From: Nemertoderma westbladi
Lineage: Eukaryota; Animalia; Xenacoelomorpha
DNA: 52,949 nucleotides
Direction of reading: 5' to 3'
Assembly: GCA_032718475.1 (NCBI GenBank)
Contig: JAUCBJ010001829.1
Coordinates: 1-52,949, forward strand
Position numbers and translations under genes: made by a program. The notes under the pieces were generated by a model. The model ran no database searches. It had not been told where the DNA came from and saw only the letters and a list, made by a program, of their open reading frames with translations. This document shows positions 1-52,949 of the stretch, piece by piece. The first letter of the stretch is position 1; each line of letters opens with the position of its first letter.

Positions 1-840
1 GTTAACTAGCCAATCAGAAATCTTATTGGGCTCGAACGATATGTGTTTAAAAAGATATTTAAGCAGATCATTGTATATATTAGATGGTATGGATCTTTTA
101 GGGAAAATATAATATTCTTCATTTAAGAAATTTCCTTGAACTGTGGTACAACTGATTAATGTTATTTTCATTAAATGAGTTTTCAATATTTTATATTAAG
201 AGGACTCCCTATTGAGCGCAGTGCAGTAGATGTAATCCCAAAATAAATAAAAAATGCAAAAATCCGGACTGTAATTCCATTCAGCAGGTAATAAATAGAC
301 TGTCGTACTCTTTAGTCGTTGGATGACTGTACTTGTGTTTATCAATTTTTACCACTTATGATACGTTATTTTTAAATTTAATTTATATATTTATTTATTA
401 ATTACCACTTTTCTAATAGTGTAAGTATAAGTAAGCACTTCGTATCACAAAGGATGTAAGGCAAATTAGTAAATAATACGTATGATCTTGAATTAGGAGA
501 ATCTGACCTACGAATACGAAAGCATGGGATGCCAGGCATGGTCTATATTACCTAAACTATCAAAGAGTATGGAATTCCCTTGGAATCTAATTTTCTCTAA
601 AGGTACATTTATTTTAGCCACCAGTAGATTCTACAGCTTCATATGCGTGCATTCAGTTATAGTGCTATATAATATTTCATGAAAATTCTAAAAGTACCTC
701 GCTACAACAGATCAAAATATATTACATTCTATGAAGTAAGTAGTTAAATAACAATTAAAATACTCTTTAAAATTCTGTGAAATCTTTGCAATATTTATAG
801 CACGGATAATGGGCGTTGCTATATTAATTTATTATTTTAA

Positions 841-1699
841 AACATATGTGGCTGGCCACGAGAAAAGGGACCTTATGTCACAGGAGGTCGATTTTGAGTT
901 ATTAGGCCTATGAGATGCAGAATTTTCCAGAAATTTTAACAAAAAAAACGGTGTCTCAATATCTATTTCCAAAAAAAAGTTATAGCGATTTATGTGAAGG
1001 TGAATCGGGTAGCATAAAATTTTTTATTAATAGCGGTTATACAGTAATAAGCGATTATTATTAAAAAAAATGGAAAATATTAATAATATCATAGCAATTC
1101 TTACTATATAGTTAGGCAGTTCAATGTTATTCGGCTTTTTATACAACTTTTAACACTTTGAAACTATTAATATTGTTCATGAACTATTTAAAAAAAATTT
1201 TTGCAAAATTTTCAAAAAAAACATGCAACCAAAAAATTTTTTTTTCTAATTTAAAATTTTTTCAAAAAGATAATTTTTTTTAACAAAATGTAAAATTATT
1301 TGTATTTTGAATTCTTTATTGGGATTACAAAATTTAAGAACTAACGAATTTAAATTAAGAAAATGACAGCCATATTACATTTAAAAAATAACTGTAGGCC
1401 TACAGTACCTATTACAGTATTACAATTTCAATTTATTACAGTCCTAAATTCAGACATGAAAACCCTAAGACAGTGGGATATACAATACTGCAACATCATA
1501 TATTGCTTCCTGTAATTAGTTATTTCCTAGGTATATTGAATATCAGAACCAATTTAAATTTCCCGCATCGTTTTATACATTTCTAAATTGATAATCCAAT
1601 TAAATTTGTTCAAAAATAGAGGGAAACTTTAAACGCGATTATCTCAGAATCAGGTTTTGCGACATAAGGTCCCTTTTCTCGTGGCCAGCCACATATGTT
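841..1699. mobile_element. Non-autonomous TIR DNA element (MITE-like), family unassigned
   Basis: 39-bp perfect inverted repeat AACATATGTGGCTGGCCACGAGAAAAGGGACCTTATGTC at 841-879 and its reverse complement at 1661-1699. The interior is AT-rich and non-coding. The TIR/TSD boundary is ambiguous (ATAT or CATATG flanks). Confidence 0.8.
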
Positions 1700-2374
1700 G
1701 TAATTGTTCACGCATCCTAACTCATAGGAAAATGAAGGATGCCTGAATGTTGGAACAATGCCCCTCCTTTTGTAAGGAATACTAAGAATGGTGATTTTAA
1801 TTGATGCATTGCCAACATGCCTAGCCTTACTACTATAATTATAGCTACATCGGTACTAGACATGCAAGCATAATACCAGATGTCTGAAAATGTAGAAAAT
1901 ACATAAATTACGTAGCGATGCAGGCATCAGCCAATTGATGATGGACATTCTGTCCTAGAGAGCACTTGTAGGTTTTGCAATCAATAAAAAGACGCTTCTT
2001 TAGTTGTTGGTTTAGACGTGAGGAATTGGTATGTAACACATCGTTGGTATCACATCGCATGTAACACATTGTAGGATATATTATAGATATGATGACTCAC
2101 ATCATTCCAACCCAGCAGTGGCCACTATTGTATCAGCCCATTTCATTTTATCAGTATAAAGTAATTACTTAATATAAAAAGTTCTTCTCCTACTATTAAT
2201 TACATGCAAGGATTCCAAAAATGTAAAAATATTTGAATTTGGTTGGGAAATAACTGAGATATGAGGGTTCAAAAGTTGAATGGTTTTGCACCTGCGCGAA
2301 GCTGTTTTATTCTATTAAAAAAAACACTATATTCTAGAACATTTTGTTTATGTATGAATACTGAATAGCTACAT

Positions 2375-2538
2375 AATAGTATGTTTAAAGAAGCATTGCA
2401 TCGTTGCCCAGCTACGTATGGGATAAACAAAATGTTCCAGAATATGATGTATTTATTTAAATACATCATATTCTGGAACATTTTGTTTATCCCATACGTA
2501 GCTGGGCAACGATGCAATGCTTCTTTAAACATACTATT
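2375..2538. repeat. Perfect palindrome, 81-bp arms with a 2-nt spacer
   Basis: 2375-2455 is the exact reverse complement of 2458-2538, with spacer TT. This explains the mirror-image ORFs 2269-2646(-) and 2381-2566(+). Confidence 0.9.
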
Positions 2539-2840
2539 TTTTTTTAGTTCTTCCTCAGGACATTGACTGTATATTATATTATATTCATCTTTAAAAATAA
2601 CACACAAAGCACAACAATTACTGGACAAACATAATTCAACCACCACCAGCTGTCATTACCCATCACCTAGCAACCGTATAAACACAAGGTAGAATAATGC
2701 CTACAGGACTGCCATACCAGTACTGTCTGCAGCTAATACCTGAATACTGCTGTACTGTAATGAACTGAACTATTATGTAGCTATTCAGTATTCATACATA
2801 AACAAAATGTTCTAGAATATAGTGTTTTTTTTAATAGAAT

Positions 2841-3899
2841 CGCAGATCTAGCTATAGCACTGCAGAACGCAGCCCAAGCACTTCGGTTCCTGTTCTATGC
2901 GGACGATCTGGTCTTCTATTCTTCAAGGCGAGAGGATATCCAAACGGGTCTTGATGCACTTTACAACTGGTGCCAGCTCAATGGGATGGAAGTAAATTTA
3001 ATTAAAACAAAAATAATAAAGTTCAGGAACGGGGGGCCATTAGCAAAGGATGACACATTTCTATATAATAACAAACTTGTCCAAATCACTAATGAATATG
3101 AGTACCTGGGAATTATTTTACAGCCGTCACTATGTTTCTCAAAACATGTCCAACATAAAAAGATAAAAGCCTCGAAAGTTATTGGGTCACTTACCTTCTT
3201 GCCTCACATCTCAGTCGATGCAGGTATGAAGATCTATAAGATGAAAGTTGAACCATTGGTCCTATACTCAATAGCGGAATTTGGCAAGTATCTCACCCTA
3301 GCGAATCTAAAAGAACTCGACAATGTGAAATCAATGTTCATAAAACGAATGCTTCGGCTGCATCAATCTTCCTCAGCAACACTAGCACATAAACTTGTCA
3401 AAGAGTATACGCTTGTGGAAGAATTAATCTCAAAATCCCCTCAAATTCTCAACCCTGATGTTGTTGAAAAATACAAGATACATCGTAGAGACAGACTAGG
3501 AAATTTCGAACAGGAGGGTTACTTATCTGGACCGGCGTTCCAAACGTCTGTATGGCACCAAGCCAACCAAAGCAACCGCCACTTACTCACGCGCTGTACC
3601 TCGCACGGGTTCCATCATAAGATTTGCGCCCACAACCGCTCATTCCATTCCCCTCAACAGAGCTGCGTGTGCCGGTACTGCGGCCAATCCGCCCACCACC
3701 GCTACCACGTATTGCACTGTAACAGCTGCCCCTCTCTATCCGTCATTGCCCATGTTAATAACTCAGTTTAAATATATATTTTATTAATTTATTTTTATGT
3801 CATCACTACCGATTTGTGTTTTATACTTACAATTTTAGATTCGATACAGAATATACATTATACATTTTACCCCGTTCGGGGTGTTGATTTAAAAAAAAA
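2841..3899 (+). mobile_element. 5'-truncated non-LTR retrotransposon (LINE) with poly(A) tail
   Basis: Frame open from 2842 to 3771 with RT motifs FYADD, VNLIKTK, YLGI and a C-terminal CRYC-x8-H-x3-C knuckle. A-tail at ~3891-3900; TSD AATAGAAT at 2833-2840 and 3900-3907. Confidence 0.88.
2842..3771 (+). pseudogene. C-terminal fragment of LINE ORF2 (RT thumb plus CCHC domain)
   Basis: ORF track 2986-3771 extended upstream in frame: LRFLFYADDLVFYSSRREDIQTGLDALYNWCQLNGMEVNLIKTK. Confidence 0.85.
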
Positions 3900-4160
3900 A
3901 ATAGAATAAATGGCGTGCAAGGGAAACAAATAAATGCAACTTTCGAATGCCCATATATCGGCTATTTCTCAACCAAATTCATATCTTTTTACATTTCTGG
4001 AATCCTTTCACCGTCAGCTTTCTATTGGTACCAACAAATCAAGTACAATTCAAGAATAACTTCAGTGTAACTGGTGAAATATAACCGGAGACACCTTTTT
4101 CAAACGCTTGTAGCTAAAGATTGAAAGCAAAAATAAAAATTCTGGCTCACCCAGCAAGGA

Positions 4161-6418
4161 TGTTACGGTATATGGCGCTGTACACATTATTAGCCATTAT
4201 ACAGTATAATATATTGGTTCATTATACAGTATAATATATTAGTCCATTATACTGTACGCAATATTAGTCCGTTATGCAATATAATTATTTAGATAAGGCA
4301 TAATAGCGCAGTGACATTTAGATAAGGAAATTGAAACGCCCATATATTTTGAATTCATCCATTTTGTATAGTATGTAGCCCTACCTACGTAATTTTGTAT
4401 TAGGATATAAGTAGATAGTTCCAGGGTAGCAAGTTCAGTTGGACCCTGGATTTTGTGCTTGCTGTTATTAGCTTCGATAGGGCTAGCATCTAGGGACGCT
4501 ATCCTAACCATTCCGCAGCCAGGGACATGATCCATTACCATATATGGTAATAATTCGCGGTTTGGAAGCCCTGAGGTTCACAATCCGGCTTTCTAATTGG
4601 ACTAACTGTTTCCAGGTTGGTCTAATGCTAGCGCGGACTGGAGAGCCAATAGGAGAGCGATTGCATCACCCTTATTGCATCACCCTTCTCGGATCACCTA
4701 TAAATTGGCGGTTTGCCGGTAGAGCTGTACCTATATCACCCTTCACCTACTTTTAGGAGTACAATTTTGTGCGTATTTTCTGCATTTCTACCCTTTGATT
4801 AATTTTCTTGGAATGATTCGTTAGTGTTATTATTCTTAACTGTGTTTCTCAATCAATCCTATTGATTACTGCTAATTACAACCGGAACTATGATTTCTAC
4901 ATCTTTCGTTAATGGTTCTATGTAATTCTTTTCGACGCAATAATCCTATGGGATTTCTGAGACTGTCAGACTTGTGATTTGCATGCGCCGCTACGGTAGC
5001 TATTCAATAAATGGAGGGCTAAGGTGCCAGTAGGCGGTGGGCTCATCGGGGGGTTAGCGACGAAGGGAGTGCGGAGGATTCAAAGGCGGGCAACGCTGGC
5101 GGGGGGTCAACGTTGTGGTCGGGCAATTTGGACTGTAGGTTGGAGACCACTCGCTGGTACAGTAATTAGGGGGCTGATGATCCAGGTTTTGTCTCTATTT
5201 AGTATTAGGGGGCAGGAATTGGGTTAGTTAGGAAGCCTAGATGTACCCGGGAGGGGCCTGCATACCTTATAGTAGATTGCGAATTAGTCAATTGCGAATT
5301 ATTACGTTGCGAATTATATAATTGCGGATTGTATAATTGCAAGTCGTGCTATTGTGATCTGTGATCGCTGACGCTGATTGGTGTGTTACTGAAGTGTGCC
5401 TATGATTACGAATGCTTAGGTAGGCGCCCCTTTCTCTTTGATTGATTTCTATTTCTTAGTTACAACAAATAATTACTGATTAGGTCAAAGTAATACGGCA
5501 TTTTAGGCTATTACTAGCGAAACCTGTTGTGTAATAAATTAGAATTACGCATTCTGGAACTCTTAGTAATTAGTGCGCTGTTACATATTTGTGACTGTAA
5601 TTGATTAGTAAAATTAAGAATTAGTACGCAGCATAGTGGAGAGTAGCTAAGGTAATAATTTAGAGTACCGTAAACTATTCACGCTGAGCGGTTATTTGCA
5701 TTAGCGGGCAATAAGCTAGATCGCAGTAGTCAGTACGCAAGACACTAGTAAATTGCTGGCCTAAAGCCAGCTGCAGGCAAGTTTAGACCCAGAGCGGTAT
5801 CACCCACGAAAGACATTGTACCGTACTATTATTTGATTATTTTAAATATTCTTGCATTCACACATTCCGTTAGGGAACCCCCAGTATTCGCGATTAGAAA
5901 AGACGTAAGCATTGGCGTATTTCAGTAGTAAAATTAGGCGTAAGAATACTCTGAGTGCAAAGCCCCTCACACTCGTCTTAAGTAAGCTTAGGGAGCCGAC
6001 TCGGGTTTGTTGTTTTGGTTATTCCCGCGTGGCTCATAGATTCGAACAGTTAGCTCTCTATCGAGTGATCGGTAGAGAAAGGAACAAGCGATTTTGCAGG
6101 AGCCGTGTAAATTTAGTAAAATATATTAGCGGACGGCAGATTAGCGCCATCCAACGGTAAGTAGCGGTTTTGTATTTAGCAGCTTTTACAATTTAGTAAT
6201 AGCACGCTCCTGATCCCCTTTACTTAACAGTAGAGCAGTCTTTGTGTCTTATTGGTTAGGCGAGAACTCATTAGGTTGGCAGAGAAGTATACGGGTATTT
6301 GTCTGTTCAACAGTTCTACTGTCAGTATAGGAGTCGCGCTAGTTTAACAGTAGGGTATGTGATTTGCTGTTGCTTGCAACAGTAAAGAGTGTATTCAGAG
6401 TTAGACTATTGTTTAACA
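4161..6418 (+). repeat. 5' LTR (2,258 bp)
   Basis: Same length as and near-identical to 20788-23045 (about 16 substitutions by manual comparison). TATA-like TATAAAT at ~4699; AATAAA at ~5006 and ~5533. Confidence 0.96.
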
Positions 6419-7505
6419 GTAAGGTATGTTTTGTTTGCTGTAGGCTGTAGCGTACAGTAAATAGAGTATTCTTAGGCTGTTAGTTTAGATTACTGTATTC
6501 ACTGGTCGCGTACAATAGTACAGTAGTACATTAGGCTGATTGCTGTTACTGCGTACAGTAGAAAATACATTTGTTTTGCTGTACCGCGCACAGTATCATT
6601 AGGCTGTTAGGTTGGTGTACTGTTTTACTTACTGTACTGCGTACAGTGGATGTACGGTAGTGCGTTTTTACTAATTGCGAATACAGCAGTTCCTTAGGCC
6701 TTAGGGCAAACTGTAATTAGTAAGTTTTTTTGAAATTTTAGCTAGGTTTGCGAGAATTCAGTTTCGGTCAAAATTATTTGTAAAATTCTAGAGTTTTGTA
6801 CCGGTATGTTAGGTAACCGCTTAGTTATTTTATACCATCTGGAGATACATGGCAAGACGGAACTTCTGAGTTTGGGGTTCGTGTGGGTCTGCGGGTTCGG
6901 TTTGCAATCAGCGAAGGGACTGAATCTTTGGACGCGGACGTGGAATCTCACAGCAAACAAGGTTAGTTGTTCTGTTGGCACCATTGTGTTTGTGGAAGCA
7001 GTAAAAAATTACCGGTTGTTTAACTGCGAAGCTGAACTTAATTTATTAGTTAGGATATTTAGGTTTAGCCGGCCATGGTTTTTTGAATCGCTCAAGTTAG
7101 AGAGAGAGTTAGAGAGAGTCGCAACCCGAAGATGTAGCCACGCGCTAGTGGATACATATTATATTTGAAATTAAAATTACGTTGATTAGAGCTATATGTG
7201 CAAAATTGGAATTATTTGGGTGGCAAATTTATTCTGAATATTTTGTATTAGATTCAGAAATTATTTTGTGTCATACCAGTATTTAATTGCTATAATAGCT
7301 ATATAATAATATTTTTTGTTTAAATATTGTGCTAGTATTTGCTATAACTATACCCCATTAAATTCACAATATTGCATTGCGAATTTATTTGACATTTTGG
7401 ACCAACTGATTATTTGACAATTAATTTGACCGTATTTCGGTTAAATTATAATTATATCTCGAACTTTTGCGAGATTTTTGCCGGAAGGCAAACATTATTT
7501 AGACT

Positions 7506-10163
7506 ATGAGTGTCTCAGACAAAGAGGCACTAGAGGACAGCTATGAGATGGCGGCTGGACCGCCGACTGACGATAGCGTAAATATTACTGTTGACGACAA
7601 TGCCGACTATGACGACGCAGCGAGCGACGCTGACGTAAGTGAACAGGAGGACGAGACAGTAACTAGTGAGGAAGAGCAAGCAGAGGTAATAGTATTAGGA
7701 TCCCCTACCACTACTGTAAGGAAGGACCGCACAGCAGCCCGGACAGAGGTGAGTGATAGGGAGGGTAGTGTAGCAGAAGCGAGAGCCCGGAGCCTGGTTT
7801 CCAGACCTGTGGGTATGGTAAGTGCCGTGGTCCCAACGGCTGTTAGAAGTACCCGTAGTTCCCGAAATAATCCTTCAAGTCCACCGAGTGTGAGTCAGGT
7901 AAGCGAGAGAGAACTTGACATCGCGATAAAGAAGAAACTTCGCGCGCACGCCGGACATATAACTCGGACGACGGACAAGGTAAGGAAGATGTTAGCTGAC
8001 TCAGCCAACATCGGAAGGGTAGAGTTAGTAGAGATTAGAAGAGGATATAACTCAGCGTTATTCAAGCAGACGGAGGAGCTTGCAGTCCTAGCGAAGACGG
8101 CAGTAGAGTCTCAGTCGAGCGACGTTGCGACGAGGATTTACGACAGGGTTTTAGCAGCCTTGTTGGAGCACCGCGAGTTATCGGAGCGATTCCGACGAGT
8201 TAGGACGGAGAACTGGCTGCTATGGGCATCACAAGCGCAGGCGACTCAGGTGAGTGACGCAGAGTTGAGAGACTTAGTGGAGCGGGAAGAGATCCAAGAT
8301 AAAGAAGAGCGCCGCTATCAAAGGGAAGTTACTAGCTGGCTGATGCAGAATGGAGTGGTGGTACCGGGCCAGGTGCTACCGACGACGGAGAACATCCAAC
8401 AGAGGACGTTGACTCCACCCGATGATGCATCTAGAGACAGTGGCGATTCCCAGGTTAGTCACGCGCGAGGTAAAGTTATATGTGCTAGATCCCTTGTTTC
8501 TCACAACTCGGTGGAGGAGAGAAGACGCCGACTGGACGAACAACAGGCGGAAGTTTTGCGTGCATTGGAAGCACGGAAGGAAGCCGAGCGGGAAAGGGAG
8601 CGAACACATAAGTTAGACGCGAAGTTGCGCGAGCTGGAAGATAAAGGTAAGCGTGAGCGAGCGGAACGCGAGCAGAAGGAACGTGAACTCCAGCTCGAAC
8701 GCGAACGCAAGGAACGCGAACTCGAACTTGAACGCGAACAGAAAGAACGCGAACTCCAGCTCGAACGTGAACAGAAAGAACTCGAACTTGAACGCGAACG
8801 CAAGGAACGCGAACTCGAGATCGAGAAAGAGCGACAAGTGTTGTATGAAGAAAAGGCGCGTGTGGAAGAAGAGAGCGCAGCGAGACGAGCGAGGGAAGAA
8901 GAAGAACGTAAACTGGCGCAGTTGGAAAGTGCGAGATTAAGTTTAGAGAGCGAAGAACGGACTAGGAAGGCGAATGAAATCGCCGAGAAGGGGATGCGAA
9001 TGATCGAAGAATGTGGGGCGAGTGTAGGGACAGAGTTGCGAGAACTGTTCGCACTGCAGAAGGCCGAACAGGAAGCGAGAACTCCGACTATACGCGAGTC
9101 GACGACGACCAGAATTCCTATACCCGGTCCAGCTATTACGAGTACACGGATCGCTAAACCATTCTCTACATATCGCACGCCAGTTGGTATTAGTGCTTCA
9201 CCTATCGCGCAGAATCCGCGTTATCGGAACACCGCACCACTATACACCGAACGCGACAACGAAGAATTTAGAGAAGAAACTCCGACGGGCCGAGTATTGG
9301 GCGAACCGAACCCGCGGGTTTGGAATACGCGGACGGAGCGCCGACCCAGTTCGACGGAGAACTTCCGGGTTAAACCGGAAGAGGGATCATATGAGAGACA
9401 GCGGATTACTCAGATAGAGCCGACTATACAACAGAACCCTAGCCAGGAATTTATTACGAGGGATGAGTTAAGTGCTAGTTTAGCGCAAGCTATATCGCCG
9501 CACATCCAACCTATAATGGACATGCTTAGCAACCTACGGTTAAAGGAAGCAGCCCAGGTAAGAAGTAATTCTAACCCTAGCAGGACTGAGTTAGATAAAG
9601 TCCAGCCTAGTCAACGAGTACGCATATCGGAGGAGACTATACCACATAGACCTCAGGTAAGGACGCCTGTCCCGAATATTCATAATCCCAATTTCGAAAA
9701 CTCAGCCGAGAAATTTATTCAGGAGGCTTGGGTCAGGGCCTCGGCGCGCAAACCATCGCGAGCGCTAAGGACTGACACCGAATCAAGCGATGAAGAGGAA
9801 GACATGAGACGTCAGAAGTCCCGAAACTATAAGGAAAGAAGGACGGACGCGGAGCAGGTAAGTTTGAACCACCGGGAAAGGACCAGACTTAACAACCCTG
9901 CGGAACTAAACCATTTGTTAACCCGGAACGACGCAACCCTTAGGGACATAGGTAAGTTTGCTGCTAGGCAAGGACTGCCGACGCAACAACCCCAGAAGTT
10001 TATGGGCAACCACAAGCACTGGAGGACTTTCAAAACCTATGTCGACGAGCAGCTGACCAACAGCACCAGAAGTTCAACTATTTGCTTTAGATGCTCCATC
10101 GAGAACCTAGAGCCATTGCTGACAACTTCGTTGGCAATGAGAGAGCATTTGAGTTGGCAATGA
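7506..10163 (+). CDS. gag: BEL/Pao Gag, N-terminal part (acidic N-terminus, long E/R coiled coil, PQKFMG..W..F motif); frameshifted near 10055
   Basis: 885-aa ORF. The BEL gag motif continues in the next frame as QKFNYLL*MLHREP, implying a frameshift plus an in-frame TAG at 10088-10090. Confidence 0.8.
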   Translation: MSVSDKEALEDSYEMAAGPPTDDSVNITVDDNADYDDAASDADVSEQEDETVTSEEEQAEVIVLGSPTTTVRKDRTAARTEVSDREGSVAEARARSLVSRPVGMVSAVVPTAVRSTRSSRNNPSSPPSVSQVSERELDIAIKKKLRAHAGHITRTTDKVRKMLADSANIGRVELVEIRRGYNSALFKQTEELAVLAKTAVESQSSDVATRIYDRVLAALLEHRELSERFRRVRTENWLLWASQAQATQVSDAELRDLVEREEIQDKEERRYQREVTSWLMQNGVVVPGQVLPTTENIQQRTLTPPDDASRDSGDSQVSHARGKVICARSLVSHNSVEERRRRLDEQQAEVLRALEARKEAERERERTHKLDAKLRELEDKGKRERAEREQKERELQLERERKERELELEREQKERELQLEREQKELELERERKERELEIEKERQVLYEEKARVEEESAARRAREEEERKLAQLESARLSLESEERTRKANEIAEKGMRMIEECGASVGTELRELFALQKAEQEARTPTIRESTTTRIPIPGPAITSTRIAKPFSTYRTPVGISASPIAQNPRYRNTAPLYTERDNEEFREETPTGRVLGEPNPRVWNTRTERRPSSTENFRVKPEEGSYERQRITQIEPTIQQNPSQEFITRDELSASLAQAISPHIQPIMDMLSNLRLKEAAQVRSNSNPSRTELDKVQPSQRVRISEETIPHRPQVRTPVPNIHNPNFENSAEKFIQEAWVRASARKPSRALRTDTESSDEEEDMRRQKSRNYKERRTDAEQVSLNHRERTRLNNPAELNHLLTRNDATLRDIGKFAARQGLPTQQPQKFMGNHKHWRTFKTYVDEQLTNSTRSSTICFRCSIENLEPLLTTSLAMREHLSWQ

Positions 10164-13100
10164 AGATGCTTAGCGACATCTACGGGAATAAAACCAAGAT
10201 GGCGCAGTCGATAGTAGAAGACTTGGGTAAGGGCGGAAGGATTACAACTCCGTTAGAGCTGTTGAACTTAGCGAACGCTATTTCAAACGCATTGGACATC
10301 TTGAAGACGGTGAATCGACCTCATCATGGTGATCACGCCGAAGTTTTAAAAAGCGTAATAAGACGTTTAAACATGGGTTATCGACAGAAATGGCGCAAAT
10401 TAGAGAATAAGTTGGAGGGTCAAGGTAAGGTGTTGACACTTCAGCATATTCATGACATGATAGCCACAGACGCAGTAGCAGAGATGAAATCAAATTTCTC
10501 AGAGGAGAATATGAGGGAGTCTAAACCTGTTACCGGTAAGTCTATGGTAAGTTTTGACGATGACAGGACCACTGTGACATTTAACTCAGTAGACAGATAT
10601 AATTCGAGTACCCCAGCCTTTAGATCAGACTCGCGAGTATGGTCAGGTGAGCGGTTAGATAGACCTAGGTTAAAGCAACAGGAGTTGCCGGATGGTTTTG
10701 TAGGTTGCCAATACTGTTTACTAAAGGAGGTAAGATCTGACGACCATAAGTTAGATAGTTGCAGACGGTTCAAAGAATTAAATTCGGAACAGAGAAGAGT
10801 TCAAGTGCGGACGTTGGACACCTGTTGGGCATGTCTTGCGCCAGGTCATGTACGGCGGCAGTGCTCGAACAGCAAGGACGGATGCATGGAATGCGGCAGA
10901 CTACATCACAAGTTGCTACATGCGGATTTCCATACCCCAACGGACCATTACTTACAGCGAAATCCTCAAAGGAAGGGGAGCAAAGAACCCGTATCGATAA
11001 GGAGGAATACGTACACTGGCATCCAGGATGATGGTTACCAACCAGGTTCGTCGGATGAGGATGGCGAGTCGAGCGCGAGAGAAGTGACCTGCCAAGGTTT
11101 CACCGCGGATAGTTCATCGACCAGCGCGTGGACGTATTTATCATCGGCCACGTCGGAAATATTTAGCGTGATTCCGGTGAAACTCACTGGCGATAAGGGA
11201 TCGAAGCGAATATATGTGATGTTGGACACTGCGTCCACATTATCGTATATCGACGAAGAAGTGGCGAGTGCTGTTTCTAGCTTCCAGGACACCGAGGAGA
11301 TCCAAATAGAGTTGAAGTCTATGCACGGAGTAGGAGACCTCAAGGGACACAGAATTTCGGTGGAACTAGACTCCCTACTTCCGAGAGACCAACATACTCG
11401 ACAAGAATGGAAAGCTTTGCCATTGGACGGATTTAAGTGTCTAGCTATGAAGGGATTCGGCAGGCAGTTAGGTAAGGTGCCACCGATGAGTCCCATAGCA
11501 CAGGAGTATTTTGACAAGCTCAGGATACCCAAACATCAGGTAGGTTATAGGAATGTTTCTATGTTGATTGGTGCAGAACAGCTGATCGCACACCAAATAT
11601 GGGAAACGAGACCAGCTGAGCCGCATGTCAATGGACCACATGCCCATAGGACTATATTAGGTTGGTATACAAGAGTACCTATGTCTTATGAGTTTACAGG
11701 TGGCGACAAGCCAATATATAGATACAACGAATTACAGCCTATAACTGAACCACCGTTAGTAGAACCACCAGACATAGACGAGTTTAGGAGAACCTGTATT
11801 GACCACTATAGTGACTTTAGCGAGTCGGACGAGGAGTTGATTCCCGATAATGTTAGATTGTCGGAACCACTTCACAATGACCGGACAGATAGTGAACCCG
11901 AGGACTGTTATCAGACCCGTGGGTCTGGTTCAGCGGCCCACGCTACTTATCTGAGTAACGTTTTGACTTATACCAACATAGTGGAGGGTCAAGTGGCTAA
12001 ATATCGAGACCTAGACATTTTCCAATACAGTGAGGAGGAATTACAGAAGGAATTGATACGCCAGGACCTCGAGACAGGAGCTAGAACCGTCGAATGGCTG
12101 GATAGGGACGCAATGGAACCCGGTGGATATGACCTAGCCATGTCCACTGATGAGAAACGGTCGTTGGAGATGATGGAAGACACCATACGTCTGCTACCGA
12201 CAGGACATTTTGAAGTTGGAATGTTGTGGCGTCGACAACCACCTAAGTTGGAGAACAACTATAACTTAGCCTTGAAAAGATTGAATGGAGTAAGGGCTCG
12301 GTTGTTGAAGAATCCAGACATTAGGGAGAAGTATTGCGCCCAGATCAACAACTATTTCGCCAAGGGATTTGCTGGGAAGGTAGAGGACCCTGACTTAGTG
12401 ACAGACCAGACTTATTACCTTCCACACCACTATGTGACTCACCCTGACAAGCCAGACAAAGTCCGAGTAGTCAACGACTGCGCAGCAGTCTATAGAGGTA
12501 TGTCCCTGAATTCAGAGTTGATGGATGGTCCCAACCTGAATAATTATTTGATTGGAATACTGTTGCGTTTTAGACAGCGGCAATTCGCATTTACTTGTGA
12601 CATCGAGGCGATGTTCCACCAGGTAAGAGCCTGTAAGGCAGACCAGGATAGCCTTCGCTTTCTCTGGTATGAGAATGAAGACTTATCCGGCCCAGTGGTT
12701 ACATACCAGATGTACGTTAGGATATTTGGCGCCCGCGATAGTCCAAATGGCACGCTGTTCGTTTTAAAGAAAACGGCAACAGCCCAGATTGGTAAGTATC
12801 CAGTAGAAGTGATCGAGTCCATCTTGAGAAACTTCTATATGGACGACGGATTGGTGTCCAAGGACACGGCGGAACAAGCCATAGAAGTGGCTCACGGCCT
12901 GCAAGAGTGCTTGGCTACAGGGGGATTTCCTCTGACCAAGTTCACTACGAACTCGGAAGCCCTATTAGAGTCGTTCCCGGTGAAAGATCGCGGGAGCGGA
13001 GACATTGAATTGGGGGTAGAACCAATCCCCATGGCGCGAGTACTGGGACTCGCTTGGAATCCGAATACGGATAAGTTCCAGGTAAGAGTTAGATTTGAGC

Positions 13101-13903
13101 CCAGTAGCCCAGACAAAGTTTTGACTAAGAGAATTTGCTTATCGACATTGAGTAGACTATTTGACCCGATGAACTTTATCAGTCCGGTTATATTACAGGC
13201 ACGAGCGTGCATGAGGAAAATTTGGTTGTCCGACCTAGAGTGGGACGAACCAATATCTCCTATACATGCAAAGCAGTGGAGAGAGTGGGAAGCCGAGTTA
13301 CATCTATTGAAAAACATAGATGTACCCCGCTCCTACTTTCCGAATCAGCTGGTATTCCCAGCTGATTTAGAGCTGCATATGTTTAGTGACGTAAGTGACA
13401 CCGGCTTTGGTATGGTAGCCTACCTTCGCCGAGAGGTGAGTCAGGACAAGTTTGAGACGGCCTTTGTGACTTCTAGATCAAAGACAATGCCGGTCAAATA
13501 CATGACTGTCCCTCGTGCAGAGTTACAGGCGGCTGTAGTTTCAGTCGAGGTAAGTAAGCAGATAAATGAGGAGTTAGATACGACATTGACCTTATTCTAT
13601 TGGACGGACGCATCCTTGGTGTTAGTATATATTGCGGCCGACAATATTGCACTAAAGACATTTGTGGCCAATAGACGCGCTCAGATCGTTGATTTTTCGA
13701 CGAAGGAACAATGGAGACATTGTCCGGGAGTGTTAAACCCGGCCGACATAACTTCGAGAGGTGCAATGCCGGCGGAATTCTGTCAGGAAGAGTCGCAGGA
13801 GTTTTGGTTGCATGGACCTGATTTTCTAACGAGGACACAGGAACATTGGCCAGAGCGACTAAAGATAGTGACCAATCCGATTCCTGAAGATGCAGAAGTC
13901 TAG
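10091..13903 (+). CDS. pol: Gag C-terminus (three Cys/His boxes), aspartic protease, reverse transcriptase and RNase H
   Basis: Gag boxes CQYC..H..C, CWACLAPGHVRRQC, CMECGRLHHKLLH. Protease MLDTAST (DTA instead of DSG/DTG). RT DIEAMFHQV, IFGARDSP, FYMDD. RNase H FSDVS, PRAELQAA, WTDA, NPADITSRG. Ends at TAG 13901-13903, with a second in-frame TAG at 13907-13909. Confidence 0.93.
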   Translation: MLHREPRAIADNFVGNERAFELAMKMLSDIYGNKTKMAQSIVEDLGKGGRITTPLELLNLANAISNALDILKTVNRPHHGDHAEVLKSVIRRLNMGYRQKWRKLENKLEGQGKVLTLQHIHDMIATDAVAEMKSNFSEENMRESKPVTGKSMVSFDDDRTTVTFNSVDRYNSSTPAFRSDSRVWSGERLDRPRLKQQELPDGFVGCQYCLLKEVRSDDHKLDSCRRFKELNSEQRRVQVRTLDTCWACLAPGHVRRQCSNSKDGCMECGRLHHKLLHADFHTPTDHYLQRNPQRKGSKEPVSIRRNTYTGIQDDGYQPGSSDEDGESSAREVTCQGFTADSSSTSAWTYLSSATSEIFSVIPVKLTGDKGSKRIYVMLDTASTLSYIDEEVASAVSSFQDTEEIQIELKSMHGVGDLKGHRISVELDSLLPRDQHTRQEWKALPLDGFKCLAMKGFGRQLGKVPPMSPIAQEYFDKLRIPKHQVGYRNVSMLIGAEQLIAHQIWETRPAEPHVNGPHAHRTILGWYTRVPMSYEFTGGDKPIYRYNELQPITEPPLVEPPDIDEFRRTCIDHYSDFSESDEELIPDNVRLSEPLHNDRTDSEPEDCYQTRGSGSAAHATYLSNVLTYTNIVEGQVAKYRDLDIFQYSEEELQKELIRQDLETGARTVEWLDRDAMEPGGYDLAMSTDEKRSLEMMEDTIRLLPTGHFEVGMLWRRQPPKLENNYNLALKRLNGVRARLLKNPDIREKYCAQINNYFAKGFAGKVEDPDLVTDQTYYLPHHYVTHPDKPDKVRVVNDCAAVYRGMSLNSELMDGPNLNNYLIGILLRFRQRQFAFTCDIEAMFHQVRACKADQDSLRFLWYENEDLSGPVVTYQMYVRIFGARDSPNGTLFVLKKTATAQIGKYPVEVIESILRNFYMDDGLVSKDTAEQAIEVAHGLQECLATGGFPLTKFTTNSEALLESFPVKDRGSGDIELGVEPIPMARVLGLAWNPNTDKFQVRVRFEPSSPDKVLTKRICLSTLSRLFDPMNFISPVILQARACMRKIWLSDLEWDEPISPIHAKQWREWEAELHLLKNIDVPRSYFPNQLVFPADLELHMFSDVSDTGFGMVAYLRREVSQDKFETAFVTSRSKTMPVKYMTVPRAELQAAVVSVEVSKQINEELDTTLTLFYWTDASLVLVYIAADNIALKTFVANRRAQIVDFSTKEQWRHCPGVLNPADITSRGAMPAEFCQEESQEFWLHGPDFLTRTQEHWPERLKIVTNPIPEDAEV

Positions 13904-13943
13904 GTGTAGAAAGCCTCTAAGTCAAAGTCTAAAGCCAAACTCA

Positions 13944-14001
13944 AGTCATTGGAGCGGCCTGAAGAGTCATTGGAGCGGCCTGAAGAGTCATTGGAGCGGC
14001 C
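13944..14001 (+). repeat. 21-bp tandem repeat (about 3 copies) in the RNase H-integrase linker
   Basis: AGTCATTGGAGCGGCC(TGAAG) at 13944, 13965 and 13986; translates as SLERPEE. Confidence 0.85.
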
Positions 14002-14198
14002 CAGAGACCTGTCAGACCAACAGACTTACGTGACTACTAGGTCCGGAAGGGTAAGTTACGACATAAAACCACCCTTGCAGACTAAACCGGAGTCACAATT
14101 GGTAAGTGACGGACAGAAAATGACCGACACAATGGAGCCTTTGGTTTCCAAACCTGCGGGTTTGGATTCGAAACTTCCATTAGTTAGCGGACAATTAG

Positions 14199-15812
14199 TC
14201 GCTGGCATTAGAGCCATGTAGTATTTATGACAAATTACTAAATTCGTCTGCCTCTTGGCTGACAATTTGTAAAAGAACTGCGTGGTTAAGCCGATACGTT
14301 TCGTACCTTTGTTTAAAACATTCGAAACATTTAGGAGAACGAACGAGCACTAATAGTGAGCGAATTCAGAAATTGAAACAACCTCTGACAGAGGATGAGA
14401 TTGATCAAGCGGAATTAAAGCATTTGAAACATTATCAAATGTGTGCCTTCCCAAAAGAATTCTATCTATTATCGGCTCAACGACCAGTTCTCTATAAACC
14501 CCTTAGAAAATGGAGTCTATTAATCCATAAGGGTTTAATTTATCATAGATCGAGAATCCAGACTGTCGACATAAATTCACAGTTTAGGTTCCCAGTGATA
14601 ATCCCTAGTCACCCAATAGAATTGCAAAGAGCGATTCTATGGGATATACACAAGAGGTTGCATCATGCGGGAAAGTTACACTGTTTGTCGGCAGCGAGAC
14701 AGCGATTCATTCTATTGCAGCCAAGCAGGGCAGTAGGCACTATGTACGACGCCTGTCTGGTTTGCAAGAGAGTGAACGCCAGAGTATTGGAACAGGAGAT
14801 GGCTGAACTCCCGGAAGCGAGAGTGCAGGCATATGACCCACCTTTTACGAATACAGGGGTGGATTGTTTTGGTCCGATTGAGGCAAAGAGTGGACGGCTG
14901 ACCCACAAGCGATGGGGTCTGCTACTGACATGCATGGCTAGTAGAGCCATACACATTGAGCGTGTGGCAGACATGTCGACCAAATCTCTGCTCCTGGCCT
15001 TAAAGAGATTTATGGCCAGGAGAGGACTAGTAAAGGTGTTCTACTCTGATAAGGGTACAAACTTTGTCAGGGGGAACAGCGAGTTAAACGCGGCTCATAG
15101 AGCGGCGCAGAATAGAGAAATCTCTGCAGCACTTTTGCCGCAAAGAATAGAATGGAGATTCAATACTCCAGAAAGTCCTTGGAGAGGAGGAAGTTGGGAG
15201 CGTTTGGTTCGCTCTGTAAAGCAGGCCATTGCCAAAACATTGCCTGTGAACAAACAACTTACCGACGACGAACTGGTCACAGCTTTCATCGAAATCGAGC
15301 ATACATTAAACTCGAGGCCGATAGCTATGTTGCCAGACGGTGTTGCTTTAACGCCGAATCATTTGCTAATGCAGAGTCCAGCATTTCTTGTGCCGGCATC
15401 AGAACCCGTTAGTGCCGACCTATATAGTCGTAAAAGCTGGAAGGTGACACAATTAGTGGCGTACACATTCTGGGAATATTGGCGGGAATACTATCTTCCC
15501 ATCATATCCACCAGAACAAAGTGGTACAAAATGGTTCGGAGTCTCCAAGAGGGAGATTACGTACTGATAACCGAGCCAATTGTCAAGAGAAAGTATTGGG
15601 AGACAGGAGTGATCTTGCATATACACCCAGACGTGCAAAACATAGTGCGCACAGTCACTGTGAAAATTAGGTGCAAGTGTCCGCACCCAAAGAAGTGTAA
15701 AACTAATGGTTTACAAACCTTGGACCGACCGGTCCAAGATATCGTGTTATTAGAGGAGACACGCATCGAGACGGGAGATTATAATTTGTCTCCTGCCTCA
15801 AAACAGAATTAG
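14199..15812 (+). CDS. pol: Integrase (HHCC plus DDE), separated from upstream pol by stops and a frameshift
   Basis: Frame of ORF 14373-15812 is open from 14199 (SSASWLTICKRTAWLSRY). Motifs H..LHHAG...CLVC, GVDCFGP, YSDKGTNF, GGSWERLV, LNSRP, LTPNHLL, FWEYWREYY. Confidence 0.93.
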   Translation, partial: SLALEPCSIYDKLLNSSASWLTICKRTAWLSRYVSYLCLKHSKHLGERTSTNSERIQKLKQPLTEDEIDQAELKHLKHYQMCAFPKEFYLLSAQRPVLYKPLRKWSLLIHKGLIYHRSRIQTVDINSQFRFPVIIPSHPIELQRAILWDIHKRLHHAGKLHCLSAARQRFILLQPSRAVGTMYDACLVCKRVNARVLEQEMAELPEARVQAYDPPFTNTGVDCFGPIEAKSGRLTHKRWGLLLTCMASRAIHIERVADMSTKSLLLALKRFMARRGLVKVFYSDKGTNFVRGNSELNAAHRAAQNREISAALLPQRIEWRFNTPESPWRGGSWERLVRSVKQAIAKTLPVNKQLTDDELVTAFIEIEHTLNSRPIAMLPDGVALTPNHLLMQSPAFLVPASEPVSADLYSRKSWKVTQLVAYTFWEYWREYYLPIISTRTKWYKMVRSLQEGDYVLITEPIVKRKYWETGVILHIHPDVQNIVRTVTVKIRCKCPHPKKCKTNGLQTLDRPVQDIVLLEETRIETGDYNLSPASKQN

Positions 15813-16508
15813 TGTTGGACGCAACTCACTTCGTATGCATTCCTCGTATGCAAATACAAGGAAATGCATAGGAGCAGGTTGGCGGTGATTTGCGTTGAGT
15901 TTTGTCTAGTGGGTATCAAAACAAAATTTTATTTTCAAAAAAATTTGGAAAATTAAAAATTTTAAAAATTAGAGTGAACCCAAGACAATTCCAGACGCTG
16001 TGTATAGACGCGTTTTAGAATTCGTCTATAGATATACAGTAATTTGAAAAGTCGTGAAGCCTGGAAAATAGCATTTAGAAACCATGGTGACGGCTATATT
16101 ACGTAGGAGTGTAAATTGAGTTTAGCAACTTCCACAGATTGGAGCCAACAGTGCAACTAGGGTGCTAAAGGTTAGTAGCACCAGAGGCGTACATGGACCC
16201 CACTCAGTAGTTTGCAGTGATGTGTGATGTTCGATTATCAAACCTGTGGGTTTGGAATAGTCGAGTATTGTGGCTATAGTCCTTTCTAACTACTGTAGTT
16301 TAGTACGAGTAATGGGAGTAGTTTGGGCATCAAAAAGTGAGTTGGTCACGGCCAGTTTATCTCCAAAGTTTTTGCGCTATGCATGGGAATAGGTTAGAGG
16401 ATAGTTAGTTAGGAAGAGACGGGATCTGGAGAGTCGAACCTGAACTGCTGGAAGGCAGCGGGGGGGGGGGGGGGGGGTGGGTTCGGGAGGTCTGTCTTTC
16501 GGCAACAT

Positions 16509-16527
16509 CTAACTGATTTACCCACAG
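16509..16527 (+). promoter_or_regulatory. Candidate branch point and 3' splice acceptor upstream of accessory ORF3
   Basis: CTAAC at 16509-16513 followed by TTTACCCACAG ending at 16527, 60 nt before the ORF3 ATG. Consensus donor G/GTAAGT at 6156-6162 in the 5' LTR. Confidence 0.4.
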
Positions 16528-16586
16528 TGTAATTGGTTACGTAACGGAACACTTATTGGGATATATATGTATATACGCGGGGCATA

Positions 16587-18842
16587 ATGGAGAAGGATAT
16601 TAGAGCGCAACCGCGCAGAGGATTTACTGCCAGAGAGGAGGCGGAGTTACCATTCGCGCGACCGGGATGTAAAGATTCGAACGTTTACTACCATGGGCGG
16701 TTGGTGATGGAGCTAAATGGGAAATACAAACCCACTTATGATAAGGAATTACGGAGGGAAAGAATGAGAGCGTTGGGGGACCGTATGGAAGTTTTGCGGA
16801 AAGAGTATCGCACTCGGTATCCCTACGACTTCGCTTTAGACGTGTGCGACATCAGCGCAGATCCGGACGAGGAGATCGCACGGCTGTACCATATGAATAT
16901 GTATTTACGACATGAAGAACCCCTACCTGCAGTCCGAGATCAGTTTGACGGAATGCATCTGTACCGGAGGACTCGAGGCGAGGATCAGGAGACGCCGAAA
17001 ATCTTCAGCGTGTACAAGTTGTTTTACAAGTGCGGTGAATGCATGAATAAACAAGACATGGCGATTCCCGACCGACTGGACGAGCAACATCCAGAACCGA
17101 TATTAACGCGATGTCAAGCTCACCAGTTCCTTAGATATAACGAGGGAGGTTACCTGATGAGCAACCCGATGATCAGTATCGACTTCAGCGGAAAGCGACC
17201 TCCGAGACCCATTACGCCGACCGTTACGACATTAGATCCGTATACGGAGATTAAACCCTGTTCGACACCCAGTTTGATAGAGACGGCAGCGGCCATTTCG
17301 CTGTACCGAGCCTACAAGGATCTAGAGGCGCGGCGCAAAGCGGCACGGGACTCGGGTACCAAACCCGCGGGTTTGGAGCTCTCGAGTCCCTGGACTGCGT
17401 TTACTTCACCTCACCGAGCGAGAACCCTCACTCCTGAGCATCAGGACGACATAGACGCGTTGCGACAGGAGGAGCGAGCGGCGAAGGCGAAAGAGTTATT
17501 CGAGAATAGGATAGCGGAGTATAATAAGACCGCGGATAGACATCAAGAGGAGACGAGGAGAGTGACCGGATTTGTTCCACAGGCCGTATCTCAACCCCGA
17601 CCGGTGTATTATTCCGACGGCAACGAACCTGCGATATTAGTAGATCATCCGGAGTCGCGAGAAGCGATAAGATTCTTGCCGATGGTAAGAATGGCGGATC
17701 ATTGGAACGTTGACTGTCTACGGGAAGTTTTATGCGCGAAGTTCTTGCGTGATGTCCCAATGCAGATCACAGATTATGACACATTGGACAAGATTGGAGC
17801 TCCGGGGAAGGAGAGCAAACTGTTTGGATGGTTGGATAAGTACATCAAAGTATGGGTCGCGGTGGCTACATTCCCAGACGACGAGGAGGTAGACCAGACG
17901 TGGCTGAGGAGGAAGGGTTCTTACACCCGATATGATGACCACAAGGCTATCGAGCGCATGTGGACCCCATCAGACGAGATTCAGCGTCAGTGGAGGAAAA
18001 CGGAGGAATCACTGCAGGATTGGAGGGTGATGTTCTATGACAATGAAGGAGGGTCCCATCAGGAATGTTTGACTAGCAAGTGCATTCAAATTCGCGCAGC
18101 CGATGGTGTGACTCATGTGTTTATGCGCGTGAGGGCGGATAGAGAGAGACCGGAGCCCATCATAACGACACAATATCGGAGGGGGAAGGATCCTAGGGAG
18201 CAGATTTTGGAGGTATGCAGGCGAGGAGGTATGCACGGAGCGGAGCGTATCGACGCCAGGATGCTACCCAAGAAAGTTAGAGAGGCTATTCTCAACCAAG
18301 ATTACGTCAAGGTGGGATCGGGAGTCCAGAGCGATTTGGAGAGTGACTTCAACGCCATGACTGATCTGGAAGATAGATTGCCGAGACCATTCGTCGACAC
18401 CAAGCTATTGTTGCTATGGGCACAGGATATTGGAATTTATAGGGAGTATCCCAACTCTGCCAAGACTGGTATGGGCTTCATAGCACACTTATTGTATAAT
18501 TGGGACTTTAAGTTAAAGACGCAGAAGAAATACGAGGAGGCGTATGGCGAATACAACACGCCACCGGGAGCGGAGTTCAAATCCCACTTCAAGCGGCAAG
18601 CGTTAGTGTATTGGAACATTTGCGCGCCACCCCGTGCGTCGCTACAATATTATTTGGTGCTTGAGTCGAACACGGTGACTTGTTTATTAGTGGATATCGT
18701 TGCGCGAGTTTTGAAGCTGCCATCCATTGGTATTCGGAGGAGATCAATACGTTCGCTCGAAAGGGGGAATCCAATCCGACGTGATGAAGCTTTTCTTAAC
18801 CCCGTTCTTCAACCAATCGTTAGAGAATACGTCGATGGTTAG
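16587..18842 (+). CDS. Accessory ORF3, part A: unknown N-terminal region plus WRN/EXD/Mut-7-like DEDD 3'-5' exonuclease domain
   Basis: ExoI VMFYDNEG...CIQI (D 18039, E 18045); LPKKVREAILNQDYVKVGSGVQSD (ExoII D 18333); FVDTKLL; KTGMGFIAHLLY; W....P....LQYYLVLE (ExoIII-like YxxxE, 18651-18665). Probable +1 frameshift near 18720. Confidence 0.7.
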   Translation: MEKDIRAQPRRGFTAREEAELPFARPGCKDSNVYYHGRLVMELNGKYKPTYDKELRRERMRALGDRMEVLRKEYRTRYPYDFALDVCDISADPDEEIARLYHMNMYLRHEEPLPAVRDQFDGMHLYRRTRGEDQETPKIFSVYKLFYKCGECMNKQDMAIPDRLDEQHPEPILTRCQAHQFLRYNEGGYLMSNPMISIDFSGKRPPRPITPTVTTLDPYTEIKPCSTPSLIETAAAISLYRAYKDLEARRKAARDSGTKPAGLELSSPWTAFTSPHRARTLTPEHQDDIDALRQEERAAKAKELFENRIAEYNKTADRHQEETRRVTGFVPQAVSQPRPVYYSDGNEPAILVDHPESREAIRFLPMVRMADHWNVDCLREVLCAKFLRDVPMQITDYDTLDKIGAPGKESKLFGWLDKYIKVWVAVATFPDDEEVDQTWLRRKGSYTRYDDHKAIERMWTPSDEIQRQWRKTEESLQDWRVMFYDNEGGSHQECLTSKCIQIRAADGVTHVFMRVRADRERPEPIITTQYRRGKDPREQILEVCRRGGMHGAERIDARMLPKKVREAILNQDYVKVGSGVQSDLESDFNAMTDLEDRLPRPFVDTKLLLLWAQDIGIYREYPNSAKTGMGFIAHLLYNWDFKLKTQKKYEEAYGEYNTPPGAEFKSHFKRQALVYWNICAPPRASLQYYLVLESNTVTCLLVDIVARVLKLPSIGIRRRSIRSLERGNPIRRDEAFLNPVLQPIVREYVDG

Positions 18843-20295
18843 GAGAGGATTAGCGATATTCGAAGGAGTATATCGACAGAACATCGGAGATTTGGGAGAC
18901 CGACCGTCGATGGAATATCCGACGCCAGAAGCCTTGGAGAAGTGGTTCGGGAATCAAACCCGCGGGTTTGGTACTCCCTTCCACTCGGAGGCTGATAGAC
19001 CCGTTAAGGAGGGTTGGCCGGAGACGTTAGTAGAGGTGTTCGGAGTAGATCTTCCGGTGGAGAAGACATATCCGAAACGAACGCGGGAGGAAATATTGGA
19101 GATAGAGGACAAGGGCGAGGATGTTTACTTTGTTCCGGATCGACAACCGCTGACCGGAGAGGACGACATCGTATTAGACATTGGGAAAGAAGGAAGTGCG
19201 AAACCGATTGGAGACCTCATATACGAGAGGGCCTGGTTTCCACAAGCGCGTAGGTGTAAGTTGTGCGGCAGCACAAGGCACAATCAAAAGTCGTGCGACG
19301 CGGTAGTAGAGGCGGCGCATAAGGTCTGCCGTTGGTGTAGTGAGACCGACCATTCGTTTCACACGTGCACCGTCTTCGTTTCTCAATGCGGATATTGTGG
19401 GGTAAAGGGACATCGCAGCGCGAGATGTCAGCTGCGAGATGATTCCTTCCAAAACCATAGCGCTAACCTACTTCGGGAGATGTTAGATAAGTGGGAGAGT
19501 GTGGCCGACTACCACATCCAAGCGCAGATGCGTTGGTTACCATTTAAGGCGGGATACGGATTCTGGGCAGTAGACCCATCTCACGTTGCATATGAGCCGT
19601 ATTTACAGTCTTTGTCACAGTATCAAGAGCTCATCCTGACTGCTCAAGACCTTCCACAAAACACTGGAGTTATCGTAGTCCGAGAATACTTCAGACAGTT
19701 AAATATGGATAACAAGTATACTTGGAACTTTGTTGCCATTTGCGACCGGATTACAAAAGGTCTGTTTTCGGAAACTAGAAAAGTGGTACGCGCGCGAGGT
19801 GATTGGAGGATGGCGGCTATACAATACCGCAACGAATTCTTGTTGACTCATGTACCAGTGGGGTCATTGACCACTGAGAGGATACAGGAACAGAGAATCG
19901 CAGCGACCACAGCGACAACCACTGGAGCTCAAGGCTCGCGGAGAGAACCAGGAGGAGAGGTCCAAGACAAGCGTCAAGTCAAGGACGACCACTATCACTC
20001 TATTATAGAAGCACAGAGGTTGCAGCGCAAGGCGCAGGGTGCGTTGGAAAAGGCGCGCGTGCAATTGCAGAAGGAAGAGTTGGCGGAAGCGACCATAGGA
20101 GCACAACAATCGGGACGAGGCCAAGGTAGAAGTACCAGCCGGGATTCTGTCGGGGCTCAGGGAACATCGTCGCCGGTTCCGGGGAGTGACGCCTCACGGA
20201 CGCCGTCAACAGAATCTACTAGAGGACGCTTAGTGTATCTGGGAAGAGGGCGAAAGAGGGTAGCGAGCCCAAAGAACCCAGGAGCGGGTCAGTAA
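18715..20295 (+). CDS. Accessory ORF3, part B: three CX2CX4HX4C zinc knuckles, helical region, basic disordered tail
   Basis: CKLCGSTRHNQKSC, CRWCSETDHSFHTC, CGYCGVKGHRSARC at 19255-19428. Frame open from 18715; removing one C near 18720 joins parts A and B into ~1,235 aa. C-terminal GRGRKR is NLS-like. Confidence 0.75.
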   Translation, partial: SCHPLVFGGDQYVRSKGGIQSDVMKLFLTPFFNQSLENTSMVRRGLAIFEGVYRQNIGDLGDRPSMEYPTPEALEKWFGNQTRGFGTPFHSEADRPVKEGWPETLVEVFGVDLPVEKTYPKRTREEILEIEDKGEDVYFVPDRQPLTGEDDIVLDIGKEGSAKPIGDLIYERAWFPQARRCKLCGSTRHNQKSCDAVVEAAHKVCRWCSETDHSFHTCTVFVSQCGYCGVKGHRSARCQLRDDSFQNHSANLLREMLDKWESVADYHIQAQMRWLPFKAGYGFWAVDPSHVAYEPYLQSLSQYQELILTAQDLPQNTGVIVVREYFRQLNMDNKYTWNFVAICDRITKGLFSETRKVVRARGDWRMAAIQYRNEFLLTHVPVGSLTTERIQEQRIAATTATTTGAQGSRREPGGEVQDKRQVKDDHYHSIIEAQRLQRKAQGALEKARVQLQKEELAEATIGAQQSGRGQGRSTSRDSVGAQGTSSPVPGSDASRTPSTESTRGRLVYLGRGRKRVASPKNPGAGQ

Positions 20296-20787
20296 TACAT
20301 TATAGCACAGGGCGACAGACTCTAGATATATACATCATCGTCGCTCTGATGTATATTGTAGCATTTTAGAAATATCCGACTAGACTCATATACACTAGTT
20401 GCGCTGTTTTGAATTTATATTATGAGAGAGGCGAAGGAAGTGATTGGGGAGACAAACCTGCGGGTTTGGCTTACTCCTTTCACTTGCCCTAGCAAATTTT
20501 TTATATTTGATCTTGTATATAGTAATCATTATGTAAGAACGAACGAGAAACAATATTTTGTAAATTTAATTTGTATGTAATAATCGTTAAACAGTGAGAG
20601 AGATAATATTTGTAAATTTAATTTGTATGCAATTCATTATGCAATATCTATAGCAATATTTTGTAAATAGTAGGATTTATAGTATCAAGTATTTAGATTA
20701 TTTGAAAGGAAATTTATTTTGTTTGTATACATCACCTATACTCTTCTACAGTTGGAGGGAAACATTGTATGATTTCCCTTGGAGCGG

Positions 20788-23045
20788 TGTTACGGTATAT
20801 GGCGCTGTACACATTATTAGCCATTATACAGTATAATATATTGGTTCATTATACAGTATAATATATTAGTCCATTATACTGTACGCAATATTAGTCCGTT
20901 ATGCAATATAATTATTTAGATAAGGCATAATAGCGCAGTGACATTTAGATAAGGAAATTGAAACGCCCATATATTTTGAATTCATCCATTTTGTATAGTA
21001 TGTAGCCCTACCTACGTAATTTTGTATTAGGATATAAGTAGATAGTTCCAGGGTAGCAAGTTCAGTTGGACCCTGGATTTTGTGCTTGCTGTTATTAGCT
21101 TCGATAGGGCTAGCATCTAGGGACGCTATCCTAACCATTCCGCAGCCAGGGACATGATCCATTACCATATATGGTAATAATTCGCGGTTAGGAAGCCCTG
21201 AGGTTCACAATCCGGCTTTCTAATTGGACTAACTGTTTCCAGGTTGGTCTAATGTTAGCGCGGACTGGAGAGCCAATAGGAGAGCGATTGCATCACCCTT
21301 ATTGCATCACCCTTCTCGGATCACCTATAAATTGGCGGTTTGCCGGTAGAGCTGTACCTATATCACCCTTCACCTACTTTTAGGAGTACAATTTTGTGCG
21401 TATTTTCTGCATTTCTACCCTTTGATTAATTTTCTTGGAATGATTCGTTAGTGTTATTATTCTTAACTGTGTTTCTCAATCAATCCTATTGATTACTGCT
21501 AATTACAACCGGAACTATGATTTCTACCTCTTTCGTTAATGGTTCTATGTAATTCTTTTCGACGCAATAATCCTACGGGATTTCTGAGACTGTCAGACTT
21601 GTGATTTGCATGCGCCGCTACGGTAGCTATTCAATAAATGGAGGGCTAAGGTGCCAGTAGGCGGTGGGCTCATCGGGGGGTTAGCGACGAAGGGAGTGCG
21701 GAGGATTCAAAGGCGGGCAACGCTGGCGGGGGGTCAACGTTGTGGTCGGGCAATTTGGACTGTAGGTTGGAGACCGCTCGCTGGTACAGTAATTAGGGGG
21801 CTGATGATCCAGGTTTTGTCTCTATTTAGTATTAGGGGGCAGGAATTGGGTTAGTTAGGAAGCCTAGATGTACCCGGGAGGGGCCTGCATACCTTACAGT
21901 AGATTGCGAATTAGTCAATTGCGAATTATTATGTTGCGAATTATATAATTGCAGATTGTATAATTGCAAGTCGTGCTATTGTGATCTGTGATTGCTGACG
22001 CTGATTGGTGTGTTACTGAAGTGTGCCTATGATTACGAATGCTTAGGTAGGCGCCCCTTTCTCTTTGATTGATTTCTATTTCTTAGTTACAACAAATAAT
22101 TACTGATTAGGTCAAAGTAATACGGCATTTTAGGCTATTACTAGCGAAACCTGTTGTGTAATAAATTAGAATTACGCATTCTGGAACTCTTAGTAATTAG
22201 TGCGCTGTTACATATTTGTGACTGTAATTGATTAGTAAAATTAAGAATTAGTACGCAGCATAGCGGAGAGTAGCTAAGGTAATAATTTAGAGTACCGTAA
22301 ACTATTCACGCTGAGCGGTTATTTGCATTAGCGGGCAATAAGCTAGATCGCAGTAGTCAGTACGCAAGACACTAGTAAATTGCTGGCCTAAAGCCAGCTG
22401 CAGGCAAGTTTAGACCCAGAGCGGTATCACCCACGAAAGACATTGTACCGTACCATTATTTGATTATTTTAAATATTCTCGCATTCACACATTCCGTTAG
22501 GGAACCCTCAGTATTCGCGATTAGAAAAGACGTAAGCATTGGCGTATTTCAGTAGTAAAATTAGGCGTAAGAATACTCTGAGTGCAAAGCCCCTCGCACT
22601 CGTCTTAAGTAAGCTTAGGGAGCCGACTCGGGTTTGTTGTTTTGGTTATTCCCGCGTGGCTCATAGATTCGAACAGTTAGCTCTCTATCGAGCGATCGGT
22701 AGAGAAAGGAACAAGCGATTTTGCAGGAGCCGTGTAAATTTAGTAAAATATATTAGCGGACGGCAGATTAGCGCCATCCAACGGTAAGTAGCGGTTTTGT
22801 ATTTAGCAGCCTTTACAATTTAGTAATAGCACGCTCCTGATCCCCTTTACTTAACAGTAGAGCAGTCTTTGTGTCTTATTGGTTAGGCGAGAACTCATTA
22901 GGTTGGCAGAGAAGTATACGGGTATTTGTCTGTTCAACAGTTCTACTGTCAGTATAGGAGTCGCGCTAGTTTAACAGTAGGGTATGTGATTTGCTGTTGC
23001 TTGCAACAGTAAAGAGTGTATTCAGAGTTAGACTATTGTTTAACA
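20788..23045 (+). repeat. 3' LTR (2,258 bp)
   Basis: Copy of 4161-6418. Preceded by a short purine-rich tract GGAGCGG (20781-20787) in the PPT position and followed by TSD AAGGA. Confidence 0.96.
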
Positions 23046-23187
23046 AAGGAGGTGAAACTATCTCTATTTCAAATTCCATGCAATCTCATTAAGATTTGTA
23101 GAAAAATTTGATTAATGACACTATATTCCAGGACATGGTGTACTGAAGCAAATGGGTTATTTGGATGGAATTTGTAGATATAAACTA

Positions 23188-23420
23188 AAGGCCATGATAC
23201 ACCACAGGAGTGGCGAGCGGCAGCGGCGGGCGGCCGCGGCAAGCGGCCGATGTGAGCAGCGACTTTTAGTATGATATACTATAGGAGCGGCGAGCGGCAG
23301 CAGCCATTTGTGGTGTATCATCACCTATAGAAAATAATGTGTTCTATTTTTAAAAAAGTGGCCGCTTGCCGCGGCTGCTCGCCGCTGCCGCTCGCCGCTC
23401 CTGTGGTGTATCATGGCCTT
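23188..23420. mobile_element. Small palindromic MITE (PIF/Harbinger-like termini, tentative)
   Basis: AAGGCCATGATACACCACAGGAGTGGCGAGCGGCAGCGGCG at the left end matches the right end in inverted orientation over about 40 bp with 1 mismatch; TA/TWA flanks. Confidence 0.75.
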
Positions 23421-23869
23421 TAAACACAAAAACTACGAAATGATCTACTAATATGCTTAAAATACTAAAAAGGTTGAAATAAAAATGAAATCTCACTGTA
23501 GTAAAGGTGATACAATTATTCTGGAATTCAGAAAAAAATGTCGCAATTTTCATGGGTGATTTTATGTTTTACACAGTAGCTACTAATTGTATATTTATTA
23601 AATTATGAAGTATTTAATTAATAATTAACATTAATATAATAAATTATTTAATAGCTAACTTGCATGCACTATGTAGAGCACTTAGGAATCCATGGATTGC
23701 ACTTATGCAATCCATTGTTCCGATTCCCTGTTAACCATGATATGTTGATGAATTCGCAGATATGCTGCCAGTATAACATCACAAGCCGAGGCTGCTGTAC
23801 TTCAGGTAAGTGCCTGTGTACCAGGGCTGAGTTTCATGCCTCTGATGCTCACTATACACCATTGGTCTG

Positions 23870-24365
23870 TGATGAAAAAATTTTGACAGTGAACCTTGAC
23901 AGCCCTTAACAAATGTCTGATTGTAAGGGGATCAGCTCCAGGAATGGCTAGTTTGAAGATGACATCTGCTACTTGGGGTCATGGATCCGGAAGTGTGGTG
24001 AAGACCTTATATGTGATTTGGACGGATATGTGAGGGGTCCCATAGAATAAAATGAAAATCTGTGGATGGCACTTTCATAAGAATGCTGTGCTGTGCTGGG
24101 TTCATTGTTTCGAGTTCAAATCCACACATCTCCAACTAGACACTATATAATAGCATGCCTGAATGGTTACATTAGGTGCTAGTCATGAAATTCTTTTCAC
24201 TGTTAAAGAGTTTGAGTTCCTTGTGTCAAATACAATGAACACATCCCCAATCAATATCCCCTAGCTTGACACTTGAAAGCATGACACTTCCGCTTTGCGG
24301 GATATAATTGCTTGGACCAGCCAGTGCATAATCTTGAGATTTGGCAGCCACATGGAGTGAGTGTA
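23870..24365 (+). pseudogene. Old degenerate fragment of the same RTE LINE family as 46930-48504
   Basis: Collinear diverged matches to 47800-48315 (e.g. GGATCCGGAAGT..GGTGAAGACCTT, GGATGGCACTTTCATAAGAATGCT, GGACCAGCCAGTGCATAATCTTG). Confidence 0.7.
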
Positions 24366-24510
24366 CAATCATGGTGGGTACCGATGACTTTCTCAAATGT
24401 GTTTGTTTGTGTTTTTATGTGTTTGTATACACACAACTGCTTGAAACTTAATGTTGATGGAATTGGATGAAACTTTGATGATAGGTTCATTATCGGACCT
24501 AGTTGTGTAT

Positions 24511-25416
24511 TAAATCGAATCAGGGATCCCATTGAGAGATTGCTCCGTGGAAATCAGAATGGGTTCCATAAAGGTCGTGGGACCATGGAGCCCATTTTGG
24601 CACTTAGAAGGATAATTGAAGAGTTATCAACAAAGAAAGACAGGCATCTGGCTGTTATCTTTGTTGACTCCTTCAAGGCCTTTGATTCAGTCTCTCGCTC
24701 ACGTATGTTCAGCATACTTTCATTATATGGGATTCCTGATGAAATTATTGCAGCAATCAGATCAGTATACGATGGTTCGACCAAATTTGTGTCTACTGTT
24801 GACGATGACACAGAACCATTTGAAGTGTTATGGGGCGTCCTCCAAGGAGACACACTTGCACCATTCTTGTTCATTATTGTGGTTGATTATGTTCTACGCA
24901 TGTCCTTATATCATCATATGATGATGGGGTGATGATAAATCCACCTACTGGCTCCAGAAGTCGAGGATATCCTGCCAAGTACCTAACTGATCTAGACTTT
25001 GCTGATGACTTAGGAGTACTCTCAGAATCACTAGAGGGAGCCCAACGGCTCCTCAGCTCATTAGAACATGCTGCTTCTAGTGTTGGTCTTTTTATTAACT
25101 CATCTGGTGTCTCATTGGTTCCCCCAAGCTTGACACTAGAACAAAATCGCCTCCACTTTGAAGGACATTGCTTTCGCCATGAGGACCAGCCAGTGCATAA
25201 TCTATTACTTTGGCAGCCTCATGGAGTGAATAAGCATGGTGGACAGCCCATGACTTTCTTGAGACGCATCTTAAAGGACACTGGCCTTGAAGATGCGGAT
25301 GATCTAGCAAATGTCATGGGTGATAGGGAGTTGTGGCGGCGCAATTTTGTCGACAAGCCGGCACAGCATTCTTAAAAATGTGCTGCAATGCAGCATGCCG
25401 ATCCTAGTAGTAGTAG
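24511..25416 (+). mobile_element. 5'-truncated, internally deleted RTE-clade LINE
   Basis: RT motifs QNGF..GR, F.D..KAFDS, GVLQGDTLAPFLF, LDFADD. (TAG)n tail; TSD TAGTTGTGTAT (24500-24510 and 25417-25427). Lacks about 400 bp present at ~47787-48192. Confidence 0.9.
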
Positions 25417-26869
25417 TAGTTGTGTATGGAAGGTTTTGGTATGAGGAACCTGTTGGTTACCTAACAACAGTGAAATTAAATATAGAATAACTGATCATAA
25501 TCATAGAATTCACTCAATCAAAATTATGTTGACACCTCATAGGGAGCATATATTGGACATGGTTTCTGCAGTTACGCTTTCGGCAATTACAGTTTATTTC
25601 GTTTAGAATTCCAAAAGAAAATACATTGCCACAAACACTGTTTTTTTAAACATACAATATTTATACTATTGAATTTATATACTAAGTAAATGAAATTCGT
25701 GAGTAGTGGCTTGGAACACATTGTTGCTAATGACCATTCCAAGAGGATCATTCCTTAAGAATCCCTTCTGCTGTACCATATTTAGTGTTTGAATGATATG
25801 TTTTTAACTACTCCATACCCATTTTAAACCCGCACACCCCCCCCCCCCCCCCCCCCCCACTTAAGTGCGGTGTGATCCTCTACCCTTTGACGGATATGCC
25901 TACTGTATGTTTGCATTAGCCCCCATGTTTCAGCCCGCATCCTTGACACCGTTAGCGACCTAACAGCTACAGGCAACCCGCCAACTTGCAGACTACTACC
26001 CCACTGCTAGCAACCTGCACACCTGTCTGCATGCAGACTGCCACCCTAGTGTAGTACAATATTACTACCCCCTTCGGTTTACAACCTCCTACAGCATATC
26101 CACTGTTTAAGCGCTAACCTGTTTATCTCTTCGCTTGATTTTACCACAGTAGTACTTAATAACCTATCATTAATCTGTTTTTACTGTACTGCAGCACCAC
26201 CCTTTCATGTGTACATGTTTTTAGATTATGTAGGAGGAGGAGAGGCACAACATCAGAGTCTTATCCAGGTTGATGTTGGAGTGGAAGGGAAGCAGAGTGC
26301 CATCTTATGGGTGCTTAGATGAGAAACAGGTGGTGTGCTGCACACTGATGGGGTTGACACTGCTAATGTGAATGTAAAGGTCAACACTTATTGTGGTCTT
26401 TGCATGATTTATCAATTCCTTAGCAATCACTGCATTCTTCCTGCTTGCTATAGATTTCCATCATCCCTTTCTTTAACCTTTTTCCTTCCTCATTCAACTT
26501 TGCTTCACAATTAATGTATATTTATTTAGTATTTAGTATTTTACAAATAATTAATTAATAATAACATAGCACAATAAATCGACACATGGAGGGGTAACCG
26601 AGTTGTTTAGTACCGATAGTGGTGCCCATTGACCGCAAGTGAAAATAGTGATCTTCAGCGCAAATTGACCTCAAGTGAAATAATGTATAGTTTATTATTT
26701 TGGTCAGAAAACACCGCCACGGTAACCTGCTTCTTTCCCTTAATGTTTTTAATCCAATTAAACTAATTTTTCAAACAAACTAAAATTTATTTTGTGTTTG
26801 TGGTTATTTTGCGCCATTAACTCCTTTAGTAATAAATATATTAGTTCTACATTAATTTTTCTGGGCTCA

Positions 26870-27560
26870 CTAATGGGCATTAATTCCATGATATTGTTAG
26901 GTAGACATGAGAATTTCGATCAAATCTCAACTCTATCATTTAAACGGCAATGGAAAAGAAGATGACTCTCATCATCTACACCTTGGCCCTTGGTGACAGC
27001 TACATAACCGGGTCATCATGTAGCATTGTAGGGCGGTACCATCTCCCTAGCTCAACCCTCAAATGGAGTGAAGTTATTCCCAATCGACTTGGAGCAATAT
27101 GGTGTTGCTTTGGAATGTAATTCGAACTATCAGTTCTGGGTTGAATTTCATATAGGTGGTTGCCCTTGTTGAGGTCATGGACCTCACCTCTCTGATAATA
27201 TCTGATAGGCATCCAAACACAGTTTTCATAATTTCACAATTTTCAGTTCCTGAATGCATTTTTGTCCTCAAATATTTAATGCTTGTATAAAAGGTGTTTC
27301 ATTATACAACATAGCGTTTGCTTTTTTGTAGAAGAAGCATTGATGGTTACTACTACTAGTATCGGCATGCTGCATTGCAGCTGCATTTTTAAGAATGCTG
27401 TGCCGGCTTATTGATGGTTAGCTGCCACATAGACAAGATAAGCTGGGTTTCCCTTCCAATTTCCTACAGATACAGGTTATCCGGAGTCATCTGGGCGGGG
27501 TACACCTAGGAGTTCTTTGATTACTTGTATATAATATATACATTGTATTGATGGTTTTTA
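26870..27560 (-). pseudogene. Degenerate LINE ORF2 C-terminus (boundaries approximate)
   Basis: Minus-strand translation includes SLHLRVELGRWYR and CHQGQGVDDESHLLFHC, the typical LINE C-terminal zinc-knuckle context. Confidence 0.6.
27350..27409 (-). mobile_element. 60-bp extremely 5'-truncated RTE copy
   Basis: Reverse complement of the 3' end of 46930-48504 including the (TAG)n tail; TSD ATTGATGGTTA (27339-27349 and 27410-27420). Confidence 0.88.
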
Positions 27561-28542
27561 GATTATATGTTAGCCATGTTTCTGAGCTGTAAAGTATGGA
27601 TGAGAATAATGCGGCCTTTTCTTTTGCCTATTTTATTTTCAATAAGAAAGGTGTACCAGAGTTTGTTTGTTTTGTTTCATGTATTATTTTGCTTCATACG
27701 GCACGGTTCATCCACGTATCATACACGTATCATTTTGCCAGTTTCCATGATGACTCTATCTGGTTTGTGTCGTGTGAGTGCCATTATGAGCTACGAATGG
27801 ATTTGTCTTTGCACTATGATTTACTAACTTATGGTTATATCCCTGGATTTGTCTTTGCTCTATGACTTACTAACTTATGGTTATATCCCAGTGTTTCATT
27901 GTTGTTATTATGCTTTCCACATATCTGTTCTTATGGTTGATCCAGGGGCTTTTTGGTTTGGACTATTTTGAACCTCTCCCATGATTATTAGGGCACAGAT
28001 GTTAGTTTAGGTCTTCTGTTCGATCCTCTATCATCCCCAAAATCAGGTGCCTTTCCGTATGCCATACTCTATTGTGTTTTAATTTTCCAAATTTACTCTT
28101 GTCAACTTACACTATTTTATTCTCTCCACCAATTTGTCCCCATTTATACCATTTTATGATTGTCTCTTGTGATAATCGCTGTTCTGATGGATTTCTTTGT
28201 CTCTGATGGATTTCTGTGTCTTTCTTTGTCTATTTTAATGCTTCCCTGTCGACATTCTTCATAGGAATCGTTTACTGAGTAAGATATAGTATACTGACTA
28301 TTATTTCTGGAGACAATGTTGCTCATTCGAACCATGTTCTAAGTGCCATGAGTATTGTTTAACCTATAAGGAAACCTTTGCAACAACGATACCATTACAA
28401 TGCCACTTTTTCCTTTTGTTATTGGAGTTAATTTCCTCATATGTAGTAGATCACACAGCTTGTGTTAACGTAGCAACCCCATTTCTTGGGGCTATTCCCT
28501 AGTGGTTGCAGTATCTTTGCAAATAAGATCTATTTTGCGTTT

Positions 28543-28778
28543 CAAAGCAAAGCAAACAATCGGCTGAAGCCGGAAGCGACTCGAAGGCTCCTCTTTTGAT
28601 AGCTGCTACCCGAGGGTAGGGGTGGGCGCTACTTCTATCCCAAGATTTGCTCCCAGTTATTTAACTGGTACTCATTTTATCGATCCCAGTGGATGAAATG
28701 CAGAGTGGACCCTGGCGGGGCTGAACCTATAACCAATATATTGCAGGCCCTGTGCTCAGCCAACTGAGCTAGCCCGCC
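28543..28778 (-). mobile_element. tRNA-derived SINE with a Nin/Deu-like core and LINE-like 3' tail
   Basis: Minus strand: A-box TAGCTCAGTTGG, B-box-like GGTTCAGCCCC, core ACTCTGCATTTCATCC..GATCGATAAAATGAGTACCAG, short (TTTGC)n tail. Confidence 0.75.
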
Positions 28779-29989
28779 ATTCAAGTTATTATTTATTAAT
28801 TTTTATTTATTTATTTATTTATCATGTTATCAGTTATTATTTTTCGTTTAAGTTATTATTATTATTGTTTAGAACTGATTTGAACCGACATGCCAAACAT
28901 TTACCTTACTGTGTTGTACATATTCAAATATGTAGTATTTATTTATTGTTAAATAATATTTTAACTATGAATTTTCACTGTCACATAAGTGTTCAAATAT
29001 GATTAGATATCAATTAATTTATTGTTATTCCCACTACTAGTTCCGCACTCCTCCCCCACTAGTTCAGTACTGCTCTCCACTAGTTCCACACTCCTCCCCA
29101 CTAGCTCTGTGCTCCAGATTCAGAAACAGCCACAAACAGGGGATAAACGTTTTTTTTCGTATAAGATCATGTAATATCCAGTAATAGATCAATAAACACA
29201 TTAGTGGTTCTTGATAGGTTTTTAAATGAATACAGTGTAAATTATGGATAAAACATCTGGGTTGGTTATAGATTTTTTTTACCCTGAATTTAATAACATA
29301 ATCCACAAGACAATGAGTGCCTAGTGAATTCCTATTCTTTAGTAAGAGCAAATCCATTGGCTTGTTAAAGGATGTGCACACGCATTTACGGAAACCGACC
29401 TATATTTATCTGAATACCTTACTAAGGCGACCACATTTTGTAGTACAAGTGCAAACATTTGTACTTTGGATGTAAAATGTATATTTATTATTAGAACTCG
29501 AATTTTCTATCTGGATAATTTGATATTCTGTATGTATGAACAATTTCTGTTAGTATTTTAAAATGGCAGTGATTTTTTATGTCCTTTTATTTGACGTTTT
29601 TGTCCTCCTTTTTTTACGAATTGTGCATAATGACTTTTGTTGTCCTTTTAATGACTTTTATTGTCCTTTTAATGACTTTTTATGTATGTATTTCTTCAAA
29701 CTGTCAGACTGATGATTTCTGGACAGTCAGACAGTTGATTTCAACATGCCTATGCCAAAACATTCCAAATTTGTTGATTTCTGGTCTGTCGGACAGTTGG
29801 TTTCACTATGCCTGTGCCAAAACATTCCATGATTCCATGATTTATAGACTATGAGATAGAATTCCATATGCGCCTGTGGTAAAAGTCTCTAAATCTAATA
29901 GTTTGTGGTTGTTGTCGATAATCGATTACCACATGACGTAGCAAAACACTCATTTTATAGCCAAAAACAATTACCAATTGATGGAAAGA

Positions 29990-30550
29990 AGCAGGTTAAG
30001 GCCGGATTTTCTAACCAAAACAATAAACAGTCACTTTACCAAATCAGGGAAAGGAGCAGGTTTTCTAACCAAAACAATAAACGATCATTTAACTAATTGA
30101 GGGAAAGGAGTAGGTTACAGAGACGGGATTTTCTAACCAAAACAATAAACGATAACATTACCAATTGATAGAAAGGTTACAGATGCGGGATTTTCTAACC
30201 AAAACAATAAACAGTCACTTTACCAAATCAGGGAAAGGAGCAGGTTACAGAGACGGGATTTTCTAACCAAAACAATAGACGATAACATTACCAATTGAGA
30301 GAAAGGAGCAGGTTACAGAGGCGGGATTTCCTAACCAAAACAATAAACGATCACTTAATTAATTGAGGGAAAGGGGCAGGTTACAGAGGCGGGATTTTCT
30401 AACCAAAACAATAAACAGTCACTTTACAAAATGAAGGAAAGGAGCAGGTTACAGAGGCGGGCCTTTCTAACCAAAACAATAGACGGTCACTTTACCAAAT
30501 CAGGCAAAGGAGCACGTTACAGATGAGGCGGGATTTTCTAACCAAAACAA
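29990..30550. repeat. ~68-bp minisatellite, about 9 copies
   Basis: CTAACCAAAACAA recurs at 30011, 30065, 30133, 30195, 30263, 30331, 30399, 30467 and 30538. Confidence 0.9.
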
Positions 30551-31779
30551 CCGGTCAGCCGGTAGGCCTACCAGTACCGTATTTAAATTGTAGGCTACAC
30601 AGTAGGCCTACAGCAGTACCGGTGCCGGTACCGGTACTAAAATACAGAAATGCCTGCTTTATACCTACATCTGTACATACAATACAGCAAAATAGTGCTA
30701 TATATACTAATACCGGTACTGATAGCCTGAGAGAACAGCTGTAGAGAAACCGGTAGCATGGAACCTAACATTGGATTTTTGGAGGACATAAAAAATAAAA
30801 AAAAAAAAAAAAAAGGATTTAAACGGACAATAAAAATTATTGCGTTTTAAAATTGCAAACATCAAATTTAGACTTTTGATGGCACTAAAAAAGTGAGCTG
30901 TAGATTAAGGTTGATGCCACGATATACGAAGGAAGCGTACTTGTGCATGGGGTTAGTTCTGTAATACAAACAGAAGAGGTCTAGGGCGTGCTATCTACTT
31001 TTTAGTTGAAGTGGCTAATGCTGAATGAATATTAATTGTCATCTACTGTGATCATCTTTGTACCAATGGTAGAGACAGGCAGATGATGCCCCCTATGATT
31101 TAGGTACCTTGTATTAATCACAGTTGAGAAAAGATTACTCCCTTCCTAACTCCTTTTGATAGAACGGTTCGCCAGTGGCTGCTGCCGCTCACAGTCATTG
31201 TAGATAAATACTTATTGATTGGCTTGAATTTCCCGGCGCCAGTGAGTAATAATATAGTACAATATAAGGTACCACGAGGTGAATAGTTTGGATTATATGT
31301 TTTAATAAGATATATGGATTTAGCAGCAAAAAATGTTTAGCATTGTGTATGTATAATGTGATTAATTTTTGAAATTACAACGTTACAGGAAGTTAAGAAT
31401 AAATACCTTATATACCTTAGTAAATTATTTTTTCGTTTTCTTTTATCTTAAGTTCGATGAGTACAGAGTTCCAGAAGGCTGACTCTGGTAATAAATAGAG
31501 TATAACCTATAATTTAGTCTAAGTAAAGAAGCAATGTAGCCAGAGGAGGTAGCCAGCAGGTAGAATAACCTTGAGATATTTTCTGATATAGAATACTAGA
31601 AACGGGACTAGTGGCCTGTGAAGGAACCGCCTTGTCACCAATTCCGAAAAAAAAGTAGATTTTTTCAGTTTCAATGACTCCGGATGCAGATTTTTATGAG
31701 GATTTCAAAACTTCAAACCGTTTGTTAATAGCTAATGTGGTTCAAAAGTTTTGAGTGATAATGTTAACCTTATTCTGTG

Positions 31780-32240
31780 TAAGTGTCTGTGAAAAGAGTC
31801 TGTCTGGGATTGTGTTTCTGACGATTTGTCTGTTAATATATAAAAAAAAGCATTCATCCTTGATAAAAGTTTTGTCATGGGTTTAAAGGGTCGCTGATTT
31901 CATTCCAAATGTCAGTTAGTTTGCACTTTTAACGAAAACTATTATGTCTATATGTCGGCCTGTCAGTCTGTCTGTCCGTCCGACGATTTGTCTGTCATAA
32001 TATAAGAGCATCATACCACCAAGCTGAAAGTTTTGTTATGGGGGTTACCCTGGTTCCTGATTTCATTTCCGACTGTCAGTTTGCATGTTTAACAAAACCT
32101 ACTATGTCTGTATGTCTCTCTGTCAGTTTTTCTGTCTGTCCAGCGATCTGCCTGTCAAAGTTATATGAAAACATACCAACTAGCTAACAATTTTGAAATT
32201 TTCATGGTTGGTGATTTCATTTCTGACGTCATCCACATTG
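31780..32240. repeat. Degenerate ~165-175-bp internal repeats (about 3 copies), probably part of a DNA transposon
   Basis: Recurring GACGATTTGTCTGT...AAAGTTTTGT.ATGGG...TGATTTCATT...TGTCAGTT blocks. Confidence 0.5.
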
Positions 32241-33039
32241 TCAGTTCAGCTGTCGCCATATTTTGACGGACAGACAGACAGCAATTCAATGAAATCACTG
32301 ACCAGGAAAATCCTTGCAACAAAATTTTCATTCTGTTCTGAATGTGTGTCATTCTGGTCTGGTTGTGTGCATTCCAACATTTCACATTAAAATGCTTTTT
32401 TCTGGCAAATGCAATTTATAAATTTCAAAATGCAAAGGCTTTTCCAAAAATGAACGAATTCGCGTGAAATTTGGCATGATTGATGATTTGGGTAATGCTC
32501 CTATTGCCATTTTTTTTTCAATTTGTTACTGGTTGCTGAAATATAGGTCGAAAAGTGTCAAATTTAGGTAAAAATTGGGAAAATGTGTAAAAAAAGTGGC
32601 AAAAAAATGTTTTTTTCAAATAATTTTTGATCATGAGCAGAGCATTTTAACAAAATACTGGTAGGGCCTACTACAGTCGTTTAATGACCCCATTGCACAC
32701 AAAGTATGAAATTTTGGGCACTTGACGACCATCCATCTAAGATAGATATGATTTCTATATCTAAGAAAGAATAGCATAAATTATGTTAATTATAAGTAAA
32801 AAATTAAAAATTTCTAAAAAATATTTGAAATTTTTTTATCCACACACTGTATTAATAATTGTAGTGTGCAAAATATAAATAAATATGGATCAAATCCAGA
32901 TTGCTAAATATGGGGATGAAAATTTCTATTCATTAGTTAATTCTAGCTGAGATATATTTCGGCCAATCACAGAGTCCCAATCCTAGACCCCAACCCAAAA
33001 GTCGTGGCCCTCCCAGGGTGTTGAGACTAAGGTGAGGGA

Positions 33040-33400
33040 TGTTCCTAGTGAGTTTCCTAATAAGTATATGGGATTTCCAGGATAGTTTGATATCTCATGA
33101 TTTTTAACAGGATAAGGTGAGTTATTGATTTTATTTTTGAAAATCAGTTGGGTTGGATTGTCTGTTAGAGAGTAAAGTGAATTCCATTTGTTGTTAGATT
33201 TAAAAGAATTCAGACAGCCTGCCTGAGAGTATGTTTAGTGTGAGTTTAGTCCATATGGGGAGGAGTTGGCAAAGTTATTTAGAATAAATAAGTTAGTACA
33301 CGTTGCGTAAAGAGTAATCTCATCGGCAGAGGGGGCAGTGAAAAGCCGATTATCGTTATGAAGGTCACTGATGTAAATCAGGAATTGGATGTGTTAACAT
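33040..33400 (-). pseudogene. Highly degenerate LINE RT remnant
   Basis: Minus strand reads FLIYISDLH...SADEITLY, resembling LFLIYINDL...FADD of CR1/L2-group RT. Confidence 0.4.
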
Positions 33401-35073
33401 GGTTAACATGAATTACAAGTTATTACAAGTTGTATCATGTTAACATGTGTTAACTGTCAACCACTGTTACCAGGGGATGACAGTGCTGATGGGGATTATT
33501 AATAGGTATGGTTGCTAATGGAACTACAGTGGGAACAATGGGGTACAGTTGAAGAGGTAGGCTGCAAATACTATAGCAGGAGAATACGGTGTCCACTAAT
33601 GGTGTAAAATGATTTTTTAAATCAAAATATATATACAAGAATAATTTAATGATTTTTATTGTCGAGGTATTGGTGCTGTAAGAATTTGAGATCAAATGAT
33701 AATCAAGGGGTCATAGGTCAATCTAAATTCAGCAATATATCAGTATTATTTCTAATTTTATCCAAACCCAATGAAGATAGTATATCTCAAATAAACTGAT
33801 TTTACCAAGGTCTAACCATGGTTTTACCGTGGTTAATTAAATACATCAAGTCTGTCTAATGGCAGTGCAAATGAGATGACAAGTCTTCTATTCAAATTCT
33901 ACTATACCCTGATAAACAAACCCCACTAACAACGGAAAAACTAAAAATTTATTTGTTCAATAGGTGAATGACAGCAAAAGGACAAGTGCTATGTTCTCAG
34001 GCTGTATGTTCCCGGGCAGTATATTCCTGGACATCATGTTCCCGGACGCCGGACATGTTCCAAAAGAATATGTAACACACTGTCCACCAGAAATAACGGG
34101 AACATATTACAAATATTACAATTATAATACAATAATACATGCATGTATAGTATATCATAGTATATAAAACTGTATCAATAAATTAAAACTAGGAACTACG
34201 GAGACGATATTTTGCAGAGCATTTATAGAGTGCAGTCCCCAGTGCAATCCCAACCTTTATTATTCAGCCAATGATAAAGAAGTGGCTACACCCCGTAAGA
34301 CATTATTAAGTAAGGCCTACTGTGATGCAACTGCAACTAATAAGAAATTTATTGACTTGCTGTATGACTGTTTATACAGTACATGATACTGTAACAGAAT
34401 ATTCAATGGTTTTCACTGATCCGACAGTGTTCGGCTTGTGCAAACCCCAGAGAGGGTTTCCTGTTTCTTATTTGAATTGTCTATGAACCGGTCGAAACAA
34501 AGCTTCTCCCTACCGTTCTTAGTTTTTATCCGGTTAGGTTCATAAGTAATTAGAGCTTGTAGCTGACATAAACTTTATAAACTAATAATTTATCTATTGT
34601 ATTATGACTTCTGTTAAATATGTTTAACCTTGTTTATTAGATTTGATTAGGATGGATTTCTATAAAATTATTTTATATTTTAATGTTTTAATAATTTATT
34701 AATGGGAATTCAGTAATGGGAACACAAGTACTAAAAATAGCCAACGTGTGGCATTACCTGACCACTTTCGTTCAATTCTCAGAAGCAACAAGCTAGCAGT
34801 TAGACAATCTACTGTAGGAGCACGAATCACAATTATAAAATGTATAATTTTGTCCCAAATAGCATACTCTAAATTAAAGTACCAATTTATCTCTACAGAT
34901 AGATTTGGGAAACATAGGTTTAGCTGTTATTTTGGAATAAACTTAGTGTTACATATTCAAACTCTGTGCCTCAACCAATCCTTTACCAAACCAATATAAT
35001 TTCGAAAGACTAGCTAGAATCAATAATTTCTAAGACCAATACTCAATCCTGCAATTCGGTAAAGAACTATCTG

Positions 35074-35142
35074 GATAAAAAACTATCTCACTGACAGGAT
35101 GCAATATGTTACTGCAGAGGGAGGAGAAGGAAAATCTACAAA
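35074..35142 (+). repeat. Short LINE RT fragment nearly identical to ~38877-38951
   Basis: CTGGATAAAAAACTATCTCACTGACAGGATG.AATATGTTACTG.AGAGGGAGGAGAAGGAAAATCTACAAA occurs in both places. Confidence 0.8.
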
Positions 35143-36363
35143 GACAGAACAGAACAAAGAATAAGGGTGTTGAAATAAAACCTAGCTACAACTTATTTTT
35201 CCGAAAATACTTAGCCTACACAGTTTCTAATAGGGCTCGATCGGAGTTTTTATTTTGCCTGAGCCACAGTAGGATCCGGAGTGGAAAAAAATGCCAGAGT
35301 TTGACCGGAGCCAGAGTTTATACCATATGTGTTGTGTAGCAGTGTACAGTGTCAGTACTACTGTAGGTATGCTGTTATGTAAATTTGCCAAATTTTATAT
35401 TCCCAAAAAGGGGTTATGTATTTTCTTGGAACTATGGTAAATTTGCAGTTGATTCCTATCTTTGAACTTGTACAGAAACTAATTCATTTATTGTTTTGGT
35501 TAGATTCCATCCTTCTGTAACTTTGGTTTTAGTGAATCCGTAGGCCTAATACCAGTATTTATCCTTAACTGTGTCTAAATGTAACCTTAACTGTGTATAA
35601 TAATTAAACGTTAATACAAAAACGAATGTGGAATCGCCAGTACACCAACTAGAAATAAATACTCAGAATATGCGATAATGTTAAGGCACTCAGACTCCAA
35701 CTCGACAACGAAAAGAAAAGCCTAAGAGACTCAATGCTAAATCTCGATACTGCTATCCAAACTAAAGTTCGCAGTGAGGTCCAGTCTGCTATTTCATTAT
35801 CAGGAAGCCAACTAAATGAAGAAGCCATTTAAGAAATTTCCCAAAATGTATACCTTGGAATAGAAATGGAACTAAAAACAGTTGCTGGCCAAATTGAGAA
35901 ATCAACCACTGACGTTTCACCATAACTAAGCAACTAACCTCCATCAAGGAAGAAGTGGATGAACAAGAACAGTACTCCAGGAGAAACTGTATCGTCTTTC
36001 ACAGGTTCTCTGTCTCTGATTCAAAAGAGGATATTGATAAGTCCGCATCAAAGGTGATATCAAAACGCTGTCAACTGAAAGGTAAAGAAACATTCATTTT
36101 CGGAGAGTTTAACCAAACGGAGAACCACGTTACTTATACGTTTCTTGGTACATATACATCAAGAAAAAGGGGGGGACCTAGATCAGCCTGGTCTACAGAT
36201 GGAGGAGGAATATTAGTCACCTCACCCAACAGTTACACAATTTTAATAAAAAATGAAGATGACATAGCAGCGTGGAACCCACCAACTACAGTAAAAAAAA
36301 CGAACCTGACCAATCATCTATCAGGTGCATCCTTGGATAGCGGCGGAGTTTTGACTGATAAAC

Positions 36364-37740
36364 ACGGATCACTCTGCCATACTTATTGATAATATATACA
36401 CCAACACAGATGCACACCTAAAATTGGGAATAATTATACCAACACGCATAACGGATCACTCTGCCACACTTATTGATGATATATACACCAACACAGATGC
36501 ACACCTAAAATTGGGAATAATTATACCAACACGCATAACGGATCACTCTGCCATACTTATTGATAATATATACACCAACACAGATGCACACCTAAAATTG
36601 GGAATAATTATACCAACACGCATAATGGATCACTCTGCCATACTTATTGATGATATATACACCAACACAGATGCACACCTAAAATTGGGAATAATTATAC
36701 CAACACGCATAACGGATCACTCTGCCACACTTATTGATAATATATACACCAACACAGATGCACACCTAAAATTGGGAATAATTATACCAACACGCATAAC
36801 GGATCACTCTGCCACACTTATTGATAATATATACACCAACACAGATGCACACCTAAAATTGGGAATAATTATACCAACACGCATAACGGATCACTCTGCC
36901 ACACTTATTGATAATATATACACCAACACAGATGCACACGTAAAATTGGGAATAATTATACCAACATGCATAACGGATCACTCTGCCATACTTATTGATG
37001 ATATATACACCGACACAGATGCACACCTAAAATTGGGAATAATTATACCAACACGCATAACGGATCACTCTGCCATACTTATTGATAATATATACACCAA
37101 CACAGATGCACACCTAAAATTGGGAATAATTATACCAACACGCATAACGGATCACTCTGCCATACTTATTGATAATATATACACCAACACAGATGCACAC
37201 CTAAAATTGGGAATAATTATACCAACACGCATAACGGATCACTCTGCCACACTTATTGATAATATATACACCAACACAGATGTACACCTAAAATTGGGAA
37301 TAATTATACCAACACGCATAACGGATCACTCTGCCATACTTATTGATAATATATACACCAACACAGGTGCACACCTAAAATTGGGAATAATTATACCAAC
37401 ACGCATAACGGATCACTCTGCCATACTTATTGATAATATATACACCAACACAGATGCACACCTAAAATTGGGAATAATTATACCAACACGCATAACGGAT
37501 CACTCTGCCATACTTATTGATAATATATACACCAACACAGATGCACACCTAAAATTGGGAATAATTATACCAACACGCATAACGGATCACTCTGCCATAC
37601 TTATTGATAATATATACACCAACACAGATGCACACCTAAAATTGGGAATAATTATACCAACACGCATAACGGATCACTCTACCATACTTATTGATAATAT
37701 ATACAACACAGATGCACACCTAAAATTGGGAATAATTATA
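36364..37740 (+). repeat. 87-bp in-frame tandem array (about 16 copies) derived from the LINE endonuclease C-terminus
   Basis: The 29-aa unit GIIIPTRITDHSA(T/I)LIDNIYTNTDAHLKL is repeated 15 times in ORF 36424-37902, plus a partial upstream copy. Confidence 0.95.
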
Positions 37741-39015
37741 GCACCAATATCTGATCATTTACCAATATTTCTATTGATGGATACTCCAACAAGACAAAAA
37801 CAACACCAAAAATTCATATATCTTAGAAAAACAGAAACAACTACTCCTACAGATACCTACTTCTACAGAAACAACAAGCTTTTAAGACTGAACTGTTATT
37901 AACTCACTGGAGTGATTTCTACCATCAGTCCACAAGTGATGACGCCTATGATAAGTTTCTAAACAAATAGAAAAATATATACAATACCAATTTCCCATTA
38001 ATTAAACAAAAACTACAAAATAGCGTAGAGACCGAAACTATGGGAAATACATAAAAAACCAACACATGAAAACTTATAACTGAGCCTTCTCGACATCAAA
38101 CAACAAAACATCAGATCAGTGTGGAAAAATATAAACACATTAATAAACAAACGAAACAAAACAGCTTCACCAACTCTGATTGTACAAGATACTCACACAC
38201 ACACTGACCCCACTGACATCGCAACTGTTTTCAATGATCATTACATTAGTGTTGGAAATAAATTAGATAAAAATACACCTATACTACAGAATGTATCTCC
38301 CGTAGACTATCTACAGTACCACCAACTCAACCCACTAAACAACTAAGAAATTTTAACACAGTGTCACAGGCCAACATAATAAATAAACTCTCTGAAGAAA
38401 AATTCCAGCCCTGGACATGATGAATTAGCAGCGAGTACTGTATACCCTTCAATCACTCTAATTGCGGAACTGTTGCTATATAATAAACTTATAGAGGTAT
38501 TGTACCAGGCCAAATGAAAATTGCACGTATTACACCTATTTACAAATCATCAAACCCAACACTCGTTGTTACTACAGACCAATATCAGTACTTGTATATT
38601 TCTCTAAAATAATCGAAAAAATTGTACATAATGCAATAACAGATTTTCGTATTTCACTGAACTTTTACTTTTCAACCCTTCACAATTTGGATTTCATCAC
38701 AAACGCTCAACAGAACACACACTCCTAACACTAGTAGACTATGTAACTACTGTATCGCATTGGATAAGGGTGAATATGCAATTGGTGTCTTACTTGACCT
38801 ATCGAAGGCATTCAATACGGTTAACCATAACATACTAATAATTAAACTAGAACGATATGGTATCACAGGCACTCTCCTGGATAAAAAAAACTATCTCACT
38901 GACAGGATGAAATATGTTACTGTAGAGGGAGGAGAAGGAAAATCTACAAATCTCACTATCACAATGGGAATAGCTCAAGGGAGCCTCCTAAGCCCCCTTT
39001 TATTTATCATATACT

Positions 39016-39317
39016 ATCATACACTATATCATATACTTGGCTGCAGGGGTATATGGCCTGGCCAGGCAGATGGTGATCTACCAATCGCTGGTCAGGAGTA
39101 GAGTGTTCTCATGTCCACTCTGAGGGCACTTCACTGCGACCTGCACCTGGCAGCAGGGGTACAGGGCATGACCCAGCAGATGAGCTGCACAGCCAATGGT
39201 GGCTCATGTGCGCCAGAGTAGATATGGGTGATGGGCCTCATATCTGACTCCACTGCGACACCCACCCTGTGGAACGGCAAACCAGGGTGTGGTATTTGCC
39301 CCGAGAGCTGAGAGCTG
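39016..39317 (+). mobile_element. ~300-bp GC-richer retroposed insert inside the LINE RT
   Basis: Splits PLLFIIY from CNDL. Flanked by a 14-bp direct repeat ATTTATCATATACT (39002-39015 and 39318-39331); ends in (GAGAGCT)2. Confidence 0.7.
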
Positions 39318-42300
39318 ATTTATCATATACTGCAACGATTTACCAACTGTTTCCGAACTATCTAAATTTATATTGTTTGCAGTTGACACCAATATGTTTA
39401 TATCCGTTAATAACCTAACAGAACTACTATCAAGCACAAATCGAGAATTAGAAAACTAACAAAACGGTTTCAACTAAATAGACTTAATGCTTAACACACT
39501 CAAAACAAACTATAATTTTTCCAACTAGAAACAAACAAAGCAGACCTCCATCAGATCAACCAATAACTCTAACTATAAATAACACAATTATTGAACAAAA
39601 ACCAGTTATCAAATTTCTTGGAGTACTAATAGACGACCAACTCACGTGGAAGTATCACTACGACTACTTACTACAGTGTAAAATTAGCCGCAACATTGGT
39701 ATATTGAACAAGATCAAAAATTTAATATCTCCTCAAGTAGCTCCCGCGCTTTATCACACTAGGATCAGTCCTCATTAAATTATTCTGTTTCTGTCTGGGC
39801 CACCGTTTCCTACAGCAACAATCAAGGCGTATCGATCGGTATTGCCAAGTATACACAAAAAAACACCCTTACAAAAGACGAGAATGGCGAAAACCAACTG
39901 GCAGACCCACAACTTCAATTAAAATGCTAAACAAACTTCAGAACAAAGCAATAAAATTTACTGCTTTAGGGGGTAAAATTTGTGTTTCATCTACCTTTAA
40001 CTATATTTAATATAGTTAACGGTAGAGGAAACACAAATTTTGACCCCCTAAATATAGCATCTATTTGCACAAAACATATTGGAATACTGTGCTATAAATT
40101 TCTCAACAAATCCCAACCAGCGGATATTCTTCCCAAACTATACATTATCAAACAGAACACACACTTACATTACACGCCGTGCAATGAATAATAATTGCAC
40201 TATACAACGCACACGACCACTGATTACTAGACAATCTATCATGGTAAGATCTCCGGAAGTGTGGAACAATCTTCCTATTCCACTCACTAAGACAACAAGC
40301 AACAACTTTAACCTCTTTCAAAAAACTACTATGTGAGTCCCTGAGCCAGTCTCAAATAGTGGTGAACTATACCAACGTCCTTATTTCAACATACTTCTTA
40401 ATACATTTTGAATTAATTTCCTACTGTTCTGTACTTACTGTAGTTTGTCTCTCAAAAGTTAAGATTTAGTTTAGTTTCATTTTTCTAGTTTAGATCCACT
40501 TATTATCAAAACAATAAAAATAATCAAAATCATACTAACATCTAACATAATCCATAGGCCTACCGATATCGGACATTTTTTATTTTTATTGTTCAATTTT
40601 TTATTTTCAATTACCTTATTTTTTTTTTTCATTTTCAACAAATAGAAAGCGGTGGCTAATGTATTGGGCCTTCCCGGTTAACCACCGCCTATATCAATGC
40701 GATACATGAAATTTTTTTTTTCAAACTACGTAGATTTGTGCATGAATATTACCGAATATCTTTAAATATCTTTACTGTAAATTGTGCATATTATTAATTT
40801 TATATTTTTTACCGTTATAGATATAGAAATAATAATAATAATAAATAATAATAATAATGGTCCATAAAAATGCACTGCGGGTCCCATTAGTTAGGTGCTG
40901 GATTGTCAGACTGTGTAGGCCTATTCAGGCAGTCAGGTACCGGAATTAGATTTCTTCAGGACACAGGCTTAAGTAGTACACCAGTAAATCTAAGTTATTA
41001 CATAGTATTACTGTAGTACTAGTAGTAGTACAGTCTGACAGTCAGACAGTAGTGCCAGTACTGGATAGGCTATGGGATTATACTGTACTGGAGTATACTG
41101 CTCCCATGCTGTACGCCTATACTATATATTATGTACATTAATATAAAACTTACATAAAAAACTCCGGCTCTGGTAATTTTTCTAATTCGCTCCGGCTCGG
41201 AGCCGGATGTATGAAACTCCGATCGGAGCCGGAGCTGGAGCAGGAACTCCGATCGAGCCCTAGTTTCTAATACAATAATTCTTAATCTTACAAGTACAAA
41301 TTAAATAAAAGATTAATGAAATTAAATAAACTCAATGAGCCCCAGAATCGGCAACAGATAAGTGAGTATGAATTACTTACTTTGCATCAGCTGATCATGT
41401 GCACAAAGCTTCTAAAAACCCACTTCAACAAAACCCAGCTCTCACTTTACTCTATAAGCGCTTTTTCACTCTATAAGCGCAATGAAATCCTCACTATCAG
41501 CCTATTTGTGTCGATAACGAGTGCACCAAAAACATTGAACTCAATTTACAAGTTAAAATTAACTGTATTAGTTCGATTTCACGCTCTAAAATAGTTTCAC
41601 AATAATTTTATTTTTATTCTAATTCTAACAAACTTTAAACTTGGAATTTTACTTCCCAACGTAAGGAATTGTATTGGTATTTTAATTATTTCGGTAATTT
41701 TGGCTTGGCAGTTGGCTGAAATATCGAGTGTAACATGTGCCTCTGTCGTGATAATCAATAGCTAAAATCTAGTGATGACTTGACTTCACCTGATATCAGT
41801 GGGGAAGGGCCGTAGTACTTCTTTTGGTATATCGGATACCCCATTATTCATTCCTGCACCTCAGACTAGATTAGTTGATATATTAGATTTAAGGATATAT
41901 CTGAGGTTGACACATCTCCAAAGAAATTAATAATCACAATAATCAACAAATGACGCCAATCGTCAGGAAATTACCAACAAAACAGTATTGTGATATGAAG
42001 ACTTGTCTCACAAATGAAGAGAAATACCCACAATAAGTTAACAATCGGTACTAATTTAGTGACTAACTTTTACCTAATAATGCAATAACAAACTTTTACC
42101 CGTTCATGGGCCATCGCACACACGTAAGACCATGTGAGCCTTTGCATAGATGGAAAATTAGTAAACTAGTAGTCATCCAACCCAAGCGGTCGATAGATGA
42201 ACTATATAAGTCTTTCTGTGTTTAGAATATCTAAACTATCTATATTCTTCTGCTGGACTATATGCGCACCAAGTTTGGTTCGCTTTCATGAAAGATTGAC

Positions 42301-42578
42301 CGACTTATTAGTTATTAGCATTCAAACATTTTCGACAACCACAATGACGGACGGTTCACTAATTTTACCCCTATGCTAAGGTTCATCTGGACTTATGTGG
42401 CTCGCTCCACAAATTCACAAGTCGAAAAACTGTGATTTCACAAAACCCCTACCAATCGGTTCTCTTGGTTGCGAATATTTCTTACTATATTATTATAGAT
42501 TCTGCAACCAGTTTTACCAAACAGCTGTAAGTAAAGGCAAACGAACAATACAGATATAATAGAGACTTGTTAAGTTAA

Positions 42579-43993
42579 CCCTATTAGTACCGGGCTATAA
42601 AATGCTGTACAAATACCGGGGGGGGGGGGGGGGGGGGGGGCTGGTCATATTGACCCCTCCCTCTAAAATCTACAAATATTAACGAAAACGTCTGATTTTT
42701 TGTTTGTCCGTAGGTATCGCTAGTCTGGATCCGATCGAAAAAAAAATTTTCGAAAAAATGTACTGGGGTGGTAATATTGCAGCACCAAAATTACAAGTAG
42801 TGCATAATTTTCACAAAATTTGAAAGTTAAATTTTTCGGCTAATTATTTTTCAATACAGGATTTCTGGGGCGCAAAATACATTGAAAAATAATTAAAAAT
42901 GATATGATTACGATAAATGGCTGTTTAGTCCTCTATGCGTAGGAAAAAAATGAAAAAAACAAGTAACCAGCACTTTTCAGTTAGAACACAAAATTTTTAA
43001 TTCACATATACGATGCTATAAATTCACATTTTCAGGTTTTCTAGGGCGCTGATTCTAATGGAATACATTTCAAATATGCCAGATCATTGCTACTTGTATT
43101 TTTCGACGTAATTTGGCAAATTTTGGTGCTAGCACCAAATTTCGTACCCATCACCAAAAAGTACAAGTTTACGATGTCCAGTGCTGTTTTTATTGATTCC
43201 ATCGGATCCAGGACCCTCATAAACCCGTATAACGCAAGAATCAAGATGATACTATCTACTGATCAATTTACTCATTTTCCAAAATTTGGTGCTGGCACAA
43301 CAATTTTCACCCACAGGCGAAAAATATAAGTTTGGAAACTCTTATGAAATTTTTACTGATTCCATTGAATTCAGAACAGCCATAAACCTCTAAAATGCAA
43401 GAAATAAATTGTCACAATCAATTTTATCTATTGAATGGATTTTCAAAATTTCGTGCTAGCACTAAAATTTGCACACAGCACCGAAAAATACAAGTTTTAT
43501 ACGCTTGGTGCAACTCGTATATATTTCATCGAAACCAGAACCCCGAAAAACCCCAATTGCGTAAAAAACAAGTTTTAAACAATCAATTTATAAAATTGAC
43601 ATATTTCAAAATTTGGTGCTGGCACCAAAATTTAGCACCCGCCGAAAAAAACAAGTTTGAAATTTCTAATTTAATTTCAATTTATATGAATTCCATCCAA
43701 TGGCTAACACCAAAAAACCGGTGTAAATCAAAAATAGAGATGTTACAATTAATATTTAACGAAATGTAATTTTCAAAAAACGTCTCAAAAAAAGTGCCAA
43801 AAGTAGGGTTAAAAAATGGTGCTATAACTCGAAAACTCTCCAATATTTTGAAAACGGTTTTCATTACTAGGAAGACAATAGATTTTTAGGAAAAGTAATA
43901 AAATTTCAGATTCCCAACTGCGTTTCAGAATTATAATAAAAAAACCACGGGGGAGGGGGTCATATTGACCCCCCCCCCCCGGGTTTAATAGGG
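42579..43993. mobile_element. Non-autonomous piggyBac-like element
   Basis: TTAA TSD at 42575-42578 and 43994-43997; termini CCCTATTA...TAATAGGG; GGTCATATTGACCCC near both ends; internal AATTTGGTGCT(G/A)GCAC repeats; no transposase ORF. Confidence 0.85.
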
Positions 43994-45324
43994 TTAACCA
44001 TTTAAAAAAACATCTATGGGTAAAACATTAAGGATCAGGACATTACGCCCAAATAATGGGCGTAATGAATTACCCATAGATTTTATATATATACCAAGCC
44101 CCCATTAGTCAGTATGTCGGTAAATTAGATTACCATATTAAAAAAAACAGCCTTTCTTATACTAAGGGATGCAAATAGCTTTTTTGTTCATCGTCGCAAT
44201 TTAGAACCGTTATTTACTACAGCAATTAATATATTTTGCGGGCTTTTATTTCAAAAAAAGACTAAAGGAAAAAGGCTGCTAAATAATAGTTAACGTAATA
44301 AATGAACAAAATGGTAAAAAATTTTAAAACACAAAGAAAAGGCATGAGTTCCTTTTTAAAAGTTTCAAATTTCGATGACTGATAACAAAGTATTGGGATT
44401 GGTTTTTTGGGTGAAAACCCTACAGAATACTACTACTAAAATATATAAAATTAATAAATGTAGGATATCAAACGGTGAGTTAATTTAATTCTTCAACGAT
44501 TTTATACATAGTAATCACAAGATTGTAAACACTTTTTAAGCAGTAATAAAAATACAATGAGAAATGGATATATTGAAATGTAACTTCAACAAGGCATGTT
44601 TCGGGCAAGAAGGGATTATGAGTGGTGGTGAGAAAGGAATTACTGGCTAGTAATAGTATTTACTGCTGTTCTCTATCAATGCACTGGAATTTGTTAACAT
44701 TCTTTAGTTGATTATTATCAATGATTGATAATAAGTCTTTTCAAGGCGTTTGCAATGGGTAACGACAGAAATCCATATTCCTACCAGCCGTCTAACATGG
44801 AACCAGATGATGCACATTACGAACTCATCTAGAATATAAGCAGCTAGCTGCTTAGAGATAAATGTCTTATATTCAGTTTTAATTACTGGCTAAATACTTA
44901 CTTACTAATGTAAGTATCTTTGCAGGTAAACCAACTGTAGTAATAGTTACAGGGGAACCAAATGAGAGAGGGGGGGGGGGGGGGGGGGTGGCAGTTAAAC
45001 CAAATGGGAAATAATTACAGAAAATGTTGATGTCACAGGTAAGCTGGAGACTGGAGTCAACTTCGTTTATGGGCACCAGTGCCACAAACACTGTTTTTCA
45101 TAAAATAATCGTTTCCTAACTAATGTCGGAATAAAACTATATGTTTTTAAGTAGCCTACTTTTTAGGATGTTACTTTAAAACAAATACACATATCCATTT
45201 AAAATGTATAAAGTATTAATTGAAACTGGTAGACTGTCGCACATTATATTTATAGTGTTAATAATTCATTTTAGCCTTAATCTTATATATATATATATTG
45301 AACAAATTTGATGACACTTTCATA

Positions 45325-46633
45325 ATGGGTGATGCTATTTTTGCATTACGTTTATATATAATATTAATACTTGCCAGTGGTCAGAATGGGAATCAAACCC
45401 GTACTGTAATGAGATTAGCAGGAGAACTCAAGGAGAAACTGTTTGCCAATTATCATCCACAAATTAGACCAATCAATAATCAGAGTAATGTAATTGATGT
45501 GGGGGTTATCTTCCAGCTGACACACCTCCTAGATGTTGATTTGATTCATTCCACATTGACATTTTCTGGATGGATAATGACCTCATGGGAAGATGAAATG
45601 CTTCAATGGGATCCTTCTGATTACCTTGGCATCGATGCGATTATAGTTACACCTAATGAAGTTTGGACACCCCGGATAATTTTGCAAAATATGGTAGATA
45701 GTGGGACTTCTGATACGGCTAGATACCTTACTATCGAGTCGACAGGTCAAGTGAATCAACATGAAAGAGTGAAATTGCAATCAGTTCAGAACTTCAAGGC
45801 ATCATATTTTCCGTTTGACATTCAACTCCTGGTTCTTAACATCTCTTCTGGAATATATAATGACGATTTGGTTGATTTGCACTGGAGTAAATATAATATG
45901 GTTGAAAGTTTGGGAAATTTCAATTTGTCATCCAATGAGTGGCATTTGGAACTGAGCTTGATAGCTTCAGCGCAAACAAAATATCGAATGAAGCTTGGGA
46001 AAAATCCTGAACAATTTACTGTTCTCACTTATGCTACTTGTTTACGAAGAGAGTCCCATTTCTATTTTCAAAACATAATTTTTCCATCAATCATCATAAG
46101 TATTATATTTCCTTTCATATTCATTATACCACATGAACAAGGAGATCGGATTAGTCTTGGTTCTGCACTGTTTTTTGGACAACTTATAAATCTTGTCATT
46201 GTACAGAATTATTTACCTCCTTCTGGAAGAACTATCCCTATCCTTTCTCAGTTATATTTCTTGAATAATGGCTACACTATTCAGTATTATCATGTGTGCA
46301 ATTCTATCTCAAGCCCATTACATTGTCGAAAAGAAGATTTCAAATCAAGAAGTCATTAATACTTCTTGTTCAGTAATAATAGAAGATTTACCTAAAAACG
46401 GAAATGAAGAGCCAAAGGAGAATAATCGAAAATTTAAATCGAATAACAATTTGCGAAAACGTTTAGTTTATGTTGACATAATTATGTTCTTTCTTATGTG
46501 TATTATTGTGTTTATTAATAACTTTTATGTAATGAATGTCTATTCTAGTGGAAAAAATAGTAAGGAACTCATGGAACTATATATGTCAGAGTATAGTTAT
46601 TATGGAAATGTAGATTATGCTGACTTTGAGTAA
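45325..46633 (+). CDS. Intronless nAChR-like pentameric ligand-gated ion channel subunit lacking Cys-loop cysteines; one frameshift near 46264 (pseudogene or assembly error)
   Basis: Signal peptide; LFANY....RP, W.DE.LQW.P.DY.GI, VWTP.I.L.N, YFPFDIQ, NEW; M1 FYFQNIIFP, M2 GDRISLG, M3 PILSQLYFL continuing in the next frame as IMATLFSIIMC, M4 VDIIMFFL; ATTAAA at ~46649. About 435 aa if repaired. Confidence 0.85.
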
Positions 46634-46929
46634 ATTTACGACTTTGTTATTAAACATTGCACCTTTACAGTCCCACCTTGTTATAGTGTTTTAACCTGTT
46701 GCTTTAAACTGATATCTTAGGGTTCGGATCGCATCAGTCCAATCCCTACAATAATGGGAAAATTCCAGCATTGCTGTAGTGGTTAAATCCATTGATTGTC
46801 TTGAATTCACATTTCTCCTGGGATTCTTGGTATGATCCCACATTGGGGGACAGGGTATTTTTCAATCGACACGAATGCTTTAAAAGGAATAGCACGGGTG
46901 CATCTCTGCCTGGCTTCCTTAGGAATAGG

Positions 46930-48504
46930 GTTGGTTGGTGTGTGAAAAAACAATTGTTGGGCTAGAAACAATTGAATAATGGGTAAGAAGGTGCCCTGAA
47001 TCGAGTGGCGGGGTGTGTTTTTTGTAAAAACACGAGGAAGTGGTCGCGGGAGGAAGTGGGAGGAAGAGTCCCACAAGAAATGAAAACAAATAAGTTGGTG
47101 CCAGTTCCCAAGAAGGGCAACCTAACACTCTATGGTTCTTTTCGGGGAATCTCATTGATCTCGATTGCTGCAAAGCTATACAATAGGATTCTATTAAATC
47201 GCATCAGGGATCCCATTGAGAGACTGCTCCGTGGAAATCAGAATGGGTTCCGTAAAGGTCGTGGGACCATGGAGCCCATTTTGGCACTTAGAAGGATAAT
47301 TGAAGAGTTATCAAAAAAGAAAGACAGGCATCTGGCTGTTATCTTTGTTGACTTCTTCAAGGCCTTTGATTCAGTCTCTCGCTCACGTATGTTCAGCATA
47401 CTTTCATTATATGGGATTCCTGATGAAATTATTGCAGCAATCAGATCAGTATATGATGGTTCGACAACATTTGTGTCTACTGTTGACGGTGACACAGAAC
47501 CATTTGAAGTGTTATGGGGCGTCCTCCAAGGAGACACACTTGCACCATTCTTGTTCATTATTGTGGTTGACTATGTTCTACGCATGTCCTTAGATCATTA
47601 TAATGATGATGGGGTGATGATAACTCCACCTACTGGCTCCAGAAGTCGAGGAAATCCTGCCAAGTACCTAACTGATCTAGACTTTGCTGATGACTTACGA
47701 GTACTCTCAGAATCACTAGAGGGAGCCCAACGGCTCCTCAGCTCATTAGAACATGCTGCTTCTAGTGTTGGTCTTTTTATTAACTCCAGAAAGACCAAAG
47801 TTCTGACAGTTAACTTTGAAAGTCCTCAGCAAGTCTCTGATCGGATGAGCATAAGCTCAAAGGATGGTATGCTTGAGCATGTGGACGACTTCTGTTACCT
47901 GGGATCATCGATCCGGAAGTCAGGTGAGGACCTTCGAATACGTAAGGGAAAGGCATGGGCAGCCTTGAATAGGCTTTCCAGGATTTGGAAGTCACCGAGA
48001 ATTAATCGGAAACTTAAGGTCCGATTATTTAGAGCAGCAGTAGTTCCAGTACTCCTCTATGGGAGTCCATGCTGGTCTCTAACTGCTGAGGACACCAAAT
48101 CTCTGGATGGCACATTCACAAGAATGCTACGCCGGGTTCATTGTGTCAAGTACAATGCACACATCTCCAACCAGACACTATATAACAGTGGAGGTGTCTC
48201 ATTGGTTCCCCCAAGCTTGACACTAGAACAAAATCGCCTCCGCTTTGCAGGACATTGCTTTCGCCGTGAGGACCAGCCAGTGCATAATCTTGTACTTTGG
48301 CAGCCTCATGGAGTGAATAAGCATGGTGGACAGCCCATGACTTTCTTGAGACGCATCTTAAAGGACACTGGCCTTAAAGATGCGGATGATCTAGCAAATG
48401 TCATGGGTGATAGGGAGTTGTGGCGGTGCAATTTTGTTGACAAGCCGGCACAGCATTCTTAAAAATGCAGCTGCAATGCAGCATGCCGATCCTAGTAGTA
48501 GTAG
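46930..48504 (+). mobile_element. 5'-truncated RTE-clade LINE
   Basis: 19-bp TSD TGGCTTCCTTAGGAATAGG (46911-46929 and 48505-48523); (TAG)n tail; intact RT ORF. Confidence 0.92.
47005..48462 (+). CDS. RTE reverse transcriptase (truncated ORF2, no endonuclease)
   Basis: VPVPKKG, FRGISL, QNGFRKGR, FVDFFKAFDSV, GVLQGDTLAP, DFADD, FCYLGS, LLYGSPCW, LRFAGHCFR. Confidence 0.9.
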   Translation: MAGCVFCKNTRKWSREEVGGRVPQEMKTNKLVPVPKKGNLTLYGSFRGISLISIAAKLYNRILLNRIRDPIERLLRGNQNGFRKGRGTMEPILALRRIIEELSKKKDRHLAVIFVDFFKAFDSVSRSRMFSILSLYGIPDEIIAAIRSVYDGSTTFVSTVDGDTEPFEVLWGVLQGDTLAPFLFIIVVDYVLRMSLDHYNDDGVMITPPTGSRSRGNPAKYLTDLDFADDLRVLSESLEGAQRLLSSLEHAASSVGLFINSRKTKVLTVNFESPQQVSDRMSISSKDGMLEHVDDFCYLGSSIRKSGEDLRIRKGKAWAALNRLSRIWKSPRINRKLKVRLFRAAVVPVLLYGSPCWSLTAEDTKSLDGTFTRMLRRVHCVKYNAHISNQTLYNSGGVSLVPPSLTLEQNRLRFAGHCFRREDQPVHNLVLWQPHGVNKHGGQPMTFLRRILKDTGLKDADDLANVMGDRELWRCNFVDKPAQHS

Positions 48505-48533
48505 TGGCTTCCTTAGGAATAGGAGTAGTAGGG

Positions 48534-48840
48534 TCTTGGCCGGCTCGGCGACAGTTAGACCCCACTGACACCCATTGGGTGTCATATGACACCCAATTAT
48601 CACCCTATGGGTGTCATTGGGTGTCATTGGCGCCAGACTGTCTGGGTGACACCTCCCAATTAGGCTAATTAGACCCTAATTGACAGGTGTCATCAATTAA
48701 TTAGTACAATTAAACCCTAACAGGTGTCATACGACTCCTAATTAGGGTTTAATTCATTATCCTAATTAATCAGACTGATTAGCGCCCTGACACACAATGG
48801 GTCATCAGTGTTGTCTAACTGTCGCAGAGCCGGCTCAAGA
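48534..48840. repeat. Imperfect inverted repeat enclosing many TGACACC/GGTGTCA motifs
   Basis: TCTTGGCCGGCTCGGCGACAGTTAGAC (48534-48560) versus GTCTAACTGTCGCAGAGCCGGCTCAAGA (48813-48840). Confidence 0.7.
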
Positions 48841-49283
48841 GGGTGTCATAAGTGACACCGCAGCTCTTTTATTCATTAATACTTATTTATATTTAATTTT
48901 AATTAATTAATTGTACTTTATTTTAGATTTACCAATAATTAGTTTTATATATTGGTTTCTATATAACCTCATGGACTTTCATCTCGTTATACTTAGATAT
49001 AGGGTATACAGCTCCCTTACTGGTAACTAATTACTCCAGACAGCTTTATCGTTGACCTTTGACCTTTGACCCCCAATTAGCTTTAACCAAGCAACAGCTT
49101 ATTAATAATAGTTGTATCCAAGCGCCCCACCCCCCACCCCGTGACAGCTCTGATTACTAATTACTCTTACCTATATCCAGCCGTCTGCAGTTCCATAGTC
49201 TGCCGCTAGAAAGCGTATGATCTGAAATTAACATCTTCTCTAACTTTGCTATTTTCATTCCGAATGGGTTTAAACTCGGTAGG

Positions 49284-49830
49284 CATCTACTACGGCGTAG
49301 GCCATATCTTTTGCGGAGCCATAGAGTAGTATGAAGTTCCCCTGTCTACCGCTAGATGGCGTATTATTTAAAAATTAACATCTTCTCTAACTTTGTTATT
49401 TACAATCCGCAAAACTATGAAGTTACTGTATATTGCTTAAGGGTTCTAAGGGGCGAGCCATGAGGCAAGATGTTTGAGACTTATTTAGATATATTATTAC
49501 TTAATTTGACCCCCCAATCGCCATCTTCTACGGCATAGGCCATATCTTTTGCGGAGCCATAGAGTAGTATGAAGTTCCCCTGTCTACCGCTAGATGGCGT
49601 ATTATTTAAAAATTAACATCTTCTCTAGCTTTGTTATTTACAATCCGCAAAACTATGAAGTTATATTGCTTAAGGGTTCTAAGGGGCGAGCCATGAGGCA
49701 AGATGTTTGAGGCTTATTTAGATATATTATTACCTAATTTGACCCCCCAATCGACATCTACTACGGCATAGGCTATATCTTTTGCGGAGTCACAGAGTAG
49801 TATGAAGTTCCCCAGGCTGCCGCTAGAGGG
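49284..49830. repeat. ~235-bp tandem repeat, about 2.3 copies
   Basis: CATCT.CTACGGC.TAGGC.ATATCTTTTGCGGAG starts at ~49284, ~49522 and ~49755. Confidence 0.88.
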
Positions 49831-49934
49831 CGAAATGTCTTAAAGTGAAAACCATACGATAGCCATGAATTGGTTACTAGGCAATAATACTGCATTTTGC
49901 AACGTTAGGCCTATTGCTAACCAAACGAAAACTG

Positions 49935-50004
49935 CCCTGGTTCATGTGAGGATCGAACCCTTGACATACGGGAGATGTGAATTCAACGCAACCACTACAC
50001 CAAG
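49935..50004 (-). other. tRNA-derived (Pol III A/B-box) relic or SINE head
   Basis: Minus strand TGGTGTAGTGG ... GGTTCGATCC; no clean cloverleaf. Confidence 0.45.
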
Positions 50005-50073
50005 GTGGAACAATAACCTTCGAATTTGTTCGTTGACGTTCGAATTTGTAAGACTCTCATTTAAGACCTGACA

Positions 50074-50718
50074 CAGACTATGCCTCACTGAGGCACTGAG
50101 GCATAGACTATGTCTCACTGAGGCATATACTATGACTCATTGAGGCATTGAGGCATAGACTATGCCTCACTGAGGCACTGAGGCATAGACTATGTCTCAC
50201 TGAGGCATAGACTATGACTCATTGAGGCATTGAGGCATAGACTATGCCTCACTGAGGCATAGACTATGACTCACTGAGGCATAGGCTATGCCTCACTGAG
50301 GCATAGACTATGCCTCACTGAGGCATAGACTATGCCTCACTGAGGCATAGACTATGACTCACTGAGGCACTGAGGCATAGACTATGACTCACTGAGGCAT
50401 AGACTATGCCTCACTGAGGCACTGAGGCATAGACTATGCCTCACTGAGGCATAGACTATGCCTCACTGAGGCATAGACTATACCTCACTGAGGCACTGAG
50501 GCATAGACTATGACTCACTGGGGGATAGACTATGCCTCACTGAGGCATAGACTATGCCTTACTGAGGCACTGAGGCATAGACTATGCCTCACTGAGGCAT
50601 AGACTATGCCTCACTGAGGCACTGAGGCATAGACTATGACTCACTGAGGCATAGACTATGCCTCACTGAGGCACTGAGGCATAGACTATGCCTCAGTGAG
50701 GCATAGTCTATGCCTCAC
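50074..50718. repeat. Palindromic minisatellite, 22-bp unit with 30-bp variants
   Basis: Unit GAC-TATGCCTCA-C-TGAGGCATA with an optional extra CTGAGGCA. The last unit (~50690-50718) switches to the reverse-complement orientation. Confidence 0.92.
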
Positions 50719-50930
50719 TTCAATATACGAGCACAAAAAAGTTTACAAGCACAGGTTCAAATCCAACTAAAGCTCTATATATTTTGCATTGAAGTGGAAT
50801 ACTTTAGATGCTTGGGGGGAATCTGGTTTGCGAGGGATATTTGAATGGTGAGTATAACTATCCTTGAGAGTTAGTGTGACGTTATCTCACTATGGATGGG
50901 CTTTACCACTGTACTCGCATCTGCTCTCTC

Positions 50931-51056
50931 ATTGGCTGTCTAACTTTCCTCCCTCGAGTCCTGATTGGCTGCCTAACTCACCCTCGCACTCTGATTGGAT
51001 AATCCATTCTAGCCTCCCTCTATAATAACCCCCGTTCAACGCATTCCCAGTCATTC
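50931..51056 (+). promoter_or_regulatory. Candidate Pol II promoter: three inverted CCAAT boxes, TATA and CAGT initiator
   Basis: ATTGG at 50931, 50964 and 50994; TATAATAA at 51021; CAGT at 51048; ATG at 51169. Confidence 0.55.
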
Positions 51057-51168
51057 TCTAAGTTTTATATTAAAAAGTTTTATTTATTTTCATAAAAGTT
51101 TAATTTATTTAAAATTTTGTAAAATCATTTAGCTAAAATTCAATATTATCAATTGACATTGCTATATA

Positions 51169-52247
51169 ATGCATAGACATGAAAGTTGTTTGGTTTGTAA
51201 TAAAGAAATGAGACAAGACAATTTATCTCGTCATATGGAAACACATAGAAAGGAAAAACTAATGGCTCCATTACCAAAAAAATTTAAAAATCCGAAGATA
51301 TTTTTAGTGAAGATGAAAAGAAAAAGAGAGATGAGCGTGATATATTAAATATAAAACAGACAATGGAAAGTAAATTTCATAAAGTTATGAATATTTTGAA
51401 AGGGATACAAAAACAGTTACCCCTAGAAAATGAGGAAAATTTGAGTGAGAAAGATGGAGAAGAAGAGGATGATGAGATGGAGAATGAAAATAGTGAGGGT
51501 CAGGATGAAGTTGAAGAGAGTGAAGTTGAGAACGAAGAAAGTGAAGATCAGGAAGATGATGAAGAAAGTGAAGGTCAAGAAGAGGGTGAAGATAGCGAAG
51601 GTCAGGAAGAGAATGAAGAAAGTGAAGAACAGGAAGAGGATGAAGAAAGTGAAGAACAGGAAGAGGATGAAGAAAGTGAAGGCGGGGAAGAGGATGAAGA
51701 AAGTGAAGGCGGGGAAGAGGATGAAGAAAGTGAAGGTCAGAAAGAGGGTGAAGAAAGTGAAGATCAGGAAAGTGGAGAAGAGGATGAAAATGATGATAAT
51801 GAGGAAATAAAGAGGCAATTACTTGGAAATAAGAATCAATTGCGGAAAATTATTAAACATTTGAAGGAAAATGAAGAAAATAAAGAGGCGACATTGACCC
51901 AAGTCCTAGGAAGTAAAATTAAATTACAGAAATTTATTAAACATTTAGAAGAGAATGATGAAAATAAAGAAGAGATATTGAGACAAATATTAGGAAACAA
52001 AAATCAAATGCGGAAATTTATTAAACAAATGGAAGAAAATGAGGAAAATAGAGAAGAGATATTAAGACAGGTTCTGGGAAATAAAAGTAAATTACTGAAA
52101 ATTAATGAACAATTGAATAAAATTAAGAAACAGTTGGGTAATGAGGAAGATGAAAGTAAAGTAAATCAACCAGCTTTTACTAATTTTCGAAGACCTATGA
52201 TAAAAAACTCTCGTTCAGTAAATGCCCGCGCAGGACGACGCTATTGA
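51169..52247 (+). CDS. C2H2 zinc finger plus acidic repeat plus coiled-coil repeat protein (~360 aa if one frameshift near 51288 is repaired)
   Basis: 51169 MHRHESCLVCNKEMRQDNLSRHMETH...PKKFK. The frame of ORF 51363-52247 is open from 51288 (KSEDIFSEDE...). 10-aa E-rich repeats (ESEEQEEDEE), then four ~27-aa repeats (EIL.Q.LGNKNQ.RKFIK). Confidence 0.65.
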
Positions 52248-52275
52248 CATTTGTTTGTTTGAGTTCCTTTCATAA

Positions 52276-52425
52276 TAGTATTAGGGCTATTTATCCAAAA
52301 CAATTATATTAGTATTAGGACTATTTATCCATAACAATTATATTAGTATTAGGACTATTTATCCATAATAATTATATTAGTATTATAAATGTATTTACCC
52401 CACAATATTTATTACTATTAGGTCT
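52276..52425. repeat. 34-bp tandem repeat, about 4 copies
   Basis: TAGTATTAGGACTATTTATCCATAACAATTATAT at 52276, 52310 and 52344, degenerate at 52378. Confidence 0.8.
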
Positions 52426-52693
52426 ATTTATTCAAGAAATTATATGTTTTTATAATATACTTTGGAAAATTGGTCGACTAAGTCATAATTTTTAAAACTT
52501 TAAATAAGGGTTGAGTTATTTTATAAAGTTAAGAAGAAGAACCAATAGAGGCAACCTGAAGTCTAATCTCTTGGCCTTTACTCGTAAGACAACGCATTAA
52601 CTCCCAAGGTTGCATACTATCACTATAGCTGGGAGAGTCAAAGCTAGTGTATACTAGAGTTAGCCGAGAGCTAGGAAAAAGAATAATGCTCTT

Positions 52694-52760
52694 CTAGGGT
52701 TCGAACTCACGACCTTCTAATTAGAAAACTAAGCAAATGATTAGCTTGAAGGCCTTAGAC
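52694..52760 (-). other. tRNA-like relic or SINE head
   Basis: Minus strand GGTCTAAGGC ... CGTGAGTTCGAACCC (A/B-box-like). Confidence 0.35.
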
Positions 52761-52828
52761 CCTTAATCGGAGGCATCGGGCAGACAATGAGAGAGCAGAT
52801 GCGAGTACAGTGGTAAAGCCCATCCATG

Positions 52829-52949
52829 GTGAGGCATAGTCTATGCCTCAGTGAGTCATAGTCTATGCCTCAGTGCCTCAGTGAGGCATAGTCTATCCCT
52901 CAGTGAGTCATAGTCTATGCCTCAGTGAGGCATATTCTATGCCTCAGTA
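52829..52949. repeat. Second palindromic minisatellite array, inverted relative to 50074-50718 and running off the window edge
   Basis: Units read TATGCCTCA-G-TGAGGCATA-GTC, the reverse complement of the first array. Confidence 0.9.

What the first reader, a model, noticed from the sequence alone, without database searches (positions are those of the whole stretch)
9306..20469. Seven copies of an 18-nt stem-loop spaced along the retrotransposon genome regardless of reading frame
Seen: CCAAACC-YGYG-GGTTTGG at 9306, 11911, 14148, 16238, 17359, 18954 and 20452 (spacing 1.1-2.6 kb); I found no full copy outside the element. Copies lie in gag, pol, the RH-IN linker, the intergenic region, both ORF3 parts and the 3' UTR. 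They are read in all three frames (NPRVW, QTRG, KPAGL), so amino-acid selection cannot explain them. Except for one terminal mismatch (20452), stem variants preserve pairing in the sense RNA: C>T opposite G, A>G opposite T, and one fully compensatory A-T>G-C pair at 11914/11925. Established: cUNCGg/cYNMGg are extra-stable tetraloops; dispersed stem-loops serve as packaging signals in RNA viruses; Arabidopsis VANDAL transposons accumulate motifs bound by their own anti-silencing VANC protein. Inference: a self-recognition code (packaging, dimerisation, export or protection), plausibly read by Gag or by the ORF3 knuckles. Together with ORF3 this would be a two-component cis-motif/trans-factor system.
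Basis: partly seen in the sequence, partly recalled or inferred. Interest (0 to 1): 0.88.

Follow-up and report, generated by a model that had tools for sequence, protein, structure and literature searches.

The report
Evenly spaced hairpins along retrotransposon RNA
A very large, recently inserted jumping gene carries nine copies of one short self-complementary motif at remarkably even intervals, and these likely fold into small RNA hairpins that would serve as repeated docking sites for the element's own RNA-binding protein, although no binding has been tested.

Summary
An 18.9-kb Bel/Pao LTR retrotransposon (2,258-bp LTRs, 99.3% identical, 5-bp TSD) carries nine copies, not seven, of a 7-bp stem with a YGYG loop. 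They are spaced 1.1-2.2 kb apart (evenness P about 3e-4), read in all three frames, avoid the enzyme cores and are absent from the rest of the window. Two pairs change compensatorily, and each copy's own flanks extend the stem better than swapped or shuffled flanks, which points to single-stranded RNA rather than a DNA site. Loop guanines 2 and 4 never vary, as in HIV nucleocapsid-binding tetraloops. Best reading (0.35): multi-point Gag docking sites for packaging a roughly 17-kb RNA; ORF3 (exonuclease-like domain plus three zinc knuckles) is the next candidate reader (0.25). The VANC/DNA analogy fits poorly. A second, unreported code turned up: 24 splice-donor-like motifs in gag-pol against 8.3 expected. 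Limits: one broken copy, no sister copies, no RNA data, no binding test; two copies are not predicted to fold in context.

The parts
4161..23045 (+). Bel/Pao LTR retrotransposon, 18,885 bp, flanked by 5-bp target-site duplication AAGGA (4156-4160, 23046-23050)
4161..6418 (+). 5' LTR, 2,258 bp; TATA-like site 4699-4704, AATAAA at 5006 and 5533, donor-like site at 6156; no hairpin copy
20788..23045 (+). 3' LTR, 16 substitutions from the 5' LTR, no gaps
7801..7818 (+). hairpin copy 1 (new; loop UGUG, G-A mismatch at pair 4/15; not predicted to fold in 218-nt context)
9306..9323 (+). hairpin copy 2 (loop CGCG; not predicted to fold in context)
10625..10642 (+). hairpin copy 3 (new; compensatory U-A closing pair, G-A mismatch at 4/15; weakest copy)
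11911..11928 (+). hairpin copy 4 (PR-RT linker; compensatory G-C at pair 4/15)
14148..14165 (+). hairpin copy 5 (RH-IN linker), extended basal stem
16238..16255 (+). hairpin copy 6 (intergenic), extended basal stem
17359..17376 (+). hairpin copy 7 (ORF3, upstream of the exonuclease-like domain); perfect 18-bp palindrome with a long basal stem
18954..18971 (+). hairpin copy 8 (ORF3, between exonuclease-like domain and knuckles), extended basal stem
20452..20469 (+). hairpin copy 9 (3' UTR)
7506..10163 (+). gag N-terminal frame (long low-complexity and coiled region); frame changes at about 10090-10160
10091..13903 (+). gag C-terminal part with three Cys/His knuckles (10706-10933; the second begins C-W-A-C), protease, RT, RNase H; ends at two in-frame stops
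14199..15812 (+). integrase frame (Integrase_H2C2, DUF5641), in another frame than the RH-IN linker 13910-14221
16587..18842 (+). ORF3 first part; RNase D/DEDDy-like exonuclease domain about 18030-18720
18715..20295 (+). ORF3 second part (other frame); three CCHC knuckles 19255-19428
7748..14106 (+). array of 24 splice-donor-like motifs G|GTRAG (20 GGTAAG), sense strand only, ending about 40 nt before hairpin 14148
16509..16527 (+). candidate branch point and splice acceptor 60 nt upstream of the ORF3 ATG
   Evidence: motif scan only

Best explanation
The nine motifs are predicted to fold as RNA hairpins on the element's transcript, and their two invariant loop guanines likely dock the zinc knuckles of the element's own Gag, which would let Gag capture and condense an unusually long (about 17 kb, inferred) genomic RNA at many points during particle assembly. 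Shown: sequence, spacing, pairing pattern, location outside enzyme cores, knuckles in Gag.
For: 60 of 63 stem cells pair; 2 of 7 pairs change on both sides (23 of 500 shuffles as high). Each copy's own flanks extend the stem better than swapped flanks (permutation P 5.5e-4, 3.3e-3, 5e-5 for 15, 20, 25 nt), better than shuffled flanks (P 1.5e-4), and the real-site advantage (-5.3 kcal/mol) exceeds all 40 random-site sets (mean -0.24, minimum -2.98): a double-stranded DNA site would not need this. 7 of 9 cores are predicted paired at P>=0.86 in context. Loop G2 and G4 are invariant in 9 of 9 while positions 1 and 3 vary; HIV-1 NC knuckles bind exactly G2 and G4 of the SL3 and SL2 tetraloops (PMC7599994 section 21). 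The second Gag knuckle has an aromatic residue right after its first Cys, as HIV F16/W37 do; none of the three ORF3 knuckles has. Spacing CV 0.23 (P 2.8e-4); the two long gaps span RT-RH and IN, and 0 of 9 copies lie in enzyme cores (P about 0.02), as expected if density along the RNA is selected wherever the protein tolerates it. Dispersed loop-sharing stem-loops with spacing effects are the hallmark of packaging-signal-mediated assembly (PMC6281560 passages).
Against: No binding, probing or expression data. Copies 7801 and 9306 are not predicted to fold in context (P 0.02 and 0.00). Flank pairing is also significant on the antisense strand (P 0.003), so it shows single-strandedness more than which strand. 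Three of nine copies lie in the predicted spliced ORF3 mRNA and none in the roughly 3-kb leader, where retroviral packaging signals sit. None of 80 other Bel/Pao loci shows such an array, so it is not how Bel/Pao Gag generally works. In HIV the GGAG loop can be replaced without losing packaging (PMC7599994 passage). Core boundaries were drawn after the sites were known. One copy of the element only.
Confidence: 0.35

Rival explanations
1. ORF3, made from a spliced mRNA, binds the hairpins with its three knuckles and escorts or shields the unspliced RNA (export or protection from decay and silencing), offsetting the donor-like array that would keep that RNA unspliced and nuclear: a dispersed Rev/RRE- or CERV-like circuit.
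For: ORF3 is exonuclease-like plus three CCHC knuckles. A branch-point/acceptor candidate precedes it. 24 donor-like motifs in gag-pol against 8.3 after synonymous shuffling (0 of 300 as high), whereas control elements are depleted (87 against 155 in 76 loci). Controls lack both ORF3 and arrays. Precedents: CERV (PMC10309623 abstract and section 15); an exonuclease-fold domain binds stem-loops in Egalitarian (PMC13186709 passages).
Against: Co-occurrence rests on one positive case; the DNA around P0121 could not be read. Three copies are on the ORF3 mRNA itself. No RNA data show the splice. ORF3 knuckles lack the first-position aromatic residue. One control (L067) has excess donors without hairpins.
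Confidence: 0.25
2. A host RNA-binding protein reads the hairpins (export, localisation or stability signal borrowed from the host).
Against: No Rfam family matches the element region; no copy in the other 34 kb of the window; no host candidate identified.
Confidence: 0.15
3. The copies act by RNA-RNA pairing: any YGYG loop can kiss any other, linking two genomes along their length or compacting one.
For: Y1-G4 and G2-Y3 complementarity holds for every loop pair, G-U included; all 81 pairwise cofolds are at or below the sum of the separate hairpins. MoMuLV SL-D dimerises through two G-C pairs of a tetraloop (PMC7599994 section 18; GACG loops, PMC13736810 passage).
Against: Any hairpin can form an extended duplex, so the energies are not specific; the pyrimidine restriction is also what CpG-to-TpG change yields; it does not explain the conserved stem sequence.
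Confidence: 0.12
4. The motif is a palindromic double-stranded DNA site for a dimeric factor (VANC-like anti-silencing or transcription control).
For: Copy 17359 is a perfect 18-bp palindrome; the copy is subject to CpG decay (9 of 14 LTR transitions at CpG), so protection from methylation would be useful; the strand asymmetry is only borderline once mutation bias is allowed for.
Against: Sequence-diverse paired flanks; paired changes on both arms in the same copies; 0 G-to-A against 7 C-to-T changes in the loop; none in the LTR promoter; VANC motifs are non-coding tandem repeats (PMC5735166 passages); ORF3 and Gag carry RNA-type domains.
Confidence: 0.08
5. Neutral relic of internal duplications or template jumps.
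For: Flanks of 18954 and 20452 are somewhat alike (P 0.005, uncorrected, 1 of 36 pairs; three more pairs at 0.03-0.045); copies sit where sequence is free to vary.
Against: Mean flank identity 0.26-0.29 while the core is 87% identical; even spacing; three frames; synonymous shuffling leaves 0.09 of the 7 coding copies.
Confidence: 0.05

Closest known systems
Multiple dispersed packaging signals of ssRNA viruses (MS2, parechovirus, HBV pregenome; PMC6281560, passages)
   Same: Many stem-loops along the genome sharing a loop motif, variable lower stems, spacing matters
   Different: Here in an LTR retrotransposon; upper stem nearly fixed in sequence; only nine, about 1.6 kb apart; no capsid-protein binding shown
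Retroviral NC-binding tetraloops (HIV-1 SL2 GGUG, SL3 GGAG; RSV SL-C; PMC7599994 sections 19, 21, 22)
   Same: Short stem with a tetraloop whose G2 and G4 are fixed; CCHC knuckles encoded by the same element. That the RSV SL-C loop reads UGCG, as two copies here do, is recalled and was not found in the texts read
   Different: Retroviral signals are clustered in the 5' leader; these are spread over gag, pol, ORF3 and the 3' UTR and absent from the leader
Cer1 CERV and HIV Rev/RRE export systems (PMC10309623, abstract and section 15)
   Same: Extra element protein likely from a spliced mRNA; long unspliced RNA that keeps splice signals
   Different: ORF3 is an exonuclease-like, triple-knuckle protein with no likeness tested to CERV; the cis element is dispersed and partly on the spliced RNA
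DEDDy exonuclease ORF3 of bdelloid Juno/Vesta LTR retrotransposons (PMC5408684, passages)
   Same: Extra RNase D-like ORF downstream of pol
   Different: Bel/Pao backbone, fused triple knuckle, about 1,200 codons in all; no hairpin array in the passages read
RSV negative regulator of splicing (PMC9143442, passages)
   Same: Decoy donor inside gag, a precedent for the donor-like array
   Different: One element in RSV; 24 dispersed motifs here; unrelated to the hairpin itself
VANDAL/VANC anti-silencing motifs (PMC5735166, passages)
   Same: Family-private repeated motif plus a candidate element-encoded reader
   Different: VANC binds dsDNA 9-mers in dense non-coding tandem repeats of a DNA transposon

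Membership tests
Bel/Pao LTR retrotransposon | Pao-type pol and integrase domains in PR-RT-RH-IN order | tested here: met
   PF05380 E 5.7e-38, PF18701, PF17921; 120 listed homologs at 36-41% all carry PF05380
Bel/Pao LTR retrotransposon | Three Cys/His motifs at the end of Gag | tested here: met
Bel/Pao LTR retrotransposon | TG...CA LTRs with short target-site duplication | tested here: met
Bel/Pao LTR retrotransposon | tRNA primer-binding site next to the 5' LTR | tested here: inconclusive
   No TGG directly after the LTR; six CA..TGG candidates further in; not matched to tRNAs
Bel/Pao LTR retrotransposon | Clade within Bel/Pao | not tested
   No named reference elements were at hand; best identity to any homolog 41-43%
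Dispersed packaging signals | Multiple dispersed stem-loops sharing a loop motif | tested here: met
   (in silico)
Dispersed packaging signals | Specific binding by the capsid/Gag protein and an effect on assembly | not testable with these tools
   needs binding and packaging assays
Retroviral Psi (NC-binding hairpins) | Tetraloop with exposed G at positions 2 and 4 | tested here: met
   9 of 9 by sequence; reference
Retroviral Psi (NC-binding hairpins) | Located in the 5' leader | tested here: not met
   no copy upstream of 7801
Rev/RRE- or CERV-type export system | Trans factor made from a spliced mRNA | tested here: inconclusive
   donor and acceptor candidates only; no RNA data
Rev/RRE- or CERV-type export system | Cis element confined to the unspliced RNA | tested here: not met
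   3 of 9 copies lie downstream of the candidate acceptor
VANC/VANDAL motifs | dsDNA motif in dense non-coding tandem repeats | tested here: not met
   7 of 9 copies in coding frames; none inside a tandem array
DEDDy 3'-5' exonuclease (ORF3) | Exo II Asp and Exo III Tyr/acid | tested here: met
   Exo II block is the best-scoring site in ORF3 (pairwise profile E 4e-4); Exo III Y-x3-E by alignment to P0121, whose Exo III aligns to RNase D
DEDDy 3'-5' exonuclease (ORF3) | Exo I D-x-E | tested here: inconclusive
   intact in P0121; register unresolved in the window protein; both folds failed (pLDDT 33-34)
Extra-stable cUNCGg / cYNMGg tetraloops | Loop and closing pair fit in all copies | tested here: not met
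   2 of 9 and 5 of 9 (motif definitions recalled)

The most novel reading that the evidence does not exclude
The element writes two dispersed codes into one RNA: 24 decoy splice donors that hold the gag-pol RNA unspliced, and nine evenly spaced hairpins that its own exonuclease-knuckle protein ORF3 reads to license export or protection. That would be a complex-retrovirus-like regulatory circuit, built from distributed signals, in a Bel/Pao retrotransposon.
Probability: 0.2. Interest if true: 0.88.

Novelty: new variant of a known kind. Interest (0 to 1): 0.7.

Why it matters
How LTR retrotransposons pick out and handle their own RNA is poorly mapped, and very long elements face the problem most sharply. 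This element offers a defined 18-nt RNA with natural variants, two candidate readers encoded in cis, and a spacing rule, so the question becomes testable with short oligonucleotides and small protein domains. Ten literature searches (open-access full texts only) listed no report of an evenly spaced hairpin array or of a donor-motif array in an LTR retrotransposon. Unchecked notes of this scan describe hairpin arrays in other LTR elements, so it may be one case of a wider, undescribed habit rather than a one-off.

Tried and rejected
No genome is held for the window and no sequencing runs were obtained, so genome-wide counts, sister-copy conservation, synonymous constraint and expression are untested. 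Relatives: none closer than 41-43% in Pol; ORF3 has one homolog among 1.84 billion representatives, and none was added. Motif scan of viral contigs: 32 loci, 32 of 32 single-copy and without homology to the element. The best motif-like hit in controls (L051/L052/L058, one family) is a single site in the integrase region with a different loop; taken as chance. Rfam: two weak miRNA-family hits just outside the element, nothing inside; an iron-responsive-element reading (recalled geometry) fails for lack of a constant bulged C. Structure predictions of the exonuclease region failed and the fold search on one of them gave nothing. I first read ORF3 as a dead nuclease from alignment A3 and dropped that: the Exo I register is unresolved. 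A first flank test without holding the core paired gave clear z-scores for only 3 of 8 sites. The de novo array control is weak for degenerate arrays: the element's 5' half scored only 2, as most controls do. PF01612 was not found in five viral records tried as a source of references. No supplements were read; they could hold unlisted element structures.
Full report
Setting. The finding lies in an 18,885-bp LTR retrotransposon (4161-23045). The LTRs are 2,258 bp, differ at 16 positions without gaps, begin TGTTA and end TAACA, and are flanked by AAGGA on both sides. Pfam gives PF05380, PF17921 and PF18701, and the 120 listed Pol homologs, at 36-41% identity, all carry PF05380: a Bel/Pao element without close relatives in the collections searched. 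This copy is broken: a frame change in gag near 10090-10160, two stops at 13901-13909, a frame change near 14200 and one in ORF3 at 18715-18842. No genome is held and no reads were obtained, so everything below rests on one copy. A transcript of about 17 kb is inferred from a TATA-like site at 4699 and AATAAA motifs in the LTR.

The observation. All seven copies are present as described. Six lie within one mismatch of the pattern, against none in 500 Markov simulations. A matrix built from the seven finds two more: 7801 (23.7 bits, never reached in 500 simulations) and 10625 (15.5 bits, 0.042 per simulation, so modest alone); the best site outside the element scores 8.3. A covariance model of the nine finds no tenth site; the next scores 11.9 bits against 27.5-31.1, the latter circular. 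The gaps are 1505, 1319, 1286, 2237, 2090, 1121, 1595 and 1498 nt (CV 0.23; P 2.8e-4 in 50,000 random placements). The two long gaps span RT-RNase H and integrase. Eight of nine copies fall where almost no homolog aligns, the ninth in a poorly conserved part of Gag; none lies in an enzyme core (P about 0.02, boundaries set by me after the fact). Synonymous shuffling leaves 0.09 of the 7 coding copies on average, so protein sequence does not produce them.

RNA or DNA. Of 63 stem cells 60 pair; pairs 4/15 and 7/12 each change on both sides in one copy (23 of 500 shuffles as high). Two copies have G-A at 4/15 and one has a terminal mismatch. The stronger evidence is outside the core: with the inner pairs held, each copy's own flanks extend the helix better than another copy's (P 5.5e-4, 3.3e-3, 5e-5 at 15, 20, 25 nt; by pair count P 0.011, 0.105, 0.003) and better than shuffled flanks (P 1.5e-4 sense, 0.003 antisense); 40 sets of random sites never approached the real advantage. 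The flanks are not alike in sequence (identity 0.26-0.29). This is what a hairpin needs and a duplex DNA site does not. Against: 7801 and 9306 are not predicted to pair in 218-nt context. All 12 one-sided C>T or A>G changes suit the sense strand, but 11 of 14 LTR transitions are C/T too, which lifts P from 5e-4 to about 0.055. CpG decay acts on this copy (9 of 14 transitions at CpG, 90 CpGs per LTR), at a rate too low to have made most of the 7 loop changes after insertion (inference).

Specificity. Among 80 other Bel/Pao loci (583,548 nt, 54 families at 85%) the largest dispersed hairpin family had 1, 2 or 3 members (22, 55 and 3 loci) against 8 here; no locus has an ORF3 homolog, and motif-like hits are single. 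The test is weak for degenerate arrays: the element's 3' half scored 5 but its 5' half only 2, and the controls are shorter (2-22 kb). In viral contigs 32 of 32 exact matches were single and unrelated.

Candidate readers. Gag ends in three Cys/His knuckles. ORF3's two pieces match one 648-aa protein, P0121, in order: the exonuclease-like part (E 5e-5 in 1.84 billion proteins; 27% over 166 aa) and the three knuckles with the segment after them (pairwise E 8e-7), so ORF3 is one protein. The domain resembles PF01612 (25 of 30 atlas hits, top score 0.92, a lead only) and RNase D around Exo II (pairwise profile E 4e-4). P0121 keeps all three Exo motifs; the Exo I register in the window protein is unresolved, so activity is open. 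Extra DEDDy ORFs are known from rotifer LTR elements (PMC5408684, passages). Loop positions 2 and 4 are G in 9 of 9 copies; HIV-1 NC binds G2 and G4 of the SL3 and SL2 tetraloops through pockets built on Phe16 and Trp37 (PMC7599994, section 21). The second Gag knuckle has Trp at that position; the three ORF3 knuckles do not. This tips the choice to Gag, narrowly.

A second code. GGTAAG occurs 20 times on the sense strand of gag-pol (7817-14101) and once on the antisense; it is the top hexamer (19 against 2.0 expected in the stretches counted) and is absent from integrase, the intergenic region and the 3' UTR. G|GTRAG occurs 24 times against 8.3 after synonymous shuffling (maximum 15 in 300), in two codon phases. 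Control elements are depleted (87 against 155 in 76 of 80 loci with a long ORF), except L067 (10 against 3.5), which shows no hairpin array. A branch point and acceptor candidate lies 60 nt before the ORF3 ATG. The nearest precedent is the single decoy donor in RSV gag (PMC9143442, passages). Whether the two arrays work together is untested; both start within 300 nt of the gag ATG.

Mechanism. Most likely the hairpins are repeated docking sites on the RNA for element-encoded knuckles. I put Gag-mediated multi-point capture and condensation for packaging at 0.35, ORF3-mediated export or protection at 0.25 (precedents CERV, PMC10309623 abstract and section 15; Egalitarian's exonuclease-fold domain, PMC13186709 passages), a host reader at 0.15, loop-loop pairing at 0.12, a DNA site at 0.08 (PMC5735166 passages) and a neutral origin at 0.05. 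It works like dispersed packaging signals (PMC6281560, passages) but cannot be filed there without binding data, and it fails the leader-location test for a retroviral Psi.

Novelty. Ten searches of open-access full texts listed nothing on such arrays in LTR retrotransposons; I saw listings for most hits, passages or named sections for nine papers (including PMC6431247, and PMC13736810), and no supplements. Unchecked scan notes report hairpin arrays in other LTR elements; they are leads, not support, and suggest a recurring pattern. Verdict: real, selected, most likely RNA-level, reader unknown; new variant of a known kind; interest 0.70.

Noticed in passing
window 7748-14106: 24 splice-donor-like G|GTRAG motifs on the sense strand of gag-pol (8.3 expected after synonymous shuffling), stopping just before hairpin 14148; none in integrase. 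Deserves its own follow-up.
   Followed up: partly
L067 1538-5824: One unrelated Bel/Pao locus also has excess donor-like motifs (10 against 3.5), without a hairpin array.
   Followed up: partly
window 6419-6850: No TGG-type primer-binding site directly after the 5' LTR; the sequence starts GTAAGG and continues degenerate repeats of the LTR end, so the LTR may have been longer or priming unusual.
   Followed up: partly
window 16460-16481: G-run just upstream of the ORF3 acceptor candidate; possible internal polypurine tract, while the purine tract before the 3' LTR is short.
   Followed up: no
window 16567-16589: A six-codon upstream frame whose stop overlaps the ORF3 start (TAATG), a stop-start arrangement.
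   Followed up: no
window 7813-7822 and 10637-10642: The two copies with a G-A mismatch read G|TATG on the 3' arm, closer to a donor motif, and both lie inside the donor-rich zone; 7801 overlaps a full GGTAAGT.
   Followed up: partly
window 6858-6900: Half-site-like sequences (TGTGGGTCTG, TGCGGGTTCGG) and a weak hairpin in the leader; below significance in matrix and model searches.
   Followed up: partly
window 6419-20787 versus 23046-52949: CpG observed/expected 1.05 inside the element, 0.57 outside: a CpG-depleted host and a lineage that has so far escaped long-term decay.
   Followed up: partly
window 45265-46359: Uninterrupted 364-aa frame with a neurotransmitter-gated ion-channel ligand-binding domain.
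   Followed up: no
window 2764-3771, 46987-48462, 24508-25417: Non-LTR reverse-transcriptase frames; 24508-25417 is a 97% identical partial copy of the 47192-48505 region.
   Followed up: no
window 36277-37794, 50020-50777, 29966-30550, 2375-2538: Tandem arrays of 87, 22/30 and 68 bp, and a 164-bp near-perfect palindrome.
   Followed up: no
P0121 (no window coordinates): Single homolog of ORF3 with exonuclease-like domain and three knuckles, on a 9,449-bp contig whose DNA could not be read; the best place to test motif-ORF3 co-occurrence.
   Followed up: partly

Follow-up and report, generated by a model that had tools for sequence, protein, structure and literature searches.

A long BEL/Pao retrotransposon of Nemertoderma westbladi carries a third gene (ORF3) between its integrase and its 3′ LTR, and across a multi-copy family this accessory gene forms an integral part of the element and is under selection. 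The encoded protein combines a domain that very probably adopts the DEDDy 3′–5′ exonuclease fold with three CCHC zinc knuckles. Our tentative reading is that ORF3 is an active exoribonuclease, predicted from sequence and made from a spliced message, that would trim or destroy host small-RNA guides or their precursors.

Architecture of the element and conservation of its third gene

The window is the whole 52,949-nt stretch of DNA analysed (GCA_032718475.1 JAUCBJ010001829.1:1-52949), and positions are counted from its first letter. The element occupies positions 4161–23045 (18.9 kb), with all features on the plus strand. It is bounded by two LTRs of 2,258 bp (4161–6418 and 20788–23045) with TG...CA ends, which are 99.3% identical (16 substitutions); a 5-bp target-site duplication (AAGGA) lies directly before the 5′ LTR and directly after the 3′ LTR. 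Starting at the 5′ side, the gag N-terminal ORF (7503–10163) contains a coiled-coil repeat region and its frame shifts near 10.1 kb. The gag knuckles, protease (LDTAS), RT (YMDD) and RNase H follow at 10091–13903, and then the integrase (14199–15812; Integrase_H2C2 and DUF5641) with its HHCC and D,D,E motifs. A break divides the RT–RNase H region from the integrase in this copy. In addition to the motifs, the order is supported by Pfam, where the Pao-specific pol profile PF05380 (Peptidase_A17) scores 130.8 bits against a cut-off of 22.3, and DUF5641 at the end of the integrase 62.1 bits against 23.1. There were no Rfam matches within the element, and a scan of metagenome contigs with the integrase gave no relatives. 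The Pao-type pol, the DUF5641 integrase tail, the gag-PR-RT-RH-IN order, the TG...CA LTRs and the 5-bp duplication are shared with BEL/Pao (Belpaoviridae/Semotivirus), and the family is young and unusually long. While the usual BEL/Pao element has a length of 4.2–10 kb and LTRs of 0.2–1.2 kb (PMC3118150), this one has 18.9 kb and 2.26 kb respectively, and differs further in its non-env third gene, apparent self-priming and dispersed hairpins.

Two overlapping sense ORFs lie between the end of the integrase (15812) and the 3′ LTR. The first frame runs from 16545 to 18842, with its first ATG at 16587, and the second from 18715 to 20295, so that the frames overlap at 18715–18842. From the ATG the pair spans 16587–20295, about 1,235 codons, as described in the initial annotation, which had taken the two frames to be a single gene. 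The N-terminal ∼475 aa (16587–18017) belong to no known family; its first 466 aa had no matches in Pfam, NCBIfam or the ESM Atlas. The exonuclease domain (18018–18716) comes next, followed by an acidic linker of ∼180 residues and then by three CX2CX4HX4C knuckles within 19255–19428 (19255–19296, 19327–19368 and 19387–19428), which had also been noticed at the outset. Among 10,000 shuffled versions of the second ORF, just one contained any knuckle. Behind the knuckles comes a conserved W..W..GF segment, common to the one homologue found (P0001, below), and the C-terminal part (19429–20295) ends in a low-complexity basic tail. A sequence resembling a branch point and 3′ splice acceptor (16509–16527) is located upstream of the ATG, and the ORF3 message would thus be a spliced subgenomic mRNA.

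ORF3 occupies the position of env, and env (a fusion glycoprotein) was rejected because there is no signal peptide or membrane segment, as originally stated. The N-terminus is hydrophilic, and the highest 19-residue hydropathy (1.59) falls in the helix that closes the nuclease domain. A nested insertion was also considered and rejected.

Other copies were surveyed through contigs of four public sequencing runs (X1–X4) aligned to positions 17985–18860. In all four, essentially the whole contig depth over the break differs from the window there and keeps one continuous frame; the depth differing is 4944.8 of 4944.8 in X1 (4 contigs), 9717.8 of 9717.8 in X2 (2 contigs), 7871 of 7897.4 in X3 (4 contigs) and 3.82 of 3.82 in X4 (1 contig). 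The split is therefore peculiar to this copy, and the ORF pair is one gene in the family. Run X1 alone gave 1,012 contigs on the 876-bp nuclease stretch, ranging from >99% to <90% alike. Of the 38 nuclease-domain variants classified, 35 are synonymous (expected 34%; P = 1.3e-13; pN/pS about 0.045), and none falls in the five active-site codons. The nuclease domain is under strong purifying selection; the presence of the gene across the family and its non-neutral evolution, both at issue in the initial annotation, are thus borne out. In some copies large stretches of ORF3 are deleted, including part of the N-terminal region, with joints at 16456–18459 and 16734–17062. Contig depth is lower over ORF3 than over pol, and is unsuited to ranking genes.

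The exonuclease domain and its homologues

All seven exonuclease motifs quoted in the initial annotation are present in the order given there, between 18036 and 18665. Pfam and NCBIfam by themselves placed no family on the domain. In the ESM Atlas the first match is a PF01612 cluster (score 0.93, recognition 2665), and the ten best family matches all belong to the PF01612 clan. Compared alone with a profile of 30 DEDDy sequences the domain scores 4.3 bits, which the best of 500 shuffles also reaches, and HHalign gives 3%.

Among 1.84 billion representatives there is a single match to the domain (P0001, E = 1.3e-5), encoded on a 9,449-bp contig. This remote homologue (27% identity) has the same domain order, with a canonical D-x-E and a set of three knuckles, and its matches to the two halves of ORF3 (3e-14 and 7e-7) are collinear with the gene. 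P0001 scores 15.2 bits on the DEDDy profile, where the best of 500 shuffles reaches 4.0. When the window domain and P0001 are taken as a pair, HHalign gives a probability of 78% and a score of 38.5 against the profile, in a match that covers the D583 segment; shuffles give 2%, and the best of 100 column shuffles scores 19.95. Word-based searches, covering lengths up to 1,315 aa, found no homologue with the window domain among 1,103 candidates, only P0001 itself with P0001, and none with the pair at 108–413 aa. No relatives were confirmed in metagenome contigs (142 and 19 stretches) or viral contigs (67). One plasmid match was rejected as due to chance, as was rotavirus VP4 in a PDB sequence search (E = 0.008), a 59-residue match against all other evidence.

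The catalytic positions were assigned by MAFFT alignment of 15 bacterial DEDDy domains with P0001 and the window domain. D485 (18039) and E487 (18045) fall in the columns of the invariant D and E that form the ExoI D-x-E where strand 1 ends, a placement that depends on trimming, as untrimmed rows misplaced this motif. D583 (18333), after the K-V strand, lies in the invariant ExoII column, and Y689 (18651) of the QYY motif also falls in a catalytic column. In ExoIII the expected Y-x3-D is replaced by Y689-x3-E693 (18663), and P0001 likewise has Y-x3-E; the glutamate had been correctly read in the initial annotation. The domain is therefore classed as DEDDy-like, a D-E-D-E variant, and not as canonical. 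A literature search found no precedent for glutamate at the fourth acidic position. We predict that catalysis on balance survives this change, since D, E, D and Y are retained, and since this glutamate recurs in the 27%-identical homologue and is absent from the listed variants. The domain also carries two long insertions. No HRDC domain was matched after the nuclease in the second ORF3 frame or in P0001 at E = 1–10, in proteins divergent enough to escape Pfam.

An AlphaFold model built on the MAFFT alignment, and hence steered by its 15 bacterial rows, has a pLDDT of 63 (core 80–89). All 50 VIA matches listed for it are DEDD-fold proteins, the best with Z = 10.8, RMSD = 3.1 and 147 residues aligned. 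The unsteered single-sequence model (pLDDT 33.5, best VIA Z 4.7) is uninformative. The assignment of a DEDDy-type exonuclease to a BEL/Pao element is supported, and placement specifically with WRN, EXD1, EXD2 or Mut-7 would be tentative. Foldseek favours EXD2 weakly, its chains forming the first 11 rows (best E = 0.005) with no EXD2 in the guiding alignment; in VIA, diDNase, PolA-type, WRN (Z = 9.7), RNase D, Exd1 (9.4) and Nibbler (9.3) are tied within about 1.5 Z, and Egalitarian has 8.5.

Hairpins, priming and the role of ORF3

A 17-base hairpin motif has six copies, none of them outside the element (mean expected by chance 0.01). They are located in gag (9307–9323), at the RH–IN junction (14149–14165), in the pol–ORF3 spacer (16239–16255), twice inside ORF3 (17360–17376 and 18955–18971) and in the 3′ untranslated region (20453–20469). 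Two further copies are weaker, making six to eight in total. Four of the eight sites fold with z below −3, and the other four no better than shuffles. The lower stems differ in sequence with pairing kept; covariation in the apical stem is within the range of shuffles (94 of 500 as high).

The primer-binding position immediately after the 5′ LTR (6419–6428) lacks the TGG start of a tRNA-type site. It is complementary at 9 of 10 bases to 5261–5270 within the LTR, a candidate self-primer and putative transcription start, and at 10 of 10 to the 3′ LTR counterpart (21888–21897). Of 3,000 random internal 30-mers, 3 did as well as this 10/10 complement at offset 0. The window contains no tRNA genes, and there is a competing TATA box at 4699. 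This is an apparent signature of Tf1-like self-priming rather than a tRNA site; self-priming has been described for Tf1 and Tj1 (PMC4600332).

On our preferred reading the ORF3 protein would probably be translated from the spliced message, and the DEDDy domain and knuckles would make it an exoribonuclease. By analogy with Trypanosoma brucei RNase D (TbRND), the knuckles would hold single-stranded RNA so that its 3′ end is led into the active site. More speculatively, the target would be host silencing RNA and not that of the element, and the trimming or destruction of small-RNA guides or precursors would blunt the small-RNA defence. Most LTR elements replicate without an exonuclease gene, and capture of a DEDDy gene has happened repeatedly in LTR lineages that are unrelated (PMC5408684). 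An optional gene that is captured repeatedly would therefore fit a role in host conflict. Mature piRNAs carry a 3′ 2′-O-methyl group that resists such enzymes, which counts against a small-RNA target. Also against the preferred reading are the copies with deletions in ORF3 and, in bdelloids, the lack of a clear link between the DEDDy ORF and copy number (PMC5408684). An elaboration, that the hairpins, spaced a few kilobases apart, recruit the knuckle-guided D-E-D-E enzyme to the element transcript to destroy or mis-trim piRNA or siRNA guides there, in a self-priming genome of twice the usual size, is improbable.

An exoribonuclease acting on the element's own RNA, by 3′ trimming in primer formation or transcript maturation, is a rather doubtful alternative. 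Such an activity might be required by genomic RNA or by a primer after cutting, and the apparent self-priming signature, with its 10-base LTR complement, points the same way; Rodriguez et al. suggest 3′-end processing of element RNA for the bdelloid DEDDy ORFs (PMC5408684). Against this, the start site at 5261 is only a candidate, with the TATA box at 4699 in competition, and a separate, probably spliced product must enter the particle. To our knowledge Tf1-type elements self-prime with no exonuclease gene, the cut being made by RNase H. About as doubtful is an RNA adaptor like Egalitarian, in which the domain and knuckles would bind the hairpins and route the RNA to particles or the germ line, with catalysis dispensable. 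The confinement of the motif to the element, the folding of half of the sites and the paired lower stems are consistent with this, as are the non-canonical fourth acidic residue and the two insertions; the DEDDy domain of Egalitarian binds 40–65-nt stem-loops, one of them in the I factor retrotransposon (bioRxiv 2025.08.03.668247). Yet the hairpins could be recognised instead by the Gag knuckles or by a protein of the host, the apical covariation and the remaining sites are no better than shuffles, and the D, E, D, Y and E residues remain in place with no listed variants, unlike decayed sites.

It is quite unlikely that the nuclease proofreads or trims cDNA, enabling RT to copy a genome that is roughly double the length usual for BEL/Pao. 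The length itself would suggest this, and the DNA-acting PolA-type, WRN and EXD2 domains are among the top structural matches. The nuclease is not fused to pol, however, ORF3 and the LTRs themselves supply most of the extra length, the knuckles point to RNA, and the larger LTR elements Burro and Ogre are described with no such domain in the available portions of their accounts. A one-off or neutral passenger that does nothing for the retrotransposon, whether a nested element or a gene captured from the host, is largely refuted and scarcely credible. ORF3 has no close homologue in the databases searched, deletion variants exist, and in other copies no single contig spans both integrase and ORF3; against these stand the 1,012 contigs of run X1, the low pN/pS, the two copies of the element's own hairpin motif inside ORF3, and a GC content of 0.51, like gag (0.52) and unlike the flanks (about 0.30–0.36).

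Comparison with known systems

If the guide-directed reading with hairpin recruitment were true, ORF3 would become the first demonstrated case of a transposon-encoded nuclease that attacks small-RNA silencing in animals. An animal transposon with a proven anti-piRNA enzyme would be a long-sought missing piece of the host–transposon arms race. Independently of this, the array of hairpins and the possible self-priming are features of BEL/Pao biology in their own right.

The initial annotation did not know of such a gene as standard in BEL/Pao. Our search, which covered the published literature, found no BEL/Pao element with an exonuclease, and none fused to a triple knuckle. The env position of a DEDDy ORF is already published, in the bdelloid LTR elements Juno1/2 and Vesta2/5 and also in Athena/Terminon, in a text from which BEL/Pao is absent; the same functional guesses were offered there, and the ORF shows no clear correlation with copy number (PMC5408684). 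The present element extends such third genes, until now confined to bdelloid elements as far as is known, to another LTR superfamily, and their repeated independent capture suggests a general accessory function. The Juno and Vesta host elements are gypsy-like and do not belong to BEL/Pao. Bdelloid ORF3 resembles the present one in its RNase D-like DEDDy domain, env position, lack of TM or coiled-coil segments, separate transcription unit and altered acidic tetrad, and activity is predicted in both, never shown for the bdelloid protein (PMC5408684). The tetrad is DEED there and D-E-D-E here, and no knuckles are described there, whereas the ∼1,235-aa protein has a triple CCHC array (PMC5408684). 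The bdelloid DEDDy ORFs came without evidence of selection, only env and GDSL ORFs having been tested and looking neutral (PMC5408684), in contrast to the strong purifying selection in this young multi-copy family.

EXD2, WRN-exo, Nibbler (Mut-7), Exd1 and Egalitarian share the fold class of the ORF3 domain, but are only 6–18% identical to it and tied in rank with bacterial diDNase/NrnC, RNase D and PolA. We know of no triple knuckle or YxxxE in any of them. Egalitarian keeps all five DEDDy residues, which are nevertheless dispensable for RNA binding and oogenesis (bioRxiv 2025.08.03.668247); intact motifs alone are therefore no proof of a catalytic role.

TbRND (PDB 7c42/7c45) provides a clear cellular model for this compact nuclease domain. 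It has a similar layout, with CCHC knuckles arrayed in tandem behind a DEDDy exonuclease, and the fingers raise RNA binding and cleavage; its over-expression depletes guide RNAs (PMC7797062). It is among the VIA matches (Z = 8.3, RMSD = 4.1, 164 residues aligned). TbRND is a cellular mitochondrial enzyme with a canonical DEDD and four fingers after a short linker (PMC7797062), while ORF3 has three knuckles after its long acidic linker; TbRND serves as a working model, with no orthology implied.

The host element

ORF3 is the third gene of an LTR retrotransposon on the forward strand. Direct repeats of 2,258 bp (4161–6418 and 20788–23045; 99.29% identical on self-comparison of the window) form the 5′ and 3′ LTRs, which differ by 16 substitutions (K2P 0.007), have TG...CA ends and are flanked on both sides by a 5-bp duplication (AAGGA). 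Following the 5′ LTR are gag (ORF, 7503–10163), a single frame encoding gag knuckles, protease, RT and RNase H (10091–13903; Pfam Peptidase_A17, 130.8 bits), and then the integrase (14199–15812; DUF5641, 62.1 bits, and Integrase_H2C2). The element is a BEL/Pao retrotransposon of 18,885 bp. In the available text of PMC3118150 BEL/Pao elements are confined to metazoans and are usually 4.2–10 kb, with LTRs of 0.2–1.2 kb, whereas this one is longer on both counts. The host is accordingly an animal, as the ion channel ORF at 45265–46359 also indicates. The window copy itself is probably non-functional, because its reading frame shifts at about 10.1 kb, again in the stretch joining RNase H to integrase, and once more within ORF3; the change at ~10.1 kb may be either a lesion or programmed. 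Within gag, 33-bp tandem repeats (8664–8824) code for an ERE/KERE coiled-coil, and the repeat length varies between copies. The CpG observed/expected ratio is 1.05 in the element interior (6419–20787), 1.14 in ORF3, and 0.78 and 0.53 in the flanks.

A tRNA-type primer site is absent after the 5′ LTR. The next ten bases (6419–6428) are complementary to LTR positions 1101–1110, at all ten bases in the 3′ LTR (21888–21897) and at nine of ten in the 5′ LTR (5261–5270); the full match was equalled by three of 3,000 random internal 30-mers. This is a putative self-priming signature resembling that of Tf1 and Tj1 (PMC4600332, available text); no description of self-priming for BEL/Pao was found in the literature searched.

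A 17-base near-palindrome occurs at six sites, every one within the element (starting at 9307, 14149, 16239, 17360, 18955 and 20453 on the + strand; chance mean 0.01), with weaker copies at 7801 and 11911. The copies lie in coding as well as non-coding sequence and mostly cap longer stem-loops, whose lower stems differ in sequence between sites but remain paired. On folding, four of the eight sites form long hairpins (z below −3) and four have no clear gain over shuffles; apical-stem covariation is not in excess of shuffles, and Rfam has no match. The motif is a candidate packaging, dimerisation or transport signal. Two of the six sites lie inside ORF3, and the occurrence there of the element's own motif shows that ORF3 evolved as part of the element. 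Any functional link between ORF3 and either the hairpin or the self-priming signature would be conjecture.

Non-LTR retrotransposon RT gene fragments are located at 2764–3771, 24471–25417 and 46987–48505, the last two 97% alike, and the LTR element is inserted ~400 bp downstream of the first. The window also contains nested perfect inverted repeats that are MITE- or foldback-like (2205–2840; arms of 81 and 72 bp), a 364-aa ORF that looks intronless and encodes the ligand-binding domain of a Cys-loop ligand-gated ion channel (45265–46359; PF02931, 122 bits), and tandem arrays at 30001–30550 (68-bp units), 36277–37902 (87-bp), 50020–50777 (22/30-bp) and 51426–51824 (9/27-bp). The 22-bp array is repeated inverted at 52829–52948; these are possibly DNA transposon ends.

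The predicted nuclease domain of ORF3

The two ORFs that make up ORF3 in the window (16587–20295), all seven exonuclease motifs and the three knuckles (19255–19428) are present where the initial annotation placed them; a single knuckle appeared in one of 10,000 shuffles. The protein shows neither a signal peptide nor a membrane segment, in agreement with the view that this is not env. Upstream of the ATG at 16587 are an out-of-frame ATG (16567) and a branch-point and acceptor-like sequence (16509–16527) that would fit the expectation for a spliced third gene. A run of ~20 G (16459–16478) lies between pol and ORF3, and a 2-kb ORF3 deletion variant begins beside it.

The nuclease domain (18018–18716) matches nothing in Pfam or NCBIfam. 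The top rank in the ESM Atlas is a PF01612 cluster (0.93, 169 shared features, recognition 2665). Among 1.84 billion representatives the sole match is P0001, a remote homologue of 648 aa (E 1.3e-5), with 27% identity to the nuclease half of ORF3 (3e-14), 25% to the knuckles and next segment (7e-7), and an identical domain order. Against a DEDDy profile of 30 bacterial PF01612 domains (15 RNase D, 10 short NrnC-like and 5 PolA) P0001 scores 15.2 bits and the best of 500 shuffles 4.0, while the window domain alone scores 4.3 bits, the level of the best shuffle. HHalign gives the window and P0001 pair a probability of 78%, with a score over the ExoII segment of 38.5 where 100 shuffles reach at most 19.95, and gives the window domain alone 3%. 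With rows trimmed to the start of strand 1, MAFFT places D485, E487, D583 and a QYY tyrosine in invariant columns; with untrimmed rows ExoI and ExoIII are misplaced.

AlphaFold on the trimmed alignment gives pLDDT 63 and pTM 0.60. The first 11 Foldseek rows for this model are EXD2 (best E 0.005, none <0.001), and all 50 rows listed by VIA-align are DEDD-fold proteins, the top one at Z 10.8 (rmsd 3.1 over 147 aligned residues). Z is 9.7 for WRN, 9.4 for RNase D, 9.3 for Nibbler, 8.0–8.5 for Rrp6 and 8.3 for the trypanosome exonuclease TbRND. Steered by its alignment, the model is compatible with a DEDD fold, short of proof. The unguided single-sequence model has no usable fold. As to subfamily, EXD2, WRN, RNase D, Nibbler and Rrp6 are all among the matches of this predicted structure. 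Taken together, the evidence makes a DEDDy fold very likely. ExoIII is Y-x3-E both in the window (Y689, E693) and in P0001, and the glutamate is therefore a conserved variant, not decay.

ORF3 in other copies

Seven public runs from four studies were found, six containing part of ORF3. X1 and X2 are from one sample, possibly the source of the window, and X3 comes from the same organism but another sample. Contigs matching the element interior number 22,608 in X1 and 10,079 in X3 (30 of 30 bins covered), and 1,012 X1 contigs align to the 876-bp nuclease stretch, with identity from >99% down to <90%. At the break, where the frames overlap (18715–18842), essentially all contig depth in four of four runs differs from the window and restores one frame. 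The ORF pair does therefore join into one gene, as first proposed, and the split is a property of the window copy or its assembly. Some copies lack 16734–17062 or 16456–18459. No single contig among those of other copies spans integrase to ORF3.

Among 40 listed of 43 variants in the nuclease stretch, 38 were classified (2 at or past the break being excluded). Synonymous changes account for 35 and non-synonymous for 3, whereas only 34% of transitions would be expected to be silent (p 1.3e-13); pN/pS is ~0.045 over the 38. The codons of D485, E487, D583, Y689 and E693 are free of variants among those classified. Purifying selection is thus seen on the nuclease domain; outside that domain, where the knuckles and N-terminus lie, the ORF3 sample is 5 variants, 3 of them non-synonymous (among 34 coding rows classified from 40 listed of ~850).

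Possible function and relation to known elements

The closest architecture to ORF3 is that of TbRND, an exonuclease with CCHC fingers that provide RNA binding and boost cleavage, and whose over-expression leads to guide RNA depletion (PMC7797062, available text). By analogy, the ORF3 knuckles, which weakly resemble those of Lin28 and Air2 (E 0.1–3), would grip single-stranded RNA, and the nuclease domain would trim RNA 3′ ends. Replication proceeds in most LTR elements with no gene of this kind, and several lineages have acquired one; on these grounds we tentatively favour a role in host conflict, against small-RNA guides or precursors, while holding it at somewhat below even probability. Processing of the element's own RNA is a less probable role. 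It is also rather unlikely that ORF3 is an adaptor like Egalitarian, which retains the DEDDy residues yet does not require them (bioRxiv 2025.08.03.668247, available text). Proofreading is improbable, and neutral cargo very improbable indeed.

A DEDDy third gene in LTR elements is an already known kind. Rodriguez et al. 2017 described such ORF3s in the bdelloid Juno and Vesta elements, with predicted activity and the same functional guesses as offered here (PMC5408684, available text), and reviews restate the finding (PMC6431247, PMC6338049, available parts). No BEL/Pao element with an exonuclease gene was found in the literature searched, and the word 'exonuclease' is absent from the available part of PMC3118150. 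New, as far as searched, are the BEL/Pao host, the D-E-D-E site, the triple knuckle, the selection evidence and the accompanying RNA features. The active-site motif is DEED in the bdelloid ORF3s, as given in the accessible sections of PMC5408684, whereas it is D-E-D-E in the window ORF3.
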